Shown in pieces: positions 1 through 64,000 of a DNA stretch of 64,000 bases. Where the stretch lies: IMG/VR virus record IMGVR_UViG_3300042691_042003, positions 62,001 to 126,000 of that record; one strand, written 5' to 3'. The notes beneath the pieces are model-generated. The model ran no database searches, was not told the origin of the DNA, and saw nothing but the letters and a program-made list of their open reading frames with translations. The position numbers and the translations under genes were made by a program. Numbering within the stretch: position 1 is the stretch's first letter; every line of letters begins with the position of its first letter.

Positions 1-1351
1 AGATGGAGTAGTTCCTTTTTGTAAAATTTACGATTCAACAATTCTTGCAACTAGTCAAGGTTCAGTAAGAAGAGGTGCCGCTTCTGTTAATATTGATATC
101 GAACATGGAGATTTTTGGGAATGGTTAGAAATTCGTGAACCAAAAGGTGATGTTAATAGACAATCTTTAAATCTTCATCAATGTGTTGTAGTTTCTGATT
201 CATTTATGCAAAAAGTTGAAGCAGGTGATAAAGAAGCTAGAGCAAGATGGACAGCCGTTCTTCGTAAACGTAGAACAACTGGAGAACCTTATATTATGTT
301 TAAAGGAAATGTAAATAGAAATAATCCAGAACCTTATAAGAATTCAGGATTAAAAGTTTACATGACTAATATTTGTTCAGAAATTACTCTACATACTGAC
401 GAATCTCATTCTTTTGTTTGTTGTCTTTCTTCTATTAATCTAGCTAAGTATGATGAATGGAAAGACACAGATCTTATCTATACTTCTACTTGGTTTTTAG
501 ATGGTGTAATGGAAGAATTTATTCAGAAAGCAAAATATATGAGTGGTTTTGGTAATTCTGTTAGATCTGCTGAAAAAGGAAGAGCTTTAGGTTTAGGAGT
601 TCTAGGTTGGCATACTTATCTTCAAGAAAATGGAATTCCTTTTGAAGGACTTCTTGCTCAATATGAAACTCGTAAAATCTTTTCACAAATTAAGCTAGAA
701 TGTGAAAGGGCAAGTAGAGATATGGCAAGAGAATATGGTGAACCTCTTTGGTGTGTAGGAACCGGAATGAGAAATACACATACTCGAGCAATTGCACCTA
801 CAGTCTCTAATTCAAAGCTTTCAGGTAATATTTCACCTGGAATCGAACCTTGGGCAGCTAATGTATTTACTGAACAAACTGCAAAAGGAACTTTTATCCG
901 TAAAAATCCTACTTTGAAGAAATATCTTAAGAAAATGAAAATGGATAATGAAACTGTTTGGAATCAAATTCTTTCCGATGGAGGTTCTGTTCAAGGATTA
1001 GATTTTCTAGATAAATGGTTCTTTGTAGACGGTAAGCTAATTGAAATTATTGATGATTCTGTTAATTTCGATGATAAAATTCCTTTTAAAGAAGTTTTCA
1101 AAACATTCAAAGAAATTAATCAATTAGACCTTGTAAAACAAGCAGGATTAAGGCAACAATATGTAGATCAATCAGTTTCACTTAATTTAGCCTTTCCTAC
1201 AGAAGCTTCTCCTAAATTTATAAACCAAGTTCATATGGAAGCATATAAACAAGGAATTAAAACACTTTATTACATGAGAACTGAATCTGTTCTTCGAGGC
1301 GATATTGCTCAAAAAGCTCTCGATCCGGATTGTCTTTCATGTGATGGCTAA
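1..1351 (+). CDS. nrdA: Ribonucleotide reductase class I alpha subunit, 5'-truncated by the window edge
   Basis: Frame open from position 2 (DGVVPFCKIYDST...RRGAASV); catalytic TNICSEI motif, APTVSNS, YYMR and C-terminal CLSCDG cysteine pair. Confidence 0.95.
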   Translation, partial: DGVVPFCKIYDSTILATSQGSVRRGAASVNIDIEHGDFWEWLEIREPKGDVNRQSLNLHQCVVVSDSFMQKVEAGDKEARARWTAVLRKRRTTGEPYIMFKGNVNRNNPEPYKNSGLKVYMTNICSEITLHTDESHSFVCCLSSINLAKYDEWKDTDLIYTSTWFLDGVMEEFIQKAKYMSGFGNSVRSAEKGRALGLGVLGWHTYLQENGIPFEGLLAQYETRKIFSQIKLECERASRDMAREYGEPLWCVGTGMRNTHTRAIAPTVSNSKLSGNISPGIEPWAANVFTEQTAKGTFIRKNPTLKKYLKKMKMDNETVWNQILSDGGSVQGLDFLDKWFFVDGKLIEIIDDSVNFDDKIPFKEVFKTFKEINQLDLVKQAGLRQQYVDQSVSLNLAFPTEASPKFINQVHMEAYKQGIKTLYYMRTESVLRGDIAQKALDPDCLSCDG

Positions 1352-1385
1352 GATATCCTTTCGCCGTATACGAAGGTATAAAAAA

Positions 1386-1440
1386 TGTTAATAATTTTTT
1401 ACCCGAGATTTTTTTATCTCGGGTTTTTTTATTATATTAG
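1386..1440 (+). promoter_or_regulatory. Host-type (Bacteroidota-like) early promoter with upstream TGTTAATAA element
   Basis: TGTTAATAA at 1386 and TATATTAG (variant of TAnnTTTG) at 1433; same architecture at 28259, 33683, 62127. Confidence 0.65.
1401..1430 (+). terminator. Rho-independent terminator after nrdA, embedded in the promoter element
   Basis: ACCCGAGAT...ATCTCGGGT stem followed by a T tract. Confidence 0.75.
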
Positions 1441-1461
1441 CTTATCAAACATATAATATAT

Positions 1462-1866
1462 ATGACTACAAACGAAAAATATGCAATGAATCGTACCATT
1501 GGTATATTCATGGGAGGTGAAATTATCGGTACAGAATCTTATGATAGAGGAGGATCCGAACTTGTTATTGAAAGATGGAAAGTTCCTCAAGGAATTGCTG
1601 CTTATGATGATAGTGCAAAAATAGGATATTTTCATTATGATCTTCATTGGGATCGTTTAATGTCGGTTATAGAAAAAATTGAAGAAATGGGACATTCAGT
1701 TATAATTTCTAGAACCACATGTAAAATTGTAGAAGATTTTAAAATCTATCCTATAATTGATAAGACTTCCGATGAGAAAATAGATGCTGTTTATTTAGCA
1801 ATCTGTGAATTTGTTAAGAAACATAACCATGAGCAATTTTTAGAAGATTTAAAAAATGAAAAATAG
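1462..1866 (+). CDS. Hypothetical phage protein (ABA-sandwich-like, WDxLMxVIEKIE motif)
   Basis: 134 aa ORF directly behind the promoter; HWDRLMSVIEKIE segment. Confidence 0.6.
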   Translation: MTTNEKYAMNRTIGIFMGGEIIGTESYDRGGSELVIERWKVPQGIAAYDDSAKIGYFHYDLHWDRLMSVIEKIEEMGHSVIISRTTCKIVEDFKIYPIIDKTSDEKIDAVYLAICEFVKKHNHEQFLEDLKNEK

Positions 1867-2017
1867 AATAACTCTTTCTGATATAATTCTAATGGATCGA
1901 AAAATCCGTAGAGATATTGAAATAGAAGCAGGAATGAATCGATCTTCCCTTCGAATTCATCGTTCTAAGAAAACTTATACAAGGAAAAACAAACATAAAT
2001 ATGGCGAAGCGATTTGA
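1856..2017 (+). CDS. Small basic protein, 53 aa, with ArfA-like C-terminal motif (not in ORF track)
   Basis: Manual translation MKNRITLSDIILMDRKIRRDIEIEAGMNRSSLRIHRSKKTYTRKNKHKYGEAI; fills the gap and overlaps both neighbours. Confidence 0.65.
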   Translation: MKNRITLSDIILMDRKIRRDIEIEAGMNRSSLRIHRSKKTYTRKNKHKYGEAI

Positions 2018-2249
2018 ATTTTACGTAGGAATTAGTAAAAGTGAAGAAAGTAAATTTTTTGATCTTTTAGAAGATATTAATCTAGATTCAGAATATTCTA
2101 TAGCTAAAATGATCGGATTTTTTGATGATCCTGATTCTTATTATACATTTGTTGTTGAAGGAACAATGGATGCTTATAAAAGATTCTATAGAGTGACTAA
2201 GGAAGGTAACTTAAGTTGGGTAAAATCTCTATATCATTATGAAGAGTGA
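2001..2249 (+). CDS. Hypothetical protein
   Basis: 82 aa ORF overlapping its neighbours. Confidence 0.65.
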   Translation: MAKRFEFYVGISKSEESKFFDLLEDINLDSEYSIAKMIGFFDDPDSYYTFVVEGTMDAYKRFYRVTKEGNLSWVKSLYHYEE

Positions 2250-2496
2250 AAAAATTTTACATATCTTAGAAAAGCCTAAAGCTAAAACCTATTATAAAAT
2301 CGTCGAGGATAAAGATGATCCTTGGTTTATATACATTCAGAAAATTGATAAAAAAACCAAAGAGATTCAAAAAAATTCAATGATAATTGCAAAAGATCTT
2401 GAAAGTCAATTAAAACTTATCAAATCCGATGGATGGGAGGAAACTTCCGAAGAACAACTTACATATAATATTAAAAATCAACAAGATAGAAAATGA
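2239..2496 (+). CDS. Hypothetical protein
   Basis: 85 aa ORF with ATGA overlap to next gene. Confidence 0.65.
   Translation: MKSEKILHILEKPKAKTYYKIVEDKDDPWFIYIQKIDKKTKEIQKNSMIIAKDLESQLKLIKSDGWEETSEEQLTYNIKNQQDRK
2458..2468 (+). promoter_or_regulatory. Candidate middle promoter CTTACATATAA upstream of clamp/polymerase operon
   Basis: Identical 11-mer at 5937 and 28973, near-identical at 49603, each just upstream of a replication gene. Confidence 0.55.
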
Positions 2497-3239
2497 AAAT
2501 ACAAGTAAAGAAAGTTTCTGTTCCTCATTTATCTTCTTTAATTAGAAGAATGTTGCTAATGGACACTTCAGTTTATCTGAACGTAGATTCAGAAAGAATT
2601 TGGTCCGATGTTTATACGCCAACAAAAGATGTAGTAAAATCAATATCTCTTCCTATTGATAATGTTCTACAATTTGATAAACCTCTTACCGAAACAATTA
2701 AGCTATCATTCTTTTCAGGCCAAAGACTTCTTGCTTGTTTAGGTTATTTTGATCCTCATAATCTTTCTGCTGAAATTAATGTTTTTAAAGATGAAGATGA
2801 TGGAATCCTTTATGCAGAAAAGATTATTTTTAAAGACAATCAGTTAAAAATTGAATTACATTGTCAAGATATTTCTCTTGGATTTACTTCAATGACTTCT
2901 GAACAAGTAAAACGAGCATTTGATCTTTCTACAAAAAATTATGAATTTAAGCTTTCTTCAGAAAATTTCTCTAAAGTTCTTTCTTTACAAACTCTCGATA
3001 AATCTGAATTGTTTACAATATACTCAGATAAATCAGGCGTACATATTAAATCGGATTCTTTCGACATTATTATAGACGACAATTATAAAAAAGTAGAAGA
3101 ACCAAGATCAATTTTTAAATCTTTCCTTCAAAGGATCGATAAAGAAACTTATACTGTTACCGTTTGTGAAAATAAAATGATTCTTGTTTCTGACGAATCA
3201 AATACGAATGTCGCATTAAATCTTGCAATCACAGAATGA
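2493..3239 (+). CDS. Probable DNA polymerase sliding clamp (gp45-like)
   Basis: 248 aa, two-domain alpha/beta pattern typical of clamp size; translationally coupled to polymerase; clamp loader present in window. Confidence 0.6.
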   Translation: MKIQVKKVSVPHLSSLIRRMLLMDTSVYLNVDSERIWSDVYTPTKDVVKSISLPIDNVLQFDKPLTETIKLSFFSGQRLLACLGYFDPHNLSAEINVFKDEDDGILYAEKIIFKDNQLKIELHCQDISLGFTSMTSEQVKRAFDLSTKNYEFKLSSENFSKVLSLQTLDKSELFTIYSDKSGVHIKSDSFDIIIDDNYKKVEEPRSIFKSFLQRIDKETYTVTVCENKMILVSDESNTNVALNLAITE

Positions 3240-4432
3240 TTAACGTAGAAAATCTCTCTTTAGATGAAATAAAAAACCTCGATTTAGCATCTCTTTCAGA
3301 TGAAGATATTAAAAACCTAAAGGAAGAATCTCTAAAATGTTATACTACCGAGCAAGCAATTAAGCTTGCGATTAATTCAATCTATGGTGCATTTGCAAAT
3401 GAATATTTTCACTTCTATAACGTCGCAATTGCAGAAACAGTAACTCTACAAGGTCAAGATGCCATTCGATTCACTGAAAAGATGGTTGACAAATACTTTA
3501 AGGAATTCTTCCATAAAGATAAACAACTTCATCAAGCTTTGAATGTAAAAGAAGATTGGGAAGTTAAACCAATCAAAGGCCAAGTTTGGAAATATACCGA
3601 TACCGATTCAGGTTACTTAATCTTTGAAGAAGTAATGGAATCAGTTAATTGGCAAGGATCCGTAAAAGATTTCGTTCTTGCTATTAATTCAAATCGACTT
3701 GCTTCTTATATTAAGAAGGTTTTAGATGATTATGCAAAACAAAGACATACCGACAATTATCTAGATTTTGAATTAGAAACTATTGCAGAAAACGCCATTT
3801 GGGTAGCAAAGAAAAAATATATTCAAAATATTATATGGAAAGATGGAAAAGATTATGACAATCTTTCTTATATTAAGACAACAGGTCTAGAAATTATTCA
3901 GTCTTCGACTCCTCCTTTCTGTCGACAAAAACTTATCGATGCTGTAAAATATATCTTTTCAAAAGTAAAAATTACAGCAAAGGATAATTCGGATTTAGTT
4001 AAATTGATTAAAGAAATCAAACGAGAATTTAAAGTTTCAAATATCGAAAAGATTTCTATGACTCGTAGTATTTCTGAATATTCTAAATTTATCATTAACG
4101 ATACTGATAAATTTGAAATGAAAGGTGGTTGTCCAATTCATGTTCGTGCAGGTGGATATCATAATTACCTTCTTAATCAAGAAACGAAGCTAAAAGGAAA
4201 ATACGAAATGATTCGTTCAGGTGATAAAATTAAATGGTATCATGCTTCAGATTCTTTTTGTGATGTATTTGCTTATAAAGCTGGAAATTATCCTTTCGAA
4301 TTTGCACCTAAAATGGATTTAGAAGTTCAATTTCAAAAAACAATTCTAGATCCTCTTAATCGAATTATTGTCCCTGCAGGTCTTCCTGCTCTACATCCTT
4401 CATTAGCTTATACTAGTGGAGCTCTATTTTAA
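3236..4432 (+). CDS. Family B DNA polymerase, C-terminal subunit of a split enzyme (gp43B-like)
   Basis: KLAINSIYG (motif B), YTDTDS (motif C), KKKY, TGLEIIQSSTP; no exonuclease domain or motif A. Confidence 0.9.
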   Translation: MINVENLSLDEIKNLDLASLSDEDIKNLKEESLKCYTTEQAIKLAINSIYGAFANEYFHFYNVAIAETVTLQGQDAIRFTEKMVDKYFKEFFHKDKQLHQALNVKEDWEVKPIKGQVWKYTDTDSGYLIFEEVMESVNWQGSVKDFVLAINSNRLASYIKKVLDDYAKQRHTDNYLDFELETIAENAIWVAKKKYIQNIIWKDGKDYDNLSYIKTTGLEIIQSSTPPFCRQKLIDAVKYIFSKVKITAKDNSDLVKLIKEIKREFKVSNIEKISMTRSISEYSKFIINDTDKFEMKGGCPIHVRAGGYHNYLLNQETKLKGKYEMIRSGDKIKWYHASDSFCDVFAYKAGNYPFEFAPKMDLEVQFQKTILDPLNRIIVPAGLPALHPSLAYTSGALF

Positions 4433-4443
4433 AAATAAAAATT

Positions 4444-5628
4444 ATGTCAAAAGAATTTTCAATTAATGAATTACAAAAGGAGTTGAAGAAAGTAAACCCT
4501 TTTGGAGATGTAATCAGTAAATCTGATTTCTCAAAAATTACTGAATGGATTGACACTGGAAATTATCATCTGAATGCAGTATTTTCAGGTGATCTTTTTG
4601 GTGGTATACCTAACAATCGTACAATCTGTCTTGCAGGTGAATCAGGTACAGGTAAAACATTCCTTCTTCTAAATATGTGTCGAGAAGCACAAAGAAAAGG
4701 ATATTATGTAATTTACTACGATACCGAAGGCGCAGTTGATGTAGATAATGTACAAAATTTTGGAATTGATCCAGAAAAATTTGACCATCAACCTATGTCT
4801 GATCTTGCAAAATTTAGAACTTCAGTTACAACTCTTTGTAAGAAAATGATGGAAGCCAAAGAAAAAGGTTATAAAACACCTAAAATTATGGTTTGTCTTG
4901 ATTCTCTAGGTATGCTTGCCACAACAAAAGAGATTGATGATGCTATGAGTGGTAATACAGCTGCAGATATGACTCGTGCTAAAATGGTTCGTTCTCTTTT
5001 CCGTATTATCACTTCGGATCTTACAGGTCTTGGAATTCCTTTTATTTTTACGAATCATACATATGCTTCTACTGGAATGTTTCCAACAATTAATCTTTCA
5101 GGAGGAGGTGGTCTTGTTTATTCTGCTTCTGTAATTCTTGCTCTTTCCAAAGCACAAATTAAAGAAGGAACTGTTCAAACAGGAATTATTGTATCGGTTA
5201 AAACCCTTAAAAATCGTTTCGGTAAACCTATTCCTATTAAGTTTCATATTCGTTGGGATCGAGGAATGAATCCTTACATTGGTATGGAAGAATACATTTC
5301 ATGGGACACTTGTGGAATTCAAAAAGGCAATATTATTTCTCAAAAAGATTATGATAAGCTTTCAGATAAAGATAAAGCTGAAGCAAGTCCTTTTCAAGCA
5401 AATGGAAATACTGTTTACTTCGTTCCTAAAGAAACAGCAAGGAATTTTATTGTAAAACATCTTGGTCGTGGAGTTTCACCTCAAGAATTCTTCACCCCTG
5501 AAGTATTTTCTACTGAAGTTTTAGAACAAATTAACGAAAAGAAAATTAAGCCGAGATTTAGTTACGGAACTGAACAATCCGATGTAGAAGAAATCGAAGC
5601 ATTCTTAATTGGTGGAGATGATGAATAA
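4444..5628 (+). CDS. uvsX: RecA-like recombinase
   Basis: DTGNYHLN, Walker A GESGTGKT, YYDTE, LDSLG, DMTRAK, TNHTY, SGGGG. Confidence 0.93.
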   Translation: MSKEFSINELQKELKKVNPFGDVISKSDFSKITEWIDTGNYHLNAVFSGDLFGGIPNNRTICLAGESGTGKTFLLLNMCREAQRKGYYVIYYDTEGAVDVDNVQNFGIDPEKFDHQPMSDLAKFRTSVTTLCKKMMEAKEKGYKTPKIMVCLDSLGMLATTKEIDDAMSGNTAADMTRAKMVRSLFRIITSDLTGLGIPFIFTNHTYASTGMFPTINLSGGGGLVYSASVILALSKAQIKEGTVQTGIIVSVKTLKNRFGKPIPIKFHIRWDRGMNPYIGMEEYISWDTCGIQKGNIISQKDYDKLSDKDKAEASPFQANGNTVYFVPKETARNFIVKHLGRGVSPQEFFTPEVFSTEVLEQINEKKIKPRFSYGTEQSDVEEIEAFLIGGDDE

Positions 5629-5935
5629 AGATTCGATTAAGATTAAATATCTTATCGGCTCTTTTCGTGATGAACCAAATTATCCAACTTATGAAGATTT
5701 TCTTTTTCTAATGGAAAATTGGTTTTATCATGAAGATGGAAAACATTTTATTCACACATATAGAGCCGTAGAAGAAACAGGTAATCCTTGTTTTACGAAT
5801 AATATCCTTCAGGAAAAGCTAAACGGAGACGAGAAGATCACAAAAGATCTTCTCGATTCTCTATTAAATGAAGGTAAAATTAGAGTAATTAAAGAGACTC
5901 GTTTCACGACATATTATGAAATCCTAAAAAATTGA
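5618..5935 (+). CDS. Hypothetical protein (possible winged-helix C-terminus)
   Basis: ORF overlapping the uvsX stop; ATG at 5618 or 5621 preferred over TTG at 5609. Confidence 0.6.
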   Translation: MMNKDSIKIKYLIGSFRDEPNYPTYEDFLFLMENWFYHEDGKHFIHTYRAVEETGNPCFTNNILQEKLNGDEKITKDLLDSLLNEGKIRVIKETRFTTYYEILKN

Positions 5936-5936
5936 T

Positions 5937-5947
5937 CTTACATATAA
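5937..5947 (+). promoter_or_regulatory. Candidate middle promoter CTTACATATAA upstream of helicase
   Basis: Exact repeat of the motif, 19 nt before the ATG. Confidence 0.55.
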
Positions 5948-5966
5948 AAAATAATCTAAATAAAAT

Positions 5967-7265
5967 ATGGTTGGATCTACAGAATTTGAAAAAATATTCT
6001 ATCTTTATACAAGACAGAATCCAAAATATCTTAAAACAGTAAATGAAGATTATTATGAAAATTCTGAAATAGGAACACTTCATTCGGTAACAAAACAATT
6101 CTTCGATAGATTTAATCAAGTTCCTTCTAAAGAACAACTTAAAGTTGTTTCGAAACAAGATAAATTTAAAGAAAGAATTTCTGATTCGATTATCGATATT
6201 ATTTTCGATGAACCTATCGAATCTTATGATACTGAATGGATTGAAGAAACCTGCCAATCTTGGATTCTTTGGAAATCTTTAGATAAATCTCTTGTAGATA
6301 CTCTTGAATACGTAAAGACTGTAAAAGTTACTCCTAACAATGTTAAAGATATTATTAATAAGGTTAAATCTCTTATTAATGATCGAAATAATATCACATT
6401 TAATCAAAACTTAGGAAAGAATTTTTTTGAAGTCGAATCACATATCCCAGAACAAAATTCTAAAATTACAACAGGACATCGATTTGTAGATCAATTCACA
6501 GGTGGATATCGAACAAAATCTCTTGTTGTTTATGCAGGTGAACAAAATATTGGTAAATCTATTTGGTTATCAAACGATGCAGTAAATTATGTTCGTGCTG
6601 GATTAGATGTTGCAGTCATTACTGCTGAAATGGCAGATATTGATTTTATTCATCGTATCGGTTCTAATTTGCTTAATATTCGACTTACTGAATATGAAAA
6701 GCTAAGTAAACAACCTAATTTTATTAAGACTCGTCTTTCATCTATAACCGATGGAATTATTCCTCCAGGGAATCTTTTTGTTAAAGAATATCCAACTTCA
6801 CAAGCAACAGTTCCTGATATCGAATCTTATTTAAAAGAGCTAGAAACTGTAAATGGGATAAAATTAAAAGTTATCGTCATTGACTATATAAATATTCTAT
6901 CGAATCATAGAAATCCAAATTCGGAAAATACTTATATGAAGATTAAGCAAATTGCAGAAGATCTTCGTGCTATGGCTGTTAGAAATGAATGGGTTGTTAT
7001 AACAGCAACTCAAATTAATCGAGGTGGATATGATTCAACAGAAATTACAATGAACCATATTGCTGAATCTGCAGGTCTTTCACATACTGCGGATATTATT
7101 TATGGAATTATACAAGACACTAATATGCATATGAATAATGAATATTGGTTAAAAATACTTAAAGTCAGAAACGGAACCGGTAAAAATAGTCGATGCATGT
7201 ATAATATCGATTATAATTACATGAGATTGATCGAATCCGATACAATCATAAACTCAACAATTTAA
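5967..7265 (+). CDS. Replicative DnaB-family helicase (gp41-like)
   Basis: AGEQNIGKS Walker A, ITAEM, KEYPT, IVIDYI, AEDLRAMA, TATQINR, AESAGL. Confidence 0.92.
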   Translation: MVGSTEFEKIFYLYTRQNPKYLKTVNEDYYENSEIGTLHSVTKQFFDRFNQVPSKEQLKVVSKQDKFKERISDSIIDIIFDEPIESYDTEWIEETCQSWILWKSLDKSLVDTLEYVKTVKVTPNNVKDIINKVKSLINDRNNITFNQNLGKNFFEVESHIPEQNSKITTGHRFVDQFTGGYRTKSLVVYAGEQNIGKSIWLSNDAVNYVRAGLDVAVITAEMADIDFIHRIGSNLLNIRLTEYEKLSKQPNFIKTRLSSITDGIIPPGNLFVKEYPTSQATVPDIESYLKELETVNGIKLKVIVIDYINILSNHRNPNSENTYMKIKQIAEDLRAMAVRNEWVVITATQINRGGYDSTEITMNHIAESAGLSHTADIIYGIIQDTNMHMNNEYWLKILKVRNGTGKNSRCMYNIDYNYMRLIESDTIINSTI

Positions 7266-7266
7266 T

Positions 7267-7731
7267 ATGAATGAAAATATAGAAGAATTCGAAGAAGAAG
7301 ATTACAGTGAAAAAAGAGATAAAATCTTCCAAAATCTATACGATGAAATTGAACTAGATTCAAGTGATATAACTTTTAAAGTAGATCCTTCATTTGAAGT
7401 AAAATCTTACGAATATACCTTAGATGAAAAAATGATTCTTGAAAAAATAGAAGAAATCATTTGTGATGTCGAAAGATTTGAAAGATTTAGAAATCCAGAT
7501 GAAAGTGGAACCTACATAAAAATGAGTAAAAGTGATATAAATGATGTTTATTTTCACGTAATCGAAAGGCTACCTAAAGAACCTAGAATAGAAATATTTT
7601 CGGTAATATCTTCTATGTTTGATATATCAGCGGATAAATTTTATGAATGTCTTTCAAATACATTTAAAACAGAATTGATTACTGAACTAAAATCAAGAGG
7701 ATATTTGTCGAATCGTAATTCCCTTTTTTAA
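7267..7731 (+). CDS. Hypothetical protein, candidate gp33-like late transcription coactivator
   Basis: Acidic N-terminus; C-terminal DISADKFYECLSNTFKTELITELKSRGYL..NSLF resembles the gp33 helical core plus a hydrophobic tail. Confidence 0.4.
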   Translation: MNENIEEFEEEDYSEKRDKIFQNLYDEIELDSSDITFKVDPSFEVKSYEYTLDEKMILEKIEEIICDVERFERFRNPDESGTYIKMSKSDINDVYFHVIERLPKEPRIEIFSVISSMFDISADKFYECLSNTFKTELITELKSRGYLSNRNSLF

Positions 7732-8819
7732 TGGAAATAAAAGCAAAAAGAGCTTTCATTGTATCTGATACTCATTTTGGTGCTAGATCTAATTCGGTAG
7801 AATGGTTAGATGTAATGAAAGATTGGTTTTATTCAGATTTTATTCCTAAAGTAAAATCTGAATATCAACCAGGTGATATACTTATTCATTGTGGAGATGT
7901 ATTTGATAATAGACAATCTGTAAATCTACTTGTTTTACATGAAGGGATACGTCTTTTTGAAGAGCTTTCTAAGATTTTTGTAGACGGGATATATGTAATT
8001 GCCGGAAATCATGACGTAATGAGAAAAACTTCTAATGATGTTTCTTCTCTTGATTGCTTAAAATATATTCCTAAGGTCAATATTTTAAAAGAACCTGTTA
8101 TTGCTGAAATAGGCAATACAAAATCTCTATTTATGCCATGGAGAACCGATACTGAAGAAGAACGTAAATGCCTATCTGAATTTAAAATAAAAAATCTTCA
8201 TTATCTTTTTTGTCATACTAATATCTCTCATCTTAAATTTGATAATAGTAGAGAAGTAGAAGAAGGAATTTCTATAAAAGAATTAAATAAATTTAGAAGA
8301 GTTTATTCAGGACATATTCATTGGGGACAAAGAAAGAAAAATGTTACAATGGTCGGTAATCCTTATCAAATGACTCGTTCGGATGCAGGAAATGAAAAGG
8401 GTTGGTATATTCTTGATTTTGAAAGTGGTGAAGAAAGATTTATAGAAAATACATATTCTCCTAAATTTGTTAGAATTTATTTAAATAAATTTTTAGATAA
8501 AACTATAGATGATCTAAAGAATGTATGCACGAATAACAGGGTTGACCTCTATGTGCCTTCTAGTTTTCTTTTAAGGTATCATATTAATCCTATTATTGAT
8601 GTCTTAAGTGAAATTACGAAGAAACTAGAAGTGATTCCTTTTGAAGATGATATAGATTCTAATGAAGATTACGTCGATGGAGATGAATCATTTAATATTT
8701 ACGGACTTTGTGAAAGATATGTAAAAAATCTTTCTTCTATGGATTCTATTTCTAAAGAAAAAGTCCTCACAAAAATTAATAACATTTATAACAATATCAT
8801 TAAAGAATCTAGAGAATGA
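7731..8819 (+). CDS. Recombination endonuclease subunit (gp47 / Mre11-SbcD family)
   Basis: SDTHFG, GDVFD, GNHD, SGHIH, GNPYQ metallophosphoesterase motifs. Confidence 0.93.
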   Translation: MEIKAKRAFIVSDTHFGARSNSVEWLDVMKDWFYSDFIPKVKSEYQPGDILIHCGDVFDNRQSVNLLVLHEGIRLFEELSKIFVDGIYVIAGNHDVMRKTSNDVSSLDCLKYIPKVNILKEPVIAEIGNTKSLFMPWRTDTEEERKCLSEFKIKNLHYLFCHTNISHLKFDNSREVEEGISIKELNKFRRVYSGHIHWGQRKKNVTMVGNPYQMTRSDAGNEKGWYILDFESGEERFIENTYSPKFVRIYLNKFLDKTIDDLKNVCTNNRVDLYVPSSFLLRYHINPIIDVLSEITKKLEVIPFEDDIDSNEDYVDGDESFNIYGLCERYVKNLSSMDSISKEKVLTKINNIYNNIIKESRE

Positions 8820-10486
8820 GAATAATCGATGTTCAATGGAAAAATTTTAATAGCTATGGAAATATTCTACAGCATATTAATTTTGAAGAAAATAAAGGAG
8901 ATCTTTATTTACTTTTAGGTTCAAATGGGAATGGGAAAAGTACTATTGCTGAAGTTATAACTTTTGCACTTTATGGAAGGATCGAAAGAAAAAATAAATC
9001 AGATCTTCCAAATCGTTTAAATAAAAATCTTTGGTGTAGAATTGTATTTAAATCTAAAAATAAAAAGATTGAAATCGTAAGAGGAGTTTCTCCTGGTCTA
9101 TTTGAAGTTATGATAGATGGAGTTCCTTACGAAACTGCAGGTAATTCTAATGTTCAAGATTATTTAGAAAACGAAATTTTTGACATTCCGTATCAGGTTT
9201 TTAAAAATATTATTGTTCTTTCAATTAATGATTTTCGATCTTTTCTTACTATGTCTCCAGGAGATAAAAGAAATATTATAGATAGACTTTTTGGATTTAC
9301 TATCATAAATCAAATGAAAGATCAAATCAAAAATGAAAGAAAAGAGATTAAAGATCAAATCAAAACTATAAACGATGAATTAGGAATTATCGAAGAATCT
9401 ATAATCTCTATAAATTCAAAAATAAAAAATTTGGAAGATTCTAAGAAAGAAGATAAAAGCAAGCTAATTCAAGAGTATAAAGAAAAGATTCTCGATCTTC
9501 TAAAAACAAAAAAGAGCACTGAAGAAAATCTAAATAAAATAAAAGAATTAGAGAAGAAAATACACACTTCCTTTGATGAAAAGAAAGAAGAATATTCTAA
9601 ATTAGGATATGAAATAAAAGGAATTGAAGAAAAAATTGATCTTTATAACAATTCTCAATGTCCTACATGTGGTTCTGATTTAGATACGGAACATCACCAT
9701 ACTGAAAAAAGTAATCTTTGTACAAAAAGAGATGAAATAAAAGAAACGATAGAGACCTTAAAAAATTATCTTTCAGAAAATCAATCTAAAATTAAATCAA
9801 TAGGCGATAAAATAAAAGAAACAGAAAATTCTATTATTCGAATTAATCTAACGGTAGGACAATATAAAAATGAGATAGAGAAAGCCGTTAATGAAAATAA
9901 AGAAATGGATTCTAATTATCTTCAAGACTTAATAAATGAAAATGTTAAGAAGAAAGAGGAAAGGAAAAAATCTCATACTGAAAAAAGCTTAGAAGATACA
10001 TTTTTAGATGTAGTAGAAAATGTTTTAGGAGAAGATGGAGTTAAAAATCTTGCAGTAAAAACTATCCTTCCTTCTCTTAATCAAAATATTTCTAATATGT
10101 CTAAACAAATGCATCTTCCTTATTCAATTAAATTTAACGATAAATTTGATTGTGTAATAAATGCTTTAGGGGAAGAAATAAATCCTCGAACTATGTCAAC
10201 TGGAGAAAGAAAAAAAGCAGATTTTATTATTATCATTGCTCTTCTTAAACTTCTAAAAATTCGTTATCCTTCTCTAAATATTCTTTTTCTTGACGAAATA
10301 TTTTCTTCTGTAGATTCAGGAGGAGTTTATGAAATTATTAAGATTTTAAGAGAAATTTCTAAAGAAAATTTATTGAATACCTGGGTAATTAATCATACCG
10401 AGCTACCAATGGAACTTTTTGATAAAAAAGTTGAAGTTCAAAAAGAAGGAGGATTTTCTAGAATAACTTTAGAAAACATAACGTAA
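8816..10486 (+). CDS. Recombination ATPase subunit (gp46 / Rad50-SbcC family)
   Basis: GSNGNGKST Walker A, coiled coil with CPTCG zinc hook, MSTGE signature, LFLDE Walker B. Confidence 0.94.
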   Translation: MRIIDVQWKNFNSYGNILQHINFEENKGDLYLLLGSNGNGKSTIAEVITFALYGRIERKNKSDLPNRLNKNLWCRIVFKSKNKKIEIVRGVSPGLFEVMIDGVPYETAGNSNVQDYLENEIFDIPYQVFKNIIVLSINDFRSFLTMSPGDKRNIIDRLFGFTIINQMKDQIKNERKEIKDQIKTINDELGIIEESIISINSKIKNLEDSKKEDKSKLIQEYKEKILDLLKTKKSTEENLNKIKELEKKIHTSFDEKKEEYSKLGYEIKGIEEKIDLYNNSQCPTCGSDLDTEHHHTEKSNLCTKRDEIKETIETLKNYLSENQSKIKSIGDKIKETENSIIRINLTVGQYKNEIEKAVNENKEMDSNYLQDLINENVKKKEERKKSHTEKSLEDTFLDVVENVLGEDGVKNLAVKTILPSLNQNISNMSKQMHLPYSIKFNDKFDCVINALGEEINPRTMSTGERKKADFIIIIALLKLLKIRYPSLNILFLDEIFSSVDSGGVYEIIKILREISKENLLNTWVINHTELPMELFDKKVEVQKEGGFSRITLENIT

Positions 10487-10496
10487 AATTGAGATA

Positions 10497-10505
10497 GATA
10501 TATAA
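10497..10505 (+). promoter_or_regulatory. Candidate late promoter, consensus RATAWATA
   Basis: GATATATAA; the motif recurs at 11624, 16594, 18272, 19930, 21814, 23584, 29953, 37439, 42980, 46389, 53827, 62799 before structural genes. Confidence 0.6.
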
Positions 10506-10517
10506 TAAATCTCAATT

Positions 10518-11618
10518 ATGGCTGTATACGATTTACATTTTAATAAGGATGATGTAGCAATTAGAAACATCATTATCGGTCTTTTAGCAACTTTATCTGA
10601 TAACATCTATTGGTATAATCAAATAGGAACAAAAAAAGATGAAGTAAGAAAAATAAACGTCCCTTTTTATTTTAGTACTACAGGAACAGAAAGATATTTA
10701 CAAGATAATTTCTTGAATAATATCGATTTTGATCCTGAAATGCTTCAGGCTGAAACTTTTTATAATAAGATTCCGAGAGGAATCGTTAATTTTGAAGCTT
10801 TTTCTATTGAAACACAAGCCATAGTTAATAAGTATGTTAGAATGAATCATTTAAAGCAAGAGCTTGATGGTACACTTAATACTTATAATTCAGAAGCTTT
10901 TATGGTCCCTATTATTATGGACATAAATACAGAAATTCATGTTGATTCTATTCTAGATCAAATGAAATGTTCTGAGGCTATAATCCGAACCTTCTATAAA
11001 GCGAAAGCTTATCAAGTCGATATAGCATATACTAGAATTCCTTGCCTTATAACATTTCCGGATGATTATACTAGTGAAAGGACTGTTGAATTTTCCTTTA
11101 GTGATAAAAAGGAATTTAAAGTTAATTTTTCTCTACAAGTTAAATCCCATATACCTGTATTTAAAGAAGGAACTGAAATATTTGCAGGAACTAATATGGG
11201 AGCTTTTCAAGCAGGAACTTTTATTCCTCCTTCAATAGGTAATGTTTCTAAATCTACTAATTCTTCTGCCAAAGTAGGAGTAGATGGAAGTCCTATTAAT
11301 AACTCTAATACAGGATCTAATACAGGATCTAATACAGGGTCTGGTAATGGATCTGATAATGGATCCAGTAATGGATCAAATAATTCTAATCAAGGAATAT
11401 CACCAAATACAGGTTTAGGGGGTGGAGGAGATTCTATGTATTCAAATACTAATTCTTCTGTTTCATCCTTATCTGCTCCAAGAGGAGAAACCGGATCTTC
11501 TAGTACTGTAGGTTATAATCCAGGAAAGACTGGATCCACTTATGATGGTATATCCGGTAACGATCCTTCATGGCCTATAAATCCTAGGACCGATTTTCCT
11601 CCTAGGCCTTCTAATTAA
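10518..11618 (+). CDS. Tail terminator / sheath stabiliser (gp15-like) with G/S/N-rich C-terminal extension
   Basis: IRNIIIGLL..L, INVPFYF, IPRG, VPIIMD..., DQMKCSEAI follow the gp15 pattern; last ~130 aa low complexity. Confidence 0.7.
   Translation: MAVYDLHFNKDDVAIRNIIIGLLATLSDNIYWYNQIGTKKDEVRKINVPFYFSTTGTERYLQDNFLNNIDFDPEMLQAETFYNKIPRGIVNFEAFSIETQAIVNKYVRMNHLKQELDGTLNTYNSEAFMVPIIMDINTEIHVDSILDQMKCSEAIIRTFYKAKAYQVDIAYTRIPCLITFPDDYTSERTVEFSFSDKKEFKVNFSLQVKSHIPVFKEGTEIFAGTNMGAFQAGTFIPPSIGNVSKSTNSSAKVGVDGSPINNSNTGSNTGSNTGSGNGSDNGSSNGSNNSNQGISPNTGLGGGGDSMYSNTNSSVSSLSAPRGETGSSSTVGYNPGKTGSTYDGISGNDPSWPINPRTDFPPRPSN
11304..11339 (+). repeat. 3 x 12-bp tandem repeat (TCTAATACAGGA) encoding SNTG
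   Basis: Read directly from the sequence. Confidence 0.9.
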
Positions 11619-11652
11619 AACAAGATATATAAATTAAATAAAATTTTAGTCG

Positions 11653-12441
11653 ATGGGACTTATTAAATCGTACGATGAATTTATTAATGAGAATTTGTAT
11701 GGACAATATTCATATTATGGTGCAGGTTCTCTTTATCCAATCGTTAGTAAATTAGCAACTGAAGGAAAAAATCCTCAACAAATTTATCTTTATCTTACTA
11801 CTTTAGGTATTGATGAAGAAAGAAAAAGAAAAGTTATTACTCAAGTTTTTTTAAATGAATCTATAGATTTCGATTCTATTCAAGAAAAGGGAGGACTTTA
11901 TGAGGATGATGTAGAAGATATTCTTAAGGCAGATACAAAAGATCTTGAAAAGGGTATTGAACCTTCAAAAGCTAAATCTGAAAAAGATGAAGAAATAAAG
12001 AAAATTTTAGATACTTCTAAGTCTGATGAAGATGATGAAGAGAAAGAAGAAGAGAATGTAGAAAAGGATAAAGAAGACGTTTCTACGAAAGTTTCTGCTA
12101 TACAATCAGTTCTTAAAGATGCTCAAAAATTAGAAAAAATTAAGAAAATCCTTTCTGAATCTATGGGATTCGATATAGATGGAGTTGATGATGAAGTTTT
12201 AATGAATATTTTTAATTATCATAAAGTTATTGAAGCTCTTACTCCAGCAGAAAAAGATAAATTAAAACCTTCTGATTTTATATTTCCTGATAAAAGATCT
12301 TGGCCAATCCATGATGAAAAGCATGCTAAAACTGCTTTAGTTTGGGCTACTTGGCCTCAATATAAAAATATAAAAAATGAGGTAGTTTCTGCAGTTATTA
12401 AAAGATATCCACAACTAAAAGGAATAGGAGCTTCTAAATAA
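11653..12441 (+). CDS. Putative head internal protein with capsid-targeting-like leader and C-terminal DUF6582-like domain
   Basis: MGLIKSYDEFINE leader; LTPAEKDKLKPSDFIFPDKRSWPIHDEKHAKTAL domain after VIE/A. Confidence 0.6.
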   Translation: MGLIKSYDEFINENLYGQYSYYGAGSLYPIVSKLATEGKNPQQIYLYLTTLGIDEERKRKVITQVFLNESIDFDSIQEKGGLYEDDVEDILKADTKDLEKGIEPSKAKSEKDEEIKKILDTSKSDEDDEEKEEENVEKDKEDVSTKVSAIQSVLKDAQKLEKIKKILSESMGFDIDGVDDEVLMNIFNYHKVIEALTPAEKDKLKPSDFIFPDKRSWPIHDEKHAKTALVWATWPQYKNIKNEVVSAVIKRYPQLKGIGASK

Positions 12442-12469
12442 AAAGATTATAATAAAAAAATCCATAAAA

Positions 12470-14029
12470 ATGTCTAAACTTAAAACAAGTTACAGTACAA
12501 TCTCTTTAAGAGATAATCTTTCTAATCTATACAAAGATTTAGATAAAAACACTTTGTACTCTTCTATTTTATCACTTCGCCTTAATACAGTTTTAGAAAT
12601 GCAAAAAAATGAAATACATTCTTCTATTTTTTCTGATTCTGACGAAGATAAAGGATTTATTTCTCGTCTTTCTATTGTAGAAAATTTGATTAAAGATTTG
12701 AAGATGTATAATTTTGTTCCTTCTATTAAGAAATTTATAGAAGAAAATGAACAAATCTTAGAAGAAAATAAATTAGAAATAGCTGTAGAGAAAACTTTGC
12801 ATTCTCTTAAAAATGATAAAAATACAAAATTCTACGAAAAAGCTATAATTGATCTAAAGGAATCTTTTGAAACAGAAAATCCTTTATTTTCTATCGTAGA
12901 AAATATGAAACAGCACGTTTGGATTCCTTCTATTAAAAATCTTTATGAATTTGCTAAATTTCAAAAAGGATCTATTACTGAAGTAAACCCTAATTTTAGA
13001 GTAACTAAAATTTATTCTCCAGTAGAACCTATAAATGAAAATTCATTTAATTTTTATTCTTCAGGAAAGGTTCTTAATTATAATGACGGTGAAATTACTG
13101 AATCAGAATCTAAAACTTCGGAAGATTTTAATTTCTTAGTTTCTATTGTTGAATCTGCTAAAATTACAGATAATAATATTAGATTCCTATTTAATAATTC
13201 AATTCTTGATATTAAATTAGGAGAGGATAAAAAAGCCTTAGTAAATCATAAAATTGTTGAATCTAAAAATTTAAGAGATTATCTTCTTTCAACTGCTTTA
13301 GTTCCTTATTCAGAAAAAAATAAAGTAGCTATTTTCGAAAGAGCTCTCGAAAAAGGATCAGATATTAAAGAAATCGATCTTGGATATAAAGTTACTTCTA
13401 ATATATATGAAGGTCTTTCTTGTTCTATATTTAATTCAAATAACAGAATTTTTATTCAGAAAGTAAATAAAGGAATGAAAGAAAATTCTATAGTTGAAGC
13501 TGAATCTCCTTCTGATGCAGTTAATATTGTTAAGAATTTTATGAATTTTGATATTTCTGAATCTATTAAGGATTTAATTGTAACAGAATCTATTGAAATT
13601 GCTAAAAGAAAAGAAGAAACTGAAAAAATTAAAAATCGAATTGCTTTCTTAATGGAAAAGCTTGCTGAAGTAGAATCAGTTGAATCAGAAATTGGGAAGA
13701 ATCCTAGAATTTTAGAAGCTAAAAAACTTCTTGAAGATCAAATAATTGCTCAAAATAAAAAATTAAGTGTAATTGAAGGTGTAGAAATTCCTTTCACTCC
13801 TTCTATGGGAGGTCCTAAAGTAGGAACCGCTAAGATTGCAACAAAAAATGATTTAAAAGCTGGCAAAGAATACACATTAAATGGAAAAGGAGGATATATT
13901 TTCCAGGGTGTTGCCGATGATATTTATATTTTTAATCATAAAGATGAAACCGATCCTTCACCTATTCATATGAATAATGTAGAGGTAGAAAATTCTATCT
14001 CAAAAGGAGAAATCACTGAATGTTATTAA
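12470..14029 (+). CDS. Putative virion/prohead protein
   Basis: 519 aa in late operon; many (I/V)xE-S/G sites; C-terminal module shared with 16620..17015. Confidence 0.55.
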   Translation: MSKLKTSYSTISLRDNLSNLYKDLDKNTLYSSILSLRLNTVLEMQKNEIHSSIFSDSDEDKGFISRLSIVENLIKDLKMYNFVPSIKKFIEENEQILEENKLEIAVEKTLHSLKNDKNTKFYEKAIIDLKESFETENPLFSIVENMKQHVWIPSIKNLYEFAKFQKGSITEVNPNFRVTKIYSPVEPINENSFNFYSSGKVLNYNDGEITESESKTSEDFNFLVSIVESAKITDNNIRFLFNNSILDIKLGEDKKALVNHKIVESKNLRDYLLSTALVPYSEKNKVAIFERALEKGSDIKEIDLGYKVTSNIYEGLSCSIFNSNNRIFIQKVNKGMKENSIVEAESPSDAVNIVKNFMNFDISESIKDLIVTESIEIAKRKEETEKIKNRIAFLMEKLAEVESVESEIGKNPRILEAKKLLEDQIIAQNKKLSVIEGVEIPFTPSMGGPKVGTAKIATKNDLKAGKEYTLNGKGGYIFQGVADDIYIFNHKDETDPSPIHMNNVEVENSISKGEITECY

Positions 14030-14030
14030 A

Positions 14031-14387
14031 ATGTACGTAAAACCTAAAGAATTCTATGAGGAAATTTGTATTTCCCTAGAACAAAAAAAGTTAACCAAAA
14101 AGGCACAGGATATGCTTATCCTTATTGCCTATAGAGCTAATACTAAGCTGACTTATGAAAACCCTATGGATAGGGAAGATTGTATTTCTTTTGCCCTTTT
14201 GGACCTTTTTAAATATTGGGATCGATTTAAACCTGAAAAAACAAAAAATGCGTTTGCTTTTTTTACACAAGTAGCAAAGAATGGTTATGCTAAAGGTTGG
14301 AATAAATTAAGACCTGGAAAATACAAAGGAACCATTTCTCTTAGTGGAAAAAGCAATGCAGATTCCGATGGAATATATTCTGTATAA
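14031..14387 (+). CDS. Late-transcription sigma factor (gp55-like)
   Basis: YVKPKEFYEEI start; REDCISFALLDLFKYWDRFKPEKTKNAFAFFTQVAKN matches the gp55 region-2 pattern. Confidence 0.8.
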   Translation: MYVKPKEFYEEICISLEQKKLTKKAQDMLILIAYRANTKLTYENPMDREDCISFALLDLFKYWDRFKPEKTKNAFAFFTQVAKNGYAKGWNKLRPGKYKGTISLSGKSNADSDGIYSV

Positions 14388-14839
14388 TGAAGAATCTTCT
14401 TACATACGATCAATTTAATGAACAATACCTTCCTTATTTTGGAGTAAAACAAGCCTTAGATGATTCTAAGAATTTCATTACGAATGAGGAAAAAATGTCT
14501 GATTTTCATAGAATTTATACTATGAGTCCTACTTGGTGGATTGCTTGGAAAAGAGAAAATGGAGAAGATTATGGAATTAAACAAGATGCATTTTCTAAAA
14601 CTTATTCGGTTTCTAAAGGAGGAAAAGTTTCTTTTATTTTTGATTATGGTAGAAATAAAGTTTTTACTAATGAATCTCCTGAAATTTTAAAGTTAAAAAA
14701 AGATTTATCTCAAAAAGAATTCGATAAAATAAAAGATAAAGCCGAAGGGGTTGGAAAACCCAAAGAAGATAAAGGAGAAAAGAAAGAAAAAAAGAAAGAA
14801 AAAGGAGCAGATGACATCATGTCATCATTAGGAATATAA
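14387..14839 (+). CDS. Putative head internal protein (leader MKNLLTYDQFNE)
   Basis: Shared N-terminal leader; charged C-terminus. Confidence 0.6.
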   Translation: MKNLLTYDQFNEQYLPYFGVKQALDDSKNFITNEEKMSDFHRIYTMSPTWWIAWKRENGEDYGIKQDAFSKTYSVSKGGKVSFIFDYGRNKVFTNESPEILKLKKDLSQKEFDKIKDKAEGVGKPKEDKGEKKEKKKEKGADDIMSSLGI

Positions 14840-14860
14840 AAAAAAATAAAAAAATAAAAA

Positions 14861-15778
14861 ATGAAAAATATTTTAACATTTGAAAACTTTATTAATGAAT
14901 CTTCGGATTTTAATGGCTTCGATAAAGACGACAATGATTTAATTTATGAATTAAATTACATGTATAATTTATTTGGATCCGGAAGGGATAACAGAAAAAC
15001 CAGGACATATGAATCTAATTTATTGTCTATTTATGAGTACTTTATGGAAAGTAACGAAGAATTTAGTCAATCTATCCTTGATAATTTACTTTTTGAAGCA
15101 GATGAAGAGAAAGAATTAAAAAAAGATATGCAAGCTAGAGATGAATTGGAAATGGGAGATAAATCACTTCCTATGAAAGTAGCTAGACTTATAACATGGA
15201 TTCCCCCTTTTACTCCAGTTAGAATAGGTTATGAACTTCTTAAAATTGTTGATAAAAAAGAAAAGATTAAGAAGCTTTTGAAAAATGTTCCTGAAGGTCC
15301 AAAAAAAGAAAAATTAAGAGCAGAATTAAATAATCTAAAACATAGTCAAGTTAATGCAGTTGCTCAATTAAAGAAAGCTAGAGTAACTAAAGAAGTAGGA
15401 ATTAGATATTCAAAACCTGATCAAGTTGTTCGTCAAGAAGTTAAACAAGTAAAGGATTCTTACAATTATGAAAACGACGAGGATATTCTAGAAAATATTT
15501 ATTTTGAAGGTCTTTCTAAGATTGTTAATATACTTGAAGCAAAAGGAAAAATTAGTGCTGAACAGAAAGAGAAAATTATGAAGCAAGCTGAATCTAAAGG
15601 TAAGGCCGAAGGAAAATCTTTAGCTTCAAAAGCTCAAAGTATTGCAAAGAAAATTTCTCAAAACCCTGATAAAAAGGCTGAAGCTTTAGACTCTTTAAAA
15701 CAAAAAGCAGAATCTGAAAAGGAAGCTTGGAAGAAATTAAAGCAAAAAGCAGAAGAAAAAGGAATTACTTTAGGATAA
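14861..15778 (+). CDS. Putative head internal protein (leader MKNILTFENFINE)
   Basis: Shared leader; internal LFE/A and ILE/A sites; Lys-rich helical segments. Confidence 0.6.
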   Translation: MKNILTFENFINESSDFNGFDKDDNDLIYELNYMYNLFGSGRDNRKTRTYESNLLSIYEYFMESNEEFSQSILDNLLFEADEEKELKKDMQARDELEMGDKSLPMKVARLITWIPPFTPVRIGYELLKIVDKKEKIKKLLKNVPEGPKKEKLRAELNNLKHSQVNAVAQLKKARVTKEVGIRYSKPDQVVRQEVKQVKDSYNYENDEDILENIYFEGLSKIVNILEAKGKISAEQKEKIMKQAESKGKAEGKSLASKAQSIAKKISQNPDKKAEALDSLKQKAESEKEAWKKLKQKAEEKGITLG

Positions 15779-16593
15779 TGAAGAATTTGAAAACATACGA
15801 AGAATTTTTAAATGAATCGATTCCTTCTTACTCTTTTGATGGAAATCAAATTGAAGTGGGATCTTCGGTTCAGTCTTTGGATGGATTTTCAGGCATTATA
15901 ATTTCAAAAGAAATTTCTAACGGTAAAGTTTCTTTTAGAGATAATAAAGGAATTATTCACATCTGTGAATCAAAAGATCTTATTATCGATGATTTAAATG
16001 AGGGATTAAAATGGTGGGATATAGCTAAAGGTATTGTTGCTTCAGATGCTATTAAAACCGGACCTAATTTTAAGAACGGAAGTATTCTTTCTACTTTAAT
16101 TTCTTTAGCATGGAGAGATAAAATTACAAATAAAATTGAATCTATAAGAAATAAGCCAGGTTATGATGAAATGAAAGATGTTGCTTTTACTCTAGCTGAT
16201 AAATTAAGTAACGATCCTAGAATGTATGGGTTAGTTAACAAATTAGCTAGTCATCCTAGAATAACTACAATTTTTACTCCTTCTCAAAAAGAAAAAATAA
16301 AAGCTGCTAAAGTTAATTTAGAAAGACAACAAATTATTAAAGATATTTCTAGTTATATCAATGATTCTTTAACTCCTGAAGAAAAGAAATTTTTTGATGA
16401 TATAAATAATTTAATTAAAATAAAAAACCCAGAATCCGAAGAAATAGAAGAAGATGTTACAACCGATCCTAACAGAACAGTCGGAACCGGAACATACACA
16501 ACTACACATTCGGATCCAAATGTTTTAACTAAAGGATATTCTAATACTACCGATTCTGGATCTAATGGAAGCTATCCGGTTTATATAGGCTAA
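15778..16593 (+). CDS. Putative head internal protein (leader MKNLKTYEEFLNE)
   Basis: ATG at 15778 (TAATG overlap) preferred over TTG 15727; second LNE/G site inside. Confidence 0.65.
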   Translation: MKNLKTYEEFLNESIPSYSFDGNQIEVGSSVQSLDGFSGIIISKEISNGKVSFRDNKGIIHICESKDLIIDDLNEGLKWWDIAKGIVASDAIKTGPNFKNGSILSTLISLAWRDKITNKIESIRNKPGYDEMKDVAFTLADKLSNDPRMYGLVNKLASHPRITTIFTPSQKEKIKAAKVNLERQQIIKDISSYINDSLTPEEKKFFDDINNLIKIKNPESEEIEEDVTTDPNRTVGTGTYTTTHSDPNVLTKGYSNTTDSGSNGSYPVYIG

Positions 16594-16619
16594 GATAAAT
16601 ATAAAAAAATAAATTTTAA

Positions 16620-17015
16620 ATGAAAAATTTACTCTCTTTTGAAGAATACATTAATGAAAATTACATCCAAGAAGCCACAGATGCTGATGGGTTTGATCCT
16701 GCTAAAGGAAATGTAACAGATCCTGAAAAAGGTGATATTAAAGCAACTACTGGGAAAAATAATGACCCTGGATTTACTTCGGATCAAGCTCCTGATAAAA
16801 TTGCAAGTCCTGTTTCTACTATTTCTGATATGAAACCAGGTAAAGAATATGTTCTTACCGTAGATGGTAAAAAACATACTGATATGCTTTATCAAGGTGT
16901 TACTGATGGAGTTCATATTTTTAACGGAGAAGATAAGGCTCATGATATCACTTTTACCGATTCTGATTTATCCTCTGTTATCTCTAAAGGTGGTGTAGTA
17001 GAAGTTGCCGAATAA
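16620..17015 (+). CDS. Putative head internal protein (leader MKNLLSFEEYINE)
   Basis: Shared leader; preceded by GATAAATA; C-terminal module shared with 12470..14029. Confidence 0.65.
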   Translation: MKNLLSFEEYINENYIQEATDADGFDPAKGNVTDPEKGDIKATTGKNNDPGFTSDQAPDKIASPVSTISDMKPGKEYVLTVDGKKHTDMLYQGVTDGVHIFNGEDKAHDITFTDSDLSSVISKGGVVEVAE

Positions 17016-17033
17016 TTTCTACTTATATTACTT

Positions 17034-17513
17034 ATGCATTCAATAAAGAATAATAAACCTTCTAAGAAATCAGGATTTCAACAAGGTTATTTTCCTATAA
17101 ACGAATGTAAGAAATATCAAGGTAAAGGTCCTATAATTTATAGATCTTCTTGGGAGAAAAAATTTTGTTTATATTGTGAAAGGAATCCGGCGATCGTATC
17201 TTGGTCGTCGGAATCTTTCGTTATAAGGTATTTTAATCCTCTTGATAATAAATATCATAATTATTTCCCTGATTACGTTTTAAAATTAGAAAGCGGAGAA
17301 ATTTTTATAGTTGAAGTAAAACCTAAAGCTCAATTAATAAAACCGGATCCTCCAAAGAAAAAAACTCCTAAGGCTTTAAAGTCTTATAAATGGCTTTATG
17401 AAACTTGGGTTACAAATATGTGTAAAAAGGCTGCTGCCGAAGAATTTGCTAAAGAAAGAGGATGGAAGTTTCTTCTCGTAACTGAAGATTTTTTTAAAGT
17501 TAGATCAGAATAA
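17034..17513 (+). CDS. Head completion protein (gp4-like, TnsA-type nuclease fold)
   Basis: KYQG, YRSSWE, WSSE, YFPD, VEVKP, K..AA..F...GW.F...TE. Confidence 0.9.
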   Translation: MHSIKNNKPSKKSGFQQGYFPINECKKYQGKGPIIYRSSWEKKFCLYCERNPAIVSWSSESFVIRYFNPLDNKYHNYFPDYVLKLESGEIFIVEVKPKAQLIKPDPPKKKTPKALKSYKWLYETWVTNMCKKAAAEEFAKERGWKFLLVTEDFFKVRSE

Positions 17514-18259
17514 TGAAATTAATATCTAATTTTTTAGAATATATAATAGATCTTTTAAATCTTCAGCTTAGTACTTCTACTGAAGGAGAGAAAGAAGAAA
17601 TTATTACGGCAAAAAATGCTTATGAATGGTTTCTTAAAGAATCCGAAGATAAGAATAGTAAAAGAGTTGAAATAAATAAAGATCCTCTTTTATATCCTGG
17701 TAAAATTTATGTTTTTAAATATAATGCAAAATACAAAAACGTTTTAGATTATTGGGATAAACATCCAATAGTTCTAGTTTTAGGAAATTTACAAGGGGAA
17801 AAAGGGAAAATCGTTTTAGGTCTTAATATTAGTTGGTATCCTCCTGCAGCTAGAAAGTATATTGTTGAAACAATCAGGAAAATATATTCCTCAAAATATA
17901 AAGAGGCTATTATGAAAAAAAGTTATCAAGCTAATTCTCAAGCCCCTGTTTATTTAGATTTATACCAACTTAAAAATTTTTTAGATCAATATGGATTTTC
18001 TTTTGCTTTGAGATCTTATATTCCTGGTCAGATAATAGCTCCTAAATATTGTATATGCTATGAAGATTGGGACAAAGCAGTTTTACTAGATCAACCTAGG
18101 ATTTTCCCTGAATTAGAAGTTAATGATCCTTTTTATTCTCTAAGAAATATTTATGAAGAATTTAAGAATCATATAAAATATCAAAGAAATAATAAATCTG
18201 ATTTAAAAATAAAAAGAGACGAAGCAAAAGCTAAAGGAAAATATAAATTTACTAAGTAA
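17513..18259 (+). CDS. DNA end protector protein (gp2-like)
   Basis: PGKIYVFKYNAKYK..LDYWDKHP.VL, GLNISWYPP..R. Confidence 0.8.
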   Translation: MKLISNFLEYIIDLLNLQLSTSTEGEKEEIITAKNAYEWFLKESEDKNSKRVEINKDPLLYPGKIYVFKYNAKYKNVLDYWDKHPIVLVLGNLQGEKGKIVLGLNISWYPPAARKYIVETIRKIYSSKYKEAIMKKSYQANSQAPVYLDLYQLKNFLDQYGFSFALRSYIPGQIIAPKYCICYEDWDKAVLLDQPRIFPELEVNDPFYSLRNIYEEFKNHIKYQRNNKSDLKIKRDEAKAKGKYKFTK

Positions 18260-18297
18260 GTTTTTTATTCGAATATATAATATAATAATAGAAAAAT

Positions 18298-19911
18298 ATG
18301 GCCGGTTTTGTAAATCGAGACGAAACTTCACAAGGAGCACCGACTCCTGCTGCAAGAAATTTAGTCAGTAAAGCATTAAAATCTCTTTCATCATTTGGAA
18401 TGATGTATGATGATATGGTGCTTAAAAATTCTAAAGCTATTGGTATTAATGAAGATCGATATGGTTGGAGGATGGATCCTCGAAATGTTGCAGGAGGAGA
18501 ATATGACGATTATGCACTTTTTGCTAATCTTTCAATGACTGATATCAATCTTAGAAAATCGATTTCTATTTTTGATAAATCATATCCAAAGAAAAGAGAA
18601 GATTTAAGAAAATTCGCTATCCAAGATGAAATTGAAGAAATTCTAGATACCCTTTGTGATGAAGCAATTGTTTATGACGATAAAAATTATTTTTGTTTCC
18701 CTCTCGCTTTTGATGATGAAACTCTTGAACCTGGAACTCTTGAAGCAATAAAAATTGCTCTTGATACTAATTTTAAAAGAATTTATCAGTATTTTGGATT
18801 TAATAATGATATAGCTGGATGGTCTTATTTCCGTAAATGGTTAGTTGATGGTTATCTTGCTTTTGAAATTATCTACAATAAAGATCAAACAAGAATTATT
18901 GGATTTAAAGAACTTGATCCTATTTATCTTGAGCCGGGTCTCGATAAAGAAGGAAAGAAAATTTGGAAACAATTTAAAGGTCAACCTAACAAAGAAAGAC
19001 TTATTTATGATTCACAAGTAATTTATATTTCATATGCAAACGTAAATACTGTTAATCGAGTTTCTTATGTTGAAAGATTAATTCGTTCTTTTAACCTTTT
19101 AAGGATTATGGAACATTCTAGAGTTATTTGGGCAACTGTTAACTCTTCATTTAAGACTAAATTTGTTATTCCAGTTGGAGGAAAATCAAAAACTCGAGCT
19201 AAACAATCTCTTGGAGTTCTTATGCAGAATTACAGAGAACAAATTGATTTTGATACTGATTCAGGAGAACTAAAAGTTAATGGTAAACCAATGATGCCTT
19301 TCAATAAAGAATATTGGTTACCTTCCGGTGAAGCTGGAGAACCAACTATTGAAACAATCGGCAATGATGGACCTGATCTTTCAGATACTGAAGCTCTTAA
19401 ATATTTTAGAGAGAAGCTGATTAAGGTTTCTAAAATCCCCCTTTCAAGATTTGATATGGAATCTCCTCCTTCTTGGGAAATGAATGCTGAAGGGATGACT
19501 AGAGATGAAATTAAATTTGGTCGTTTTATTACTCGTCTTCGTTCTGTATTCCAAGAAATTCTAGTAAAACCTCTTTGGATTCAAATGTGTTTAGATTTCC
19601 CTGAATTGAAAGATGATGATGCGTTTAAAGCACAAATTGGAGTAAAATATCATAAATATAATATTTTTGAAGAAATGAAAGAAATTGAAATTCTTCAAAA
19701 AAGATTAGATTTTGTAACTTCAATGAAAGATGGCCTAGTTGAAACCGATGCAAATATGAATGAAATTAAATATTTTGCTTCTGAATTCTTAATACAAAGA
19801 TTCTTAGGTCTTACTCCGGATGATCTAAGAGTTAATAGAAAACTTAAAGAAATTGAAGATCGAGAAAAGATAGAATTAGCTAAAAAATCAGCTGAAGCTA
19901 CTGGAATATAA
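18298..19911 (+). CDS. Portal protein (gp20)
   Basis: WLVDG, ELDP, SYVER, EYWLP, SKIPLSR, TRDEIKFGRFITRLR. Confidence 0.95.
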   Translation: MAGFVNRDETSQGAPTPAARNLVSKALKSLSSFGMMYDDMVLKNSKAIGINEDRYGWRMDPRNVAGGEYDDYALFANLSMTDINLRKSISIFDKSYPKKREDLRKFAIQDEIEEILDTLCDEAIVYDDKNYFCFPLAFDDETLEPGTLEAIKIALDTNFKRIYQYFGFNNDIAGWSYFRKWLVDGYLAFEIIYNKDQTRIIGFKELDPIYLEPGLDKEGKKIWKQFKGQPNKERLIYDSQVIYISYANVNTVNRVSYVERLIRSFNLLRIMEHSRVIWATVNSSFKTKFVIPVGGKSKTRAKQSLGVLMQNYREQIDFDTDSGELKVNGKPMMPFNKEYWLPSGEAGEPTIETIGNDGPDLSDTEALKYFREKLIKVSKIPLSRFDMESPPSWEMNAEGMTRDEIKFGRFITRLRSVFQEILVKPLWIQMCLDFPELKDDDAFKAQIGVKYHKYNIFEEMKEIEILQKRLDFVTSMKDGLVETDANMNEIKYFASEFLIQRFLGLTPDDLRVNRKLKEIEDREKIELAKKSAEATGI

Positions 19912-19956
19912 TATTCTCAGTTAACCCTTGATATATATAAAAAAATAGAAGCCTAA

Positions 19957-21801
19957 ATGAGCAATTATTTACTTGTACTAGAAAGATCTGAAGGTAATCT
20001 TGCAGTTTCGAAAGAAGGCGATAAGTATGTCCTAGAAGGAATTTTTACTGAAATCGGAGTAAAGAATAAAAATAATAGAATTTACGACGAAAAAGAATTA
20101 CTTCCACATATTGAAGAGCTACAAACAAAATTAAAAGGAAATAAACTTCTTGGAGAACTAGATCATCCTAAATCTTTTGATATTTCTCTTAGAAATGCAT
20201 CACATGTAATAGAAGATATTAGCTATGATAAAGGGTCTAAGAAAGTTACTGGTAGAATTCGTTTACTTAATACGGATGCCGGTAAACAAGCTATGGCTCT
20301 TGTTGACGCTGGAGTTCCTCTTCATATTTCTAGTAGAGCTGCTGGTGTTGTTGAAGGTAATGGTCATGTAAAAATTAAGAAAATGTTTACTTATGATTTA
20401 GTTGCAGATCCTGGATTTGCTAACGCTGAATTAAAAAGAGTAAACGAATCTTTTGGATTTTCTGATGACGATTTAATTCAAATATTTGAAATTCCTAGCA
20501 CAATAGACGAATCATTTGTTGATGATAAATATACAAAACAAACAAAAAAAGAAGAAATGGATTCTAATCAATACATCAAGGTTGAGGATTTCAATGAATA
20601 TACCAAGCATTTAAAAGAAGAAATCGACGGATTGAAAAAATCTTTAACCGAATCTAAAAATTCAAACGATTCTGAAATCAATGAAGGTTTAGTTCGTTAT
20701 GCTGAAGAAACAGCAAAGAGAGTAAATCAAATCCAAGAATATGTTGGAAAACTTGCCGAATCGGTTGATGGTCTTATTTCACATAACGATTATATCGTTG
20801 AAAATCTAGAAAAAGTTAAAGATTATGCTGAAATGGTTGGAGAAAGATCTAATCAAGGTATTAATTATGCTGAGAAGCTTGCTGAATCGGTAGATCATCT
20901 TATCGAATATACCAAGATAATTGCTGAGAAAGCTGATCAAGGTATCGAATACACTAAGCATATTGCTGAAATGACAGATAATAATATCGAATACACAAAG
21001 CACGTTGCTTTAAAAGCTGATCAAGGTATCGAATACACTAAGTATATCGCTAATGAAAATTCTAATCGTTGGAATTATCAAACCTATATGAATGAGCAAC
21101 TTGATAATGTAATTTCTCATAACGATTATATCGTTGAAGGAACTTCTTCTATTATTGAATATACTGAATATCTCAAAGAACAAACCGAAAATCTTGCTAA
21201 TTACATGAACCATGTGGTTGAAAAGATTAATGAAGGATTTGTTCCTAATTCTTTTGAACCTAAAGATGATTTTGAAAAAGAAATTTCTGAAAAAATCGGA
21301 TCTATTTTAGAATCAGTTAAAGAAGAGGTTTCTTTTGAAAAGAAAGATAATAATTTGAATTTCTTAAATTTCCTTTCTGAAAGTAAAAGAAATCAATTCC
21401 ATTCTCTTAACGATGATATGAAAGAAAGAGTTATTTCTACATTTGAATCTAATAAATATTATGGTTCTGCTGATGCAGAAAAGCTTTTCGAATCTATCTT
21501 TATTATTCAAGCCCCTGTAATGAATTGGCTATCTAATATGCCTTCTAAATACAGAGAAGCATGGAACGGACTTAATGAATCTCAGAAAAATGCAATCAAA
21601 GCTCAAGCTTCTGTTAGAAATCTTGATACTCAATACAAAATTGACGATTTCTGGTCTACAAGAGATTTAAGAACTGTTAAAGTTGAAACTCCTCTTACTG
21701 AATCTAATGAAACAGTAATTGAAGAATCCCCTAAATATGTAACTCCTTCTACATATATGCAAACAGTTGAAGACGAATTAAGAAGGAGATTTAAAAGATA
21801 A
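19957..21801 (+). CDS. Prohead protease (gp21) fused to a scaffold/core domain
   Basis: LEGIF, NKNNRIY, GELDHP, ISSRAAG, YDLVADPGF in the first ~160 aa; then ~450 aa acidic coiled coil. Confidence 0.9.
   Translation: MSNYLLVLERSEGNLAVSKEGDKYVLEGIFTEIGVKNKNNRIYDEKELLPHIEELQTKLKGNKLLGELDHPKSFDISLRNASHVIEDISYDKGSKKVTGRIRLLNTDAGKQAMALVDAGVPLHISSRAAGVVEGNGHVKIKKMFTYDLVADPGFANAELKRVNESFGFSDDDLIQIFEIPSTIDESFVDDKYTKQTKKEEMDSNQYIKVEDFNEYTKHLKEEIDGLKKSLTESKNSNDSEINEGLVRYAEETAKRVNQIQEYVGKLAESVDGLISHNDYIVENLEKVKDYAEMVGERSNQGINYAEKLAESVDHLIEYTKIIAEKADQGIEYTKHIAEMTDNNIEYTKHVALKADQGIEYTKYIANENSNRWNYQTYMNEQLDNVISHNDYIVEGTSSIIEYTEYLKEQTENLANYMNHVVEKINEGFVPNSFEPKDDFEKEISEKIGSILESVKEEVSFEKKDNNLNFLNFLSESKRNQFHSLNDDMKERVISTFESNKYYGSADAEKLFESIFIIQAPVMNWLSNMPSKYREAWNGLNESQKNAIKAQASVRNLDTQYKIDDFWSTRDLRTVKVETPLTESNETVIEESPKYVTPSTYMQTVEDELRRRFKR
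20860..21060 (+). repeat. 42-bp (14-aa) period degenerate repeat in the scaffold domain
   Basis: ADQGIEYTKHIAEM / TDNNIEYTKHVALK / ADQGIEYTKYIANE; AGCTGATCAAGGTATCGAATACACTAAG at 20931 and 21015. Confidence 0.85.
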
Positions 21802-21894
21802 TCTAATCAAATAGATATATACTATAACGCAAAATCTGCTAAGACACAAAAAGCAAAAGGCGTAAATTAAAAACAAACAAAAATAAAATTAATT

Positions 21895-23529
21895 ATGTAT
21901 TTAATTAACGAACAAGAAGTTTTCGGTAAATGGGCTCCAATTATCGAATCAACTACCGGCATTCAGGATCGTTCTAAAGTTGAATGGATGTCTAAGTACT
22001 GTCATTATCATGAATTGTACGAAAATAATAACCTCGCTCAACTTGGTGCTGTAAATGGCATGGGAGCTACTCGTTTCCCTGGAGATCCAGGAACTCAAAG
22101 TCAGTTCTTCTCTCAAGAAACTGGTTCTGGTGATAAGGCTCACACTCTTCTTCCTCTTGCTATGCAAGTTGCAGCTCAGACTGTAGGTCTTGATCTAGTT
22201 CCTGTTGTACCTATGCCTGGTCCTATGGGTGTTCTTACCTATCTTGACTTCGTATATGGTGGTGGTAAAACTAATGGTACTGGTGCTAACATTCCTCTCC
22301 TTGTAAAAGTTGATGTAGGATCTACTGCTGCTCCTGGTGCTGCTGGAACTACTGGAGGTATTACTTATACTTATGTAGGACCTTCTCGTATTGACGGTAA
22401 TGCTATATTCCATATTACTGGTTCTCTTACTACTGGTACTATTCTTTCTAATATGTATGCTTCTGCTGGTTCTACTAACCTTAACAATGTTAAATATACT
22501 GGAGCTGTTACTAAGGTTGAATTAGTTAAAGCTCTCGAAGATCATATTACTGGTTTCTCTGGAGATTCTCTTCGTGCTGGAATTTATGCAGATACTGCTA
22601 ATAATGGTGTTAATGATCCTCTTTCTCGTTTTGATGGTGAAGGAACTCAAGATAACATCATGAACTTAAGCCTTTTCAACAAATCTGTTGAAGCTAAAAC
22701 TTTCCAAGTTGCTGCTGCTGTTACTCGTGAGCAAGTTCAGGATCTTAAGCAATTTGGAGTTGATGCTGTTTCTCAGGTTGAATCTGTTCTTATTAACGAA
22801 CTTACTCAATCTATCAACAAGAACATTCTTTCTAGAATCTTCGCTCTTGGTGAAAGAAACCACTCTCAAGTTATTTCTACTCAAGGTCTTAACTTCTTCT
22901 TGAACCTTGGTTCTATTCCTAGATTAGTATCTTATGCTTCTGTTACTAACGCTCCTTATACTGCTTTTGCTTCTTATCTTAGCAGCAATTACAGTAATTT
23001 AACAGGTGCTACAATGAACGCAACTGAAAATTCTTCTTCACCTGCTGAAAACCTTTCTACTCGTCAGCGTAAGATCATGTCTAAGATCCTTGCAATTGCT
23101 AACCTAATTGCTATCCGTGGTCGTCGTGGTCCTGCTACTTTCGTAGTAACTAACGGTCAAGTATGTTCTGCTCTTCAGGATGTAGCTGGTTTCGTACCTG
23201 CTCCTATGGCTAACACCATCAATCAGATGAGCGGTTCTCTTTACCCAATCGGTACCCTTGCTGGTCTTGCTATCTACAACGATCCTAACATGGCTTGGAA
23301 CGATACTCGTTTCTGTGTAGGTCGTAAAGGTGATGGTAATTCTCCAGGACTCGTATTTATGCCTTACTTGATGGCTGAATCTGTTCAGACTATCGCTGAA
23401 GGTACTATGGCTCCTAAGGTTGCTGTTAAGTCTCGTTATGCTCTCGTTGAAGCTGGTTTCCACCCACAAACCATGTATTTAACTTCCGGAGTTCATATCG
23501 ATTCTCTTATCGCTGGAGGTTTAGTATAA
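21895..23529 (+). CDS. Major capsid protein (gp23)
   Basis: KWAPIIE, VVPMPGP.G, EQVQDLK, LINE....IN, RRG...FVV, FMPY, P...VKSRYAL. Confidence 0.95.
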   Translation: MYLINEQEVFGKWAPIIESTTGIQDRSKVEWMSKYCHYHELYENNNLAQLGAVNGMGATRFPGDPGTQSQFFSQETGSGDKAHTLLPLAMQVAAQTVGLDLVPVVPMPGPMGVLTYLDFVYGGGKTNGTGANIPLLVKVDVGSTAAPGAAGTTGGITYTYVGPSRIDGNAIFHITGSLTTGTILSNMYASAGSTNLNNVKYTGAVTKVELVKALEDHITGFSGDSLRAGIYADTANNGVNDPLSRFDGEGTQDNIMNLSLFNKSVEAKTFQVAAAVTREQVQDLKQFGVDAVSQVESVLINELTQSINKNILSRIFALGERNHSQVISTQGLNFFLNLGSIPRLVSYASVTNAPYTAFASYLSSNYSNLTGATMNATENSSSPAENLSTRQRKIMSKILAIANLIAIRGRRGPATFVVTNGQVCSALQDVAGFVPAPMANTINQMSGSLYPIGTLAGLAIYNDPNMAWNDTRFCVGRKGDGNSPGLVFMPYLMAESVQTIAEGTMAPKVAVKSRYALVEAGFHPQTMYLTSGVHIDSLIAGGLV

Positions 23530-23547
23530 TATACTTCATTCCTTATC

Positions 23548-23580
23548 AAAAAAGAGCTCTCTTTGGAGAGCTCTTTTTTT
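23548..23580 (+). terminator. Rho-independent terminator after major capsid gene
   Basis: AAAAAAGAGCTCTC-TTTG-GAGAGCTCTTTTTTT. Confidence 0.9.
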
Positions 23581-23612
23581 GTAGATATATAATTAAATTA
23601 GTCTAACTAAAT

Positions 23613-24179
23613 ATGGTATTTGTACAACCTATTAACGTTCTTCGTATACAAGAAGAGCTTAAAAAATATCAAGATCTTTGTAATCAATATAATCATACTC
23701 CTATAAAGAAGGAATTTGAAGATATTGTAAATTTTATTCTTCTTCATAGCGGTACTTCAGGGGATATATTTGAATGTAATTCTTCTACAATAGATTTCCT
23801 ATATGAAGATTTTATCCAAAAAATAAATGAAGCTCACGCTGAAGCAGGTGGAGAAGCTCAATGGGACAATGCAGTAGATGCTGCTACAAACGTTGCAAAA
23901 GGAGTAATGAAAGGTTTAGCAGTAGGAGCTGCTTTAACTGCAGTTTATATTGCATTTCTTTTTAAAAGAGGTAAATTAAAAGCTTCTTTAGATAATGAAA
24001 AGAAAATAGAAATGGATAAACTTAATGCATTTAAGAAAATTATTGATCTTTCTATTCAAGTTTCAAAAATAAAAGGAGAACCACCTCCTAAATTAACATC
24101 TTTAACCCAACCTTCTACAACAGAAGAGCCGGGAATGCCTGAAAAACCTGATAGTCCAGGATCATCTGATCAAAACTAA
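23613..24179 (+). CDS. Hypothetical late protein with a hydrophobic segment
   Basis: Preceded by GATATATAA; INE/A site; GLAVGAALTAVYIAFLF. Confidence 0.65.
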   Translation: MVFVQPINVLRIQEELKKYQDLCNQYNHTPIKKEFEDIVNFILLHSGTSGDIFECNSSTIDFLYEDFIQKINEAHAEAGGEAQWDNAVDAATNVAKGVMKGLAVGAALTAVYIAFLFKRGKLKASLDNEKKIEMDKLNAFKKIIDLSIQVSKIKGEPPPKLTSLTQPSTTEEPGMPEKPDSPGSSDQN

Positions 24180-24187
24180 TCATCAAT

Positions 24188-25285
24188 ATGAAAGATTTAA
24201 ATTCTATAAAAGATTTATATTTGTATAAATTATACGAAGAAAATCTAATAAGTTCATTAGAAGAAATTTTAAATGAAGAAGATTCTAAGGAAGGAGAAAA
24301 AAAATCTCTTATCGATAAGATAAGAGATAAGATAAGGTCTTTGAGAGAAAAGATGCCAGAAAATCCTGATAATAAACCTGCTATTACTAAAAAAAGAGAA
24401 GCTATTTCAAATAAAATTGATACTCTTAAAGACCAAGTAGAAAAAGAGGAAAAAAAGGAGGAATCTAATGATAAAAAAATTAAAAGATTAGAAGAAGAAT
24501 ACAAAAAGGCTAAAGAAAATTATGAATCTCAGTATGCCGATTTAGTAGAAGCTGGTAAAAGTGCTAGAGAAGCTACTCATAAAATTCTTGAAAGTGGATT
24601 TTTTGGAAGAGTGAATTTTTTTGCTTGGTTATTTGTTAGTAGTAGAAGAGCTAAAACTAGGGTTGAATTTCTAGAAGGTCTTTCTAAAATGATTCCTAAT
24701 CAAGAAAAAGCTAAAATGGTTGATGATCAGCTTAATAAAGCTAAAGAAATCGCTGATTCTTTAACAAAACAAATGGATGAAGCTGAAGAAAGGGGAGAAG
24801 AATCTGCTAAGAAAACAGATCCAAAAAAATTAGAAAAAGCACAATCTTCTGAAACTCCTGAAGAAACTCCTGAAGAAACTCCTGAAGAAACTCCTGAAGA
24901 AACTCCAGAAAAAGGAGATGAAGAAAGGCAAAATTTAATGGGTTCCGGAAGTTCAGAAGAACCTAAAGAAGATGATCTAAAAAAAGAAGAACCTAAAGAA
25001 GATACAGAAGATGAGAAGAAAAAAATTGAATCTCAAATAGACGAATTAAAATCTAAATTAGAAGATGTTAAAAAATCGGCTGAAGAGAAAAAATCAGAAG
25101 GTGATGAAGAATCTTATAAATCAATAATGGATAACGTTGAAAAAATTCAAAATGTTATTAAAGAATTAGAAGATAAAAAATCAACATTAGAATCTTTTGA
25201 TGAAGATAGCTCTAAAATTTGGGCAATTAATTGGTTATTAAATGATCTTCAAAATAGAATTAATCTAGGAGAACTAAATGGTTGA
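24188..25285 (+). CDS. Highly charged coiled-coil protein, putative head internal protein
   Basis: E/K-rich; LYE/E, LNE/E and LE/S sites; ETPE repeats. Confidence 0.65.
   Translation: MKDLNSIKDLYLYKLYEENLISSLEEILNEEDSKEGEKKSLIDKIRDKIRSLREKMPENPDNKPAITKKREAISNKIDTLKDQVEKEEKKEESNDKKIKRLEEEYKKAKENYESQYADLVEAGKSAREATHKILESGFFGRVNFFAWLFVSSRRAKTRVEFLEGLSKMIPNQEKAKMVDDQLNKAKEIADSLTKQMDEAEERGEESAKKTDPKKLEKAQSSETPEETPEETPEETPEETPEKGDEERQNLMGSGSSEEPKEDDLKKEEPKEDTEDEKKKIESQIDELKSKLEDVKKSAEEKKSEGDEESYKSIMDNVEKIQNVIKELEDKKSTLESFDEDSSKIWAINWLLNDLQNRINLGELNG
24851..24910 (+). repeat. 5 x 12-bp tandem repeat (GAAACTCCTGAA) encoding ETPE
   Basis: Read directly from the sequence. Confidence 0.92.
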
Positions 25286-25766
25286 AATTCGTAGACAAAA
25301 TGCAGGCAAAACACCTACAAAATACGGAATAGTTACAAAAGGTCTAAAACCTAGATATAAAAAAGTTCTTAATGAAAATCCGGTTATTAAGAAATATTCG
25401 GATGATGATAGGTTCATACAGGCCATCTTCAGGATTGAAGATGAGAAGATAAGATTATCCCATTTACAAAGGCCGTTTGTTCACCCTGTGTCAAAAGAGA
25501 TATACACGTTTGAATGTATTAAAGACTCTTATAAAATATTTAATTGGGAATGTGCTTATTGTAAAATTCCAATACAATCGAGAATAGATAGATTTAGTCC
25601 TGATAATTTTACATGTGAAAAATGCTATAAGTACTATATTAAAGATTCTAAAAAAATAAATCAAAGAATTATTGAGTCTTCACTTTCTTTTACCGAAAAA
25701 TGTAAGAGGATGATGATAGATAATCAGAAATCATTCTTAAAATATCTAAAGAAAAATGAAAAATAG
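25278..25766 (+). CDS. Hypothetical zinc-finger protein
   Basis: CAYC...CEKC; basic. Confidence 0.6.
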   Translation: MVEIRRQNAGKTPTKYGIVTKGLKPRYKKVLNENPVIKKYSDDDRFIQAIFRIEDEKIRLSHLQRPFVHPVSKEIYTFECIKDSYKIFNWECAYCKIPIQSRIDRFSPDNFTCEKCYKYYIKDSKKINQRIIESSLSFTEKCKRMMIDNQKSFLKYLKKNEK

Positions 25767-27231
25767 GTTCGATTATTTTGATCAATTTGTTTTAAATGAA
25801 GCTAAGAAAAATAAAACCCCTAAGATTAAGGTTCTTATGCTCTCAAATATTAGTGAAGAATCTTATACTGTTCCTGCAGTTGAAGCCGAATGTAAAAAGA
25901 GGGGGATAGTTTTCCGTATTATCGATATTAACACTTGCTCTTTAATTAAAGATAAGAAAGGAGACGGTTATATTATAAATGATAAAACTAAGGTTCCTTT
26001 TAAAATAGATTCTGAAGACACAGCTATACTTACTAGAAGAGGAGTCGTTAGAAGTACTATGACGAGAGATCTTATTTCTCAATTAGAGGATGCCAATTTC
26101 TTTGTTGTTAATACTCTTGAATCTATTCTTGCTTGTGAGAATAAATTTGTCACTTCAAAAATTCTTATGAATGCTGGAATTCCAGTTCCTAAAATGGCAA
26201 TTGTTGATGGTGAAGAATCTATCGATTCAGCTCTAAAAGAAATAGGTGGTCAATTTCCTATAGTTCTTAAAATGCTTTCAGGATCTCATGGTATTGGAGT
26301 TTCTATTATTGAATCTCTCGCTTCTCTTAAATCGGTTTTACAAACTATGTGGAAAATCGATCCAAATATCGAAACTCTTATTCAAGAAAAAATTGATTCT
26401 GATTACGATCTAAGAATCCACGTTCTTACTAAAAGATTTAATTCTCCTTCTCCGGATGAAACCGATTCAGTTCTCCTTGGTTATATGAGACGTAATAGAG
26501 TTAAAAAAGATTTCAGAACTAATTATTCTCTTGGAGGAACGGTTGAAAAAACTAAGGTTACTCCTGAACAAGAAAAAATTGCGATTGAGGCTGCTAAAGC
26601 TGTAGGTTGTAATTGGTGCGGTGTTGATCTGATCGTTGATAAGAAAACGAAGAAAAATTATGTTCTTGAAGTTAATTCTTCTCCAGGAACACAAGGTTTG
26701 AAAAAAGCTACAGGAGTCGACGTAGTAAAAGATATAGTTGATTTTCTTTCGGATAAAAAGAATTGGATTAGATCTCGTAGAGTTATAGGTTTTAGAGAGG
26801 TAATAACAATTCCAGAAATAGGTGATGTTATTGCTAAATTTGATACTGGTAACGGAGCTATGTCTTGCTCATTAACTTACGATACTGCAGAATTAATTGA
26901 TGGAGATAAATTTATCGAATGGGAATTAGGAGGTAAAAAATTCAAAAGTAAAGTAGTAGGATTTTCTACTGCTGAAGTCGGTCCTAAAACACACGAAAGG
27001 CCTACTATTCTTATGGACATATCTTTTGCAGGTAAAACTTATAAAGATGTTGAAGTTTCTCTAGTAGACCGTAAAGAAAAATCTACTAAATTCTTAGTAA
27101 ATAGAAAATTCATGGAAAGAATAGGATGTTCTGTTTCTCCTTATAAAACATTTATGATTACTTCTTTTGATGGAGAATATTCAGCAAGAGATGCAAAAGG
27201 AGATCCACATGCAGGAATAAAATTTATATAA
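25756..27231 (+). CDS. rimK: RimK-family ATP-grasp ligase fused to a C-terminal retropepsin-like (RimB-type) protease, with capsid-targeting-like leader
   Basis: GIPVPK, FPIVLK, GSHGIGV, IQEKI, DLRIHV, FRTNYSLGG, GVDL, LEVNSSPG; then IGFRE...AKFDTGNG...RP....LVDR...LVNR. Confidence 0.88.
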   Translation: MKNRFDYFDQFVLNEAKKNKTPKIKVLMLSNISEESYTVPAVEAECKKRGIVFRIIDINTCSLIKDKKGDGYIINDKTKVPFKIDSEDTAILTRRGVVRSTMTRDLISQLEDANFFVVNTLESILACENKFVTSKILMNAGIPVPKMAIVDGEESIDSALKEIGGQFPIVLKMLSGSHGIGVSIIESLASLKSVLQTMWKIDPNIETLIQEKIDSDYDLRIHVLTKRFNSPSPDETDSVLLGYMRRNRVKKDFRTNYSLGGTVEKTKVTPEQEKIAIEAAKAVGCNWCGVDLIVDKKTKKNYVLEVNSSPGTQGLKKATGVDVVKDIVDFLSDKKNWIRSRRVIGFREVITIPEIGDVIAKFDTGNGAMSCSLTYDTAELIDGDKFIEWELGGKKFKSKVVGFSTAEVGPKTHERPTILMDISFAGKTYKDVEVSLVDRKEKSTKFLVNRKFMERIGCSVSPYKTFMITSFDGEYSARDAKGDPHAGIKFI

Positions 27232-27233
27232 AT

Positions 27234-27485
27234 ATGAAAAAGCTAAAAAATATTCAATCAATTGAAGAATATTTAGGAGAAGCAGCAGGTTCTCCTAATA
27301 CAGAAAATTATATGTTTTTTGAAAATCTAAAAACTATAAAACAAAGTATAGAAGAACTTATGACCCTTGATCCTATTATGGTAGATCAAATTCTTCAAGA
27401 TGGTCATGATTGGGCAGAAGATCATATTGCAACTGCTAAGGAATCAATCGATCAGGTTACTCACTTTTTTATGAACAAAAAATAA
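27234..27485 (+). CDS. Small helical protein with leader-like N-terminus (IQSIEEYLGE)
   Basis: 83 aa; GHDWAEDHIATAKE. Confidence 0.65.
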   Translation: MKKLKNIQSIEEYLGEAAGSPNTENYMFFENLKTIKQSIEELMTLDPIMVDQILQDGHDWAEDHIATAKESIDQVTHFFMNKK

Positions 27486-27493
27486 AGGTCAAT

Positions 27494-27802
27494 TTATCGA
27501 CCTTTTTTCATTTTTATAATCATTAGAATTGATAGAAGAATCGAAGTGCTCATAAATCCATATGCAATGAATTTTGGAATTTGTGAATGAAATTCATGAA
27601 GCATCCAAAATATATTCATAAAAATCCAAGAAGTAACGGTTAAATTTTCTAATCTATTTTCTTTCTCGGTCCATAACATATAAAGAGAGAAAAAGATTGT
27701 TGGAACCGTCATTATTTTTGCAAGGAGAGATAATTGAAGGCACCATAATGAATCTTTAATTACCCAAGAAATAATATGCAGCTTATTAGAAATTTCTTTC
27801 AT
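27494..27802 (-). CDS. Small membrane protein
   Basis: Three to four hydrophobic segments; start overlaps the speD stop. Confidence 0.7.
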   Translation of the reverse strand: MKEISNKLHIISWVIKDSLWCLQLSLLAKIMTVPTIFFSLYMLWTEKENRLENLTVTSWIFMNIFWMLHEFHSQIPKFIAYGFMSTSILLSILMIIKMKKGR

Positions 27803-28227
27803 TAGTATTCAGAATTATTATAGCTGCTATGATCTCTTTCAATAGTTTCAGATCCATTAGACACTACATGTAAACCTTTATTTCGATCGATCATCATCCA
27901 ATCATAACTAACAAGTTCCATCATATCTAAATGATCTATAACTGTTTGAAGTTCATATTTTTTACATGAATAAATATCAAATTGTAACATAGGAACTTCT
28001 AAAGCATCCCATATATGAATTGAAGCATGAGATGTTGCTAAGGTAACAGTTCCAGTGATTCCTTCATTACCTTCTTCATCAACATAAACCGATGTAGGTC
28101 CAGCAACTACGACCATTCCAACTTTTTCTACTAAATCTCTAAACCATTTATTTAAGATTTCTTCTGATTTAATAGGTTTTTTACAAAAAGCTTTTACCAA
28201 CAAATGTTGATGATAGGGTATGAACAT
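27802..28227 (-). CDS. speD: Pyruvoyl-dependent S-adenosylmethionine decarboxylase family proenzyme
   Basis: HQHLLV, GITG...LATSHASIHIW (self-cleavage serine), FDIYSCK. Confidence 0.88.
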   Translation of the reverse strand: MFIPYHQHLLVKAFCKKPIKSEEILNKWFRDLVEKVGMVVVAGPTSVYVDEEGNEGITGTVTLATSHASIHIWDALEVPMLQFDIYSCKKYELQTVIDHLDMMELVSYDWMMIDRNKGLHVVSNGSETIERDHSSYNNSEY

Positions 28228-28258
28228 TTCTTTAAATTTTTGTTTATTTATTCTTAAA

Positions 28259-28313
28259 TGTTAATAAAAAATGTAAAAAAATTTTTTTATTTAGAGATTT
28301 TTTATTATATTTG
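28259..28313 (+). promoter_or_regulatory. Host-type early promoter
   Basis: TGTTAATAA 28259; TATATTTG (TAnnTTTG) 28306-28313. Confidence 0.72.
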
Positions 28314-28334
28314 TATAAATCAAATTAGTAAAAT

Positions 28335-28532
28335 ATGATAAAAATTCCTAAGTACTTGCTTCACATTCTTGGTGCTCTGTTTTTTGCTGCACTTTCCATC
28401 ACAACTATGTTTGGAATTCTTCAGCAATATCTCTACTTCGAAAATGTGTTTAGTGAAATTTTCTTTTGTTCTCTTATGGCAATGACAAGTTTCGTCTTTT
28501 CTATATCCGCTTACACACTTAAAATTCGTTAA
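28335..28532 (+). CDS. Small two-helix membrane protein
   Basis: 65 aa hydrophobic ORF right after the promoter. Confidence 0.65.
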   Translation: MIKIPKYLLHILGALFFAALSITTMFGILQQYLYFENVFSEIFFCSLMAMTSFVFSISAYTLKIR

Positions 28533-28533
28533 T

Positions 28534-28971
28534 ATGCAAATACAAAATTTATCATCTAGAAGGATTTCGGTTTATATCCGTAAAGCTAATCGTCTCCTTA
28601 AGAAAACAATCGAAGGAAAAGATCAAGATCTAAACGAAGTTCAAATTTCTTCTTATTCTCTTATTAAGAAGCTGATAAAGCATGACGATTCAGATTTGAT
28701 TTATTCTCCTATTTCAAACACATATTACATCGAAAATGGAGATTATTACGTTCGATTTACAAATAATTCTTTGACCGTCACGAATGGTAAATTTTCATAT
28801 TACGTTTGGTTACCGGACAAAAAAATGGAATCTCTACAATCCCTTTTTCATGCTAAACTTGAATCGAAAAAAGAAGTTTTAGATAAGAAGTACGATCGAA
28901 ATACTCTTAAAAGTTTCGAAGAAATTCATCAATCTCTTGAAAATAGAAGCTTCTTTGATACGGTGAAATAA
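28534..28971 (+). CDS. Hypothetical protein
   Basis: 145 aa ORF. Confidence 0.7.
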   Translation: MQIQNLSSRRISVYIRKANRLLKKTIEGKDQDLNEVQISSYSLIKKLIKHDDSDLIYSPISNTYYIENGDYYVRFTNNSLTVTNGKFSYYVWLPDKKMESLQSLFHAKLESKKEVLDKKYDRNTLKSFEEIHQSLENRSFFDTVK

Positions 28972-28972
28972 T

Positions 28973-28983
28973 CTTACATATAA
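28973..28983 (+). promoter_or_regulatory. Candidate middle promoter CTTACATATAA upstream of clamp loader
   Basis: Exact motif copy, 6 nt before the ATG. Confidence 0.55.
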
Positions 28984-28989
28984 TAAAAT

Positions 28990-29943
28990 ATGAATCCTAA
29001 AAAAGCACTTTGGACTGAAAGATATCGTCCTACTGATCTTGATGAACTTATAGTTCCTCAACGAGTTTACAATAAACTAAAAAATGGTGTTTATCAGAAT
29101 CTACTTCTTTATGGTGGTCCTGGTTCAGGTAAAACTTCTTCGGCTAAAATTCTAGCTAAAGATCATCCATCAATGTATATCAATTGTTCTTCTGAAACCG
29201 GTGTTGATACGGTAAGAACTAAAATTACAGAATTTTGTTCTTCTCTTTCTGTTATCGATGGTGAACGTAAACTTAAAGTTGTAATTCTTGATGAATTTGA
29301 TGGTGTTTCCGATGCTTATATGAAAGCACTACGTGGAACTATCGAACAATTTGAAAAAACTGCTCGTTTCGTAGCTACATGTAATTATTTTAATAAGATT
29401 CCAGATAATATTCAATCTCGTTTCGAATGTATTAATTTCGATTTCACTGAAGAAGAAGAAAAAGAAATCGAAGTAAAATACTTCAAACGAATCTATGAAA
29501 TCGTTAAAAACGAAGGAATGGAAATCGAAAAAGATGCTCTCGTTGAATTAGTTCGACGTAAATTTCCTGATCTTCGTTCTACAATTAATGTTCTTCAAGG
29601 ATACTTTGCCGAAGGAAAACTGAAAATTACTTCTGAAGATGTTAAAAAATTCCATGGTGTCTTTAAAGATCTTTATGAACATATTTTTAATCCTTCAAAC
29701 GACGAAGTAAAGAATTATCAATATCTCGTTTCAAATTATTCTTCTAAAGTCGAAGATGTTATTCAATCTTTAGGAACTGATTTTATCGAATATATTCAAA
29801 TGGAAAGACCTCAGCTTATGCGTAAAGTAGGTGAAATCTGTTACGAAGTAAACAAACATTCATTCGAATTACGTTTTGTAGTTGATCCTGTGATTACTAT
29901 GCTGTCTCTCGTTTATCGAATTCAAACAATCATCAGAAGCTAA
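28990..29943 (+). CDS. Clamp loader ATPase subunit (gp44 / RFC family)
   Basis: LWTERYRP, GGPGSGKTS, ILDEFD, ALRG.IE, TCN, IQSRF, FPDLR. Confidence 0.94.
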   Translation: MNPKKALWTERYRPTDLDELIVPQRVYNKLKNGVYQNLLLYGGPGSGKTSSAKILAKDHPSMYINCSSETGVDTVRTKITEFCSSLSVIDGERKLKVVILDEFDGVSDAYMKALRGTIEQFEKTARFVATCNYFNKIPDNIQSRFECINFDFTEEEEKEIEVKYFKRIYEIVKNEGMEIEKDALVELVRRKFPDLRSTINVLQGYFAEGKLKITSEDVKKFHGVFKDLYEHIFNPSNDEVKNYQYLVSNYSSKVEDVIQSLGTDFIEYIQMERPQLMRKVGEICYEVNKHSFELRFVVDPVITMLSLVYRIQTIIRS

Positions 29944-29952
29944 GTTATCGAA

Positions 29953-29960
29953 GATAAATA
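29953..29960 (+). promoter_or_regulatory. Candidate late promoter driving the internal-protein array
   Basis: GATAAATA 16 nt before the ATG at 29977. Confidence 0.55.
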
Positions 29961-29976
29961 ATAAAAAAGTTTTCGC

Positions 29977-30231
29977 ATGAAAAATTTCCCTTCTTATGAA
30001 GAATTCTTAAATGAAGGAAATTGGTCTCAAATGATGAAAGGTGTAAGAACTGGTTCGGTCCCTTACACTATTGTTGCTATCGATAGAGTAGCTAAAAAAG
30101 TCGTAGGCCAAGAAATCGTTAGTATTCGTGATGCAGTTCCTGCTTATTACGAAGATATGAAACGTAGATTCTCTAAGTTTCATTTACATATTGAAGATTC
30201 TACTGGAAAGGTAGTTTGGTCAGAAAAATAA
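29977..30231 (+). CDS. Leader-tagged putative internal protein 1 (MKNFPSYEEFLNE)
   Basis: Shared leader. Confidence 0.7.
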   Translation: MKNFPSYEEFLNEGNWSQMMKGVRTGSVPYTIVAIDRVAKKVVGQEIVSIRDAVPAYYEDMKRRFSKFHLHIEDSTGKVVWSEK

Positions 30232-30239
30232 AATCAGAA

Positions 30240-30617
30240 ATGAACACACATATTAAATCATTTAATGAATTCCTTAATGAAAGTGTAAATGATCCTGTTC
30301 TCGTTGCTTTACGTGCTGCTAAAGAAGATCGTAAAAAGATGATGATGGATAAGAAAGAAAGAATGAAAAGGCGAGTTTACGGTGCAAAACGTGAACAAAT
30401 GGAAGCTGAGCTAGATAAAATCTGGCAAGAAATTAAGGATAATAAGCAGCAACAATCTGATCTTTGGAGAGAAATGGAAGCCGAGGCCGGTGATAAGAGC
30501 CCAAACTTTTCAGATGCAGATGGCAACCGTTATGGTCAAAAATTCAACGATCTTGATGATGAATTAGAAAAGCTTTATCGTCGTCGTTCTGAATTAGAAA
30601 CAAAATTAGCATATTAA
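30240..30617 (+). CDS. Leader-tagged putative internal protein 2 (MNTHIKSFNEFLNE), coiled coil
   Basis: ATG 30240 preferred over TTG 30216; shared leader. Confidence 0.7.
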   Translation: MNTHIKSFNEFLNESVNDPVLVALRAAKEDRKKMMMDKKERMKRRVYGAKREQMEAELDKIWQEIKDNKQQQSDLWREMEAEAGDKSPNFSDADGNRYGQKFNDLDDELEKLYRRRSELETKLAY

Positions 30618-30618
30618 G

Positions 30619-30870
30619 ATGAATCATATTCCTTCATTTGAAGAATTTTTAAACGAAAGTTCTCATTATAAAATTGACGATTTCCAAGTTGGAGATGTTA
30701 TTCACTTTAAAGATGGTGAAGCTTGGAAAGTTGTTAAAGTTAATAATATAAGAGATTTAATCTCAGTATTTCCTCATAATAAGTTAGCAAAAGATAAAAA
30801 CGTTAGCATAACGATAGAATTAAGACTTAAATATCTTAATGATAACGTAACAAAAATTGAAAAGTCTTAA
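30619..30870 (+). CDS. Leader-tagged putative internal protein 3 (MNHIPSFEEFLNE), SH3-like body
   Basis: Shared leader; FQVGDVIHF..G..WKVV. Confidence 0.7.
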   Translation: MNHIPSFEEFLNESSHYKIDDFQVGDVIHFKDGEAWKVVKVNNIRDLISVFPHNKLAKDKNVSITIELRLKYLNDNVTKIEKS

Positions 30871-30871
30871 T

Positions 30872-31699
30872 ATGAAAAATATCCCTTCTTTTGAAGAATT
30901 CGTAAACGAAAGTTTGAACGAATCTCTTAGCTTAACTCTTAGGGATGTTCCTAAAATCGTTAAGGATTTCGTTTCGAGGACTAAATATATCAAAAATCTT
31001 AAAGAAAAAGATTGGTTAACTGCATCGGAAATTATCATAGTAACTGATAAAGATTTTGATATAAAAGGTAAATCAACAACTGGCAATTATATGTTGCTAG
31101 GACTTTATAAAACTTATGGACCTGTTTATAAAGTTGAATGGGCATCCGTAAGACCTGATATGAAATATCCTGCTAATGCTGGAATCTATAATAAAGAGAT
31201 TGATAAAGCCACATGGGAAAAACTAAAAAATGCCCATGAAAGAAAAATGATCGATCCAAAAAGTCTTACGGCTAATGATATTAAAAACACAGGAGATCTT
31301 TTAGGTAAATTCATAACCGATGAAATTAATACATCTTCGGTTCCTGTTAAAGGTCAATTTGATCCAACAAATTCAGGATCAATTAAAATGGAAATTGAAA
31401 GTGCTTATAAAGATTCAGAAGTTAGTATCGTTAGAGGAGATAATGTAAGAGTAGATTTCTACTTTAAACGTGCTGGTGATGGCCGTAATGTTGCTAAAAC
31501 TAATCTATTCTTTATCATAGATCCTTCTCAACAATCGGTAGAATTTAAAAATCCTGATGTTAGTGGTCTTAGTAGAGCAAACTACAGAAATATGAGAGAT
31601 ATTTCAGCATTCTTTAAGAGTTCTATTCAAGCTTGGAAGGATGAAGATAAGAGAAGATCAGATGCTATGCAACAAACAGCATTTAGTCAAGATAGATAA
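30872..31699 (+). CDS. Leader-tagged putative internal protein 4 (MKNIPSFEEFVNESLNE)
   Basis: ATG 30872 preferred over TTG 30857; shared leader. Confidence 0.7.
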   Translation: MKNIPSFEEFVNESLNESLSLTLRDVPKIVKDFVSRTKYIKNLKEKDWLTASEIIIVTDKDFDIKGKSTTGNYMLLGLYKTYGPVYKVEWASVRPDMKYPANAGIYNKEIDKATWEKLKNAHERKMIDPKSLTANDIKNTGDLLGKFITDEINTSSVPVKGQFDPTNSGSIKMEIESAYKDSEVSIVRGDNVRVDFYFKRAGDGRNVAKTNLFFIIDPSQQSVEFKNPDVSGLSRANYRNMRDISAFFKSSIQAWKDEDKRRSDAMQQTAFSQDR

Positions 31700-31714
31700 A
31701 AAAATAAAACAATA

Positions 31715-32014
31715 ATGAATAATCATATTCCATCATTTGATGAATTTTTAAATGAAAGTTCTCTTCAAGGAACTCCTAAATTTCTTCCAGGTAAAGCTGC
31801 TATTGCTTATGGTGATGAAGAAGGTAAAATCGTAGCTGCTGAATTTGCTAAAGATTGGAAGAAACTTAAGAAATACGACGAAACCGGTTGGTTAGATCCT
31901 ACTGAAATGAAAAACATGGGAATCGAACCTACAGATATTCTCGTAGCCTTCAAAGATTCTGAAGGAGGAATTAATGTATACACTTACGGTGAAGGAGGTG
32001 TAGAGCTAAAATAA
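31715..32014 (+). CDS. Leader-tagged putative internal protein 5 (MNNHIPSFDEFLNE)
   Basis: Shared leader. Confidence 0.7.
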   Translation: MNNHIPSFDEFLNESSLQGTPKFLPGKAAIAYGDEEGKIVAAEFAKDWKKLKKYDETGWLDPTEMKNMGIEPTDILVAFKDSEGGINVYTYGEGGVELK

Positions 32015-32025
32015 AAAATTAAAAA

Positions 32026-32583
32026 GTGAAACATATACAATCGTTCGACGAATTCATTAATGAATCAGAAGATCAGAATCTTCCTCTTAATGAAAATAAT
32101 TTAGTTTATATTAAAGATAAGAAATTTAAATCTTCACAAGATATTATGAATTTCTTTCAGAAAAATGCAGGTTCCGCTTTTGAAAAATTTATTTCTGATA
32201 AAATGGGAGTGAAAGCTAAAGCTGTAACTGGAGTTTCCAGAAGAGGTGATGCTGTTAATATTTCTACACAACCAATTTCTAAAAAAGATTTAGGAATTTT
32301 TGGATTTGTTTTTAGTGAAGTATCTATCGATTCTTTTGGTGGAGGTATAATTGAACATCAAATGGTAAATAATATGCAATTTGAATTTTGTCCTGCTATC
32401 TTCTTTAGATTACATGTTAGTTATAAACATATAGGAGGTGGTTCTAACGGTGCCGATATTGTACTTCCTAGTAATGATCCTTACAATACTCTTATTATGT
32501 ACGATATCGTAGAAAATCGTTTTCTAGATCAGGCCGAAGCTAAAGCTTCTAAAACTAAATATTGGGTCGAAGGATCTTGGTAA
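32026..32583 (+). CDS. Leader-tagged putative internal protein 6 (MKHIQSFDEFINE)
   Basis: GTG start; shared leader; second LNE/N site. Confidence 0.7.
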   Translation: MKHIQSFDEFINESEDQNLPLNENNLVYIKDKKFKSSQDIMNFFQKNAGSAFEKFISDKMGVKAKAVTGVSRRGDAVNISTQPISKKDLGIFGFVFSEVSIDSFGGGIIEHQMVNNMQFEFCPAIFFRLHVSYKHIGGGSNGADIVLPSNDPYNTLIMYDIVENRFLDQAEAKASKTKYWVEGSW

Positions 32584-32599
32584 AAATAAAATTTAAATA

Positions 32600-33427
32600 G
32601 TGAAACATATAAAATCATTTGACGAATTTTTAAACGAAGGTCTTAACGAGGCTAATATCTCATTCTATAAAAATGTAGTTCAGCAAGCTATTAAAGATGC
32701 TTTAGGGCATGATGTAAAACAATCTGATGTTAAAGTAGGAGCAAAAAAGCAAAGTGGAGGATATGATTTGATTACTCTTAATGGAAAACTTCTTTGCTCT
32801 TCTTCTCAACACGATGAAATGCTTCGTTCTGCAACTAATGCAATTAAAGAAGATCCTGCTAAGTATGGTTTGAAAGAATCTGCAATGAACGAAGCAATGA
32901 CTTTCGATGATGCTGTAAAGCAATTTACTGCAAATCCTTATGGAATTGGTGCTAGTCGAGTTCATGTTGTAGGAGATGAAGAACATCATGTTAAAGGTCA
33001 TAGAATTCTTAAATTCTTTCATTCAACTGCTTTCGATAGAGATAAAACTATGGCTAAACTAAAAACTCTAGGTTTTAGCGCAAAGAACATGACAAAGAAC
33101 ATGACCGATAAAGGATATATGTTCAGATATTATATAAGCCTTTTTGAAGGAGCAGTAAATGAAGATTCTATTGATGAAGCTGCTAAATGGCCTCTAACCG
33201 ATAAAATTGACAGTAAAACTTTTTATGATATGTGGGCTTCTTTAGATGTTGCTACTCAAAATCTCAGTGATTATATGGATGAAGCAAATAAAGGAAAAGA
33301 AAGTGATGCTCTATTCTCTTTGAAAGTTGCTTATGATGAGCTAACTGATTTAATGAAAAGTAAGACAATCGAAAAGCAGCTAAAAGCTATTGCAGAAGAG
33401 CTAAAAGATAAAAATGCACTTAAATAA
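32600..33427 (+). CDS. Leader-tagged putative internal polyprotein 7 (MKHIKSFDEFLNEGLNE)
   Basis: GTG start; shared leader; clustered internal sites LKE/SAMNE/A and LFE/GAVNE/DSIDE/A. Confidence 0.7.
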   Translation: MKHIKSFDEFLNEGLNEANISFYKNVVQQAIKDALGHDVKQSDVKVGAKKQSGGYDLITLNGKLLCSSSQHDEMLRSATNAIKEDPAKYGLKESAMNEAMTFDDAVKQFTANPYGIGASRVHVVGDEEHHVKGHRILKFFHSTAFDRDKTMAKLKTLGFSAKNMTKNMTDKGYMFRYYISLFEGAVNEDSIDEAAKWPLTDKIDSKTFYDMWASLDVATQNLSDYMDEANKGKESDALFSLKVAYDELTDLMKSKTIEKQLKAIAEELKDKNALK

Positions 33428-33429
33428 TT

Positions 33430-33669
33430 ATGAAGAATATTCCCTCTTTCGAAGAATTCTTAAATGAAGCTGCAAGAGTCGATACATTTCCTTACAAAGC
33501 TTCACATTCTAAAGATCCTAAAGGTTTTGGACTTTGGTATTTTAGTTTCAGTAAAGATGGTTCCGATTCCTTTTCCCCTGAAAAATCTATGAGTTACGGA
33601 GATGCTTTGAAATGGGCACAAGCTCAAGCAAAAGAAAAGAAACAATCTGTTATTTATGTAATGGGATAA
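33430..33669 (+). CDS. Leader-tagged putative internal protein 8 (MKNIPSFEEFLNE)
   Basis: Shared leader. Confidence 0.7.
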   Translation: MKNIPSFEEFLNEAARVDTFPYKASHSKDPKGFGLWYFSFSKDGSDSFSPEKSMSYGDALKWAQAQAKEKKQSVIYVMG

Positions 33670-33682
33670 AAAAATTTAAAAT

Positions 33683-33738
33683 TGTTAATAATTTTTTGGC
33701 TCGGCATTTTTTTATGTCGAGCTTTTTTATTATATTTG
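33683..33738 (+). promoter_or_regulatory. Host-type early promoter
   Basis: TGTTAATAA 33683; TATATTTG 33731-33738. Confidence 0.72.
33699..33728 (+). terminator. Rho-independent terminator ending the array, embedded in the promoter
   Basis: GCTCGGCAT...ATGTCGAGC stem followed by TTTTTT. Confidence 0.75.
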
Positions 33739-33783
33739 TACTATACTCATTTAAAAAGCATATAATTAAAAAATCATTGTATA

Positions 33784-35037
33784 ATGACTGGTAAGTACAC
33801 ATTAATCTTCGACGGTAACTTTTGGTTACACAAAACCTATTTTATAGGTCAAAAAATCAAGCAAGGCAAACCCTTCAATTTCATCGACGAACCGGATCAA
33901 GATAAAAATCTTCTTCTTTGGAAACTCTCTGTCGACTTCGCTGCTGAAATCAAACGCTTCGAAGGAATCACTAATCGAATTGTTTATACAGTCGATTCTT
34001 CTTCTTGGCGAAAAACATTTCATCCTGAATCCGAATATAAAGCTAATCGAGTAAAATCTTCGGAAATCAATTGGTCTCTTATTTACGATGTCCATAACGA
34101 ATTTATCCAATCTCTTGAAAAGATGGGCATCATTATTTCTCGTGTTCGAAATGCCGAAGCCGACGATCTTATCTTTGCTTGGTCTTCTCATCTAAATCAA
34201 CAAGGACAAAATGCACTTATTATCTCAGGTGATAACGATCTTCTACAACTCGTAAATCACGATAAATCTTCAGGTGCAAACACTCTTTATTACAATAAAT
34301 TCGATAAAGATCTACACGTTTTCTCGGGTTTTCAAAATTGGCTCGATATCGAAGAAATCACTAACGATATCTTCAATCTTCCCGTCGATCTCGTTTCTAA
34401 TACAAAAACTCATCTTCGTCAAATTATTAAAACCAATAAAATGAAAATCGACGAAGTCAATACAAACGAATTTATTTTTAAGAAAATTCTTCTAGGTGAT
34501 TCAGGCGATAACGTTTCTCCTCTTCATGTTACTATTAAAGAAACAAAATCAGGTCCTAAACGATTTGCCGTAACAGAAAATCATTCTAATCTAATTCTTA
34601 ATGAATTTAAAACCGATAAGGTTTTCGTAAATCAATCTCATCTATTCAACGAAGAATACATCAATCAAATCTGCGAAATTGCTAAGCGAGTAATTAAAAT
34701 CGAAAAGCCTATCGAAGAAATTCGTACTAAATGGGAACTTAATCGTAATCTTGTCTTTCTTCATAAAAAATGTATTCCTGAATCAGTTCTTACTTCAATG
34801 TTCGAACAAATCGAAGGATGTAATTTAACTCATTTTTCTGCTCTTGAATTACATAATCTTATGAATAAGGACGAAATTCTTAAAGGAACCACTTACGTAA
34901 AAGAAAAAGTCGATTCTTTTAATGAATCAGGAATTTTTAAATCTTCTATGAAGAAAGAATCTCCAATTGAAAATGTAAAAATAGTCGAAAAACAAAGTGG
35001 ATTCGATGATTCATTTTGGAAAGACCTCTTAAAATAA
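33784..35037 (+). CDS. rnh: 5'-3' exonuclease / T4 RNase H (FEN family)
   Basis: LIFDGN, SWRK, YKANR, EADD, SGDNDLLQL, GDSGDNV. Confidence 0.9.
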   Translation: MTGKYTLIFDGNFWLHKTYFIGQKIKQGKPFNFIDEPDQDKNLLLWKLSVDFAAEIKRFEGITNRIVYTVDSSSWRKTFHPESEYKANRVKSSEINWSLIYDVHNEFIQSLEKMGIIISRVRNAEADDLIFAWSSHLNQQGQNALIISGDNDLLQLVNHDKSSGANTLYYNKFDKDLHVFSGFQNWLDIEEITNDIFNLPVDLVSNTKTHLRQIIKTNKMKIDEVNTNEFIFKKILLGDSGDNVSPLHVTIKETKSGPKRFAVTENHSNLILNEFKTDKVFVNQSHLFNEEYINQICEIAKRVIKIEKPIEEIRTKWELNRNLVFLHKKCIPESVLTSMFEQIEGCNLTHFSALELHNLMNKDEILKGTTYVKEKVDSFNESGIFKSSMKKESPIENVKIVEKQSGFDDSFWKDLLK

Positions 35038-35038
35038 T

Positions 35039-35263
35039 ATGTTAGAATTCTCAAAAACTCGAACAGGCAAGAAATTTATCGAAAACGATATTCCTGCTTT
35101 AGTCCTAGCTTTAAGTAAGCTTACTGAATCAATTAACGAATCGAATAAAATCGAAGAAAAAAAATTAGTCTTAGAACAGAAACGTTATATAACAGAAAAA
35201 AATGCCGGAATTACCAGAAGTAGCGAGGACGACAATATCGCTGAACAATCGATTACAGAATAA
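35039..35263 (+). CDS. Hypothetical protein
   Basis: 74 aa; EFSKTRTGKKFIENDIP.L; overlaps the fpg start. Confidence 0.55.
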   Translation: MLEFSKTRTGKKFIENDIPALVLALSKLTESINESNKIEEKKLVLEQKRYITEKNAGITRSSEDDNIAEQSITE

Positions 35264-36020
35264 GGAAATTTCTGAAGTTATCATACATTCGGGTCGCTAT
35301 ATGAGACATGGCGACCCGATTGGTTTAGATAGGTTTCGATTAGATCTTCCTGCAAAAGTAGACTCTGTAAATTTCTATGGAAAATTTATTCTTTTCGAAT
35401 TAACTAGTAGAGAAGGAAAAAAATGGTGGATTTGGAATACTTTAGGAATGTCAGGTGGATGGAGAAATGAACATTCTAAGCATGGACATGTCGAATTAAA
35501 ATCAGAAGGATTCTCTGTATTTTTTACCGATGCAAGGAATTTCGGAACAATGAAATTTATAGATTCAAAATCTTTAACTGAAAGAAAAATTTCTTCAATA
35601 GGACCAAATCATCTCGCTAATGATATTTCAGATGAACTTTTCGAACAAAGATTAATGAAATATCCTGAATCTACTATGCCTCAGGTTTTAATGAATCAAA
35701 ATCTTATTGGAGGGATAGGTAATTATATTAAAGCTGAAATCCTTTACAGAGCAGGTGTTTCCCCTCATCGGAAAGTAAAAGAACTTACTAAAGAAGAATT
35801 TTCAAAATTAAATAAAGCTACTGCTGAAGTTGTTAGAAGCTCTTTCGTTAATGGAGGAGCTTCTTTTCATTCTTACTTTGGAATGGATTGGGAAGAAGGT
35901 AAATTTCCTTTTTATTTTAAGGTTTATGGAAGAGATGTTTGCGAACGAGGATATAAAGTCGTAAGAGAAAATACTCTTGATGGAAGAGCAACTTGGTGGG
36001 TTCCTGAAATACAAAAATAA
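35202..36020 (+). CDS. Fpg/Nei family DNA glycosylase-AP lyase, no C4 zinc finger
   Basis: MPELPEV catalytic start, GK, LGMSG, DARNFG, H2TH LMNQ...GIGNYIKAEILY; C-terminal GRATWWVP. Confidence 0.92.
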   Translation: MPELPEVARTTISLNNRLQNKEISEVIIHSGRYMRHGDPIGLDRFRLDLPAKVDSVNFYGKFILFELTSREGKKWWIWNTLGMSGGWRNEHSKHGHVELKSEGFSVFFTDARNFGTMKFIDSKSLTERKISSIGPNHLANDISDELFEQRLMKYPESTMPQVLMNQNLIGGIGNYIKAEILYRAGVSPHRKVKELTKEEFSKLNKATAEVVRSSFVNGGASFHSYFGMDWEEGKFPFYFKVYGRDVCERGYKVVRENTLDGRATWWVPEIQK

Positions 36021-36021
36021 A

Positions 36022-36351
36022 ATGAAAAGAACAAAAGCTCTACATAGAAAAATCATTAAAGAATATAAAGACGCTACACCATTTGAAATATGGGAAGGAC
36101 TAAGAGATAATTTTACTTTTGGATTTATCGGTGCTACTCTTGTAGTTTTTATCTCTACAAAAACAGATTTAGGAGTTTTATTTGGTTATTTAGCTTATTA
36201 CTTCTTTATGGGAAAAATAGTAAATAGGCCTAAGTATGTTACGGATTTAGGAAAATTAATTGTTTTTCCGATTCCTTCGGCTTTAGGAGCATTTACCGGA
36301 TATAAGGTCTCTTCATATCTGATAGAAACATTCATTCACAGTTTAAAATAA
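36022..36351 (+). CDS. Membrane protein
   Basis: ATG 36022; three hydrophobic segments. Confidence 0.7.
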   Translation: MKRTKALHRKIIKEYKDATPFEIWEGLRDNFTFGFIGATLVVFISTKTDLGVLFGYLAYYFFMGKIVNRPKYVTDLGKLIVFPIPSALGAFTGYKVSSYLIETFIHSLK

Positions 36352-36366
36352 TAGCATATAATATTT

Positions 36367-36777
36367 ATGGAACTATTCGATTTTACAAAAGTAATTTTTA
36401 CAAACCCAAAGGAATATACTAAAACAAAAAATTCTGAAAAGGCTAAACATTTTTTTATGATTCAAAGGTTTTTTAGTATAAAATTTCCTACAACCGCACA
36501 GTCTCTTAATAGAAATGGAATTAATCCTTGGGCTGTTATGGATCTTTGGCATATTGTAGGATCTCGTTTCCAGAAAGTGCCAGGGTGGATATATACAAAG
36601 ACAAAAAAAGTACAAACAGAAAAAACTTGGAAACCTAATCCAGAAATTTCTAGAATTTGGAAAGAAAGAAATGGATTAGGAGAAAGAGAACTTCAATTTG
36701 CAATTAAGTTTAATCCAGAAGAAATGAAGAAAAGTTTTTCACTGTTGGAAAAACAAATTATTATGGATGATAAGTGA
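36367..36777 (+). CDS. Probable clamp loader small subunit (gp62-like)
   Basis: ELFDF..., FMIQRFFS..F...AQSLN pattern and size. Confidence 0.55.
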   Translation: MELFDFTKVIFTNPKEYTKTKNSEKAKHFFMIQRFFSIKFPTTAQSLNRNGINPWAVMDLWHIVGSRFQKVPGWIYTKTKKVQTEKTWKPNPEISRIWKERNGLGERELQFAIKFNPEEMKKSFSLLEKQIIMDDK

Positions 36778-37438
36778 TGAGAATGAAGAGCTTGGAGAAT
36801 ACTTTTTTATGATAGAACCAATAATTTTAGAGATATACCTAAATAAGAATAATTATAAGGAAAGACTTCTGATAAATGATTTAAAGAAAAGTGCTAGAAC
36901 TATTAAAATAGATCATATTACTGAAGATTCTTCTTTCTTTGTTAACGCTTCAGAGGTAGAAGATATTCTTTATTCTAAGTATAAAAAAGAAATAAATAAT
37001 TTCGATTCTACTCATCCTAATCGTCTTTTAAATACTACAAATTCTATTTTCTTCTTAGAATCTGCTATTAGGGGATTTCAAAATCTAAGATATTTTAGAA
37101 TTCATGTTTCAGAAGATGAAGAGTTAGCAAAATCTAAGGGATCTATAGATTATAAAATAATGCATTCAAAAATAGATTTAGGAAAAAATCTAACTCCTGA
37201 ATTTTACGAAAAATGTATTTATGTTTTTAAGAAAATAGGTCTTTACGATCCTTCATTTTTAAATCCAAAACCTTATGTAGAAATTAATACAAGAGAGTTA
37301 TTCTTTCATCTTTATAAATACCAATCAGAATTTGAAGAAGAAGAGGAAGAATTTCATATTGTAGAAGACATTATTTCAATTTTTGGTCCTAAATTAGAAG
37401 CAGATAATTCTATGATATTAATTATTCTAGAAAAGTAG
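36767..37438 (+). CDS. Hypothetical protein
   Basis: 223 aa ORF. Confidence 0.7.
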   Translation: MISDENEELGEYFFMIEPIILEIYLNKNNYKERLLINDLKKSARTIKIDHITEDSSFFVNASEVEDILYSKYKKEINNFDSTHPNRLLNTTNSIFFLESAIRGFQNLRYFRIHVSEDEELAKSKGSIDYKIMHSKIDLGKNLTPEFYEKCIYVFKKIGLYDPSFLNPKPYVEINTRELFFHLYKYQSEFEEEEEEFHIVEDIISIFGPKLEADNSMILIILEK

Positions 37439-37465
37439 AATAAATATATAAATATAGTATTTTTA

Positions 37466-37858
37466 ATGGCTTTAGATGAAAAGAGGATTGAAGAAATTTT
37501 TAATACCCTAGAGGTAATTAAAACCAAGCTTCCTAATGGAGAATTAGAGAGCATTAAAATATCCATAGATTCTTTAAGATCCGATCAAAAAATTATTAAA
37601 GAAGATTTAGAATATTTTAAGAAAAGACTATTTAATCCCGATGATGGTATTATTGTTAAAGTAAATAAAAATACCGATCTAATAAATCAATTTAACGACG
37701 AATTAGAAGAAATTCCTGATCTAATTAATCGGATAGAGACTTTAGAAAGATGGAAAGCCTCGGTAAATAAAGCTTCTTGGTTTATATTCACTACTATAGG
37801 TGGTCTCGTTGCTGCTTTATTGACCTCTTTATTTCAAGGAATAAAGTTGATAAAATAA
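37466..37858 (+). CDS. Coiled-coil protein with C-terminal transmembrane helix (holin/XhlA-like)
   Basis: RIETLERWK followed by WFIFTTIGGLVAALLTSLF; late-type motif upstream. Confidence 0.5.
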   Translation: MALDEKRIEEIFNTLEVIKTKLPNGELESIKISIDSLRSDQKIIKEDLEYFKKRLFNPDDGIIVKVNKNTDLINQFNDELEEIPDLINRIETLERWKASVNKASWFIFTTIGGLVAALLTSLFQGIKLIK

Positions 37859-37868
37859 AGAATTATGA

Positions 37869-39710
37869 ATGAGATTCGATTACCAAATTATTTCTAATAA
37901 TATCACTTATAATACAGGTGATACTCTACTTATAGATTTTTCAAATCATTTTCCTTATGTAAAATCTATTGATTCTATAGATTTAGATTTTTCTCCTTTA
38001 GAGACGGATTTAGATGGACATGATATCTACATAAGATGGTCTTATGATATAGAACAGATAGATCGAGCAACAGGAAAACCTCATGTTATTTGGTCTGCTT
38101 GGGTACAATTACCTGGAGAAAAAATTACAGATTCTTCAGTATTTTCTAAAATAATCAGAAACGAATCCGATTCTTTCGATCTACAATTTAAGCTAGTTAG
38201 AAGAGGATCTCTATCAGGAGCTAGAAGAGTAGAAAGAATTGTTATCGAATATACTGAAGGAACTATTCCTGAATCGGTATCGGTTCCTCCTATAAAAAGA
38301 GAGCTATGTAAAGCCAATGCTTGTCCTACTACTAATTTTGCAACAGGGATTACAGTTAAATGTGATTCGAATCTTTTTAGACCTTATGATGTAATTAATC
38401 CTGCGATAAAGCTTTATCAAGAAATTTCTTGTGCAGTTTCCGATATGTTTGGACATTGCGTTAGATATTTTAAAACTCAAGCAAAAATTGAATCTGCAGA
38501 TCCAGTTCTTAAAGAATATTCTCTTTTTGATGTTACCGCGGTAAAAGACATTAAAGTTCTTGTTCCAGATAATCAATTTCCAGATAATGCTATTCGATTT
38601 CTTCCTTATGATATGGATTTTGGTGATGGTCTAGAAGTTCATATAGTTAAAGAACATTTCGAAAGAGCTTTTGGATATGATGATCTTCCTGAACAGAAAG
38701 ATTATATTTATTTTCCTCTTATAGATCGTATATTCGAAGTTAATTCTGCTTATCTTTTTAGGGATTTTATGGCTAACGAATCTTATTATAAAGTTATGCT
38801 TTATAAATGGCAAGATAAGCTTAACGTTATGCGTGAAAATCCTGAAATTGATGAGTATGTTAATAATTTACATGAAAGTCTTGATGAGGTTTTAGGTCCT
38901 GAAATTCAAAAAGAATACATTGAAATAACAAAACCTATGCAATATCAAACTATTGCTATCGGAGGTTACGATCATGTTAGAAGTCATATTAATCAAAATC
39001 TTGTTATAGAGAATAGAGATCTAACAAATTATTTTACGATAGTTGGAAAATATTTTTATGATATGACTAAAGGGATGAATTGGAATGATATTGCTGTACA
39101 ATATAAACTTAAAGTTAATAGAGATTCAAATTCTAATACAGCATTTACTATGTGGTTTAAACCCCAACATACTACAACTAGCACAAATGTTTATGATACC
39201 CTTCTTGACGGATATGATTTACAAAATCAAAAAGGTTTTCATCTTTCTTTAGATTATGTTAGTGCTACAGGACCTTCTAAATCAATAACATTAAGATCCA
39301 ATTCACAAGTTCTAACTTTTGATAAGAATTTTCCGATTCTTTCTAATAATGATTGGTATGCTCTTGTTGTTAATCATATGAATGAATTCGGTCAAGCTTC
39401 AGTTCATATTTGGAAAATGAAATATAATTCTTCTCTTCCACCTAACGGTCAACAGAGAACAACAGATCTCCAACTTATATTTAGTCAAGTTCTTAATATG
39501 AATTCAGAAGCTATTAATCCTACCGATACTATATTCCAATTAAGAGCCGGAACTCTTTATCAAACAAATATTAGAATATGGTCAGAATCTATGGAAGAAG
39601 AAGTACAACCTGTAACACTTAATCAATACGTTGTTAGAGAACAAGACTTAGCACTTCTCATTGATAATGCTGTCAATCCTTTGCGTCTCGTGAAGGAATA
39701 TGTAAGATAA
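37869..39710 (+). CDS. Neck protein (gp14-like core) with N-terminal beta domain and C-terminal LamG-like domain
   Basis: DMFGHCVRYF, F.RAFG...P..KDYIYFP...RIFEV; C-terminal AFTMWFKP, DWYALVV, IRIW. Confidence 0.65.
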   Translation: MRFDYQIISNNITYNTGDTLLIDFSNHFPYVKSIDSIDLDFSPLETDLDGHDIYIRWSYDIEQIDRATGKPHVIWSAWVQLPGEKITDSSVFSKIIRNESDSFDLQFKLVRRGSLSGARRVERIVIEYTEGTIPESVSVPPIKRELCKANACPTTNFATGITVKCDSNLFRPYDVINPAIKLYQEISCAVSDMFGHCVRYFKTQAKIESADPVLKEYSLFDVTAVKDIKVLVPDNQFPDNAIRFLPYDMDFGDGLEVHIVKEHFERAFGYDDLPEQKDYIYFPLIDRIFEVNSAYLFRDFMANESYYKVMLYKWQDKLNVMRENPEIDEYVNNLHESLDEVLGPEIQKEYIEITKPMQYQTIAIGGYDHVRSHINQNLVIENRDLTNYFTIVGKYFYDMTKGMNWNDIAVQYKLKVNRDSNSNTAFTMWFKPQHTTTSTNVYDTLLDGYDLQNQKGFHLSLDYVSATGPSKSITLRSNSQVLTFDKNFPILSNNDWYALVVNHMNEFGQASVHIWKMKYNSSLPPNGQQRTTDLQLIFSQVLNMNSEAINPTDTIFQLRAGTLYQTNIRIWSESMEEEVQPVTLNQYVVREQDLALLIDNAVNPLRLVKEYVR

Positions 39711-39863
39711 TTATCTACATATTATGTCTCTCATTTATAATAGTTTTTTCATTTATTTGAAACTCATCCCTTTTAAAAGTCATATAACCATTACAAGGAT
39801 TTCAGGTAAAGAAGAATATAGTAATTCAAGCCTCTTCTGAGATCATCCCAAAAAAATCAATTT

Positions 39864-40490
39864 ATGGATTCAGAGAACAAAGATAATCCTGCAAGAAGAT
39901 CTATAGAAGATCTACTTAATGAAGAAAACAATTTACCTACTCAATCAAGTAGTCTCCCTGCCTTTCAATTGAATGAGCCAGTAGATTATGATGAAATGAA
40001 AGCTTCTTCGATAAATAAATCAAAGAAGCTAATGAATTCTCTTCTTAAATTTTATCTCTCTCAAGAGCTAATAGATAATAATGAATATATTCAAGCTAAA
40101 GCAAAGCTTGAGATGATGACTCTTTCTAATTTAGTCAATCAAATGCAAATTGCTGAAAGAGCTATTACAACATTAATGAGAACTATCGATACAGGAGAAG
40201 TTACTCCTCGAATGTTTGAGGTTCTTGCAGGTCTTCAAAAGACAATGCTAGATATTATGAAACATCAAACTCTTCATATGATGGCTGCTGAAGAAAATAT
40301 GAAGAAGCTAAAAAGAGATATTGATGTTTATTCAAATACAATAGAAATTAAACCGAACCAAAAAATAGAATCAGGAAACGTTTCAAGAGGAACAAGAAAT
40401 TTAATGAAAGAGATTCAAGCTGAATTAGGAAATGAAGAAGACTCGGATGATCCTAATGATTTTGATTCTGATTCTCAAAATGAACTATGA
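39864..40490 (+). CDS. Terminase small subunit (gp16-like)
   Basis: PRMFEVLAGL helix and C-terminal GTRNLMKEI; position upstream of terL. Confidence 0.75.
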   Translation: MDSENKDNPARRSIEDLLNEENNLPTQSSSLPAFQLNEPVDYDEMKASSINKSKKLMNSLLKFYLSQELIDNNEYIQAKAKLEMMTLSNLVNQMQIAERAITTLMRTIDTGEVTPRMFEVLAGLQKTMLDIMKHQTLHMMAAEENMKKLKRDIDVYSNTIEIKPNQKIESGNVSRGTRNLMKEIQAELGNEEDSDDPNDFDSDSQNEL

Positions 40491-41173
40491 AAAATATAAA
40501 TACTTCTTTTAAATTTTTAAAATTTGGAGATTTTCAAAGAAAAGGACATAACGATAAAGAAATGGATCCTAGACATATAAAAAGAATAGAAGGGGAAAAA
40601 GTCATATATTTAACTTTCGATATGTGTCCTTCTTCTAAATTAGATTCTGATATTATTGATTATCTTAAGAAGAGTAGATATGAAGCTTCATTTTTTGTTT
40701 GTGTAGATTGGATCGAAAAAAATCAAGGAGGAGTTGATTTTTCATTTTTAGATGATCCTTCTTTTACGATAGGAGGGCATGGATATCATCACGTAGATCC
40801 TTTAAAGCAATCTGATGATGAGCAATTAGAAGATTTAAATAAAGCTCTTAATTATTGGATTGATTCTGGTAAAAAAATTCATTGGTATAGAACACCTTTC
40901 GGACATCCTACTGAAACAACTTTTTCTTTTTTGAAAAAGAATGGAATTAAATGTGCTTCTTGGTCAGGTCCAGTTTTTGATAAAAAAGACGGAGGTGTTA
41001 ATTATAATCCAAACGATGCAGCTAAATTTTATATCGAAAATTCTTTAAGAGATGGAGATATTGTTTTAATGCATGCTAATGGACAAGGAATTAATACTCT
41101 TAAAATCCTAAAAGAATTTACTTACGAATTATCTAAGCAAGGATATAAATTCAAAAAACTACCTAATGTTTAA
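40487..41173 (+). CDS. Polysaccharide deacetylase (NodB / CE4 family)
   Basis: YLTFD, ASFFV, GGHGYHH, YRTPFG, GDIVLMH. Confidence 0.88.
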   Translation: MKNINTSFKFLKFGDFQRKGHNDKEMDPRHIKRIEGEKVIYLTFDMCPSSKLDSDIIDYLKKSRYEASFFVCVDWIEKNQGGVDFSFLDDPSFTIGGHGYHHVDPLKQSDDEQLEDLNKALNYWIDSGKKIHWYRTPFGHPTETTFSFLKKNGIKCASWSGPVFDKKDGGVNYNPNDAAKFYIENSLRDGDIVLMHANGQGINTLKILKEFTYELSKQGYKFKKLPNV

Positions 41174-42971
41174 AGTAAAGGAATATCAAGAAGAAAAAGA
41201 AGAAGATGATGGTAAGGTAATTTGGACCTCTAAAAAAGTAGAAGATCTTCTTCGATCGATGGAAGAAGGATATCAAGCCGTACATCATCCTTTCTATGAA
41301 GGAGATCCTAATTATAAGAAAGGAAATATAGTTTTTGAATATACAGATCACGAATTTTCAGAAATAAAACGTTGTGCGAAAGATATTATTTATTTTGCAA
41401 ATACTTATTGTCAAGTAATGACCGATGAAGGTTATCAAAAAATAACACTTCGTCCTTATCAAGAAAGAGTTCTTAAATCTTATCAAGAGAATCGATGGAA
41501 TATATTTATGGCATCGAGACAGATCGGTAAAACAATTACTTCTTCTATTTTTCTCACTTGGTATCTTCTTTTCCATTTCGATAAAAACGTTCTCCTTATG
41601 GCTAATAAAGGTGCTACTACAAAGGAGATAATGGATAAAATCAAAGCAGTTGTAGAAGGTCTTCCTTTCTTCCTAAAACCTGGAGTTGCAAAGAAAGATG
41701 TAATGACTATGATATTCGATAATCGTTGTCGAATTATAGGACAAAACACAACTAAAACAGGAGGTATCGGTTTTACAATACACCTTTTATTCCTAGACGA
41801 ATTTGCACATATTCAAGAAAATATTAAGAGACCTTTTTACGAAAACGTTTATCCTACACTTTCTTCTTCTAAGATTTCGAGAGTAATTATTACAAGTACT
41901 CCAAACGGATATGATCTTTTTCACGATCTCTATCAAGGTGCTGTTGATGGAATGAATGAATATACACCTATTCGAGTCGATTGGTGGGAAGTCCCTGGAA
42001 GAGATGAAGAATGGAAATTGAGAGAAATAGCTAATTTAGGTTCTGAAGAGGCATTTAATCAACAATATGGTTGTCAATTCCTTAATTCATCTTCTCTTCT
42101 CCTTTCATCTGAACATATACTTAGATTAGAAGGAGATCAAAAAGATTTTATTTTTCAGGAAATAGATGATTTAGATGACCTTTTTATTGATTATTCTCAG
42201 CTTAAATGGGATCCAGATTTTGATCTTTTAGAAATAGAGGATGAAAAGAATTTTTTCCTTCTTTCTGTAGATCTTGCAGAAGGAATAGGTCGAGATTTCT
42301 CAATAATCAATATATTTAAGATAAAAACTATTAAAGATTATGATATAGAGAAACTTACATCTCCTGGAAATATATCAGAATTTTTTGGTATAGAGCAAAT
42401 AGGTATTTTCAGATCTAATGTTCATAATTTAGATGATTTTTCTAAAATTTTATACACTTTATGTGTAAAAGTTTTTGATCAAGAAAATTTAAGAATGGTA
42501 GTTGAATATAACACTTATGGATCAGAATTAATTAAAAATCTTATTTCTCTATATCCAGCTAGTAACGATTTTGATGAAGAAGTTATTGTTCGATATCATC
42601 ATAGAATAACATCAAAAATTAAAAGTTTAGGTCTTCGTCTTAATAAAGAAAATAAAATTCTTTATTGTGAAAAAATGAAAAAATGTGTAGGAGCCGGTCA
42701 AATTTTAATTAAAGATCGAAGAACAGTTGATGAAGCAAAAACTTTTTCTAGAAATCCTAATGGATCTTATTCAGCTCAATCGGGTAATGATGATTGTATT
42801 ATGTCATGTATTACTGCTTCTTCATTTTTTGATACTTTAGATTTTATAGAAATAGTCGAAGAACTTTTTGATAATATTGATACTGACACTCAAAAGCTAA
42901 TTGATAAAATGATAGAAAGTTCCGATACAGGAGATTCAACCGATTATTCTAGTTATGATTATATTTTTTAA
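41166..42971 (+). CDS. Terminase large subunit (gp17)
   Basis: LRPYQ, ASRQIGKT, LFLDEFAH, ITSTPNG, FNQQYGC.F, VDLAEG.G.DFS, NDDCIM. Confidence 0.96.
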   Translation: MFKVKEYQEEKEEDDGKVIWTSKKVEDLLRSMEEGYQAVHHPFYEGDPNYKKGNIVFEYTDHEFSEIKRCAKDIIYFANTYCQVMTDEGYQKITLRPYQERVLKSYQENRWNIFMASRQIGKTITSSIFLTWYLLFHFDKNVLLMANKGATTKEIMDKIKAVVEGLPFFLKPGVAKKDVMTMIFDNRCRIIGQNTTKTGGIGFTIHLLFLDEFAHIQENIKRPFYENVYPTLSSSKISRVIITSTPNGYDLFHDLYQGAVDGMNEYTPIRVDWWEVPGRDEEWKLREIANLGSEEAFNQQYGCQFLNSSSLLLSSEHILRLEGDQKDFIFQEIDDLDDLFIDYSQLKWDPDFDLLEIEDEKNFFLLSVDLAEGIGRDFSIINIFKIKTIKDYDIEKLTSPGNISEFFGIEQIGIFRSNVHNLDDFSKILYTLCVKVFDQENLRMVVEYNTYGSELIKNLISLYPASNDFDEEVIVRYHHRITSKIKSLGLRLNKENKILYCEKMKKCVGAGQILIKDRRTVDEAKTFSRNPNGSYSAQSGNDDCIMSCITASSFFDTLDFIEIVEELFDNIDTDTQKLIDKMIESSDTGDSTDYSSYDYIF

Positions 42972-43007
42972 GATTCGAAGATATATAATTAAAAAATTAG
43001 ACAAAAA

Positions 43008-46000
43008 ATGGCAATTTCTCCTAGTCTACAACAATTTAAGTCTTCTGGTGTCTATCGATTAGAATTCGATAAAAGTCAGATTACTAATATCCCTTCAGAG
43101 ACTATCCGATTGATTATTGGATTTTCTAAAAAGGGACCTTTTAACACTCCTGTATTTGTTCAGGATAATGTCTTTTTTAAGGCTGTTTTCGGTGATATCG
43201 ATCCAGTATTAGAAAGAAAAGGATCTTTCTTCCATAGAACTGCTTTAACATGCTTAACAAGAGGTCCTGTTATCGTTCTAAATCTTCTTAATTTAGATGA
43301 CGATCAAGATACTTCTCAATACGTTTCTGTATCTACTTCTGCAACTGAAATAAATTCTCCTGTAGATTCTGCTCCAGTTTCTAAATATTTTAATACAGAT
43401 AAATTCTGGTTCGTTGATCCTAATGAATTATTAAATGTTGCTAATTTAGGAGCTTATCAATCTGCTTTTGCTACTAGATTAATTAATTTTGCTAATGTAG
43501 GAAGGAAACCAGTTTCAGTTATTACAAGAAGATCTGATCTTCTTGGTTATGATGTACTTGCTAAAGAATGGTTTAGTGCAGGAGCAGTACCTTTCTTTAT
43601 GAATGAAAATGATTACATTTCTGATTATTTAATTGATGTAATTATTCTTGAAGGTGATTTTACTAATTATACTAATCTTTCAATCGATCCTATTTTTGGT
43701 AATTATTTTAATACTACTGGTCTTAAAAAGACAATTATCGACGAATATGGCTTTGAAAGAGATGGTTTAAATACTTTCCTTGCTCTTCCTCAAGTAAATG
43801 TTTTAGGTGTTTATTCAGGTTCTATAATTCCTGATTTCCAAGATCAAAATAATAATAATATTTTTGTTCAGGATCTAGTTAATCTTGAAACTTCTAAAAC
43901 TGGTGTTCTTATGGCTATCAATAGAGATGCCTTCGACAATGATACTTATCAAATGGGAGGAGTAGCTGGAAGAGTTATTTCAGCTGATATCGTTGATTTA
44001 GTAGGACATACCGTAGAATCTGAACAACCAGGTATAATTAATTTCCTTTCTTATTATGGATCTATTATACAAGATTTAAATTATGCAAATAAATCCGGTA
44101 ATCCTTCTATCTATGCTACTAGTATCGTAGGATCTCCTGTTGCGGGAACTACTGCTAATGCACTTCTTCAAGCTTCTACTTCTCTTCAAGGAGTTGCTGG
44201 ATATACTACTGTAGGAGCTACTGGATATTTCGATAAAATTATAATTTACGGTCCTTCTGCAACTAGACCAGCAACCTTTACTTCTGCTTTCGCAACTAAG
44301 GCTGATCTTACTACTTTTGCAGATTCTATTTCTGCCGGTAATTCTTTTATTAAAGTAGATTTAAAGAGAACTTCTGGACCTACAGGTTCTGTTAATTTTG
44401 CAGCTGTAACTTCTAAAGATTATGATTCTACAGCTGAAACTTTAACTCTTCAAACTCAGTTAATATTAGATCCTTCTTCTACTTATTCTAATTTTATAAC
44501 AGGACCTACTAATGCTGATTATGCATTCTTCCATATTTCTGCTCCAGGAGTTTCTGCTAATGGAGGAACTTCTACAATAGGAATCATTAAAAATAATGAT
44601 TGGATTTTCCAAGAAGGAGGTTTAGTATATGGAGGACCTAATTCTGGAGTAAATACTGCATTTTTAGATGGTATAATTTCTGATGGTGATAGAATTTCTA
44701 TAAACGGTTTAACTGGATCTTCAGGAGTTTATAAATACATAGATTTTACTAATTCTATCACTAATGATTTTTCAGGAAGTACATTTAATGGAAGTACTAA
44801 AGCATTTCCTTCTGGATTAGCTCCAATTTTTAATAAAAATCTAAGCTATACTTTTATTAGTGCTTATGATACTGCTGATTTCATTGGATTTACTGCAATT
44901 TCTGCAACTGCTTCATTCCCTATTAAAACCTTAACTGATAATATTAATGAATCGTTAGAAGTAGATTCATCTATCACTCCTAATAATCCTACTAATGTTG
45001 TTTACTTTGATAATTCAGCTGCTGGTCCTTTAGGATTAGCTGGATTCTTAAGTTCTACTGAGAAAAAAATAATCAAAGGAGATTATTTAGTACAAAATTT
45101 CGGAGGAACTGATGCCCCTAACTATTTAGATACTTCTAAAACCGGTAAATCTAGATTAACTAAAGTTACTTCAGTTATAGAATTTACCGATCCTCTTTCA
45201 CCTTATTATCAAAAAATTAAGGTAACCACTAACGATCCTATTTATATAGATCCTGTAGATGGTACTGTAGAAAGATATAAGGATATCAGAAGCTTCTTCT
45301 CTTATTATCGTCCTGTAGCCCTTAACGGATATTCTTTAAGAGATGCTCAAATGCCAAATGGATCAGTTACTAGACAAAATCAGATTCTAGATGTAATGTA
45401 TAATTCTAATCTTGCTAACGCACTTACTGATAGAGAATTAATTACATTCCGTTATATTATCGATTCCTTTGAAGGAACTATTGAACCAGGAACTAAGGTT
45501 CGTCTTTCTAGACTTGCTAAAAATCGTCAGTCAGCATTAGCAATTTGCAATATGCCTTCGGTTAAACAATTCAAGAATAGTTCTAACCCAATATTTAAGT
45601 TCACTCCTACTTCATCTTTCGATGCAAAATATATTGCTACTGGAGGTAATCTTGATCTAGCTCCTTCTAACATATTCTCTTTACCAGGAATCGCTGATGG
45701 ATCTAACTTTGCCGCTTACTATGGACCTAATTTGATAATTAGAGAAAATGGTGCAAATGTTTCAGTTCCTCCTGCAGCTCACGTTTCTAATTTGTACATT
45801 GATAAGTATAATTTAGCACTTCCTTATTCAATCGTTGCAGGTCCACGTAGAGGAGTTGTAACTGGAACTGGATTAGTTGGAGTTGAATTTGCATTCGATA
45901 GAAATGATCTTGATTCAATCGAACCATTTGGTTATAATGCAATTCTTAATAAGAGAGGATTTGGATTAGTTATTAACGCTAATCAAACTGCTCAACAGAA

Positions 46001-46343
46001 TGTTAAATCTGCTCTTTCTCAAATACATGTTCGTGAATTAGTAATTTACATCCAAGACGGTATCGAGGCAATTCTTAAGAATTATCGTTGGGAATTCAAT
46101 AATGCTCAAAATCGTCTTGAAATTAAGACTCTTGCAGATAATTTCTTATCTCAGATTCTTACTGATGGAGGACTCTATGATTATCAAAACATCATGGATA
46201 CCACTAATAATACAAACGAAATTATTGATAGTAACATAGGTATTCTCGATACTTACATCGAGCCTGCTAGAGGAATGGGTATACTTGTACATCGTACAAC
46301 TATTCTTAGAACTGGAACTATCGCTACTGGTAATTTCCTATAA
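43008..46343 (+). CDS. Contractile tail sheath protein (gp18) with large central insertion
   Basis: SSGVYRLEFD, GFSKKGP.NTP, VPPA, AGPRRG, SALSQIHVREL, FNN...R. Confidence 0.92.
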   Translation: MAISPSLQQFKSSGVYRLEFDKSQITNIPSETIRLIIGFSKKGPFNTPVFVQDNVFFKAVFGDIDPVLERKGSFFHRTALTCLTRGPVIVLNLLNLDDDQDTSQYVSVSTSATEINSPVDSAPVSKYFNTDKFWFVDPNELLNVANLGAYQSAFATRLINFANVGRKPVSVITRRSDLLGYDVLAKEWFSAGAVPFFMNENDYISDYLIDVIILEGDFTNYTNLSIDPIFGNYFNTTGLKKTIIDEYGFERDGLNTFLALPQVNVLGVYSGSIIPDFQDQNNNNIFVQDLVNLETSKTGVLMAINRDAFDNDTYQMGGVAGRVISADIVDLVGHTVESEQPGIINFLSYYGSIIQDLNYANKSGNPSIYATSIVGSPVAGTTANALLQASTSLQGVAGYTTVGATGYFDKIIIYGPSATRPATFTSAFATKADLTTFADSISAGNSFIKVDLKRTSGPTGSVNFAAVTSKDYDSTAETLTLQTQLILDPSSTYSNFITGPTNADYAFFHISAPGVSANGGTSTIGIIKNNDWIFQEGGLVYGGPNSGVNTAFLDGIISDGDRISINGLTGSSGVYKYIDFTNSITNDFSGSTFNGSTKAFPSGLAPIFNKNLSYTFISAYDTADFIGFTAISATASFPIKTLTDNINESLEVDSSITPNNPTNVVYFDNSAAGPLGLAGFLSSTEKKIIKGDYLVQNFGGTDAPNYLDTSKTGKSRLTKVTSVIEFTDPLSPYYQKIKVTTNDPIYIDPVDGTVERYKDIRSFFSYYRPVALNGYSLRDAQMPNGSVTRQNQILDVMYNSNLANALTDRELITFRYIIDSFEGTIEPGTKVRLSRLAKNRQSALAICNMPSVKQFKNSSNPIFKFTPTSSFDAKYIATGGNLDLAPSNIFSLPGIADGSNFAAYYGPNLIIRENGANVSVPPAAHVSNLYIDKYNLALPYSIVAGPRRGVVTGTGLVGVEFAFDRNDLDSIEPFGYNAILNKRGFGLVINANQTAQQNVKSALSQIHVRELVIYIQDGIEAILKNYRWEFNNAQNRLEIKTLADNFLSQILTDGGLYDYQNIMDTTNNTNEIIDSNIGILDTYIEPARGMGILVHRTTILRTGTIATGNFL

Positions 46344-46349
46344 AAAATT

Positions 46350-46378
46350 AAGAGCCGGTCTTACGGCCGGCTCTTTTT
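46350..46378 (+). terminator. Rho-independent terminator after sheath gene
   Basis: AAGAGCCGGTC-TTAC-GGCCGGCTCTTTTT. Confidence 0.88.
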
Positions 46379-46422
46379 AATGACTTTAGATAAATAATTA
46401 AATTAAAAAAAGAAGATAAAAA

Positions 46423-46974
46423 ATGCCAGGTTTACCTCATTTTCTAAACAGTAAAGCAGCTACTAAGTTTTACGAACCGTATTATCAAAACCTATTTGAG
46501 GTTACTGTAATTCCTCCAGCAGTTGTTTCCGGAGGATCTATCCTCATCGAACATGTTAATAAGATTTCTGGTCTTAATCAAGACAGAGGAACCGAAATAA
46601 TTACTCAGAAATTTAAATTTGCTGAAAGGAATTATGCTTCTGGTGTTCCTACTGGTACTAGTACTGATTTAAAGATAGAATTCTCTATGAACTTTAACGA
46701 TGCAAATGAATTCTATGTTTATAAAACTCTTAGAGATTGGTGGAGATTAGTTTATAATCCTCTTACTGGTGAGCAAGGATTAAAGAAAGATTATATCGGT
46801 ACTGTTGTTGTTACAAACTTCAATCGTAAAGGAGATATTTGGTGGCAGAGAACTTTCTATAATTGCATTCCTATGTCAGATATTCCTGAATTAACTCACG
46901 ATTACGGTGGTGGTGAAACTCAAGCTCTAGAATTTGGATGGAAATCCGACTACTGGTCTGAGAATATAGTATAA
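46423..46974 (+). CDS. Tail tube protein (gp19)
   Basis: NLFEV, LRDW..LVYNPLTG, KKDY, FYNCIP, DYW; follows the sheath. Confidence 0.88.
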   Translation: MPGLPHFLNSKAATKFYEPYYQNLFEVTVIPPAVVSGGSILIEHVNKISGLNQDRGTEIITQKFKFAERNYASGVPTGTSTDLKIEFSMNFNDANEFYVYKTLRDWWRLVYNPLTGEQGLKKDYIGTVVVTNFNRKGDIWWQRTFYNCIPMSDIPELTHDYGGGETQALEFGWKSDYWSENIV

Positions 46975-46991
46975 TTCTAAAATGATAATAT

Positions 46992-47017
46992 AAAAGGACT
47001 CTCTCGAGTCCTTTTTT
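46992..47017 (+). terminator. Rho-independent terminator after tube gene
   Basis: AAAAGGACTC-TCTC-GAGTCCTTTTTT. Confidence 0.88.
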
Positions 47018-47045
47018 CTTTTTAAATCATATAAAAAAGAAAATA

Positions 47046-48170
47046 ATGAAACCAAATCCAAAACCGGTCACTGGATATAGATTGCTTGTTTCTGAACCTT
47101 CGATGAATGATAGCACTGAACAATTCATTCAGGATATAAATGAAGTTTGGAATTCAAGATATCTTACAAATGGCGGACCTAAAGTAATACAATTCCAAGA
47201 AAGATTAAAAGAAAAATATGGATTTCCTAATATATCAGTAGTTGTAAATGGAACTGTAGCTTTACAATCTGCTATTAGATCTCTAAATCTCCCTAAAGGA
47301 GGGAATATTATTACAACACCTTTTACTTGGATATCTACAACATCTTCTATTATTTGGGAAGGATATAAACCTAGATTTGTTGATATAGATCCTTTTACTT
47401 TTAATATTGATCCTAAAAAAATAGAAGAAGCAATTGATGAAGATACGGTTGCTATTCTTGCTGTTCATGTTTTCTCTAATCCTTGTGCTATAGAAGAAAT
47501 TCGTACAATAGCTAATAAGCATGATCTGAAAGTTATATATGATGCCGCTCATGCCTTTGGTGTTCAATATAAAGGAAAAGATGTTTCTCTTTATGGAGAT
47601 ATTTCTATCCATTCTTATCATGCAACAAAAGTTTTTAATACAGGAGAAGGAGGAGCTGTAATTACTTCTGATCGTAAACTATGGGAAAGAATTGAACAAA
47701 TTAAAACTTGTGGTCTTAATGAAAAGAAAGAAATTGTAAGAATTGGTACTAATGCAAAAATTCATGAAATCACTGCTTGTATAGGACTAACTAATTTAGA
47801 AATTGTAGATAAATCAATTCAATACAGAAAAGAACTTTTCGAAAAATATTACGAAAATCTTAAAGACCTTGAAAAAGAAGGAAAAATACAATTTCAAAAA
47901 TTTAATAAAAGCTCTTATAATTTTTCTTATTTACCTATTGTTTTCAAAGATGAAGAAACCGTTATTAAGATAGATAAATCTCTACGAGAAGAACTAATTA
48001 TGTGTAGGAGATATTTTTATCCTTCTTTAAGTAGTCTTAAATGGGCTTATGGACAATCATGTCCTATATCTGAGGATATTTCAAAAAGAATCCTTTGTTT
48101 TCCTTCTCATGATAGAGTTACAAATGAAGATATAAAAATAATTTGTTCAAAAATTAAAGAATGTTTATGA
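47046..48170 (+). CDS. DegT/DnrJ/EryC1/StrS PLP-dependent sugar aminotransferase (VioA-like)
   Basis: LTNGGP, NGTVAL, ITTPFT, FVDID, YDAAHAFG, SYHATKVFNTGEGGA, GTNAK, RRYFYP. Confidence 0.93.
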   Translation: MKPNPKPVTGYRLLVSEPSMNDSTEQFIQDINEVWNSRYLTNGGPKVIQFQERLKEKYGFPNISVVVNGTVALQSAIRSLNLPKGGNIITTPFTWISTTSSIIWEGYKPRFVDIDPFTFNIDPKKIEEAIDEDTVAILAVHVFSNPCAIEEIRTIANKHDLKVIYDAAHAFGVQYKGKDVSLYGDISIHSYHATKVFNTGEGGAVITSDRKLWERIEQIKTCGLNEKKEIVRIGTNAKIHEITACIGLTNLEIVDKSIQYRKELFEKYYENLKDLEKEGKIQFQKFNKSSYNFSYLPIVFKDEETVIKIDKSLREELIMCRRYFYPSLSSLKWAYGQSCPISEDISKRILCFPSHDRVTNEDIKIICSKIKECL

Positions 48171-48589
48171 AAAAATTTTTATTTCTACTTCTCTTCTTAA
48201 TTCCTTTTTCTTCTTTTTCACAAGAAAAAACAGATTCGATTCTAAAGGGATTTTATTCTAGGGTTGATCCAAATAGAACTCTTCAATGTTGTGATAGCTC
48301 AAAAACTCTAGAAGAGATTAAAGTTTCTTTTCTTCTCCCTGAAGGAGTTTATCCTAAACATGATTTTAGCCTTAATCGATATTATGAAGAAAATTTAAGT
48401 CCTTCAATCATCGATGAAGTTACTACAAAATTGGTTTCTACTTATTATCGTAAATTTTCAGATAAAAAAACAAAAAAATTTAAAAATAGTTGTTATAACG
48501 TTTTTATCTCTAATAATGTACAAGATGATATTACTTGTGATGTAATATTTATTGTAGGGAGAGTTCATATTGAAATAAAATTTGAATAA
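48167..48589 (+). CDS. Secreted hypothetical protein
   Basis: MKKFLFLLLFLIPFSSFS/Q signal peptide with Gln at +1, a pattern typical of Bacteroidota secreted proteins. Confidence 0.65.
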   Translation: MKKFLFLLLFLIPFSSFSQEKTDSILKGFYSRVDPNRTLQCCDSSKTLEEIKVSFLLPEGVYPKHDFSLNRYYEENLSPSIIDEVTTKLVSTYYRKFSDKKTKKFKNSCYNVFISNNVQDDITCDVIFIVGRVHIEIKFE

Positions 48590-48594
48590 AAATT

Positions 48595-48624
48595 TTTTTC
48601 TTTGCGAAATTTTTATTATATTTG
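48595..48624 (+). promoter_or_regulatory. Host-type promoter upstream of guaC (no TGTTAATAA element)
   Basis: TTTTATTATATTTGTA with TATATTTG at 48617-48624. Confidence 0.62.
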
Positions 48625-48642
48625 TAATATCATCAATCTAAA

Positions 48643-49587
48643 ATGAAATTTGATTATCAAGACATTAATTTAGTACCTAGGAAGTGTTCAGTTAACTCAC
48701 GAAATGAATGTGATACTTCTTGCACTTTAGGGAATCATACATTTAAACTTCCTATAGTCCCTGCAAATATGGAATGTGTAATAACTCCTGCAATGGCTAT
48801 TGAATTTTCAAAAAGAGGATATTTTTATATCTTACACAGGTTCATCTCTTCTAATGAAATTATCCATTTCGTTAGATATATGAATGAAAATCGACTTATT
48901 TCTTCAATTTCTTTAGGAGTTAATGATGATTCAAAACAATTAGTTGAAGATTTAATAACAGAAGGATTAACAGTTGATTTTATTACTGTAGATATTGCTC
49001 ATGGTCATTCTATTAAAATGGAAAAGATGCTTAAATTTCTAAAGAAAAGAATGCCAGAATCTTTTATTATTGCAGGTAATATTTCTACCGAAGATGCAGT
49101 ATACGATTTAGAAGAATGGGGAGCTGATGCAATAAAAGTAGGAATAGGTCCGGGATCTGCTTGTACAACATATCCTTCAACCGGTTTTGGGTCAAGAAAT
49201 TGTCAAGCTTCTATCGTTCAAGAATGTTCTAATGTTTCAAATATTCCTATTATAGCAGATGGAGGAATATCTAATCCAGGAGATATTTCTAAAGCCCTTG
49301 TTTTAGGAGCTTCAATGGTTATGATTGGTGGTATGCTCTCTGGTTTCACTGATTCACCAGGAGACACTGTAGAAAAAGAAAATGGATTATATAAGCAATT
49401 TTGGGGCAGTGCATCTAGTTATCAATCTGGAAAAAGTTCGAGAATTGAAGGGAAATTAAATCTTATTCCTTTAAAAAATCGATCTATTTTTGATGAACTT
49501 GTATATATTGAAGAATGTTTACAATCTTCAATTTCTTATGCAGGAGGAAAAGATTTAAGTGCCTTTTTACAAGTCGATTGGATTTGA
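48643..49587 (+). CDS. guaC: GMP reductase
   Basis: FDYQDINLVP, PIVPANM, DIAHGHS, KVGIGPGSACTT, IIADGGI, SSISYAGG; no CBS domains. Confidence 0.92.
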   Translation: MKFDYQDINLVPRKCSVNSRNECDTSCTLGNHTFKLPIVPANMECVITPAMAIEFSKRGYFYILHRFISSNEIIHFVRYMNENRLISSISLGVNDDSKQLVEDLITEGLTVDFITVDIAHGHSIKMEKMLKFLKKRMPESFIIAGNISTEDAVYDLEEWGADAIKVGIGPGSACTTYPSTGFGSRNCQASIVQECSNVSNIPIIADGGISNPGDISKALVLGASMVMIGGMLSGFTDSPGDTVEKENGLYKQFWGSASSYQSGKSSRIEGKLNLIPLKNRSIFDELVYIEECLQSSISYAGGKDLSAFLQVDWI

Positions 49588-49602
49588 TCCAAAATTTCAA
49601 TT

Positions 49603-49619
49603 CTTACATATTATAAATA
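49603..49619 (+). promoter_or_regulatory. Candidate middle promoter (CTTACATATTA) overlapping a TATAAATA box
   Basis: Upstream of the topoisomerase large subunit gene. Confidence 0.5.
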
Positions 49620-49632
49620 ATCAATTCAATAG

Positions 49633-51468
49633 ATGGAGACTGTAGAAATAAGTAAGAAGTATTCTCTACTAAACGAAATAGAACACGTTCTTAAAAGGCC
49701 AGGAATGTATGTGGGATCAACAAAACCACATGCTTCTTCTGAATTTCTTTTTAATAGAGAACGATTTGAAAAGAAAGAAGTTCAATACAATCCAGGATTC
49801 CTTAAACTTTTCGACGAAATTGTTTCTAATTCAGTAGATGAATCAAAAAGAAATTCTAATCTAAATTACATTCATGTAACTCTTAATGAGAAAACAGGAG
49901 AAATTTCAGTATGGGATAACGGTGGAATTCCTGTTATTATTCATACTGAACATAATATTTGGATTCCAGAACTGATTTTTTCTAATCTACGAGCAGGTTC
50001 TAATTTTGATGATACTCAATCAAGGACAGTTGCAGGAACAAATGGTGTAGGTGCTTCTCTTACTAATATTTTTTCTAAAAGATTTACAATTAAAACTGCA
50101 GACGGTAAAAATCAATTTGTTCAAACATTTTCAGAAAATATGTCTGAAAGAACAAAACCGAAAATTATCGAATCTGATAAAAAATTCACAGAAATTTCTT
50201 ATATAACCGATTTTAAACAATTCGGTATGGATCAAATCGATGAAACCCATATCGATATGATTCGTAAAAGACTTATAGATATTGCAGCTTGCAATCCTCA
50301 TCTAAAAGTACAATTTAATAACGAGAAATTTCGATTTAAAACATTTAAAGAATATGCTGATCTTTATGGTGAAGGCACATTCTATGAAAGATCTGAAAAT
50401 TGGGAAATTGCCTTTTGCCCGTCTAATTCAGGATTTCAATCAATTTCATTTGTAAATTCGATTGAGACAAAAGATGGTGGGACTCATGTAAACTTTATCA
50501 TGGGTCAGACAATTGATAAACTTCGTCATATGATTTGGAAAAAACATAAGGTTGATATTAAGCCTTCTGATATTAAAAATCACATAACGATTTTTATCAA
50601 TTGTACCGTCATCAATCCTTCTTTTTCTTCTCAAACTAAAGAAAAACTTATTACTGAAGTAAAAGATTTTGGATCTACTCATGTTATTTCTGATAAGCTA
50701 ATTAAAATTCTTTTTCAATCAGAAATTGTTGCTTCTATACTCGATTGGATTGAAAGAAAAAAACTTGCAGAAGAACGAGCTCAGTTAAGAAAATTAAATA
50801 AAGATCTTAATACAAGCAAGATTTTAAAGCTAATCGATGCAAAATCTAGAACAGAACGAGATAAATGTGTTTTAGGTATATTTGAAGGTGATTCAGCTAA
50901 ATCAGCAGTAAGACAATATCGAGATCCTCAAATATTTGGTGCTTTTCCTCTTAAAGGAAAATTTCTAAATGTTTCGGAAATGAAAAATACTGATGTAATA
51001 AAAAACGAAGAAGTTGTTAATCTTATGGGTTCTATAGGTCTTCGATTAGGTGAAGAACCTACAAATCTTCGTTATGGTAAAATTCTTATATTTACTGATG
51101 CTGATCCCGATGGTGATGCTATCGCTGCTCTTCTTCTAAATTTTTTCAATCGTTATTGGCCTGAACTTTTCGATCGAGGAATGATTTATCGAGTTCTTAC
51201 TCCTCTTGTTGTTGCAAAGAAAGGTAAATCAGTACAACAATTCTATTCAAAAGAAGAATATGTAGAATGGGAAAAGAAAACCGATACAAAAGGTTGGAAT
51301 GTAGAATACAAGAAAGGACTCGCTGCTCTTGAAGATGACGAGTATCAACAAATCATAACAAATCCTAAAACCGTTCAAATAAAGAATGATCCTCTTTTTA
51401 GAGAATCCCTTGATGCATGGTTTGGTGGAGATTCAAATAAACGTAAAACAAGACTTCTTAAATTTTAA
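49633..51468 (+). CDS. Type IIA DNA topoisomerase large subunit (gp39+gp60, GyrB-like)
   Basis: EHVLKRPGMYVGS, DEIVSNSVD, GTNGVG, EGDSA, PLKGK, TDADPDG, YKKGL. Confidence 0.96.
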   Translation: METVEISKKYSLLNEIEHVLKRPGMYVGSTKPHASSEFLFNRERFEKKEVQYNPGFLKLFDEIVSNSVDESKRNSNLNYIHVTLNEKTGEISVWDNGGIPVIIHTEHNIWIPELIFSNLRAGSNFDDTQSRTVAGTNGVGASLTNIFSKRFTIKTADGKNQFVQTFSENMSERTKPKIIESDKKFTEISYITDFKQFGMDQIDETHIDMIRKRLIDIAACNPHLKVQFNNEKFRFKTFKEYADLYGEGTFYERSENWEIAFCPSNSGFQSISFVNSIETKDGGTHVNFIMGQTIDKLRHMIWKKHKVDIKPSDIKNHITIFINCTVINPSFSSQTKEKLITEVKDFGSTHVISDKLIKILFQSEIVASILDWIERKKLAEERAQLRKLNKDLNTSKILKLIDAKSRTERDKCVLGIFEGDSAKSAVRQYRDPQIFGAFPLKGKFLNVSEMKNTDVIKNEEVVNLMGSIGLRLGEEPTNLRYGKILIFTDADPDGDAIAALLLNFFNRYWPELFDRGMIYRVLTPLVVAKKGKSVQQFYSKEEYVEWEKKTDTKGWNVEYKKGLAALEDDEYQQIITNPKTVQIKNDPLFRESLDAWFGGDSNKRKTRLLKF

Positions 51469-51710
51469 TGAAAACTTACGTACCAGATAAATCTATGAGA
51501 TCTAATCCTCTTTCTAGAACTGAAGGAGGATCTACAATTAAAGTAGTATATCAACATATGGATAAAAATCCTTTTGAAGTGATTTACGAAAATATCAAAT
51601 ATCCACAAAAATATATTGATAGAATAATGAAAGAAAATGTAGGAAACGGGAAAAGTATTTTACAAATTTTTATAAACAACGAAATAACATGGGAAGCAAA
51701 TTCAAAATAG
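51468..51710 (+). CDS. Hypothetical protein
   Basis: 80 aa, coupled by TAATG; RSNPLS...GG, YENIKYP..YI. Confidence 0.65.
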   Translation: MKTYVPDKSMRSNPLSRTEGGSTIKVVYQHMDKNPFEVIYENIKYPQKYIDRIMKENVGNGKSILQIFINNEITWEANSK

Positions 51711-51862
51711 GTGATAAAGTATTTAAACCAAAAGGATATAAATTTCCAGGAATTGTTGTTTCTGTTTTTACAAACACTTCAGGTGATATCCGAATTGTAG
51801 CAGAAATGGAAGATAATGGAATGTTACATATTTTTAGTGAATCCCAGTTAGAATTAAGATAA
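51689..51862 (+). CDS. Small SH3-like protein, 57 aa, R67/DfrB-fold-like (not in ORF track)
   Basis: Manual translation MGSKFKIGDKVFKPKGYKFPGIVVSVFTNTSGDIRIVAEMEDNGMLHIFSESQLELR; stop overlaps the next ATG (TAATG). Confidence 0.7.
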   Translation: MGSKFKIGDKVFKPKGYKFPGIVVSVFTNTSGDIRIVAEMEDNGMLHIFSESQLELR

Positions 51863-53205
51863 TGCAAAAAACTGTTACTGAATATTTAGATAATGAATAT
51901 GCCGCTTATGGCATGTATACTATCGAAAACCGTGCTATTCCTTCCGTGATCGATGGATTTAAACCAACACAAAGGAAAATTATTCACGTTGCAAATAACG
52001 TTTGGAAAGGTTCAAATGATAAACCTACTAAAGTTTTTCAATTTGCAGGTAGAATTGCAGCCGATGCACATTATCATCATGGTGATGCTAGTCTTAATGC
52101 TGCAATTATCGGAATGGCACAATCATTTAAAAATTCAATGCCTCTTCTTGATGGTATAGGACAATTTGGTTCTCTCAGATCTCCTGAACCAGGTGCAGCT
52201 CGTTATATTTCAACAAAATTAAATGGAAACTTTAGGCTATTATACAAAGATTTTGAACTACTCGAAAAGCAAGAGGAAGAGGGTAATGAAATTGAACCGA
52301 GATTTTTTCTACCAATCATTCCTACCGTTTTGCTCAACGGTTCTTCCGGCATTGCTGTGGGCTTTGCTACTAACATACTTAATCGTAACCCAATAGATCT
52401 TATTGATGCTTGTCTTCTTTCTTTAGAAGGTAAAAAATTCGAAGAACCCCTTCCTTGGTGGAAAGATTTTAACGGTATTGTTCAAAAAGTTGAAGGATCT
52501 AATTCATATCTAATTAGTGGATCTTATAATGTTGCAAATACAACTACGGTAGAAATATCAGAATTACCTCCTTCAATGACATATCAAAAATTCGAAGGAC
52601 TTCTTAATTCTCTGCAAGAAAAAGGTCATATTCAGTATTACGACGATAACTGTACGAAGAATGAAATTAAATATATTGTAAAATTTCAAAGAGCAATCCT
52701 TGCAGAAAAGATTAAAAGAGAAATTCTTGAAAATATGTTTAAGATTAATGAATCTGAAACAGAAAATCTTACTTGTCTCGATGAAAAAGGAAAGCTAATT
52801 ATATTTAAAAATGTTACAGAGCTAATTCAATATTTCGTTAAATTTCGTCTTTCATTTTACGATAAGAGAAAAGAATTCATTCTTTCTGATTTACAAAGAC
52901 AATCTAATATCCTAGATAATCGAGCCAAATTTATAAAGCTTATAGTTGAAAAGAAGATTCAAATCAATAATATCCCTAAATCTCAGATAATCGAATCAAT
53001 AGAGAGCCACAAGATTGATAAGAAAGATGGATCTTTTGATTATCTTCTTTCAATGCCAATTTATTCTCTAACAAAAGAAAAATACGAGGAAATACAAAAA
53101 CAATTGGAATCTATTCTTTCTGAAATAGAAAAGACGAAAAAAATCAAACCAATTGATATGTATAAAACCGATCTAAAAGACCTAAGAAAAAAGCTAGTAA
53201 AATGA
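51862..53205 (+). CDS. Type IIA DNA topoisomerase medium subunit (gp52, GyrA-like)
   Basis: RAIPSVIDGFKPTQRK, YHHGD, GQFGS, AARYI catalytic Tyr, NGSSGIAVGFAT. Confidence 0.96.
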   Translation: MQKTVTEYLDNEYAAYGMYTIENRAIPSVIDGFKPTQRKIIHVANNVWKGSNDKPTKVFQFAGRIAADAHYHHGDASLNAAIIGMAQSFKNSMPLLDGIGQFGSLRSPEPGAARYISTKLNGNFRLLYKDFELLEKQEEEGNEIEPRFFLPIIPTVLLNGSSGIAVGFATNILNRNPIDLIDACLLSLEGKKFEEPLPWWKDFNGIVQKVEGSNSYLISGSYNVANTTTVEISELPPSMTYQKFEGLLNSLQEKGHIQYYDDNCTKNEIKYIVKFQRAILAEKIKREILENMFKINESETENLTCLDEKGKLIIFKNVTELIQYFVKFRLSFYDKRKEFILSDLQRQSNILDNRAKFIKLIVEKKIQINNIPKSQIIESIESHKIDKKDGSFDYLLSMPIYSLTKEKYEEIQKQLESILSEIEKTKKIKPIDMYKTDLKDLRKKLVK

Positions 53206-53798
53206 ATCATGTAGTAGTAGGTATTGGAGGACTTGCAAAGCAAGCTTTAAGCACTTTTAATAAAGAAAGGCCTCTTCTTTTTTATGTTAATATGGACATA
53301 GAAGATGATGAATTTTATGAGCACCCTATAATTAAATCTAAAGTAGATCTTCCTAAGACTTTTACTTTTTCCGTTTGTATAGGTGATCCTAAATGGCGTA
53401 AGAAATTCTATGAAGAAATGTCTTCTTTGGGAGGGGATCCTCTTAATACTTATGGAAATTATAATATAATTGAAAAGGTAGATATAGAGAAAGGTAATAT
53501 GTTTCTAAATTATGTTTTAGTAGAGCTAGGATCTAAAATAGGAAGTGGGAATCTTTTTAATTGTTATTCTTCGGTTTTTCATGATGTAGAAATAGGAGAT
53601 TTTAATGAAATAATGCCAGGAGCTAAAATTTTAGGTGGAGCTAAAATAGGTAATTCTTGTAGAATAGGAACTAATTCTGTAATTTTTCCTAAAGTCAAAA
53701 TTTGTGATAATGTTGTTATTGGTTCAGGATCAATTGTTAGAAAGGATATTAACGAATCAGGAACTTACGTAGGATCTCCTATAAGGAGGATAAAATAA
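53202..53798 (+). CDS. NeuD/PglD/VioB-like sugar N-acetyltransferase (left-handed beta-helix)
   Basis: GIGGLAK, IGDPKWR, HDVEIGD, hexapeptide repeats, YVGSP. Confidence 0.88.
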   Translation: MNHVVVGIGGLAKQALSTFNKERPLLFYVNMDIEDDEFYEHPIIKSKVDLPKTFTFSVCIGDPKWRKKFYEEMSSLGGDPLNTYGNYNIIEKVDIEKGNMFLNYVLVELGSKIGSGNLFNCYSSVFHDVEIGDFNEIMPGAKILGGAKIGNSCRIGTNSVIFPKVKICDNVVIGSGSIVRKDINESGTYVGSPIRRIK

Positions 53799-53848
53799 TC
53801 TAATATTAATTTATTATCTTATCATGGATATATAAAATAAAATAATCC

Positions 53849-54097
53849 ATGAACAAAGGGAACAAAGATGAAAAAATCCAAGTTCTCCTTTCTAATGAGG
53901 ATCATCATAAGCTAAAGAATATAATTCTTAATTATTCCATGATGAATGGAAAATTAATGACTTCATCAGCTTATGTTAGGGAATTAATACTTAATCACAT
54001 TAGAGAATATGAAGGAGAACAAAATTCTTTTGTAAACGAAAGGATAAAAGAAATAATACAAAAAACAAAATTTGAAAAAAATATAACACATGAGTAA
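53849..54097 (+). CDS. Small ribbon-helix-helix-like DNA-binding protein
   Basis: KIQVLLS..DHHKL...SAYVRELI. Confidence 0.55.
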   Translation: MNKGNKDEKIQVLLSNEDHHKLKNIILNYSMMNGKLMTSSAYVRELILNHIREYEGEQNSFVNERIKEIIQKTKFEKNITHE

Positions 54098-55049
54098 TTT
54101 TGAAGATGCTGCAAAAAAAGATTTAGAAAAAAGAGAATTTCCTCCTATCCCAGAACAGAATGTTGAATCTAATGAAAAGGTAACTTCTTTAGGTAAAGCT
54201 AGTATGTTTGATGGACCAGAAACTGATGAACCGGTATTACTTCCTGGATATCATGAAATTTGGTCAGAAAATTTTCCGTCTAAAGGAATTTTTTATGCTT
54301 CTAATACTAGATTTTTTATTAGGCCAGCTGAAGTAAAAGAAATTAGACACTTTTCAACAATAGATGAACAAAATCCATTTTCTGTAGATGAAGCTTTAAA
54401 TGAAATTCTTAAATCTTGTTTAATGATCAGACAGCCTAATAAGCAAATGTCTTTTAAAGATCTTAAAGAAGAAGATAGGATTCATGTTATTCTTTCTATA
54501 AGAGAACTTACATTTTCTAAAGGCGAAAATCAACTAGCAATTAAACATACATGTGAAGAATGTGGACATGATAATGAAATTAAGATTGAAAATCGTTCTT
54601 TCCAAAGTAATGATTTAGATCCTAAAATTATGAAATATTTCGACGAAGAAAGCAGGATATTTCATGTTCAAACTAAATCTAATGGGATTATTAAAATGTC
54701 TCCTCCGTCTATAGGAACTATGATGGAAATTACAAAATACATTCAAAAGAAACAACAGGAAAATAAAAAGATAGATCAATCTTTTATTAAAGTTCTTCCT
54801 TATTTAGTTCAAGAATGGAGAGGATTTACTGAATCTACTATCTCAAATTTGGAGGTAGAATTTTTACAATGGTCATCTTCAAAATATCAAACAATGTACA
54901 TGCTTTCTGATATGTGTCGTGTAGGTGTAAAAGAGAAATTATATTCTACTTGCGAAAAATGTCATTCCGGCCTAGAGAGCCCAATAACCTTTCCCGGAGG
55001 CATCAAAAGTCTTTTCGTTGTTTCAGATCTCTCTGGAGAACTTCTTTAA
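54090..55049 (+). CDS. Baseplate hub assembly protein (gp26-like)
   Basis: FPSKG.FY, IRP..VKE, DR..VILSIR, two CxxC pairs (CEECG, CEKC). Confidence 0.75.
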   Translation: MSNFEDAAKKDLEKREFPPIPEQNVESNEKVTSLGKASMFDGPETDEPVLLPGYHEIWSENFPSKGIFYASNTRFFIRPAEVKEIRHFSTIDEQNPFSVDEALNEILKSCLMIRQPNKQMSFKDLKEEDRIHVILSIRELTFSKGENQLAIKHTCEECGHDNEIKIENRSFQSNDLDPKIMKYFDEESRIFHVQTKSNGIIKMSPPSIGTMMEITKYIQKKQQENKKIDQSFIKVLPYLVQEWRGFTESTISNLEVEFLQWSSSKYQTMYMLSDMCRVGVKEKLYSTCEKCHSGLESPITFPGGIKSLFVVSDLSGELL

Positions 55050-55314
55050 GACTAAAACTTATCTTCTCTATCATCTTAGATTACAACCATCTGAGATTGA
55101 AAAAATGCCTTATTACGAGTACGAATTTATCGTACAGAATTTGATAGATATATTAAAAGAGAAGCAAGAAGCAGAAGAAGGACAATCTAAACAATATTCA
55201 GATATGAATCCGAATTCTATGATGAAAAATGCTCAAAAATCTATGCCTAACATGGGTAATTTCAAAGCTCCTTCATTTAGTTTTCCTTCAATGCCTTCAT
55301 CTCTAAAAATATAA
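55018..55314 (+). CDS. Baseplate/tail assembly chaperone (gp51-like); start uncertain
   Basis: LENFFKT...L...PSEIEKMPYYEYE; only TTG start, overlapping gp26-like gene in the +1 frame. Confidence 0.6.
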   Translation: MFQISLENFFKTKTYLLYHLRLQPSEIEKMPYYEYEFIVQNLIDILKEKQEAEEGQSKQYSDMNPNSMMKNAQKSMPNMGNFKAPSFSFPSMPSSLKI

Positions 55315-55322
55315 TCTTATGA

Positions 55323-58300
55323 ATGGCCGTAAGACAAGAAGATGTTAATAGCGCTATGTTGTCCATCCTTAAAAAGATGGACAAGATGGTGCAGGCTTCA
55401 GCCGAATCTTATAATAATCAAAATACTATATTAACTTCTATAGAAAAAACTTTTAAAGTTGAAGTTTCTGTAGAATTAAAGAAGCAGACTAAATTACTTA
55501 CTTCTATAAATTCTTCTTTTCTAAAAGAAGAAAAAAGAAGTGAAGCTAGTGTTTTCGATTTTTTTAAAAGAAAATCTTCTGAAGATAGATGGAAAGATAG
55601 CGTATTAAGAAATTTAGAACATCATACTAGATTATTAATTTTAATAAAAAATAAAGAATCCGGAGGAAAGGGAAGTACTAATTTTAATATCCAAACTAAT
55701 CTAGATAAAGTTTTGCTAGCTTTACCAGAGGCTTTATTAAAATTATTAAAAGTTGTTGGAACAGCTTTTTTATTAGGACCAATACTAGAAGAAGGAGCTT
55801 TAGTTTTAACTAAAGTACTTAAAACTTTACTTAATTTTTCTAAAGATGTAAAAATATCTACTGCTCTAAAATCTGTAGTTTTTATAGCAGTTTTAGAAGC
55901 TTCAAAATTAAGAGACTTATTAAAATTATTTAAAGAAGTAGGTGGTATTTTTTCTATATTTACTCTAGGTGATATAGATGGAGGAGCAAAAAGAATTTCT
56001 AGAGCAATTACACATTTACTTTCAATAGGATTACCTACAAAAGAAAATCCGAAAGGATTGAATGTAGTGGATGCTGTATTTTCTTCTTTCGCTATCAATT
56101 TATTAGCAAATGCACCACTTAAAAATTTAATAGACGCTTTAGCAGATCCAATAGATTTTTGGTCCTTAATTGGAGTAGAAAAGGGGACAAAAGCTACAAA
56201 AGCCATGGTAGATTCTATTAGAGGATTATTAAAAATTTCCGAAGGAATTAGATGGCAAGATGTTCTTTGGTCAGTTTTAGCTATAAAATATCTAGCAGAA
56301 TCTCCTATAGGAGATCTAATAAATGCTTTAAAACCTGGATTTTTTGCTACTATGTTCTCTGCTTCTGGAGGAGGAGCAAAAATACAAAGGAGAGCTGAAG
56401 GTTTTGCAGGAGCGATAAGATCACTACTACTAGTATCCGAAGGAATAGAACCAGAAACAATAATTAGTAGTATTGTTTCTATAGGGATTCTAGCTTATAG
56501 TGTAGATGTTTTAATTAGTGCTATGAAAAGCGCTGCTATTTGGAATCCACTTCTAATTATTGGAGTAAAAATAACTAGAAAAATTATTAATACTCTAGTA
56601 GGAGGAATGTCAGAGGTTCTAAAAGATGGAGAAAATTTAGTTTATGCAGGAATTTACCTTGTTCTACTTTCATTCTCTTTAGGAACTATTATGACTATGA
56701 CTGTTGTTGCTGCTCTTTTAGCACCTTTAGTTATGATAGGAGGATTAGTTATTAGATTTACTATTAATCAGCTTTTATCTATTAAAAGATCGGTAGATAA
56801 AGAAAATCTAGATCAAGCGGTAATAACTAAATTTGAAACTTTAGGATTAATAGTTTCTGCTGTTATAGGTGCTATAGCTCTTCTTATAGCTCTTGATAAT
56901 AAAGCTCCTTTAACCGATGTTCTAATAAAAATAGGATTTTTTCTTGTTATTAGTAATGTTTTAACTTTCACAACTCTATTTTTAAGTAAGAAATTATCTA
57001 CTGCAAAACAAGGAGATTTTGACAAATTTGCTTTGATGGCAACAGGTATAACTAATATGATGAATGCAATATCTATAGTTATTCTTTCTAAAGCTTTAGA
57101 AAATCCAGCAGAATCTTTTAAAAGAGTTATTATGTTTGTTGTTCTTTTTGCAGCAATTTCATTTTCAACAATGTATACTGTAAGTCTTTTAACTAAGACT
57201 AAAAAAGGAAATTTTGATTCTTTAGCTTTACTTTCTACCGGTATAACAAATATTCTTAATGCTATAGCTGTTGTTATACTTTCAAAAGCTTTAGAAAATC
57301 CTCCAGATTCTTTTGCTAAAGTATTTATGTTTATTTTAATATTTGGAGCTTTAGTTCTGACTACGAGTTTAGCAGTAAAACAAATACAAAATGTTAAATT
57401 CCATTCTATTATTGCTTTTGGAGTATTAGTTATTTCTATGGTTGCAACCGTTGCATTAGTTATTCTATTTATGAATGCATATGGAACAGGGTCTATCCAA
57501 AATATTATAATGTTTTCTCTCCTATTAGGAGCTATTGCCTATGCTGCTTCTTTCTTTTCTAAAAAATTAGGAACAAAAAATGCATTTAATCAAATTTTAA
57601 AAGCTTCATTAGCAATAGTCATATTTTCGACTGCTATTACTTTAGTAGCTTTAATGATTAATAATTTTGTTTCTATGGTAGATCCTTTATCGGTTTTATC
57701 TCTTTTAGTAACTATATCAGCAATTTCATATATAGCTATGCATATAGGGAAAAAAGAAAAAGATATAATGAAAGGAGCTAAAGCTTTTGGAGCTATATCT
57801 TTATCGTTAACTCTATTTATTGCTCCTCTATATCTTTTTGCTAAATCAGGATTTGGATTAATGGAAGCTTTATCTCTAGGATTAATTCTTTTAGGAGTTA
57901 CGGGAGTATTTTTCTTAGCAGGAAAAAAAGAAAAAGATATAAAAAGCGGAGCTCTAGCTTTAGGACTAGCAGGATTAGCATTAATACCTATCTCATTTTC
58001 TTTATCCATTTTTGCTAAATCAGGATTTAGTATTGAAAATTCTATAGCTCTTTCTTTATCACTTATAGGAATGGCTTATGGATTTGCTTTAGCAGGGAAA
58101 AAATGGAAAGATGTTCTGAAAGGTGCTCTAGCTTTAAGTATTGCAGGATTAGCATTATTTGCAATCACTCCTTCTCTAATGAATTTTGCTAAATCTGGTT
58201 TTAGTATTGAAAATTCTATAGCACTCTCGATATCACTTATAGGAATGGCATTCGGATTTGCTTTAGCAGGAAAAATGTGGGTAAATGTTTTGAAAGGTGC

Positions 58301-60443
58301 TCTAGCTTTAAGTATTGCAGGATTAGCATTATTTGCAATCACTCCTGGATTAGCAGTATTTGCTATGTCGGGATTTGGAATTATGAGTGCTCTTTCATTA
58401 ACTCTTGTTCTTTTAGGTATGTCAGTAGGATTTGGTTTTGCAGGTATAATGTGGAAATCTATCATGAAAGGTGCTCTAGCTTTAACTATTGCAGGAATAT
58501 CTTTATTGCTAATAACACCAGGATTAGCAGTATTTGCTATTTCAGGTTTTGATCCTATGAGTGCTCTTTCATTAACTCTGGTTTTAATTGGTATGTCAAT
58601 AGGTTTTGGATTTGCTGGAATGATGTGGAAATCTATTATGAAAGGTTCTATCGCCTTAATTATTGCAGGAATATCTTTATTGCTAATAACACCAGGATTA
58701 GCAGTATTTGCTATGTCAGGATTTGGAATTATGAATGCTTTATCCCTTACCGTTGCTTTAATAGGTATATCAATCGGTTTTGGATTAGCTGGAATGATGT
58801 GGACTTCTATCATTAAAGGAGCTATTGCTTTAACTATAGCAGGATTATCTCTATGGCTAATAACACCTCCTTTAGTACTTTTTGCTAAATCTGGATTTAC
58901 TATAATGGATGGATTAACTCTAGCAGGAACTTTAGGATTAATAGCGGTAGTTTTTGGATTAACTGGAGTTTTCTTTGCCCCTGTTGCTTTAGGAGCAGTT
59001 GCTTTAGGACTTTCTGCAATTGCTATATGGCTAATGACTTATGCTTTAAAAGAATTCCAATCTCTTAATTGGACCGAAAAAGATAGCGATAAATTAACTT
59101 ATACTATAAAATCCGTATTAGGTGCTCTTTCTGGTACGAGTGATAAAAAAGGTATAATGGATAATATAACAGGAGCTGTAGGACAAGGCTTACAAGCTAT
59201 TATGGCTCTTCTTTCTGCAGGACCTCTTCTAGTAGGATCTGCTGCAATTTGGTTAATGTCTGTAGCATTAGAAAAATTCCAATCAATTAATTGGGGATCT
59301 TCTGATAATGAACATTTAGCTTTAACTATATCTGCAGTACTAGGAGCTCTTTCTGGAAGTGCTCCAAACATACCAAAAGCTAATGTAGCAACAAGGATGT
59401 TAGATACGATAATAGCCTTTATGGGAGCAGGAGCTTTAGTTGTAGGATCCGCTGCAATTTGGCTAATGTCTGAAGCTTTAATTAAATTTAAAACTGTCGG
59501 TTGGGATAAAACACAAAATTCAGTATTAGGAGATACTATTAGTTTACTTTTAGGTACTCTTTCTGGTAGTTCTCCTAGTGGAGCAGGAGCTGCTTCAGGG
59601 AAACGTGATATATTGGATATAATTATTTCATTAATGTCAGCTGGAGTTTTAGTATTCGCTGCTGCATCTATATGGTTACTTTCTGAAGCTTTACTTAAGT
59701 TTAAATCAGTTAAATGGACTGCTAACGATACTAAACAACTATCATTCACTATGAATGAAATCCTTTCGGTAATGACAGGAGCAGAAAAAGATGGTGGACT
59801 TTTCGGTGCAATTACAGGTGCAGCAAAAAGTCTTATAGGTTCTGTAGGTAGTGCAGGTAATGCTACATCTTTAGGACTTGCTTCTTTATCGATAATTAAA
59901 TTATCTGATGCTTTACTTAAATGGAAGAATTTAGGATGGGATAAAAATCAAACTAGTAATTTAAGAAATGCAATAGATCAAATTCTGCTTGCATTTAAAT
60001 CCAGCACTCCAGATGGATTGGAATCAGTTGCAGATAATTTTGACAAAATTCAAAATTCTATGAAGCTTCTTAAAGGTCATATAAATGATATGGATCTTAA
60101 GAAACTTACACTTACTGATTCAATGATGAGATCCATTGCTATGCTTTCTAAATCTCCTGAAGCTATAGGACAAAAAATAGCAGAATCTATCGATAAAGCT
60201 TTTGAAGATCTCGCTAAAGCTATCGCTGAATCTATTGGAGAAATTAAATCCGAAGGAGGAGGAGCCGCAGGAGCTGTAGAAACTACAGCTGCACCAGCCA
60301 AAGGATCTCCTGCTCCAGGTGCACCAGCTAAAGGATCTCCTGCTCCTCCTCAAGGTAAAATGCCTACCGCTTCAGAAATAGGCAATGCAGTTTCTAATGC
60401 TCTATTAGCATCAACATTAAAAGTAAGAGTAGTTACTCCTTAA
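55323..60443 (+). CDS. Tape measure protein
   Basis: 1706 aa Ala/Gly/hydrophobic helical repeats directly after hub chaperone genes. Confidence 0.75.
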   Translation: MAVRQEDVNSAMLSILKKMDKMVQASAESYNNQNTILTSIEKTFKVEVSVELKKQTKLLTSINSSFLKEEKRSEASVFDFFKRKSSEDRWKDSVLRNLEHHTRLLILIKNKESGGKGSTNFNIQTNLDKVLLALPEALLKLLKVVGTAFLLGPILEEGALVLTKVLKTLLNFSKDVKISTALKSVVFIAVLEASKLRDLLKLFKEVGGIFSIFTLGDIDGGAKRISRAITHLLSIGLPTKENPKGLNVVDAVFSSFAINLLANAPLKNLIDALADPIDFWSLIGVEKGTKATKAMVDSIRGLLKISEGIRWQDVLWSVLAIKYLAESPIGDLINALKPGFFATMFSASGGGAKIQRRAEGFAGAIRSLLLVSEGIEPETIISSIVSIGILAYSVDVLISAMKSAAIWNPLLIIGVKITRKIINTLVGGMSEVLKDGENLVYAGIYLVLLSFSLGTIMTMTVVAALLAPLVMIGGLVIRFTINQLLSIKRSVDKENLDQAVITKFETLGLIVSAVIGAIALLIALDNKAPLTDVLIKIGFFLVISNVLTFTTLFLSKKLSTAKQGDFDKFALMATGITNMMNAISIVILSKALENPAESFKRVIMFVVLFAAISFSTMYTVSLLTKTKKGNFDSLALLSTGITNILNAIAVVILSKALENPPDSFAKVFMFILIFGALVLTTSLAVKQIQNVKFHSIIAFGVLVISMVATVALVILFMNAYGTGSIQNIIMFSLLLGAIAYAASFFSKKLGTKNAFNQILKASLAIVIFSTAITLVALMINNFVSMVDPLSVLSLLVTISAISYIAMHIGKKEKDIMKGAKAFGAISLSLTLFIAPLYLFAKSGFGLMEALSLGLILLGVTGVFFLAGKKEKDIKSGALALGLAGLALIPISFSLSIFAKSGFSIENSIALSLSLIGMAYGFALAGKKWKDVLKGALALSIAGLALFAITPSLMNFAKSGFSIENSIALSISLIGMAFGFALAGKMWVNVLKGALALSIAGLALFAITPGLAVFAMSGFGIMSALSLTLVLLGMSVGFGFAGIMWKSIMKGALALTIAGISLLLITPGLAVFAISGFDPMSALSLTLVLIGMSIGFGFAGMMWKSIMKGSIALIIAGISLLLITPGLAVFAMSGFGIMNALSLTVALIGISIGFGLAGMMWTSIIKGAIALTIAGLSLWLITPPLVLFAKSGFTIMDGLTLAGTLGLIAVVFGLTGVFFAPVALGAVALGLSAIAIWLMTYALKEFQSLNWTEKDSDKLTYTIKSVLGALSGTSDKKGIMDNITGAVGQGLQAIMALLSAGPLLVGSAAIWLMSVALEKFQSINWGSSDNEHLALTISAVLGALSGSAPNIPKANVATRMLDTIIAFMGAGALVVGSAAIWLMSEALIKFKTVGWDKTQNSVLGDTISLLLGTLSGSSPSGAGAASGKRDILDIIISLMSAGVLVFAAASIWLLSEALLKFKSVKWTANDTKQLSFTMNEILSVMTGAEKDGGLFGAITGAAKSLIGSVGSAGNATSLGLASLSIIKLSDALLKWKNLGWDKNQTSNLRNAIDQILLAFKSSTPDGLESVADNFDKIQNSMKLLKGHINDMDLKKLTLTDSMMRSIAMLSKSPEAIGQKIAESIDKAFEDLAKAIAESIGEIKSEGGGAAGAVETTAAPAKGSPAPGAPAKGSPAPPQGKMPTASEIGNAVSNALLASTLKVRVVTP
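57740..58960 (+). repeat. About 7 tandem 174-bp (58-aa) repeats inside the tape measure gene
   Basis: FAxSGF...ALSL.L.L.GM..GF..AG..W..I.KGALAL.IAG unit; CTAAATCAGGATTT at 57841 and 58015. Confidence 0.85.
60291..60348 (+). repeat. 2 x 30-bp repeat encoding APAKGSPAP
   Basis: Read directly from the sequence. Confidence 0.85.
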
Positions 60444-60462
60444 AAACTAAAATAAAAAATTT

Positions 60463-61218
60463 ATGGCTAGAAAATCCAAATCTCTTTCTCAAGAAGAACA
60501 ACAAGAAATTTTTGATTCTATTATGAATCAACCTAATCAATCTCTTAAAAATGCAAAAATCGATTTAAAATTTAAAAATCCTAATCAAAAACTTTTTGCT
60601 GAGTATATAGAAGAAAAGGAGGTTATAATTTGTTCTGGACCTGCAGGAACCGGTAAAACTTATATTGCTTGTGCTCAAGCACTTAAGCTTCTTAAAAATG
60701 ATGAACGTTTTAAAAAGATTTATATTGTAAAATCAGTTACAACTCTTAAGGATGAAGAAATTGGTTATTTAAAAGGCTCTATGGAAGAAAAGATGGAGCC
60801 TTTTGTGTATTCTTTTATTCATAATTTTGAAAAGATCGTAGGTAAATCGGTTATTAATTCTATGAAAGAAAATGGCACAATACAAATTATGCCGATTGCT
60901 TATTTAAGAGGGATAAATTTTGATGATTGTATAGTTCTTATTGACGAATGTCAAAACATTACACCTGATAATATGCATACAATTATGACTCGTTTAGGAT
61001 CTAATTGTAAGATGATTTTTATGGGAGATGCTGCTCAGATAGATCTCAGAAATAAAAGAAATTCTTCTCTTCAGCTAATTATGGATCGTTTTTCTAGATT
61101 AACAGAATTTGGATGTATGAATTTTTCTAATCATGATATTGTTAGAAATCCTCTAATCAAGAAAATAGAAGAAATATTTAATAACATTTCTGAAACTAGT
61201 AAAAAGCCACAATCATAA
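60463..61218 (+). CDS. phoH: PhoH-family ATPase
   Basis: GPAGTGKT, IGYLKG, YLRG, DECQN, TRLG, GD..QID, DIVRNP. Confidence 0.94.
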   Translation: MARKSKSLSQEEQQEIFDSIMNQPNQSLKNAKIDLKFKNPNQKLFAEYIEEKEVIICSGPAGTGKTYIACAQALKLLKNDERFKKIYIVKSVTTLKDEEIGYLKGSMEEKMEPFVYSFIHNFEKIVGKSVINSMKENGTIQIMPIAYLRGINFDDCIVLIDECQNITPDNMHTIMTRLGSNCKMIFMGDAAQIDLRNKRNSSLQLIMDRFSRLTEFGCMNFSNHDIVRNPLIKKIEEIFNNISETSKKPQS

Positions 61219-61230
61219 AATTAAAAAAGC

Positions 61231-61740
61231 ATGAAAACATTTTTTACGAGTGATACTCTATTTGGGAGAAATTATATAGCTCTTGAAAGAGGATTTGAAT
61301 CTGAAGAAGAAATGGCTGATGCTTATATCACAAATTGGAATGAAAAAATTTCTAAAGAAGATATTGTCTATCATCTAGGAAATTTTTCTTGGGATCCGAT
61401 TTCTTGTGAAAGTACTATGTCCGTTTTAAATGGTAAAATCCATTTTATTATGGGACCTTACGATACACATCTTCCTCAAATGTCTATGATTAAATTAAAT
61501 AGACATGTAATTGTTCAAAATCAAATTTCTTACATACATAATAAAAAAGCAATTATTTCTCATTGGCCTCTTTTAGATTGGCCAGGTAAAGAAGAAGGAA
61601 TAATACATGTACATGGAGGTAATTTTGAAACCGAAGCAAAACTAAATTCTTTCCGATTTAATGCTAACATTAGCTCTTGGAATAGTGGACCTATTGAACT
61701 AGATTTTCTTTTAGATATCGTTAAATCATACAATTCATGA
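61231..61740 (+). CDS. Calcineurin-like metallophosphoesterase homologue with degenerate metal ligands
   Basis: FTSDTLFG, WNE.I...D.VYHLGNF, GPYD, SHWP, HVHGG. Confidence 0.75.
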   Translation: MKTFFTSDTLFGRNYIALERGFESEEEMADAYITNWNEKISKEDIVYHLGNFSWDPISCESTMSVLNGKIHFIMGPYDTHLPQMSMIKLNRHVIVQNQISYIHNKKAIISHWPLLDWPGKEEGIIHVHGGNFETEAKLNSFRFNANISSWNSGPIELDFLLDIVKSYNS

Positions 61741-62123
61741 AAAAAGATTTAATTCTTTTCCGAGGCTTACCTGGATCAGGTAAGTCTACTTTGGCATCTC
61801 TTCTTTGTGATGTTCATTATTCAGCTGATATGTTCTTCGAAAAAGACGGAGAATATAAATTTGATATTTCTCTTATTAAAGAAGCTCATGAATTTTGTAA
61901 AGAGAAAGTAGAAGAAGCTATGGCTGAAGGAGTAGGAACTATTGGTGTTGCTAATACATTTACTATGGATTGGGAAATGGATCCTTATTTCTTTCTAGCA
62001 GAATATTTCGGATATCAAATTCATACCGTAATAGTAGAAAATCGACACGGTTCCAAGAATATACATAATTGTCCTGAAGAAAAAATAAAGATGATGAAAG
62101 ACAGATTTAGCATTAATTTATAA
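61737..62123 (+). CDS. P-loop kinase (AAA_33 / polynucleotide-kinase-like)
   Basis: RGLPGSGKST, SADMFF, AHEFC, VANTF, NIHNCP. Confidence 0.88.
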   Translation: MKKDLILFRGLPGSGKSTLASLLCDVHYSADMFFEKDGEYKFDISLIKEAHEFCKEKVEEAMAEGVGTIGVANTFTMDWEMDPYFFLAEYFGYQIHTVIVENRHGSKNIHNCPEEKIKMMKDRFSINL

Positions 62124-62126
62124 AAA

Positions 62127-62181
62127 TGTTAATAACTTTTTCAAAACTATTTTTATTTTTGGAATATATTTATTATATTTG
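62127..62181 (+). promoter_or_regulatory. Host-type early promoter upstream of the phage sigma gene
   Basis: TGTTAATAA 62127; TATATTTG 62174-62181. Confidence 0.72.
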
Positions 62182-62198
62182 TATATCTTAAAATTCAT

Positions 62199-62807
62199 AT
62201 GGCAAAAAAACAAAAAACAGATTCTCTCAAAGATCTCGGCTATCAGTTTAAGCAAACTCGATCCGAAAAAGTATTTACCGAGCTTTATAATCGAATCAGA
62301 CCAGGACTTTATAATTACATTTTCCAAATCGTTAAGAATAATGACGATACCGAAAATCTAATTTCTCACGTAATGTCTACTGTCTATAACAAGATCGATA
62401 CATACGACCCTAAATGGCATATTTCAACTTGGATTTATCGAATTGCTTATACATGCGCTTGCATGGAATTACGCTTCCGTAAAGCAAGAAAAATCACTCA
62501 TATGTCTCAATTAGAACAATCAGAAAACAAAAATCTGATCTCTAAAATCGAATTCGAATCTCTTGAAACTTATAAAGATGATCTAATTCTTAACGAAGAA
62601 ATTCAAGAGAAAGAAAACGATACGAATCGTCTACATTCTATTATCAAAAATCTACCTGAAGAATATCGAATCGTAATTGAAGAAAAATTCTTTAACGATA
62701 TGAAATATGATGAAATTGCACAAAAGCTAAACATACCTCTTCATACTGTTAAAAACCGAATCTCTCGAGGAAAAAGAATTATTAAAGAGAAGTACGGGAA
62801 TATATAA
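62199..62807 (+). CDS. Sigma-70 family (ECF-like) RNA polymerase sigma factor
   Basis: Region 2 FTELYNR...YDP...STWIYRIA; region 4 LPEEYR....MKYDEIAQKLNIPLHTVKNRISRG. Confidence 0.92.
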   Translation: MAKKQKTDSLKDLGYQFKQTRSEKVFTELYNRIRPGLYNYIFQIVKNNDDTENLISHVMSTVYNKIDTYDPKWHISTWIYRIAYTCACMELRFRKARKITHMSQLEQSENKNLISKIEFESLETYKDDLILNEEIQEKENDTNRLHSIIKNLPEEYRIVIEEKFFNDMKYDEIAQKLNIPLHTVKNRISRGKRIIKEKYGNI

Positions 62808-62820
62808 ATAAAAAGGATTC

Positions 62821-63117
62821 ATGAAAAATACAAAACTTCCTTCTTTCAAAGAATTTAATAAGACTTTTGAAGATGTAAAAGTTGAAGAAGCTATGGGTGT
62901 TGCTTCTAAAAAGCTACAAAAGGCAACTGAAGAATTCCATAGTGCTCAATTAGAACTTCAAAAGCTACAAAAACAATTTGTAGGTCTTGCTAAAGATGAT
63001 TCAAAAAGAGAAAGCATGAAACAAAGCATCCTTAATCAGCATAAAATAGTAAAACAAAAGGAAGCAATATTTGCTAAAGCTCTCGGTGATGAAGATATTG
63101 AAGACCTTGAAATCTAA
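62821..63117 (+). CDS. Coiled-coil protein with leader-like N-terminus (MKNTKLPSFKEF)
   Basis: Late-type AATATATAA upstream; VEE/A site. Confidence 0.62.
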   Translation: MKNTKLPSFKEFNKTFEDVKVEEAMGVASKKLQKATEEFHSAQLELQKLQKQFVGLAKDDSKRESMKQSILNQHKIVKQKEAIFAKALGDEDIEDLEI

Positions 63118-63121
63118 ATTA

Positions 63122-63604
63122 ATGTGGTTTAATTTTTGGAAATGGCCTAAAGAACTAATTGACGATTATCGTCAATGGTCTGTAGTTAAAGAAGCTTTAC
63201 AAGAAGAAGATACAAAGCAGAAATTCGCAAATTTTAAATATGAAATGCGAATTGATAAAATAGGAAGAATATACACGGTTATTAATGTACCCGATGAACT
63301 TCTTCCTTTCGAATTTCGTAATCAAGTTTGGCCTTGGGTTTTAGATCAATTAAGAGAAATAGATGAACTTCTTCTTTCTTGTAGATTAAATGATTTAGTT
63401 TATCCTGAAGTACAAAAACTTGAAGAATATCCTGCATATTTAGTAGTTCTCACTCCTTCTACCGAATCTTTGGAGTGGGCCAAATTTTTTGGTTGGATTT
63501 TTAATTGTGTATTTACTTCTTCGTTTCTTTTCCTTACAAATAAGATAATTACAAAAACAACAGAAAAGTCTGCTATAGATTTTATTATATCTCTTTTTAA
63601 TTGA
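63122..63604 (+). CDS. Hypothetical protein with C-terminal hydrophobic segment
   Basis: ATG 63122; RIDKIGRIYTVINVP. Confidence 0.68.
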   Translation: MWFNFWKWPKELIDDYRQWSVVKEALQEEDTKQKFANFKYEMRIDKIGRIYTVINVPDELLPFEFRNQVWPWVLDQLREIDELLLSCRLNDLVYPEVQKLEEYPAYLVVLTPSTESLEWAKFFGWIFNCVFTSSFLFLTNKIITKTTEKSAIDFIISLFN

Positions 63605-64000
63605 AAACGACAGTTGGAGACCACGGCAAAGGACGTTACTACGTGGTTGATGAAGACAGGAACATTAAGCTCCCTTCCGTAACGACAATACTTACCGAAA
63701 CTTCGGATAAATCAGCATTGGATGCTTGGGTAAAGCGTATAGGACAAGCTGAAGCCGATAAAATATCCACATTTTCTGCAAATCGAGGAACGTTCATGCA
63801 TTCACTTCATGAACATTACCTTTCTGCTAGATTTATTGAAAATCTAGAAAATCCCTTACAAATTTGTTTTAAAAGAGCTATTGAAGAATGCTCTTCTCTT
63901 ACTAAAGAAGAAATGGAAGTAGGGAAAAATCTTTTTCTTAATTTCCATAATAGCTCAGATTTTTATGAAAATGTAAAAGAAATTGCATTTCAAGAAGAAC
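63601..64000 (+). CDS. PD-(D/E)XK exonuclease (phage exonuclease / Cas4-like), 3'-truncated by the window edge
   Basis: Manual translation from TTG 63601: GRYY...LPSVTTIL...L.AW..RIG..EA..IS...ANRGTFMH...E. Confidence 0.8.
   Translation, partial: MKTTVGDHGKGRYYVVDEDRNIKLPSVTTILTETSDKSALDAWVKRIGQAEADKISTFSANRGTFMHSLHEHYLSARFIENLENPLQICFKRAIEECSSLTKEEMEVGKNLFLNFHNSSDFYENVKEIAFQEE

Follow-up and report, generated by a model that had tools for sequence, protein, structure and literature searches.

An expanded and shuffled array of unrelated proteins behind a T4-type capsid-targeting-like leader in an uncultured jumbo phage

The internal proteins of phage T4 are described as basic, and Ip1-3 block GmrSD type IV restriction enzymes, each its own one; T4 also packages Alt, an ADP-ribosyltransferase with N- and C-terminal propeptides. 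The capsid-targeting sequence (CTS) of the internal proteins was described by Mullaney and Black (1996), as summarized in two reviews (PMC9026906, PMC3012670); its residues 4 and 7 serve targeting and its residues 8 and 10 processing (PMC9026906). This leader is the only part that T-even Ip proteins share, and their genes occupy two hypervariable loci (PMC12373910; PMC2839356; PMC3012670); for these loci PMC2839356 cites Repoila et al. (1994) and Comeau et al. (2007). For the ejection or inner-body proteins of the giant phages phiKZ, 201phi2-1 and SPN3US, N-terminal propeptides are likewise thought to direct incorporation (PMC5694885).

We analysed a window of 64,000 nt (positions 62,001-126,000 of IMGVR_UViG_3300042691_042003) from an uncultured, T4-like jumbo phage. 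A first-pass annotation had described eight consecutive ORFs there that share one leader, lie behind a late-type motif and are closed by one terminator, and had read them as a cassette-like arsenal of packaged, injected effectors. The eight ORFs are present as described, adjacent on the + strand (29977-33669) and separated by 1-16 nt. Each begins with a leader of 13-14 residues, M(K/N)x(I/F)x-S-(F/Y)-x-E-F-(L/I/V)-N-E, followed by S, G or A (from c1 to c8, in order, G/S/S/S/S/S/G/A). A degenerate DNA pattern for the leader core matched nine times, always on the + strand, against 0.00 expected from 100 shuffles, and scanning the window in six frames with a PSSM gave 12 matches of at least 16.6 bits (all of them 5-6 residues past a start codon), where noise tops out at 12.9 bits. 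The repeat is therefore not a product of chance.

The leader had also been called alike at the level of DNA. The string quoted in support is found at 30631-30660, but across the array genes identity of the leader DNA reaches only 64-80% over 66 nt (A-rich upstream region included) and synonymous codons differ between genes (TTT/TTC, AAT/AAC, TCT/TCA/TCG), so the peptide is the conserved entity, and selection on the leader is, to judge from these codons, at the peptide level. That degree of DNA identity, along with a mosaic breakpoint that falls on xNE codons (see below), is what might be expected if the repeat acted as nucleic acid, be it an RNA element for regulation or translation initiation or simply a recombination site, with the peptide incidental. 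We give this idea very little credence, given that synonymous variation is free while the amino acids are fixed, and that the peptide motif is kept across lineages with core proteins only 22-40% identical. A role of the leader or xNE DNA as a recombination joint would be compatible with a CTS and need not compete with it.

A regular expression built on the window leader, when applied to NC_000866 (first 135 kb), found T4 ipII and ipIII, with the motif equally far from the N-terminus, together with gp61.1. Both internal proteins start with MKT-YQEFIAE, followed by A. The proposed T4-type character of the leader is supported by this match, by retention of the four mapped CTS positions, and by a gp21-type protease gene 8 kb upstream. 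As in IPI, IPII and IPIII, a short leader with the motif (S/T)(F/Y)xEF(I/L/V)xE directly follows Met and ends in a gp21-type site ahead of a small residue, the mature bodies are unrelated, and the genes lie outside the head cluster of a genome that also encodes a gp21-family protease. The window leaders differ from the 10-residue leaders of ipII and ipIII in carrying 3-4 additional residues between Met-Lys and the core, and P2 is nearly always Asn. The phage itself, known here from sequence alone, differs from T4 in its probable Bacteroidota host and in core proteins that are ~22-34% identical. The likeness to phiKZ, 201phi2-1 and SPN3US is that many head-internal proteins are cut after Glu by a gp21-related protease; their propeptides, however, are mostly >100 aa, their cleavage motif is (S/A/G)-x-E, and they have neither a short universal tag nor tandem cassette arrays (PMC5694885).

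Leaders intermediate between the two forms were found. A T-even-like contig (L032; gp5/gp6 74-77% identical to T4) carries MKTYQEFINE followed by S and MKSFKEFINE followed by A, and loci at intermediate distance carry MKSFKEF(I/V)NE, a graded series that, in its sequences, bridges the T4 CTS and the window leader. T4 core genes were found within 15 kb or less in 55 of 118 pattern-hit loci. Across 172 unique leaders the equivalent F/Y, F, L/I/V and E vary little or not at all, and P1' is S, A, G or N in 78%. Leaders that have lost the first cleavage Glu still have their aromatic residues and, a few residues downstream, another (V/M)NE followed by A; by this pattern, targeting and cleavage behave as separable functions. 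The leader is absent within 20 kb of the capsid genes in the more distant relatives LR756500.1, Lak-A2 and Tenacibaculum phage PTm1, so the tag is not universal among phages with related capsids.

The protease gene (19957-21801, + strand) encodes a gp21-type prohead protease (approximately residues 10-160) joined to a scaffold-like C-terminal half. It matches Pfam Peptidase_S77 at 46.6 bits (cut-off 27) and PDB 5JBL at E = 2e-5, and is 32% identical to T4 gp21; in the alignment, its GELDHP and ISSRA fall opposite GELNHP and VSSRG of T4. The catalytic His and Ser are intact, and the ORF contains 34 [LIV]xE sites. It is accompanied on the same strand by genes for a gp20-like portal protein (18298-19911; phrog_213, E = 1e-71; T4 gp20, E = 1e-26) and a gp23-like major capsid protein (21895-23529; phrog_138, and a weak but significant BLASTP match to T4 gp23). 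Two observations here count against a CTS: the capsid protein has no (L/I/V)xE where the T4 gp23 maturation site aligns, and BLASTP found no homolog of the T4 scaffold gp22 within the window.

The tag is not limited to the array, a correction to the first-pass annotation. The window has at least six further carriers (starts 11653, 14861, 15775, 16620, 25756 and 27234), all on the + strand and within 6 kb either side of the portal-protease-capsid genes. The count of at least 14 in the window, to which a separate part of the contig (L020) adds five, compares with three IPs and Alt in T4. The first carrier, h1 (11653-12441, 262 aa; leader MGLIKSYDEFINE, then N), is conserved clade-wide, with 142 protein clusters and a leader in 116 of the 120 listed, the remaining four being fragments. 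It is followed by a 305-residue protein (14861-15778; MKNILTFENFINE, then S; 16.6 bits in the PSSM scan), h2 (15775-16593, ~272 aa; M(M)KNLKTYEEFLNE, then S), which is kept beside the portal gene in relatives, and h3 (16620-17015, 131 aa; MKNLLSFEEYINE, then N), with GATAAATA 18 nt upstream. A tblastn search of GenBank phages with h1 and h2 gave no matches. On the other side lie a RimK-type ATP-grasp enzyme (25756-27231, 491 aa; PF08443, 121.8 bits) and a gene for 83 residues (27234-27485; ..NIQSIEEYLGE, then A) whose orthologs in two relatives (L124 and L126) show the canonical form of the leader (MEHLPTFSEFVNE and ..YSFDEYVNE). The RimK N-domain of the enzyme begins only at residue 25, behind a leader-like N-terminal extension (MKNRFDYFDQFVLNE, then A), and its orthologs in relatives have the canonical leader MMNLKYFSDFVNE, then A. 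Its tag would fit the precedent of Alt as an injected enzyme with a targeting propeptide, although the enzyme class is different and the Alt leader, MELITELFDE, misses the IP-type motif that the ATP-grasp leader has; alternatively, it could reflect a wider use of the tag.

The presence of this enzyme among the carriers, and the position of the array between replication genes, would also suit an address or recognition tag for some process away from the capsid, such as docking on another phage complex, a degron or export. We regard that as distinctly improbable, since the leader shares its motif, cleavage residues included, with the CTS defined by experiment in T4, shows no hydrophobic signal-peptide character, and is found mostly on genes around the head module. 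The array does lie outside that module, as had been pointed out, but this is not unusual, the T4 ip loci being likewise outside.

The eight cassettes encode very different proteins, all on the + strand. The first, c1 (29977-30231, 84 aa; MKNFPSYEEFLNE, then G), has a mature part of 71 residues (pI 9.6), no Pfam or PHROG family, and no homolog among 42 related clamp-loader loci (L120-L161). The second, c2 (30240-30617, 125 aa; MNTHIKSFNEFLNE, then S), starts at an ATG internal to a listed TTG ORF and has a charged, coiled-coil-like body, and c3 (30619-30870, 83 aa; MNHIPSFEEFLNE, then S) has a small beta-rich one with only weak, sub-threshold Tudor/SH3-like Pfam matches. In c4 (30872-31699, 275 aa; ATG internal to a TTG ORF) the leader MKNIPSFEEFVNE, then S, is followed by a second LNE and S; 11 metagenome homologs were found (49-88% identity), of which the 10 full-length ones all have the leader (with the middle E replaced in several) and the other is a fragment. 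Its AF2 model (pLDDT 78; residues 1-20 disordered) gave nothing at E <= 0.001 in Foldseek searches of PDB and BFVD. They are followed by c5 (31715-32014, 99 aa; MNNHIPSFDEFLNE, then S), c6 (32026-32583, 185 aa, GTG start; MKHIQSFDEFINE, then S, with a second LNE at residues 21-23 ahead of N), c7 (32600-33427, 275 aa, GTG start), which consists of leader, module A, junction and module B, and c8 (33430-33669, 79 aa, pI 9.3; MKNIPSFEEFLNE, then A). No array body matches a known family or fold or resembles a known anti-defence protein, and only four of the eight mature bodies are basic, which counts against a CTS.

The bodies are unrelated, as claimed: BLASTP of the mature parts gave no pairwise similarity (top pair c4/c5, E = 0.01). 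Their tandem layout and common start region would nonetheless be compatible with tandem paralogs that diverged past recognition and kept the N-terminus as sole conserved domain. We find this scarcely credible, since the shortest protein has 79 aa and the longest 275 aa, no two are similar, c4 and c7 differ in predicted architecture, and relatives have the same bodies in a different order or fused differently, so that they behave as independent modules.

The late-type motif reported ahead of the array, GATAAATA, is present at 29953 (as the promoter-like GATAAATAA, 29953-29961, + strand, 16 nt ahead of c1), but is not the T4 late promoter TATAAATA, which was rejected as the upstream motif; NATAAATA has no strand bias (23 vs 22). 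The pattern GATAWATAA occurs eight times, all on the + strand, and its seven intergenic copies precede the starts at 10518, 11653, 23613, 29977, 43008 (sheath), 46423 and 53849 by 20-30 nt. Its total count is within chance, the signal being position and strand, and the site ahead of the array fits a candidate phage-specific motif common to structural genes; that the motif is short and A/T-rich counts against its assignment as a promoter. The array is closed, as described, by a single terminator-like hairpin and T-run (33698-33723, + strand), the sole such site in 28400-34000. An early-type promoter-like box, TTATTATATTTGTA (33727-33740, + strand), follows and precedes the RNase H-like gene; exact copies number four in the window (28302, 33727, 48613, 62170) against 0.41 expected. 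It contains TAnnTTTG, the Bacteroidota -7 element.

The slot is bounded on its conserved left flank by a gp44-type clamp loader (28990-29943, + strand; phrog_168, E = 9e-68; 29% identical to T4 gp44) and on its conserved right flank by an RNase H or 5'-3' exonuclease-like gene (33784-35037, + strand; phrog_107), with PF02739 found on the relatives' counterpart. Using the clamp loader as anchor we fetched 43 loci, the window's own contig (L119) and 42 relatives. The content of the slot is not invariant: among relatives fetched as DNA it holds 0 to 8 tagged genes, and in one closer relative, seen as a gene table only, 15 genes; untagged ORFs are also present, and in L144 and L145 the RNase H-like gene directly adjoins the clamp loader. 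In L169 the slot contains c5-, c7-, c2- and c3-like cassettes in changed order and two new ones; the tagged homolog of c5 is the first gene there (77% identity), and the tagged homologs of c2 and c3 are 53% and 48% identical (another c2 homolog, in L144, 49%).

The cassettes are also fused. Alignment divides c7 into module A (approximately residues 14-93) and module B (approximately residues 101-275), joined by ..KESAMNE and A (~32876-32896), where the AF2 model has pLDDT < 50 (residues 94-97). Module B stands alone behind the tag in P0017, P0015, P0018 and P0024, and P0029/P0030 join module A to the c6 body: residues 24-185 of c6 share 72% identity with P0029 residues 102-262, there behind c7 module A, and the DNA breakpoint of this mosaic lies exactly on the xNE-coding AAT GAA codon pair. 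The proposed cassette character is thus supported, and on these sequences the slot is a hyperplastic region in which in-frame cargo modules appear to come and go, change places and fuse, the joints falling on the leader or an xNE motif. T-even Ip loci are similar in that one slot holds different leader-tagged ORFs in related phages, with fast turnover of content, in a region bounded by a stem-loop and a promoter element. The arrays here differ in being longer, with 8 genes and, in the slot of one relative, as many as 15, in lying between gp44 and RNase H, in being re-ordered and fused in frame at xNE, and in sharing the relatives' slots with untagged ORFs.

We consider it probable that the leader is a T4-type CTS on packaged, cleaved and injected cargo encoded in a high-turnover slot; support for the leader and cassette readings is computational. 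The array would most likely be co-transcribed with structural genes, from the GATAWATAA-type site to the terminator at 33698. The leader, a short and predicted acidic amphipathic segment, may bind the scaffolding core of the assembling prohead through an aromatic face, F/Y-x-x-F-L/I/V, although this docking partner is a guess. After shell closure the gp21-type serine protease would cleave past (L/I/V)-N-E, ahead of the small residue, and several cargos may be cut further, either at a second xNE located a few residues beyond the first or at a junction inside the protein. The released bodies would remain in the head with the DNA and pass into the host together with it.

A small but real chance attaches to a different fate, in which the tagged proteins are structural, scaffold or DNA-condensing parts that are loaded into the prohead and then degraded or retained. 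The conserved genes h1, h2 and h3, next to portal, protease and capsid protein, would suit this, as would the lack of likeness between the array bodies and known anti-defence proteins, and T4 gp67, gp68 and gp22 are core proteins cleaved by gp21 (PMC5694885). Against it, members of the array are rare (c4 has 12 clusters and c7 has 29, vs 142 for h1), missing from most close relatives, and shuffled, a pattern of accessory arms-race genes and not of structural parts. For the array, then, we favor injected cargo: by analogy with the inhibition of GmrSD enzymes by T4 Ip1-3, its rare and rapidly turning over members most likely serve anti-defence or host take-over. For the conserved tagged genes that surround the head module, a core or assembly role is more likely. 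An arsenal of effectors is thus a partial description, which suits the array but not the conserved head-module genes and the ATP-grasp enzyme that also carry the tag. The kind of system is already known from the internal proteins of T4; what is new would be its unusually large and shuffled expansion.

The eight consecutive + strand ORFs described in the first-pass annotation (here c1 to c8) fill positions 29977–33669 with gaps of 1–16 nt. Two of them, listed as TTG ORFs, have their true starts at internal ATGs (30240 and 30872), and GTG is the start codon at 32026 and 32600. As that annotation had claimed, all eight products carry a common leader, 13–14 amino acids long and ending in S-(F/Y)-x-E-F-(L/I/V)-N-E, and the residue that follows it is, from c1 to c8, G, S, S, S, S, S, G and A. 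The claimed likeness of the leaders at the DNA level was also observed (64–80% identity over 66 nt); since synonymous codons within them vary freely, it is the peptide that selection acts on. The bodies behind the leaders are, as described, unrelated to one another, with no pair falling below E = 0.01 in an all-versus-all BLASTP comparison of the mature sequences.

A core DNA pattern derived from the leader has nine matches in the window, all on the + strand, versus 0.00 in 100 shuffles, and a PSSM applied to all six frames of the window returned 12 hits (16.6–27.8 bits), every one N-terminal, with noise reaching at most 12.9 bits. A loose regular expression gave only an approximately six-fold N-terminal enrichment over all fetched loci, a figure that comes from loci chosen by the pattern and from over-extended ORF starts, so that the window's PSSM is the only clean result. 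The fetched loci yielded 172 unique leaders, in which the length has a mode of 13 residues (range 10–17) and four positions stand out as conserved: F/Y (in 171), F (160), L/I/V (170) and E (169). The residue after the putative cleavage motif at the leader's end (xNE) is S, A, G or N in 78% of leaders.

These features closely resemble the capsid-targeting sequence (CTS) of phage T4. A regular expression built from the window's leaders was run against the first 135 kb of NC_000866 (positions 135–169 kb lay outside the scan) and matched ipII and ipIII at an equal N-terminal offset, as MKT-YQEFIAE↓A (the arrow here and below marks a known or putative cleavage point); ipI starts with MKTFKEF. A review of T4 (PMC9026906) reports that the first 10 residues of IPIII are enough for packaging, that residues 4 and 7 of the CTS matter most for targeting, and that processing relies on residues 8 and 10. 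These four mapped positions correspond to the conserved F/Y, F, L/I/V and E of this phage's leaders (for example MKNIPSFEEFLNE). The same expression also matched T4 gp61.1, a hypothetical protein of 54 amino acids (L162 = NC_000866, 18966–19130), as MKTFKEFIKE↓D; it fits the IP-type CTS motif perfectly and has the same first seven residues as ipI, and judging from this sequence could be an unrecognised T4 internal protein.

Leaders from other loci form a graded series that, by sequence, connects this phage with T4. Nearest to T4 is the T-even-like contig L032, whose gp5 and gp6 are 74–77% identical to those of T4 and which encodes MKTYQEFINE↓S and MKSFKEFINE↓A; where gp20, gp21 or gp41 is 40–47% identical to T4 the leader reads MKSFKEF(I/V)NE; and the 13-residue form is found in loci more distant from T4. 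The DNA pattern matches 118 IMG/VR stretches, of which 55 have a T4 core gene within 15 kb.

The window also encodes a candidate for the processing enzyme. The product of the ORF at 19957–21801 (+) matches Pfam Peptidase_S77 (46.6 bits, cut-off 27) and the T4 gp21 structure (PDB 5JBL), is 32% identical to T4 gp21, and contains segments GELDHP and ISSRA that align with GELNHP and VSSRG, the T4 segments bearing the catalytic His and Ser. Its C-terminal half is repetitive, with ..IEYTK(H/Y)IAE.. units and 34 (L/I/V)xE sites, and, from its sequence, looks like a self-destroying scaffold, as in the counterpart from Tenacibaculum phage PTm1 (ORF-300), which is annotated as a scaffold-protease fusion. 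The ORF at 12470–14029, with 26 [LIV]xE sites, likewise looks scaffold-like; BLASTP found no gp22 homolog in the window. The major capsid protein (MCP) has no (L/I/V)xE at the position aligned to the maturation site of T4 gp23.

By motif, position and protease, these observations support at the sequence level the proposal in the first-pass annotation that the leader is a T4-type CTS, and the array agrees with the T4 internal-protein system in leader length and position, in the four mapped residues, in the gp21-family protease, in mature bodies that share nothing else and in a locus of variable content. A second known type of head processing, that of the ejection proteins of phiKZ and SPN3US, involves propeptides of more than 100 amino acids and an (S/A/G)-x-E cleavage motif (PMC5694885); unlike those, the leader described here spans 13 residues and has L/I/V at P3.

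Additional carriers of the leader are found outside the array. They comprise the conserved tagged genes h1 (start at 11653; leader MGLIKSYDEFINE), h2 (15775; M(M)KNLKTYEEFLNE) and h3 (16620; MKNLLSFEEYINE), together with genes for a 305-aa product (14861; MKNILTFENFINE), a RimK-type ATP-grasp enzyme (25756; canonical leader in orthologs, e.g. MMNLKYFSDFVNE) and an 83-aa product (27234; ..NIQSIEEYLGE); for two further ORFs, at 14387 and 24188, carrier status is doubtful. The carriers listed here all flank the genes for gp4, gp2, portal, protease and MCP (17034–23529). Another stretch of the same contig (L020) holds five more tagged genes, four of them in tandem, which together with the carriers in the window brings the genome to at least 19. 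The h1 protein is represented by 142 clusters, and the leader is kept in 116 of 120 among those listed.

Several neighbouring features deserve mention in their own right. In the ATP-grasp ligase (25756–27231, +) the leader is an N-terminal extension, the RimK N-domain beginning only at residue 25; an S-adenosylmethionine decarboxylase gene (27802–28227, −; PF02675, 47 bits) lies 0.6 kb from it, and the pair is conserved in relatives. One possibility is that the tagged ligase is packaged as an enzyme; another is that it forms a connection with polyamine or peptide-ligation chemistry inside the head. Amid the tagged head-core genes, a 118-aa ORF (14031–14387, +), 62–84% identical in most relatives that carry it, has a Sigma70_r2 match below threshold (20.5 bits, cut-off 24) and may, on this sequence, encode a gp55-like late sigma factor. 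The leader motif also turned up in an internal position, as ..AASVT(E/G)-SYDEFINEA.. with ~224 residues after it, on a set of unrelated viral contigs (L004, L011, L018, L026, L031, L054, L072, L104 and L108), in most of them with a ribonucleotide-reductase-like ORF; it could be a targeting or cleavage site or a coincidence. Chance matches to the motif occurred in ORFs resembling RNA polymerase subunit 2 of giant viruses (L022, L061, L081).

The array occupies a slot between a gp44-type clamp loader gene (28990–29943) and an RNase H-like gene (33784–35037). A clamp-loader search returned 43 loci, namely the window's own contig and 42 relatives (40–86% identical), and comparison among them bore out the suggestion that array content varies: the slot holds 0–2 tagged genes in the 42 relatives versus eight in the window. 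It is absent as an interval with genes in L144/L145, only ~70 nt separating the two flanking genes there, contains one or two tagged genes in L120, L121, L128, L130, L131 and L143, and contains only untagged, unrelated ORFs in L122–L127, L129, L142 and L155. No counterpart of c1, c3, c4, c5, c7 or c8 was found in any of the 42 clamp-loader-anchored relatives. For a closer 226-kb relative (c4 88% identical) the gene table lists 15 genes between the two flanks, and L169 has six tagged genes there in the order c5-like, c7-like, c2-like, new, c3-like, new, as compared with c1 to c8 in the window. The c4 and c7 proteins are represented by 12 and 29 clusters, respectively.

Because h1 is widespread while the array members are rare or absent in relatives, these distributions suggest two classes of tagged protein: conserved head-core components encoded beside the head genes, and accessory cargo with fast turnover in hyperplastic slots. 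Tagged genes gather in other slots as well, for example after the gene for a 613-aa product at 37869. The clamp loader/RNase H slot is itself a hyperplastic region of a general kind, open to untagged genes too. In L127–L131 and L143 (~11000–18000) it contains about 12 untagged ORFs, some of which resemble, by their N-terminal sequences only, SmpB, a CCA-adding/poly(A)-polymerase-type nucleotidyltransferase and a TROVE/Ro-like protein.

How modules can be shuffled in frame at putative protease sites is illustrated by c7 and c6. In c7, a module A is joined through ..KES(A/V)xNE↓A to a module B, which also occurs alone behind a leader of its own (P0017). The homologous proteins P0029/P0030 have the same module A and junction followed by the c6 body (72% identity, E = 1e-88). 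At the DNA level, nt 2–299 of the fusion gene in L168 match c7 and nt 301–798 match c6, the switch falling at the AAT GAA codon pair. In the AF2 model of c7 the junction has a pLDDT below 50, as one would expect of a linker that a protease can reach.

The c4 and c7 families have a second (L/I/V/M)NE↓(A/S) after the leader, and some of their members have lost the first Glu and kept the aromatic residues and the second site, a sequence pattern that gives evidence for targeting and cleavage being separable. The leader is disordered in the AF2 models of c4 and c7 except for a one-turn helix. If helical, F-x-x-F-L would give an acidic segment one hydrophobic face and is a plausible candidate for a short docking motif.

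We examined the transcription signals around the array. The motif GATAAATAA (= GATAAATA) reported at 29953 is present. GATAWATAA occurs eight times, always on the + strand, with seven copies intergenic and 20–30 nt upstream of starts (+ strand sites at 10497, 11624, 23584, 29953, 42980, 46389 and 53827). The starts downstream include those of h1, the sheath gene, other structural genes and the array, with ATATATAA variants at the portal and protease genes. From its positions GATAWATAA is a candidate late promoter that differs from the T4 box TATAAATA, which is not enriched in the window; this reading is only suggestive, because the total count of GATAWATAA is not above chance. A T4-type late promoter of the form NATAAATA was considered as well; it matches 23 times on the + strand versus 22 on the − strand, many of the matches lying within genes, and GATAWATAA was preferred.

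A second box, TTATTATATTTGTA, is present in four exact copies (28302–28315, 33727–33740, 48613–48626 and 62170–62183) versus 0.41 expected, and at least three of them come after a T run and before a gene start; on this sequence context it probably represents an early, host-polymerase promoter class. Within it lies TAnnTTTG, the −7 promoter element of Bacteroidota. No Shine-Dalgarno sequence was found ahead of start codons, and together with the box this makes a bacterium of the Bacteroidota the likely host. The single terminator that had been proposed to close the array was recovered as one terminator-like hairpin at 33698–33723, followed directly by an early-type box ahead of RNase H, a layout that recalls the stem-loop/promoter cassettes at hyperplastic regions of T4-type phages (PMC2839356).

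The 64-kb window, with a GC content of 30%, derives from the 246-kb IMG/VR contig IMGVR_UViG_3300042691_042003 (L073 and L119 are identical to it) and contains genes for a T4-like core set: ribonucleotide reductase, DNA polymerase, UvsX, gp41 helicase, gp46/47, gp4, gp2, portal gp20, gp21-type protease, gp23-type capsid protein, gp44 clamp loader, RNase H-like exonuclease, large terminase, tail sheath and topoisomerase II. The core proteins are just 22–40% identical to their T4 counterparts. The DNA polymerase may, from its sequence, be split into two genes, since the match of the ORF at 3236–4432 (+) to the family B phage polymerase profile covers just the profile's C-terminal half (positions 498–838 of 856). 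Megablast with positions 29000–35000 gave no DNA-level match among GenBank phages, and tblastn with h1 and h2 gave none either. Among capsid proteins, the closest come from LR756500.1, an uncultured 462-kb phage (55%), Lak megaphages (40%) and Tenacibaculum phages (33–37%); no leader was found near the capsid genes of LR756500.1, Lak-A2 or Tenacibaculum phage PTm1 (MCP 37–55% identical).

The cargo bodies themselves resemble little. The eight proteins had nothing above threshold in Pfam or PHROGs, c2, c3 and c6 nothing significant in PDB sequence searches, and the AF2 models of c4 (pLDDT 78; PDB and BFVD) and c7 (pLDDT 71; PDB) no Foldseek match at E ≤ 0.001. The fetched loci together encode 172 distinct tagged proteins, almost none with a recognisable family or fold.

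In T-even phages the leader is the sole part shared by internal proteins, which are encoded at two hypervariable loci and number more than 30 variants (PMC2839356; PMC12373910; PMC3012670), and the T4 proteins Ip1, Ip2 and Ip3 are inhibitors of GmrSD type IV restriction enzymes, each acting on a different one (PMC12373910; bioRxiv 10.1101/2022.04.14.488369). Compared with that system, what is new here, as known from sequence alone, is the evolutionary distance, a leader 3–4 residues longer, the scale (arrays of eight, and 19 or more tagged genes in a genome), double cleavage motifs, modules fused in frame at xNE and a tagged ATP-grasp enzyme. The principle has been familiar since the 1990s: internal proteins that share a leader and form a hypervariable set. 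What is described here is thus an extension and scaling-up of that system, not a new one.

A broader reading, which we offer tentatively and consider less likely than not, is that leader and xNE serve both as address-cleavage signal and as in-frame joint for module exchange, in an integron-like system for injected proteins; modules would be stacked as polyproteins (as in c7) and cut apart by the head protease, and the hundreds of orphan bodies in this clade would form a large, untapped reservoir of first-response anti-defence proteins against Bacteroidota immunity. Were this double role true, virion-delivered proteins would be predictable from sequence across the T4 superfamily. Should the tag function as it does in T4, head-packaged, host-injected proteins could be recognised in metagenomes by a 13-residue motif, in a phage lineage without a cultured member, which would yield a ready catalogue of candidate anti-defence or take-over proteins; the T4 capsid-targeting signal would then also prove ancient and conserved far past the T-even coliphages.

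Follow-up and report, generated by a model that had tools for sequence, protein, structure and literature searches.

Can one capsid-targeting tag load several head proteins that are then cut apart into separate products? The question is raised by ORF 32600-33427 (+ strand) of the DNA analysed here, a 64,000-nt window covering bases 62001-126000 of a single 246,081-bp contig. A sequence-only reading had noticed clustered protease-type sites that separate domains behind a shared leader in this ORF, and similar internal sites in ORFs 15778, 11653 and 14861, and had inferred that one tag loads several small effectors which the prohead protease releases as separate proteins.

To place this ORF in its context, we first scanned the window for known phage families. 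The contig has 31% GC and nearly all of its genes lie on the + strand. PHROG scans identified a T4-like gene set: gp46-like SbcC (8816-10486), gp55 late sigma (14031-14387), gp4 head completion (17034-17513), gp2 end protector (17513-18259), portal (18298-19911), head maturation protease (19957-21801), major capsid protein (21895-23529), clamp loader (28990-29943) and an RNase H-type exonuclease (33784-35037). The best matches of the capsid protein in the phage collection are an uncultured 462-kb phage (55%) and the Lak megaphages (40%), indicating a distant T4-like jumbo phage without a close cultured relative in that collection. The presumed processing enzyme is the 614-aa ORF 19957-21801 (+ strand; phrog_207, 1.3e-39), whose N-terminal domain matches the T4 gp21 protease over residues 25-132 (PDB 5jbl, E=2.4e-5) and is fused to a scaffold-like, repeat-rich C-terminal region with Ile/Leu-x-Glu every 7-15 residues. 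In the capsid protein, LINE6, IIE18 and LYE43 are conserved in relatives, but no PDB sequence match was found from which to tell which of them serves as the maturation site. No alternative genetic code was needed to read these genes, and sequencing reads were not examined.

We next asked whether the pattern of sites is genuinely present, and the observation held. ORF 32600-33427 encodes 275 residues (predicted precursor 30.9 kDa) from a GTG start, which is supported by close homologues that begin MKH/MKN with ATG at the same place. It consists of a leader (residues 1-13, 32600-32638) ending in the first putative cleavage site, LNE13; a GLNE spacer (residues 14-17, 32639-32650) ending in the second site; module A (residues 18-93, 32651-32878), which ends at LKE93; junction 1, the acidic spacer SAMNE (residues 94-98, 32879-32893); module B (residues 99-183, 32894-33148), which ends at LFE183; junction 2, the acidic spacer GAVNEDSIDE (residues 184-193, 33149-33178); and module C (residues 194-275, 33179-33424). 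Hydrophobic-x-Glu sites end at E13, E17, E84, E93, E98, E183, E188, E193, E228 and E266, of which E84, E228 and E266 had not been mentioned in the sequence-only reading and lie inside predicted helices. Within this protein alone the pattern is moderately unlikely: 8 sites follow residue 17 against 3.8 in shuffles (P=0.016), with 2 strict [LIVM]NE[AGSD] sites against 0.05 (P about 0.001) and 2 site clusters against 0.24 (P=0.02), and 5 of 8 sites fall in the 34 linker residues, 13% of the length (binomial P=0.0016). Genome-wide, the generic triplet is common (about 18 per 1000 aa) and is not enriched in tagged ORFs (16.5 against 18.2 per 1000 aa), such that single triplets mean nothing on their own and the comparative data carry the case. 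In contrast, the strict motif is about 4-fold enriched (1.72 against 0.46), and its top carriers are the protease/scaffold protein (4), the canonical substrate, in which RVNE/SF and xNE/GL are conserved in a relative, and ORF 32600 (3).

We then examined the leader. At least 20 ORFs of the genome begin with it, reading MKNIPSFEEFLNE/[SGA], or roughly MKN-I-P-S-F-E-E-F-L-N-E followed by S, G, A or N. Eight of these ORFs are consecutive, in an array at 29977-33669 (+ strand) between the clamp-loader and RNase H genes, a hypervariable cassette region with the same flanks in a 226.5-kb relative (compared by gene calls), while others (11653, 14387, 14861, 15778 and 16620) lie beside the head genes. 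Codons differ at synonymous positions among the copies, showing that it is the peptide that is conserved. T4 IPII and IPIII begin MKTYQEFIAE followed by Ala, and when the leaders are aligned by their ends the aromatic residue, the Glu, the Phe, the Ile/Leu and the final Glu coincide. In T4, positions 4 and 7 are needed for targeting and positions 8 and 10 for processing, and gp21 cuts after Glu in L/I-x-E (PMC9026906); these positions are conserved in kind. Asp at the T4 tag's Glu position blocks processing. The likeness rests on inspection of 13 residues rather than on a statistical search, as E-values are not available for so short a peptide, and removal of the leader, presence in virions and ejection were not measured. 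The leader is a T4-type capsid targeting sequence by sequence likeness and context, while its function here is inferred. We also looked for signs of late transcription, as would be expected of genes expressed together with head assembly: GATAAATA lies 14-33 nt upstream of four tagged ORFs but also elsewhere, and without a validated promoter model this leaves the timing of expression undecided. The tagged set includes enzymes, among them a nucleotidyltransferase and a glycosyltransferase.

The sequence-only reading had proposed structure prediction as a means to test whether the sites lie in linkers between independent domains, with burial of the sites in a single folded domain counting against it. 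We built an AlphaFold2 model with 26 homologues (pLDDT 73, pTM 0.39) and a second with 110 module sequences (pLDDT 88, pTM 0.52), and both show three separate domains: A, residues 17/20-89 (helix, three strands, two helices); B, residues 102-182 (alpha/beta); and C, residues 205-270 (a three-helix bundle). Confidence dips at residues 91-100 and 181-200, falling below 50 at 94-97 and 186-196 in the first model and to 70 at junction 1 in the second, and the low pTM means that the domains have no fixed mutual arrangement. E93, E98, E183, E188 and E193 lie in these linkers. A complex prediction with protease residues 1-170 and the linker-2 fragment 165-215 returned no verdict and is not evidence either way. 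No fold or family match gives any module a function: Pfam and PHROG scans of the ORF, of each module and of the neighbours gave nothing above threshold, Foldseek searches of the PDB with both models gave no match at E<=0.001, a wide VIA-align search matched only generic helical hairpins to module C, at Z 8 or lower, and an ESM Atlas shape search gave TM<0.5 throughout. Module A has a helix, three strands, helix order like a dsRBD, but only weak, non-significant rows point that way and we do not claim it. The predicted products would be A (8.3 kDa, pI 8.8), B (9.8 kDa, pI 9.5) and C (9.3 kDa, pI 4.9).

The other computational test named beforehand was to search each segment separately for stand-alone homologues. 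In the phage collection, tblastn of ORFs 32600, 15778 and 11653 and blastn of the array found nothing, and a search for related loci with the single protein found no relative. A word search, by contrast, found 29 relatives (homologous proteins designated P, related loci designated L; all metagenomic) of different make-up: tag-A-B-C (P0001, P0002, P0004), tag-B-C (P0003, P0005 and others), tag-A-D (P0017-19), tag-A-E-F (P0020, P0024), tag-B-G-C (P0015) and longer proteins with A inside (P0028, P0029). Searches with single modules found stand-alone tagged A proteins whose stop codon falls at the A boundary (P0032-P0034) and a stand-alone tagged C (P0036), and in a 257-kb relative (L003) module B ends a tag-H-I-B protein exactly at its LSE (L003:6680-7540). 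A profile search of 1.84 billion representatives gave 96 hits, including dozens of stand-alone B proteins of 75-110 aa, which make B (the NPYGIGA...YRYE family) the most widespread module; stand-alone A and C proteins, with tagged C homologues P0045, P0077, P0093 and P0109 besides P0036; and long strings of modules, namely P0082 (480 aa, six junctions), P0081 (788 aa, about ten modules) and P0070 (592 aa). Nearly every junction in those strings reads Φ-x-E-S-(V/L)-N-E followed by A, G or S, where Φ is hydrophobic.

To assess if sites accompany module boundaries in general, we first used BLAST HSP breakpoints, but this crude analysis was noisy because of truncated gene calls (40% near sites against 23% at random), and we replaced it with profiles of A, B and C. 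Among 130 full-length module instances, 110 (85%) have a hydrophobic-x-Glu site ending 0-3 residues before the module start, against 17.6% for random positions in the same proteins, and every instance is followed by such a site (83) or by the end of the protein (47), against 44% at random. The module boundaries were set from the window protein's own sites, although the sites themselves lie outside the profiles. Module A is always directly preceded by xNE/A in homologues. The spacers between paired sites vary freely in length (3-12 residues) and sequence while the sites stay, junction 2 being hypervariable in this way. Internal junctions mostly have Ser, Lys, Asn or Gly (Ser, Lys or Asn at P4) where leaders have an aromatic residue, Phe or Tyr, and keep the processing half of the tag but not the targeting half.

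We next analyzed how modules move between genomes. A close relative (L001, 80-88% DNA identity) has the order 99-aa ORF, tag-A-D, tag-B-C, whereas the window has the 99-aa ORF, tag-D, tag-A-B-C. Here D is the module of the upstream neighbor, ORF 32026-32583 (+ strand, 185 aa), in which the leader is followed by a 10-residue spacer ending in a second site (PLNE23/N) and then by module D, which in relatives is fused behind module A (P0017, 72% identity over residues 24-185). The homology blocks break at window positions 32064/32095, the last base of the E13 codon of ORF 32026 and the first base after its E23 codon, and at 32880/32888, between the E93 and E98 codons of ORF 32600, and the leader of ORF 32600 is shared by two blocks. 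Module A has therefore moved as a cassette, with joints at the putative cleavage codons. Other ORFs of the window behave the same way. The tagged downstream neighbor, ORF 33430-33669 (+ strand, 79 aa), is found as internal module 564-640 of P0081, with an almost intact leader fossilized at the junction; ORF 30619 is the first module of P0057; and the modules of tagged ORFs 27234-27485 (+ strand, 83 aa) and 14387-14839 (+ strand, 150 aa) are fused, the latter behind the former, in the single ORF L012:2906-3625 of another relative (L012), joined by LKE/SVILE/A.

The sites claimed for the three other ORFs are literally present, and these cases are compatible with the same reading, but the evidence is thinner, resting on site conservation in one orthologue at 47% identity and on one PHROG domain boundary. 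Tagged ORF 15778-16593 (+ strand, 271 aa) has DDLNE75/G and IEE225/D, both kept (INE/D, LEE/D) in the orthologue L012:4455-5279 at 47% identity. ORF 14861-15778 (+ strand, 305 aa) is also tagged, and its LFE79/A, after the N-terminal region, is kept as LFE/D in L012:3628-4449. Tagged ORF 11653-12441 (+ strand, 262 aa) has FLNE69/S, LYE84/D, LSE169/S and VIE194/A, and comprises an N-terminal domain, an acidic low-complexity middle and a small conserved C-terminal domain. The sequence-only reading had called this last domain DUF6582-like, but the Pfam match (PF20223) is sub-threshold (E=0.1, 13.4 bits against a cut-off of 27.3), while phrog_16160, a PHROG of small proteins, matches residues 196-233 (E=2.8e-6), starting two residues after VIE194.

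Based on these results, we propose that ORF 32600-33427 is a precursor (polyprotein) of internal head proteins, a reading to which we give a probability of roughly 0.6. In this model, the 13-residue leader takes the whole 31-kDa chain into the scaffold core of the prohead, where the gp21-type protease cuts after Glu in hydrophobic-x-Glu sites, removing the leader (E13, E17) and cutting the two exposed junctions, each bracketed by sites of the form Φ-x-E/S ... Φ-(N/D)-E/A (E93/E98 and E183/E188/E193). This would release A (basic), B (basic) and C (acidic) as separate 8-10 kDa proteins and discard acidic spacers of 4, 5 and 10 residues, and the products would stay in the head with the DNA and enter the host on infection, as T4 IPI-III do. 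The same junction grammar lets modules be combined freely, and relatives carry them singly, in other orders or as strings of about 7-10 modules. The analysis itself establishes the leader family and its likeness to the T4 tag, the protease homology, the three autonomous domains, the disordered junctions, the strong conservation of sites at module boundaries and the shuffling of modules, whereas targeting, cleavage at the junctions (no proteomic data were at hand), retention in the virion, ejection and any effector or anti-defence role are inferred from the T4 precedent. Three further triplets sit inside helices, indicating that the motif alone does not predict cutting. Taken together, the interpretation offered by the sequence-only reading is supported for ORF 32600 by every computational test that it had named.

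The alternative that survives best, although unlikely, is a multidomain internal head protein that loses only its leader, with the junctions acting as flexible acidic linkers whose Glu-containing motifs are scars of gene fusion, the ends of former leaders, rather than cleavage sites in use. In agreement with this, the P0081 junction before residue 564 still contains an almost complete leader, which means that part of the motif conservation could be historical; several junctions read like degenerate leaders (for example, SEEFEMNE in P0028); T4 gp21 does not cut every L/I-x-E (PMC9026906); and the generic motif is not enriched. However, sites persist at 85% of module starts in representatives down to about 25% identity while the spacers change freely, most internal junctions have a consensus of their own (E-S-V/L-N-E-A/G/S) without the leader's aromatic residues and are thus not simply decaying leaders, and paired sites around a short spacer are what removal of a linker peptide would need.

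Less likely still, the leader and junction codons could matter mainly at the DNA level, as short homologies for cassette recombination, with the protein motif as a by-product. The breakpoints against L001 lie on these codons and the leader region is the overlap of two homology blocks; shuffling of internal-protein genes at tag-coding sequence was proposed for T-even phages (Repoila et al. 1994). Against this, leader codons differ at synonymous positions among paralogues and junction peptides are kept across relatives with low DNA similarity; selection therefore acts on the peptide, and this alternative is compatible with the main explanation rather than exclusive of it. It is improbable that the tagged proteins are scaffold or core components, like T4 gp22, gp67 and gp68, cut into pieces to be expelled before DNA packaging. 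Several tagged ORFs do sit in the head-gene cluster (11653-17015), and T4 core proteins are cut at many L/I-x-E sites and leave the head (PMC9026906), but modules A, B and C are compact predicted domains of 8-10 kDa with the junction sites at their edges, unlike the scaffold region of ORF 19957, the array at 29977-33669 lies outside the head cluster in a hypervariable region, like the T4 internal-protein genes, and enzymes also carry the tag. Least likely, the leader is no capsid tag at all but, for example, another localisation or regulatory peptide, and the protein an ordinary cytoplasmic multidomain protein: no experiment links this leader to capsids and the promoter scan did not help, but the leader is close to the T4 tag at all four functionally mapped positions, is acidic and amphipathic rather than a secretion signal, and occurs in a T4-like phage with a gp21-type protease, in genes clustered beside the head genes.

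Among described systems, the T4 internal proteins IPI, IPII, IPIII and Alt, including their variability among T-even phages (PMC3012670, PMC9026906), share a short leader of the same type (aromatic-x-E-F-(I/L)-x-E, then a small residue), a gp21-family protease in the same genome, small, fast-evolving, non-conserved cargo genes in variable clusters, and products of the size predicted here (IPI*, IPII*). They are single-cargo proteins with one N-terminal cut (Alt also has a C-terminal cut), whereas here several autonomous cargo domains follow one tag, separated by internal processing-type sites, and the tagged genes are far more numerous. The T4 core proteins gp22, gp67 and gp68 undergo multiple L/I-x-E cuts, a pattern that the window's protease/scaffold ORF shows, but are degraded into small peptides that mostly leave the head, while in ORF 32600 the junction sites spare the folded domains. 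In the giant phages phiKZ, 201phi2-1 and SPN3US, a diverged gp21-type protease cuts after Glu at a three-residue motif, with many internal head proteins and several cuts per protein (PMC5694885, PMC10052503), but the cuts remove long propeptides, the motif is A/S/G-x-E, and no short universal leader or beads-on-a-string cargo has been described; by its capsid protein the present phage is nearer to T4 and the Lak-type huge phages. Polyvalent proteins of phages and conjugative elements (Iyer et al. 2017, PMC5512222) also combine many shuffled domains in one packaged polypeptide, with solo versions of the same domains and predicted processing into separate units after or before delivery. They are large, built from recognizable enzymatic and anti-defence domains (MuF, ART, MPTase peptidase, ParB-like, primase and others) and thought to be cut by an embedded zincin-like peptidase; no such domain was found in ORF 32600, where no Pfam family reaches threshold for the ORF or any module, the modules are 8-10 kDa orphans and the cutter would be the trans-acting prohead protease at a universal junction. 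Retroviral Gag-type polyproteins offer an analogy only: one assembly or targeting determinant brings a string of domains into an immature capsid, where the viral protease separates them at linker sites, but there is no homology, the cargo here is accessory rather than structural, and the capsid and protease lineages differ. In the open literature searched, an incomplete library in which absence is weak evidence, we found no description of tag-led strings of small cargo domains separated by prohead-protease sites, and we regard such a tag-led polyprotein of shuffled cargo as what is new relative to the T4 tag and internal-protein system.

A broader reading, about as likely as not, is that a clade of marine-type jumbo T4-like phages uses a general cargo grammar, in which one T4-like capsid tag is followed by 1 to about 10 interchangeable 8-10 kDa modules, each separated by a universal junction (Φ-x-E/S-V/L-N-E/A,G,S) that the prohead protease cuts inside the prohead. 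Whole cocktails of injected proteins, including enzymes, would be loaded in fixed proportion and released as separate molecules, and the junction codons would also serve as the recombination joints that reshuffle the cocktail. The finding would extend the T4 capsid-targeting system to very distant, uncultured jumbo phages, such that the tag can be used to read out a phage's packaged, probably injected proteome from sequence alone, 20 or more genes in this case. It would be a natural case of multi-cargo loading behind one tag with built-in release sites, which bears on T4-based protein-delivery engineering, and would supply a large set of small candidate host-takeover or anti-defence proteins with defined mature ends. 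It also gives a concrete, testable account of how orphan phage proteins evolve, as cassettes that fuse and split at protease-site junctions.

Outside the window, in the same genome (G000), two leader-bearing ORFs are enzymes: one is a cytidylyltransferase-like nucleotidyltransferase (C1:150639-151217; PF01467, 1.3e-6) and the other a family-2 glycosyltransferase (C1:237911-238813; PF00535, 2.2e-13). They may be packaged enzymes in the manner of T4 Alt. We also found that a tagged 208-aa ORF of this genome (C1:48337-48963) is an internal tandem duplication of a domain of about 70 aa, the two copies sharing 53% identity and being separated by LKE/SEDHKVEE/G; it is another candidate two-cargo precursor. 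Moreover, GATAAATA lies 14-33 nt before the start codons of four tagged ORFs, at positions 16594 and 29953 of the window and 183614 and 237889 of G000, as well as before several other genes. Given that a gp55 homologue is present, this sequence may be a late-promoter core related to the TATAAATA of T4.

Within the window, protease and scaffold appear fused in a single 614-aa ORF (19957-21801), while T4 has separate genes 21 and 22. The C-terminal part of this ORF holds near-repeats of about 14 residues (ADQGIEYTKHIAE-like) and many Ile/Leu-x-Glu sites, and 31 of 38 sites are shared with the orthologue at L012, a locus of a relative, at 62% identity. A 519-aa ORF (12470-14029) is packed with about 30 hydrophobic-x-Glu sites, like a core protein, and its last 65 residues are homologous to the C-terminal module of the tagged 131-aa ORF at 16620-17015 (33% identity, E=1.6e-8). 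Downstream of the capsid gene, a 365-aa, very charged ORF of unknown role (24188-25285) has a PEET x4 tandem repeat and a weak tape-measure-like PHROG hit. The capsid gene region itself (22001-24000) is markedly richer in GC than the rest of the window (38% against about 30%) and has a reversed AT skew. The only sizeable minus-strand genes in the window are two ORFs of 102 and 141 aa (27494-28227), which were not examined, and neither was a 1706-aa ORF at 55323-60443. One shuffled module (AIEIAGG...GLKVIGG...), found in L012:1653-2489 and in the relatives P0028 and P0042, looks like a transmembrane or glycine-zipper segment and is flanked by the same junctions inside tagged or multi-module proteins. 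Finally, some stand-alone relatives of modules B and C (P0072, P0087, P0093, P0094, and P0109) carry a different, longer amphipathic N-terminal extension (for example, MKQSQLRQMIKEEIK...) that also ends in a hydrophobic-x-Glu site, which may be a second type of tag in other phage lineages.

What the first reader, a model, noticed from the sequence alone, without database searches (positions are those of the whole stretch)
62127..62807. Three-tier sigma cascade: host sigma, phage ECF-like sigma, gp55
Seen: the ECF-like sigma gene sits right behind a host-type TAnnTTTG promoter; a second motif (CTTACATAT(A/T)A) precedes replication genes; a third (RATAWATA) precedes structural genes, and a gp55-like sigma is at 14031. 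Known: T4 uses MotA/AsiA with host sigma70 for middle transcription, whereas SPO1 uses a phage sigma cascade. Inference: this T4-like phage uses its own group-4 sigma for middle transcription, and all three promoter classes are readable in this window.
Basis: partly seen in the sequence, partly recalled or inferred. Interest (0 to 1): 0.72.

Follow-up and report, generated by a model that had tools for sequence, protein, structure and literature searches.

The report
Phage sigma cascade with three promoter classes
An uncultured 246-kb phage of a Bacteroidota-type host carries its own ECF-type sigma factor behind a host-type early promoter, and two further conserved promoter classes (a two-part ECF-style one before DNA-replication genes, a T4-late-style one before virion genes) that fit a host sigma, then phage ECF sigma, then gp55 relay.

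Summary
ORF 62199-62807 is a 202-aa sigma with regions 2 and 4 only; its closest solved relative is B. subtilis SigW. ORF 14031-14387 is a gp55-type late sigma. No MotA, AsiA or RNA polymerase gene was found.

- **Early class (E):** the sigma gene sits behind a TATATTTG box inside a long consensus shared by about 28 promoters. This arrangement is kept in six of six relatives, down to 49% identity.
- **Middle class (M):** It occurs 32 times on the + strand against about 4 by chance, and 21 of the 32 lie within 50 nt of a start codon. It precedes helicase, clamp loader, topoisomerase, SSB, dUTPase and exonuclease genes.
- **Late class (L):** GATA(T/A)ATAA has no upstream element and precedes portal, protease, capsid, sheath and tube genes.

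All three classes recur in a 294-kb relative, and M and L also in a 462-kb one. Orthologous genes keep their class.

Caveats:
- There is no transcript or biochemical evidence.
- A third phage sigma (238 aa) lies outside the window.
- No clear promoter for the gp55-like gene was found.
- The phage is a Lak/PAU-type jumbo phage with a T4-like replication module, not a classical T4-like phage.

The parts
62127..62136 (+). TGTTAATAAC box (palindrome GTTA-N-TAAC) about 45 nt upstream of the -7 box of the sigma gene's promoter. Candidate regulator site.
   Evidence: Invariant in the window and three relatives at 70% protein identity, and present in L041. In relative G001, TGTTAATAA occurs 39 times on + and 4 on -, in front of most E promoters.
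62170..62184 (+). Early (E) promoter core of the sigma gene, TTATTATATTTGTA with the -7 box TATATTTG at 62174-62181. The expected start site is about 5 nt after the G.
   Evidence: Matches the Bacteroidota consensus TAHHTTTG (T-12 A-11 T-8 T-7 T-6 G-5; PMC6847099). An E-class core precedes the orthologue in six of six relatives down to 49% identity: four with TATATTTG, one with TATATTAG and one with a TATTTTTA variant. Part of the roughly 28-member E consensus.
62199..62807 (+). ECF-type (group 4) sigma factor, 202 aa, proposed middle-gene sigma.
   Evidence: The family has at least 138 clusters at 49-93% identity, on contigs up to 326 kb. The region 4.2 helix TVKNRI.RG and the region 2 motif I(S/T)TW(I/L)Y.IAY are conserved even at 27% identity.
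61191..61220 (+). Near-consensus M promoter (TGAAAC-N17-CATAAAA) before ORF 61231-61740, two genes upstream of the sigma gene. Possible autoregulatory read-through.
   Evidence: Orthologous M promoters occur in G001 and L041.
2441..2468 (+). M promoter (AAAC-N17-CATATAA) before ORF 2493-3239, which overlaps the start of the DNA polymerase ORF 3236-4432.
5920..5947 (+). M promoter before the gp41-type replicative helicase (5967-7265).
28958..28983 (+). M promoter before the gp44-type clamp loader (28990-29943). The C of CATATAA is 13 nt from the ATG, a leaderless-type arrangement.
   Evidence: The orthologue in G001 is also class M.
49603..49613 (+). M-like -10 (CTTACATATTA, a variant core) before the topoisomerase II large subunit (49633-51468).
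   Evidence: Topoisomerase orthologues in L039, L040 and LR756500 carry a full (T)GAAAC-N16-CATATAA.
36334..36361 (+). M promoter before ORF 36367-36777.
   Evidence: The orthologue in G001 is class M.
39760..39787 (+). Strong M promoter (TGAAACT-N16-CATATAA) followed by a conserved ~45-nt leader, one of three copies of this element in the genome.
14031..14387 (+). gp55-type late sigma, 118 aa, with a region-2-like domain only.
   Evidence: phrog_234 5e-11; weak Sigma70_r2 match; tblastn to annotated gp55 genes; 84% identical orthologue in G001.
18272..18280 (+). L promoter variant (cgAATATATAA) before the portal gene (18298-19911).
19930..19940 (+). L promoter (GATATATATAA) before the prohead protease gene (19957-21801).
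   Evidence: The orthologue in G001 is class L.
21814..21822 (+). L-like motif (GATATATAC) about 80 nt before the major capsid gene (21895-23529).
42980..42988 (+). L promoter (GATATATAA) before the tail sheath gene (43008-46343).
   Evidence: Class L in G001 and LR756500.
46389..46397 (+). L promoter (GATAAATAA) before the tail tube gene (46423-46974).
62799..62811 (+). L-variant motif (AATATATAAATAA) overlapping the sigma stop codon, before ORF 62821-63117.
63089..63604 (+). Conserved ORF downstream of the sigma gene, 171-177 aa depending on the start codon, with a C-terminal hydrophobic segment. Candidate partner or anti-sigma, untested.
   Evidence: Found downstream of the sigma gene in every relative at 46-57% identity, immediately so in three of them. 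No Pfam hit. The complex prediction gave no verdict.
28305..28313 (+). E promoter core (TTATATTTG) in the window. Others lie at 1432, 33730 and 48616.

Best explanation
The phage has no RNA polymerase of its own and re-programs the host core enzyme by swapping sigma factors.

Step 1 (inferred from sequence and conservation). Host primary sigma of the Bacteroidota type reads about 28 early promoters with a TAtaTT(T/A)G -7 box in a long conserved context. These often directly follow a hairpin plus T-run terminator. One of them drives the 202-aa ECF-type sigma gene at 62199.

Step 2 (inferred). This sigma, which has regions 2 and 4 only, directs core RNA polymerase to two-part middle promoters.
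- Region 4 reads the -35 element (a/g)AA(a/t)C(t).
- After 16 (15-17) nt, region 2 reads the -10 element CATATAA(T).
- These promoters precede the replication, recombination and nucleotide-metabolism genes.
- In many of them the -10 C lies exactly 12-14 nt before the ATG, which implies leaderless or near-leaderless mRNAs.
- An M-type promoter two genes upstream of the sigma gene may add positive feedback.

Step 3 (inferred by homology with T4). The 118-aa gp55-type sigma has no region 4. It reads single-element late promoters, GATA(T/A)ATAA, with no -35, in front of head and tail genes.

Not resolved: how the gp55-like gene itself is switched on, and what the extra 238-aa sigma does.
For: Gene identities:
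- MotA, AsiA and the RNA polymerase beta subunit gave no match.

The M class is two-part:
- A -35 position matrix learned in one genome and tested in the other separates gene-proximal M sites from non-promoter CATATAA copies (p=0.004 and 3e-5) and from L sites (p=6e-4 and 1e-4).
- The best -35 hit sits at one fixed offset.
- The regex A[AT][ACT]C-N15-17-CATATAA gives 32 on + and 7 on - against 4.2 in shuffles in this genome, and 46 and 4 against 5.5 in G001. In this genome 21 of the 32 sites, and in G001 28 of the 46, end within 50 nt of a start, where 6-7% is expected.

Fit to ECF sigmas:
- ECF promoters typically carry AAC in the -35 and have 14-17-nt spacers. The closest solved relative, SigW, reads TGAAAC...CGTA (PMC5758882).

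The L class has no upstream element. This matches a sigma that lacks region 4.

Function split:
- M precedes helicase, clamp loader, topoisomerase II, SSB, dUTPase and exonuclease genes.
- L precedes portal, protease, capsid, sheath and tube genes.

Conservation:
- Orthologous genes keep their class between this genome and G001: 21 of 24 class-bearing pairs, at a mean 58% amino-acid identity.
- M and L also recur in LR756500, at a mean 39% identity.
- The sigma gene follows an E-class promoter in six of six relatives.
- G001 has M promoters but no homologue of the 238-aa sigma. The ECF-like sigma is therefore the only region-4-bearing phage sigma common to all M-bearing genomes, and its DNA-reading helices are conserved.

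Geometry:
- There is a hard minimum of about 12 nt between the M core and the ATG, with a pile-up at 12-14 nt in both genomes. This is what a -10 element predicts.
Against: - There is no transcript 5'-end or biochemical data. The only 'RNA' runs holding the sequence are probably DNA and are kept as contigs.
- The -35 element is recognisable in only about two thirds of M sites.
- The -10 element (CATATAA) is unlike the CGT-type -10 of most ECF sigmas.
- M and L cores differ at only two positions (TACATATAA against GATATATAA), so overlap in recognition cannot be excluded.
- The gp55-like gene sits inside an L-promoter cluster with no clear E or M promoter before it.
- G001 is 91% complete, so the absence of the 238-aa sigma there is not absolute.
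- The host is unknown. 'Host-type' rests on the published Bacteroidota consensus, the lack of Shine-Dalgarno sequences and the hosts of relatives.
- Gene starts came from my own simple ORF caller.
Confidence: 0.6

Rival explanations
1. Two tiers only. M and L are variants of one gp55-dependent promoter family (core ATATAA). The ECF-like sigma controls some other, unrecognised small regulon, or host genes.
For: The cores differ at only two positions. The gp55-like gene lies among L promoters. No ECF-typical CGT -10 is seen.
Against: - G at position 1 never co-occurs with C at position 3 (20 against 0).
- Only M has the fixed-offset AAaC element.
- The distance distributions to the ATG differ.
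- M and L partition by gene function, and the class is kept across orthologues.
- gp55-type proteins have no region 4 with which to read a -35.
Confidence: 0.1
2. M promoters are read by another sigma: the phage's 238-aa RpoD/RpoS-like sigma, a host ECF sigma, or host primary sigma re-targeted by an unknown phage appropriator analogous to MotA/AsiA.
For: The genome does hold a second region-4-bearing sigma from a widespread family. CATATAAT contains TATAAT. Bacteroidota carry many ECF sigmas (general knowledge).
Against: - G001 keeps 46 two-part M sites but has no homologue of the 238-aa sigma.
- The M -10 is unlike the host TAHHTTTG box, and MotA/AsiA-type appropriation changes only -35 reading (established T4 knowledge).
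- M is constant across three phages of 24-33% GC, whose hosts probably differ.
Confidence: 0.12
3. Four tiers. In addition to the relay above, the 238-aa sigma reads the variant early promoters TATATTAGCTATATCAAATTAA (about 20 copies), which break the nearly invariant T-6 of the host -7 box. This would give an immediate-early and a delayed-early split.
For: - The variant is sharply conserved, and it is identical in front of the sigma orthologue in L042.
- T-6 is nearly invariant in F. johnsoniae promoters.
- The 238-aa sigma gene lies in an operon behind such a promoter.
Against: - The canonical and variant forms replace each other at the orthologous position in front of the sigma gene and share the same upstream context.
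- G001 has its own off-consensus variant (TAGTTTTAC) without having this sigma.
Confidence: 0.15
4. The motifs are not promoters. They could be AT-rich intergenic composition, translation-initiation signals or RNA-processing sites.
For: The genome is 31% GC. Single short motifs such as TAnnTTTG or RATAWATA are frequent by chance. Many M cores sit very close to the ATG.
Against: - The two-part M pattern is 7-8 times above dinucleotide shuffles and strongly strand-biased.
- The distance to the ATG ranges from 12 to about 50 nt with a hard minimum, which is not a fixed translational spacing.
- Three distinct classes segregate by gene function and are kept across orthologues.
Confidence: 0.03

Closest known systems
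Bacteriophage T4 temporal programme (early sigma70; middle MotA/AsiA plus sigma70; late gp55/gp33/gp45)
   Same: - Host RNA polymerase is used throughout.
- There are three promoter classes.
- A gp55-type late sigma pairs with an A/T-rich single-element late promoter resembling TATAAATA.
- The replication genes (gp41, gp44, gp32, gp46/47, UvsX, topoisomerase II) sit behind the middle class.
- The gp46/47 genes lie near gene 55.
   Different: - MotA and AsiA are absent.
- The middle class has its own -10 and an ECF-type -35, which implies sigma replacement rather than sigma appropriation.
- The gp55-like protein is much shorter: 118 aa against 185 aa in T4 (the T4 length is from my own knowledge).
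- The capsid is of the Lak/PAU/pT24 type.
- The early promoters are of the Bacteroidota type.
Bacillus phage SPO1 sigma cascade (host sigma A, then gp28, then gp33/34)
   Same: The logic is a relay of phage-encoded sigma factors replacing the host sigma on host core enzyme for the middle and late classes (PMC13401047 abstract).
   Different: The proteins are unrelated. Here the middle sigma is an ECF-type two-domain sigma and the late one is gp55-type. Homology to gp28, gp33 or gp34 was not tested.
phiEco32 / phage 7-11 group: phage-encoded sigma for middle and late genes
   Same: A small phage-encoded sigma drives non-early genes from phage-specific promoters. In phage 7-11 the sigma gene is predicted to be reached from both host-type and phage-type promoters (PMC4331800), as is possible here.
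   Different: - Those are roughly 70-80-kb podoviruses of enterobacteria (the 77-kb genome size of the related phage SU10 is's abstract; the rest is my own knowledge).
- Their reported phage-specific motifs (core TGATGT in 7-11) are essentially single -10-like elements.
- They have no gp55-type third tier.
Group 2 jumbo phages of Iyer et al. 2021 (PMC7824862), which include Lak megaphages and Tenacibaculum phage PTm1
   Same: The gene-content pattern was already described there: no RNA polymerase, a gp23-type capsid, a minimal sigma, a fuller cellular-type sigma and gp33. This phage's capsid and gp55 relatives fall in that group.
   Different: In the passages of that paper I read no promoters are described and no sigma is assigned to a gene class. 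The fuller sigma is described there as RpoD-like. Here the conserved one is ECF-type, and an RpoD/RpoS-like one is accessory.
Cellular ECF sigma factors, e.g. B. subtilis SigW (PDB 5wuq)
   Same: - Two-domain architecture, aligned over residues 22-198.
- A similar region 4.2 helix.
- The proposed cognate promoters have (T)GAAAC-type -35 elements and a 16-nt spacer, as for SigW.
   Different: - The -10 is CATATAA(T), not CGTA.
- Identity is low and all equivalog cut-offs are missed.
- The gene is driven by a host-type promoter.
- A cognate anti-sigma has not been shown.

Membership tests
ECF (group 4) sigma-70 family | Only regions 2 and 4 present; no region 1.1 or region 3; about 200 aa. | tested here: met
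   Pfam r2 plus r4_2 and r4 only. TIGR02937 scores 80.9 bits against a cut-off of 42.9. End-to-end alignment to SigW, RpoE and SigH structures.
ECF (group 4) sigma-70 family | Cognate promoters have an AAC-containing -35 and a spacer of 14-17 nt. | tested here: met
   The candidate regulon (M) has (a/g)AA(a/t)C with a 16-nt spacer, cross-validated in two genomes and seen in a third. The link between sigma and promoter is inferred, not measured. The criterion is from PMC5758882.
ECF (group 4) sigma-70 family | Group-specific -10, commonly CGT-type. | tested here: not met
   The M -10 is CATATAA(T). It shares only an invariant leading C.
ECF (group 4) sigma-70 family | Autoregulation: own promoter upstream of the sigma operon. 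| tested here: inconclusive
   Immediately upstream is an E-type promoter, not an M one. A near-consensus M promoter lies two genes upstream, at 61191-61220, and at the orthologous place in G001 and L041. Read-through is untested.
ECF (group 4) sigma-70 family | A co-encoded anti-sigma factor. | tested here: inconclusive
   A conserved downstream ORF with a C-terminal hydrophobic segment exists, but it has no Pfam domain and the complex prediction gave no verdict.
gp55-type late sigma (T4 gene 55 family) | Sequence homology to gp55. | tested here: met
   phrog_234 5e-11. tblastn hits to annotated gp55 genes of cyanophages, a Pelagibacter phage and phiM12 at 26-44% identity.
gp55-type late sigma (T4 gene 55 family) | Region-2-like domain only, with no region 4. 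| tested here: met
   118 aa, with only a weak Sigma70_r2 match over residues 29-86. No r4 hit at this locus.
gp55-type late sigma (T4 gene 55 family) | Late promoters consist of a single A/T-rich -10 element (TATAAATA in T4) without a -35. | tested here: met
   L is GATA(T/A)ATAA with no conserved upstream element, and it lies before virion genes. The assignment to this protein is inferred.
gp55-type late sigma (T4 gene 55 family) | Works with the gp33 co-activator and the gp45 sliding clamp. | not tested
   I did not identify gp33 or gp45 orthologues. ORFs next to gp55 and gp44 gave no family hits.
Classical T4-like phages (MotA/AsiA middle mode) | MotA activator and AsiA anti-sigma present. 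| tested here: not met
   PF09114 and PF09010 gave no match at E<=10 in the 246-kb genome.
Classical T4-like phages (MotA/AsiA middle mode) | Capsid and genome closely related to Tevenvirinae. | tested here: not met
   The best capsid relatives are LR756500 (55%), Lak megaphages (40%), pT24 and PAU (32-33%). There is no nucleotide match in the phage collection.
Bacteroidota primary-sigma promoters (-33 TTTG / -7 TAnnTTTG) | A -7 box TAHHTTTG with nearly invariant T-12, A-11, T-8, T-7, T-6 and G-5. | tested here: met
   The sigma gene's promoter and 6 others in this genome, and most E promoters of G001, carry TATATTTG. About 20 E promoters of this genome instead have TATATTAG, which breaks T-6. 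The criterion is from PMC6847099.
Bacteroidota primary-sigma promoters (-33 TTTG / -7 TAnnTTTG) | Recognised by the host holoenzyme. | not testable with these tools
   The host is unknown and no transcript data are available.

The most novel reading that the evidence does not exclude
A whole clade of uncultured jumbo and huge Bacteroidota phages, reaching towards the Lak megaphages, runs a multi-sigma programme with three unusual features:
- An ECF-type sigma replaces the MotA/AsiA middle mode and fires largely leaderless middle mRNAs.
- A further RpoD/RpoS-like phage sigma reads the off-consensus 'TATATTAG' early promoters as a fourth tier.
- The conserved membrane-anchored ORF behind the ECF sigma gene acts as its anti-sigma, which times or gates the middle-to-late switch.
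Probability: 0.1. Interest if true: 0.8.

Novelty: new variant of a known kind. Interest (0 to 1): 0.6.

Why it matters
How phages with T4-type replication modules but no MotA/AsiA run middle transcription is largely unresolved. Transcription in Bacteroidota jumbo phages and megaphages is, as far as I could find, undescribed.

This genome offers a concrete, testable answer: an ECF-type phage sigma with a defined two-part promoter (AAaC-N16-CATATAAT), plus a gp55-type late class. Both classes and both sigma genes are conserved in every relative examined, and the ECF sigma itself belongs to a family of more than 100 metagenomic relatives.

It also yields three orthogonal promoter and sigma sets that could serve as genetic parts for Bacteroidota, where E. 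coli parts do not work. And it gives a promoter grammar for annotating gene timing in uncultured huge phages.

Tried and rejected
- **Nucleotide search.** Megablast of the region against 50,697 phage records gave no match.
- **Transcript evidence.** Only two runs labelled RNA hold 7-9% of the words. The tool flags them as probably DNA. They are contigs without direction or 5' ends and match at 90-99% identity, so relatives are mixed in. No start sites could be read.
- **Sigma plus downstream ORF, residues 1-131.** The complex prediction scored 0.00 and returned no verdict. It counts neither for nor against binding.
- **Promoter for the gp55-like gene.**
  - No exact M or E site lies within 4 kb upstream in either genome.
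  - No convincing terminator lies between the helicase M promoter (5920) and gp55, so read-through is possible but unproven.
  - One near-M site (GAAAC at 13946, CATATGA at 13967) recurs in G001, but both halves are also codons of conserved residues.
- **Co-variation test in LR756500.** I hoped a diverged sigma (27% identity) would come with a changed M motif. Instead both the motif and the DNA-reading helices are conserved. That is consistent with the model but does not discriminate.
- **Test of whether the 238-aa sigma tracks the TATATTAG variant.** The records behind L039, L041 and L042 are not held, so this could not be done.
- **TAnnTTTG or RATAWATA as stand-alone evidence.** Rejected, because the counts are near chance.
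- **The generic sigma70 promoter scan.** It is at background: 65 hits against 59 in shuffles.
Full report
**What the window is**

The window is bases 62001-126000 of a single 246,081-bp IMG/VR virus record with direct terminal repeats. The record is 31% GC, and 307 of my 314 called ORFs lie on the + strand.

The replication and recombination genes are T4-type:
- gp41 helicase, gp44 clamp loader and UvsX;
- gp46/47-like SbcCD and gp32-like SSB;
- topoisomerase II and the RNR large subunit.

The major capsid protein is closest to the uncultured 462-kb phage LR756500 (55%). After that come Prevotella Lak megaphages (40%), Tenacibaculum phage pT24 and Sphingomonas phage PAU (about 32%). No nucleotide-level relative exists in the phage collection.

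Shine-Dalgarno-like 4-mers are depleted upstream of starts (5% against 11% at random positions), and those regions are A-rich. That fits Bacteroidota-type translation initiation (PMC6847099). The sequence recurs in 'fungus metagenome' and freshwater runs. So this is an uncultured jumbo myovirus of the 'group 2' type of Iyer et al. (PMC7824862), with a T4-like replication and late-transcription module.

**Checking the observation**

The sigma gene:
- ORF 62199-62807 encodes 202 aa with Sigma70_r2 and Sigma70_r4_2 and nothing else.
- It matches phrog_1740 and passes the NCBIfam sigma70-ECF superfamily cut-off.
- It aligns end to end with solved ECF sigmas, best with B. subtilis SigW (1.4e-15).

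The gp55-like gene:
- ORF 14031-14387 encodes 118 aa and matches phrog_234 'late sigma transcription factor' (5e-11).
- It also matches annotated gp55 genes of T4-like cyanophages, a Pelagibacter phage and phiM12.

All four copies are on the + strand, in the window, and 17-35 nt before an ATG. The four downstream genes are the helicase, the clamp loader, the topoisomerase II large subunit, and an ORF fused to the DNA polymerase ORF.

MotA, AsiA and an RNA polymerase beta subunit are not detectable.

**The early class (E)**

TAnnTTTG by itself is near chance. The sigma gene's TATATTTG (62174-62181) is credible because it is embedded in a consensus of about 45 nt shared by about 28 sites genome-wide. 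That consensus has a T-run, cTTTGcga, and tTTgTaTTATATT(T/A)G. Many of these sites directly follow a hairpin plus T-run. Many also carry either a palindromic TGTTAATAAC box or an ATGTAATATCCGTGTA box further upstream.

The box fits the published Bacteroidota -7 element TAHHTTTG. In F. johnsoniae the -33 element is weak and A/T-rich motifs sit at -18 and -28.

Upstream of the sigma orthologue, TGTTAATAAC and TTTATTATATTTGTA are the only conserved intergenic blocks in three relatives at 70% protein identity. An E-class promoter precedes the orthologue in all six relatives examined, down to 49% identity.

In one relative (L042) the promoter is the variant TATATTAGCTATATCAAATTAA, which is the majority form (about 20 copies) in this genome. 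The canonical and variant forms therefore replace each other at one orthologous position. Even so, the variant breaks the nearly invariant T-6 and remains unexplained.

**The middle class (M)**

K-mer enrichment in intergenic DNA and inspection of all upstream regions show that the real motif is CATATAA(T).

Information profiles then revealed a second element. A C lies 17 nt upstream of the C of CATATAA, within (a/g)AA(a/t)C(t), in both this genome and relative G001.

I tested this by cross-validation. A position matrix learned in one genome and scored in the other places the best hit at one offset (-21) in most sites. It separates gene-proximal M sites from CATATAA copies elsewhere (p=0.004 and 3e-5) and from L sites (p=6e-4 and 1e-4).

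The regex A[AT][ACT]C-N15-17-CATATAA gives these counts:

| Genome | + strand | - strand | Shuffle mean | + sites ending within 50 nt of a start |
|---|---|---|---|---|
| This genome | 32 | 7 | 4.2 | 21 (6.4% of positions qualify) |
| G001 | 46 | 4 | 5.5 | 28 |

In LR756500 (24% GC), 21 of 29 gene-proximal CATATAA copies carry the element, and those I listed read AAAC.

This geometry is that of ECF promoters, which have AAC in the -35 and a 14-17-nt spacer. The closest solved relative, SigW, reads TGAAAC...CGTA (PMC5758882).

A further internal check is the distance to the start codon. The C of CATATAA is never closer than about 12 nt to the ATG, and it piles up at 12-14 nt (14 of 32 sites here, 13 of 46 in G001). 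That is what a -10 element at -12 to -5 predicts, and it implies that many middle mRNAs are leaderless.

**The late class (L)**

The core is GATA(T/A)ATAA, with a cGAATATATAA variant. It occurs 23 times on + and 2 on - here, and 28 and 3 in G001 (GATATATAA alone is 22 and 0 in G001). It has no conserved upstream element and typically lies 21-30 nt before the ATG.

It precedes the portal, prohead protease, major capsid, tail sheath and tail tube genes. It is kept before the same orthologues in G001 and LR756500.

It resembles the T4 late promoter TATAAATA. A single-element promoter is what a sigma without region 4 would read.

**Are M and L really different?**

Aligned, the cores are TACATATAA and GATATATAA. 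Four observations argue that they are distinct classes:
- Among gene-proximal sites, G at position 1 goes only with T at position 3 (20 against 0).
- Only M has the -35 element.
- The distances to the ATG differ.
- Of the annotated downstream genes, M has six in DNA or nucleotide metabolism, one aminotransferase and one baseplate hub. L has five virion genes and no DNA-metabolism gene.

Between this genome and G001 there are 169 reciprocal best hits at a mean 58% identity. Genes that carry a class in both genomes agree in 21 of 24 cases: E-E 5, M-M 7, L-L 9.

**Which sigma reads M?**

The whole genome holds three sigma-like genes, not two:
- the ECF-like one;
- the gp55-like one;
- a 238-aa protein at genome 165467-166183, outside the window, with regions 1.2, 2 and 4 and RpoS/RpoD/RpoH-like scores.

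That third sigma belongs to a large metagenomic family. It sits in a variable region without G001 orthologues, and G001 has no homologue of it. G001 nevertheless has the full M class.

LR756500 has five sigma-like genes, including an orthologue of the ECF-like one at only 27% identity. That orthologue keeps the region 4.2 helix TVKNRI.RG and the region 2 motif I(S/T)TW(I/L)Y.IAY.

The ECF-like sigma is therefore the only region-4-bearing phage sigma common to the three genomes that share M. This comparative inference, together with the ECF-style promoter geometry, is the basis for assigning M to it. It is an inference, not a measurement.

**Weak points**

- The gp55-like gene lies in a cluster with L promoters and has no clear E or M promoter. 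No convincing terminator separates it from the helicase M promoter 8 kb upstream. One conserved near-M site inside the preceding ORF is confounded by coding constraints.
- A near-consensus M promoter (TGAAAC-N17-CATAAAA, 61191-61220) lies two genes upstream of the sigma gene, and at the same place in G001 and L041. Feedback by read-through is possible but unproven.
- The conserved ORF behind the sigma gene has a C-terminal hydrophobic segment, as many anti-sigma factors do. It has no domain hit, and the complex prediction gave no verdict.
- The public 'RNA' runs were uninformative.

**Comparison with what is known**

The programme works like the SPO1 sigma relay and like the T4 late mode. Its middle mode works like the phage-sigma systems of phiEco32 and phage 7-11. 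The difference is a genuine two-part ECF-type promoter.

That group 2 jumbo phages lack an RNA polymerase and carry a minimal sigma plus a fuller sigma was already noted. In my literature searches I found no description of the three promoter classes, no assignment of an ECF-type sigma to replication genes, and no mention of the leaderless arrangement.

I therefore rate it a new variant of a known kind, of moderate to good interest. It is well supported in silico and directly testable.

Noticed in passing
Genome 165467-166183 (L001:1366-2082), outside the window: A third phage sigma gene, 238 aa, with regions 1.2, 2 and 4 and RpoS/RpoD/RpoH-like scores. It lies in an early-type operon within a variable region. 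It is absent from relative G001 but belongs to a large metagenomic family (951 hits at E<=1e-8). Its role is unknown.
   Followed up: partly
Genome-wide, e.g. genome 163345, 175695, 176188, 200259, 203415; window 1432: About 20 early-type promoters use TATATTAGCTATATCAAATTAA instead of TATATTTG, which breaks the nearly invariant T-6 of the Bacteroidota -7 box. The identical variant precedes the sigma orthologue in relative L042. G001 has a different off-consensus variant (GATTAGTTTTACTTATAATTAAAA).
   Followed up: partly
Window 62127-62136, and near 1395, 28265 and 33690; many sites in G001: A palindromic box TGTTAATAAC (GTTA-N-TAAC) lies about 45-50 nt upstream of the -7 box of one subset of E promoters. 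Another subset has ATGTAATATCCGTGTA(CC/AT), which overlaps the stop codon of the preceding gene. Both look like regulator sites.
   Followed up: no
Window 1405-1431 and 33700-33729; many sites in G001: E promoters are often fused to a perfect hairpin with a T-rich loop followed by a T-run, so that a terminator-like structure directly abuts the -7 box.
   Followed up: no
Window 39760-39870; genome 191101-191200 (+) and about 47830-47945 (-): There are three copies of an element made of a strong M promoter (TGAAACT-N16-CATATAA) plus a conserved ~45-nt transcribed segment (CCATTACAAGGaTTTCAgGTAAAgaAGAATAcAGT). One copy is on the otherwise almost gene-free minus strand. It could be a leader or a small RNA.
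   Followed up: no
Genome-wide M promoters, e.g. window 28977 and 36355: The C of CATATAA lies exactly 12-14 nt before the ATG at 14 of 32 sites here and 13 of 46 in G001, with a hard minimum near 12. This suggests that many middle mRNAs are leaderless.
   Followed up: partly
Window 62821-63117 and 63089-63604: The 98-aa coiled-coil-like ORF behind the sigma gene exists only in this genome and G001, and has an L-type motif overlapping the sigma stop codon. The next ORF (about 171-177 aa, with a C-terminal hydrophobic segment) lies downstream of the sigma gene in all relatives, immediately so in three. In L042 it has its own M promoter.
   Followed up: partly
Window 13946-13973: GAAAC-N16-CATATGA lies inside the ORF preceding the gp55-like gene, 64 nt before its ATG. 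The same arrangement occurs at the orthologous place in G001. It may be a weak internal middle promoter, or merely conserved codons (E-T and H-M).
   Followed up: partly
Window 2493-4432: The DNA polymerase match (ORF 3236-4432, 398 aa) covers only the C-terminal part of the polymerase profiles. It overlaps the end of a 248-aa ORF of unclear identity. The polymerase may be split or unusually organised, and the same arrangement occurs in G001.
   Followed up: no
Window 5967-14387: The gene order is gp41 helicase, a 154-aa ORF, gp47-like SbcD, gp46-like SbcC, three unknown ORFs (two with L promoters), then the gp55-like gene. This recalls the 46/47/55 neighbourhood of T4.
   Followed up: no
LR756500.1 (loci L044-L048): This 462-kb, 24% GC relative carries five sigma-like genes: four with region 2 above the Pfam cut-off, plus a gp55-like one. 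Multi-sigma programmes may be general in this clade.
   Followed up: partly
L040:2984-5823: In one relative the topoisomerase IV/gyrase-A-like gene is interrupted by an intein-splicing domain and an extra ORF. The near-identical contig L039 has it intact.
   Followed up: no
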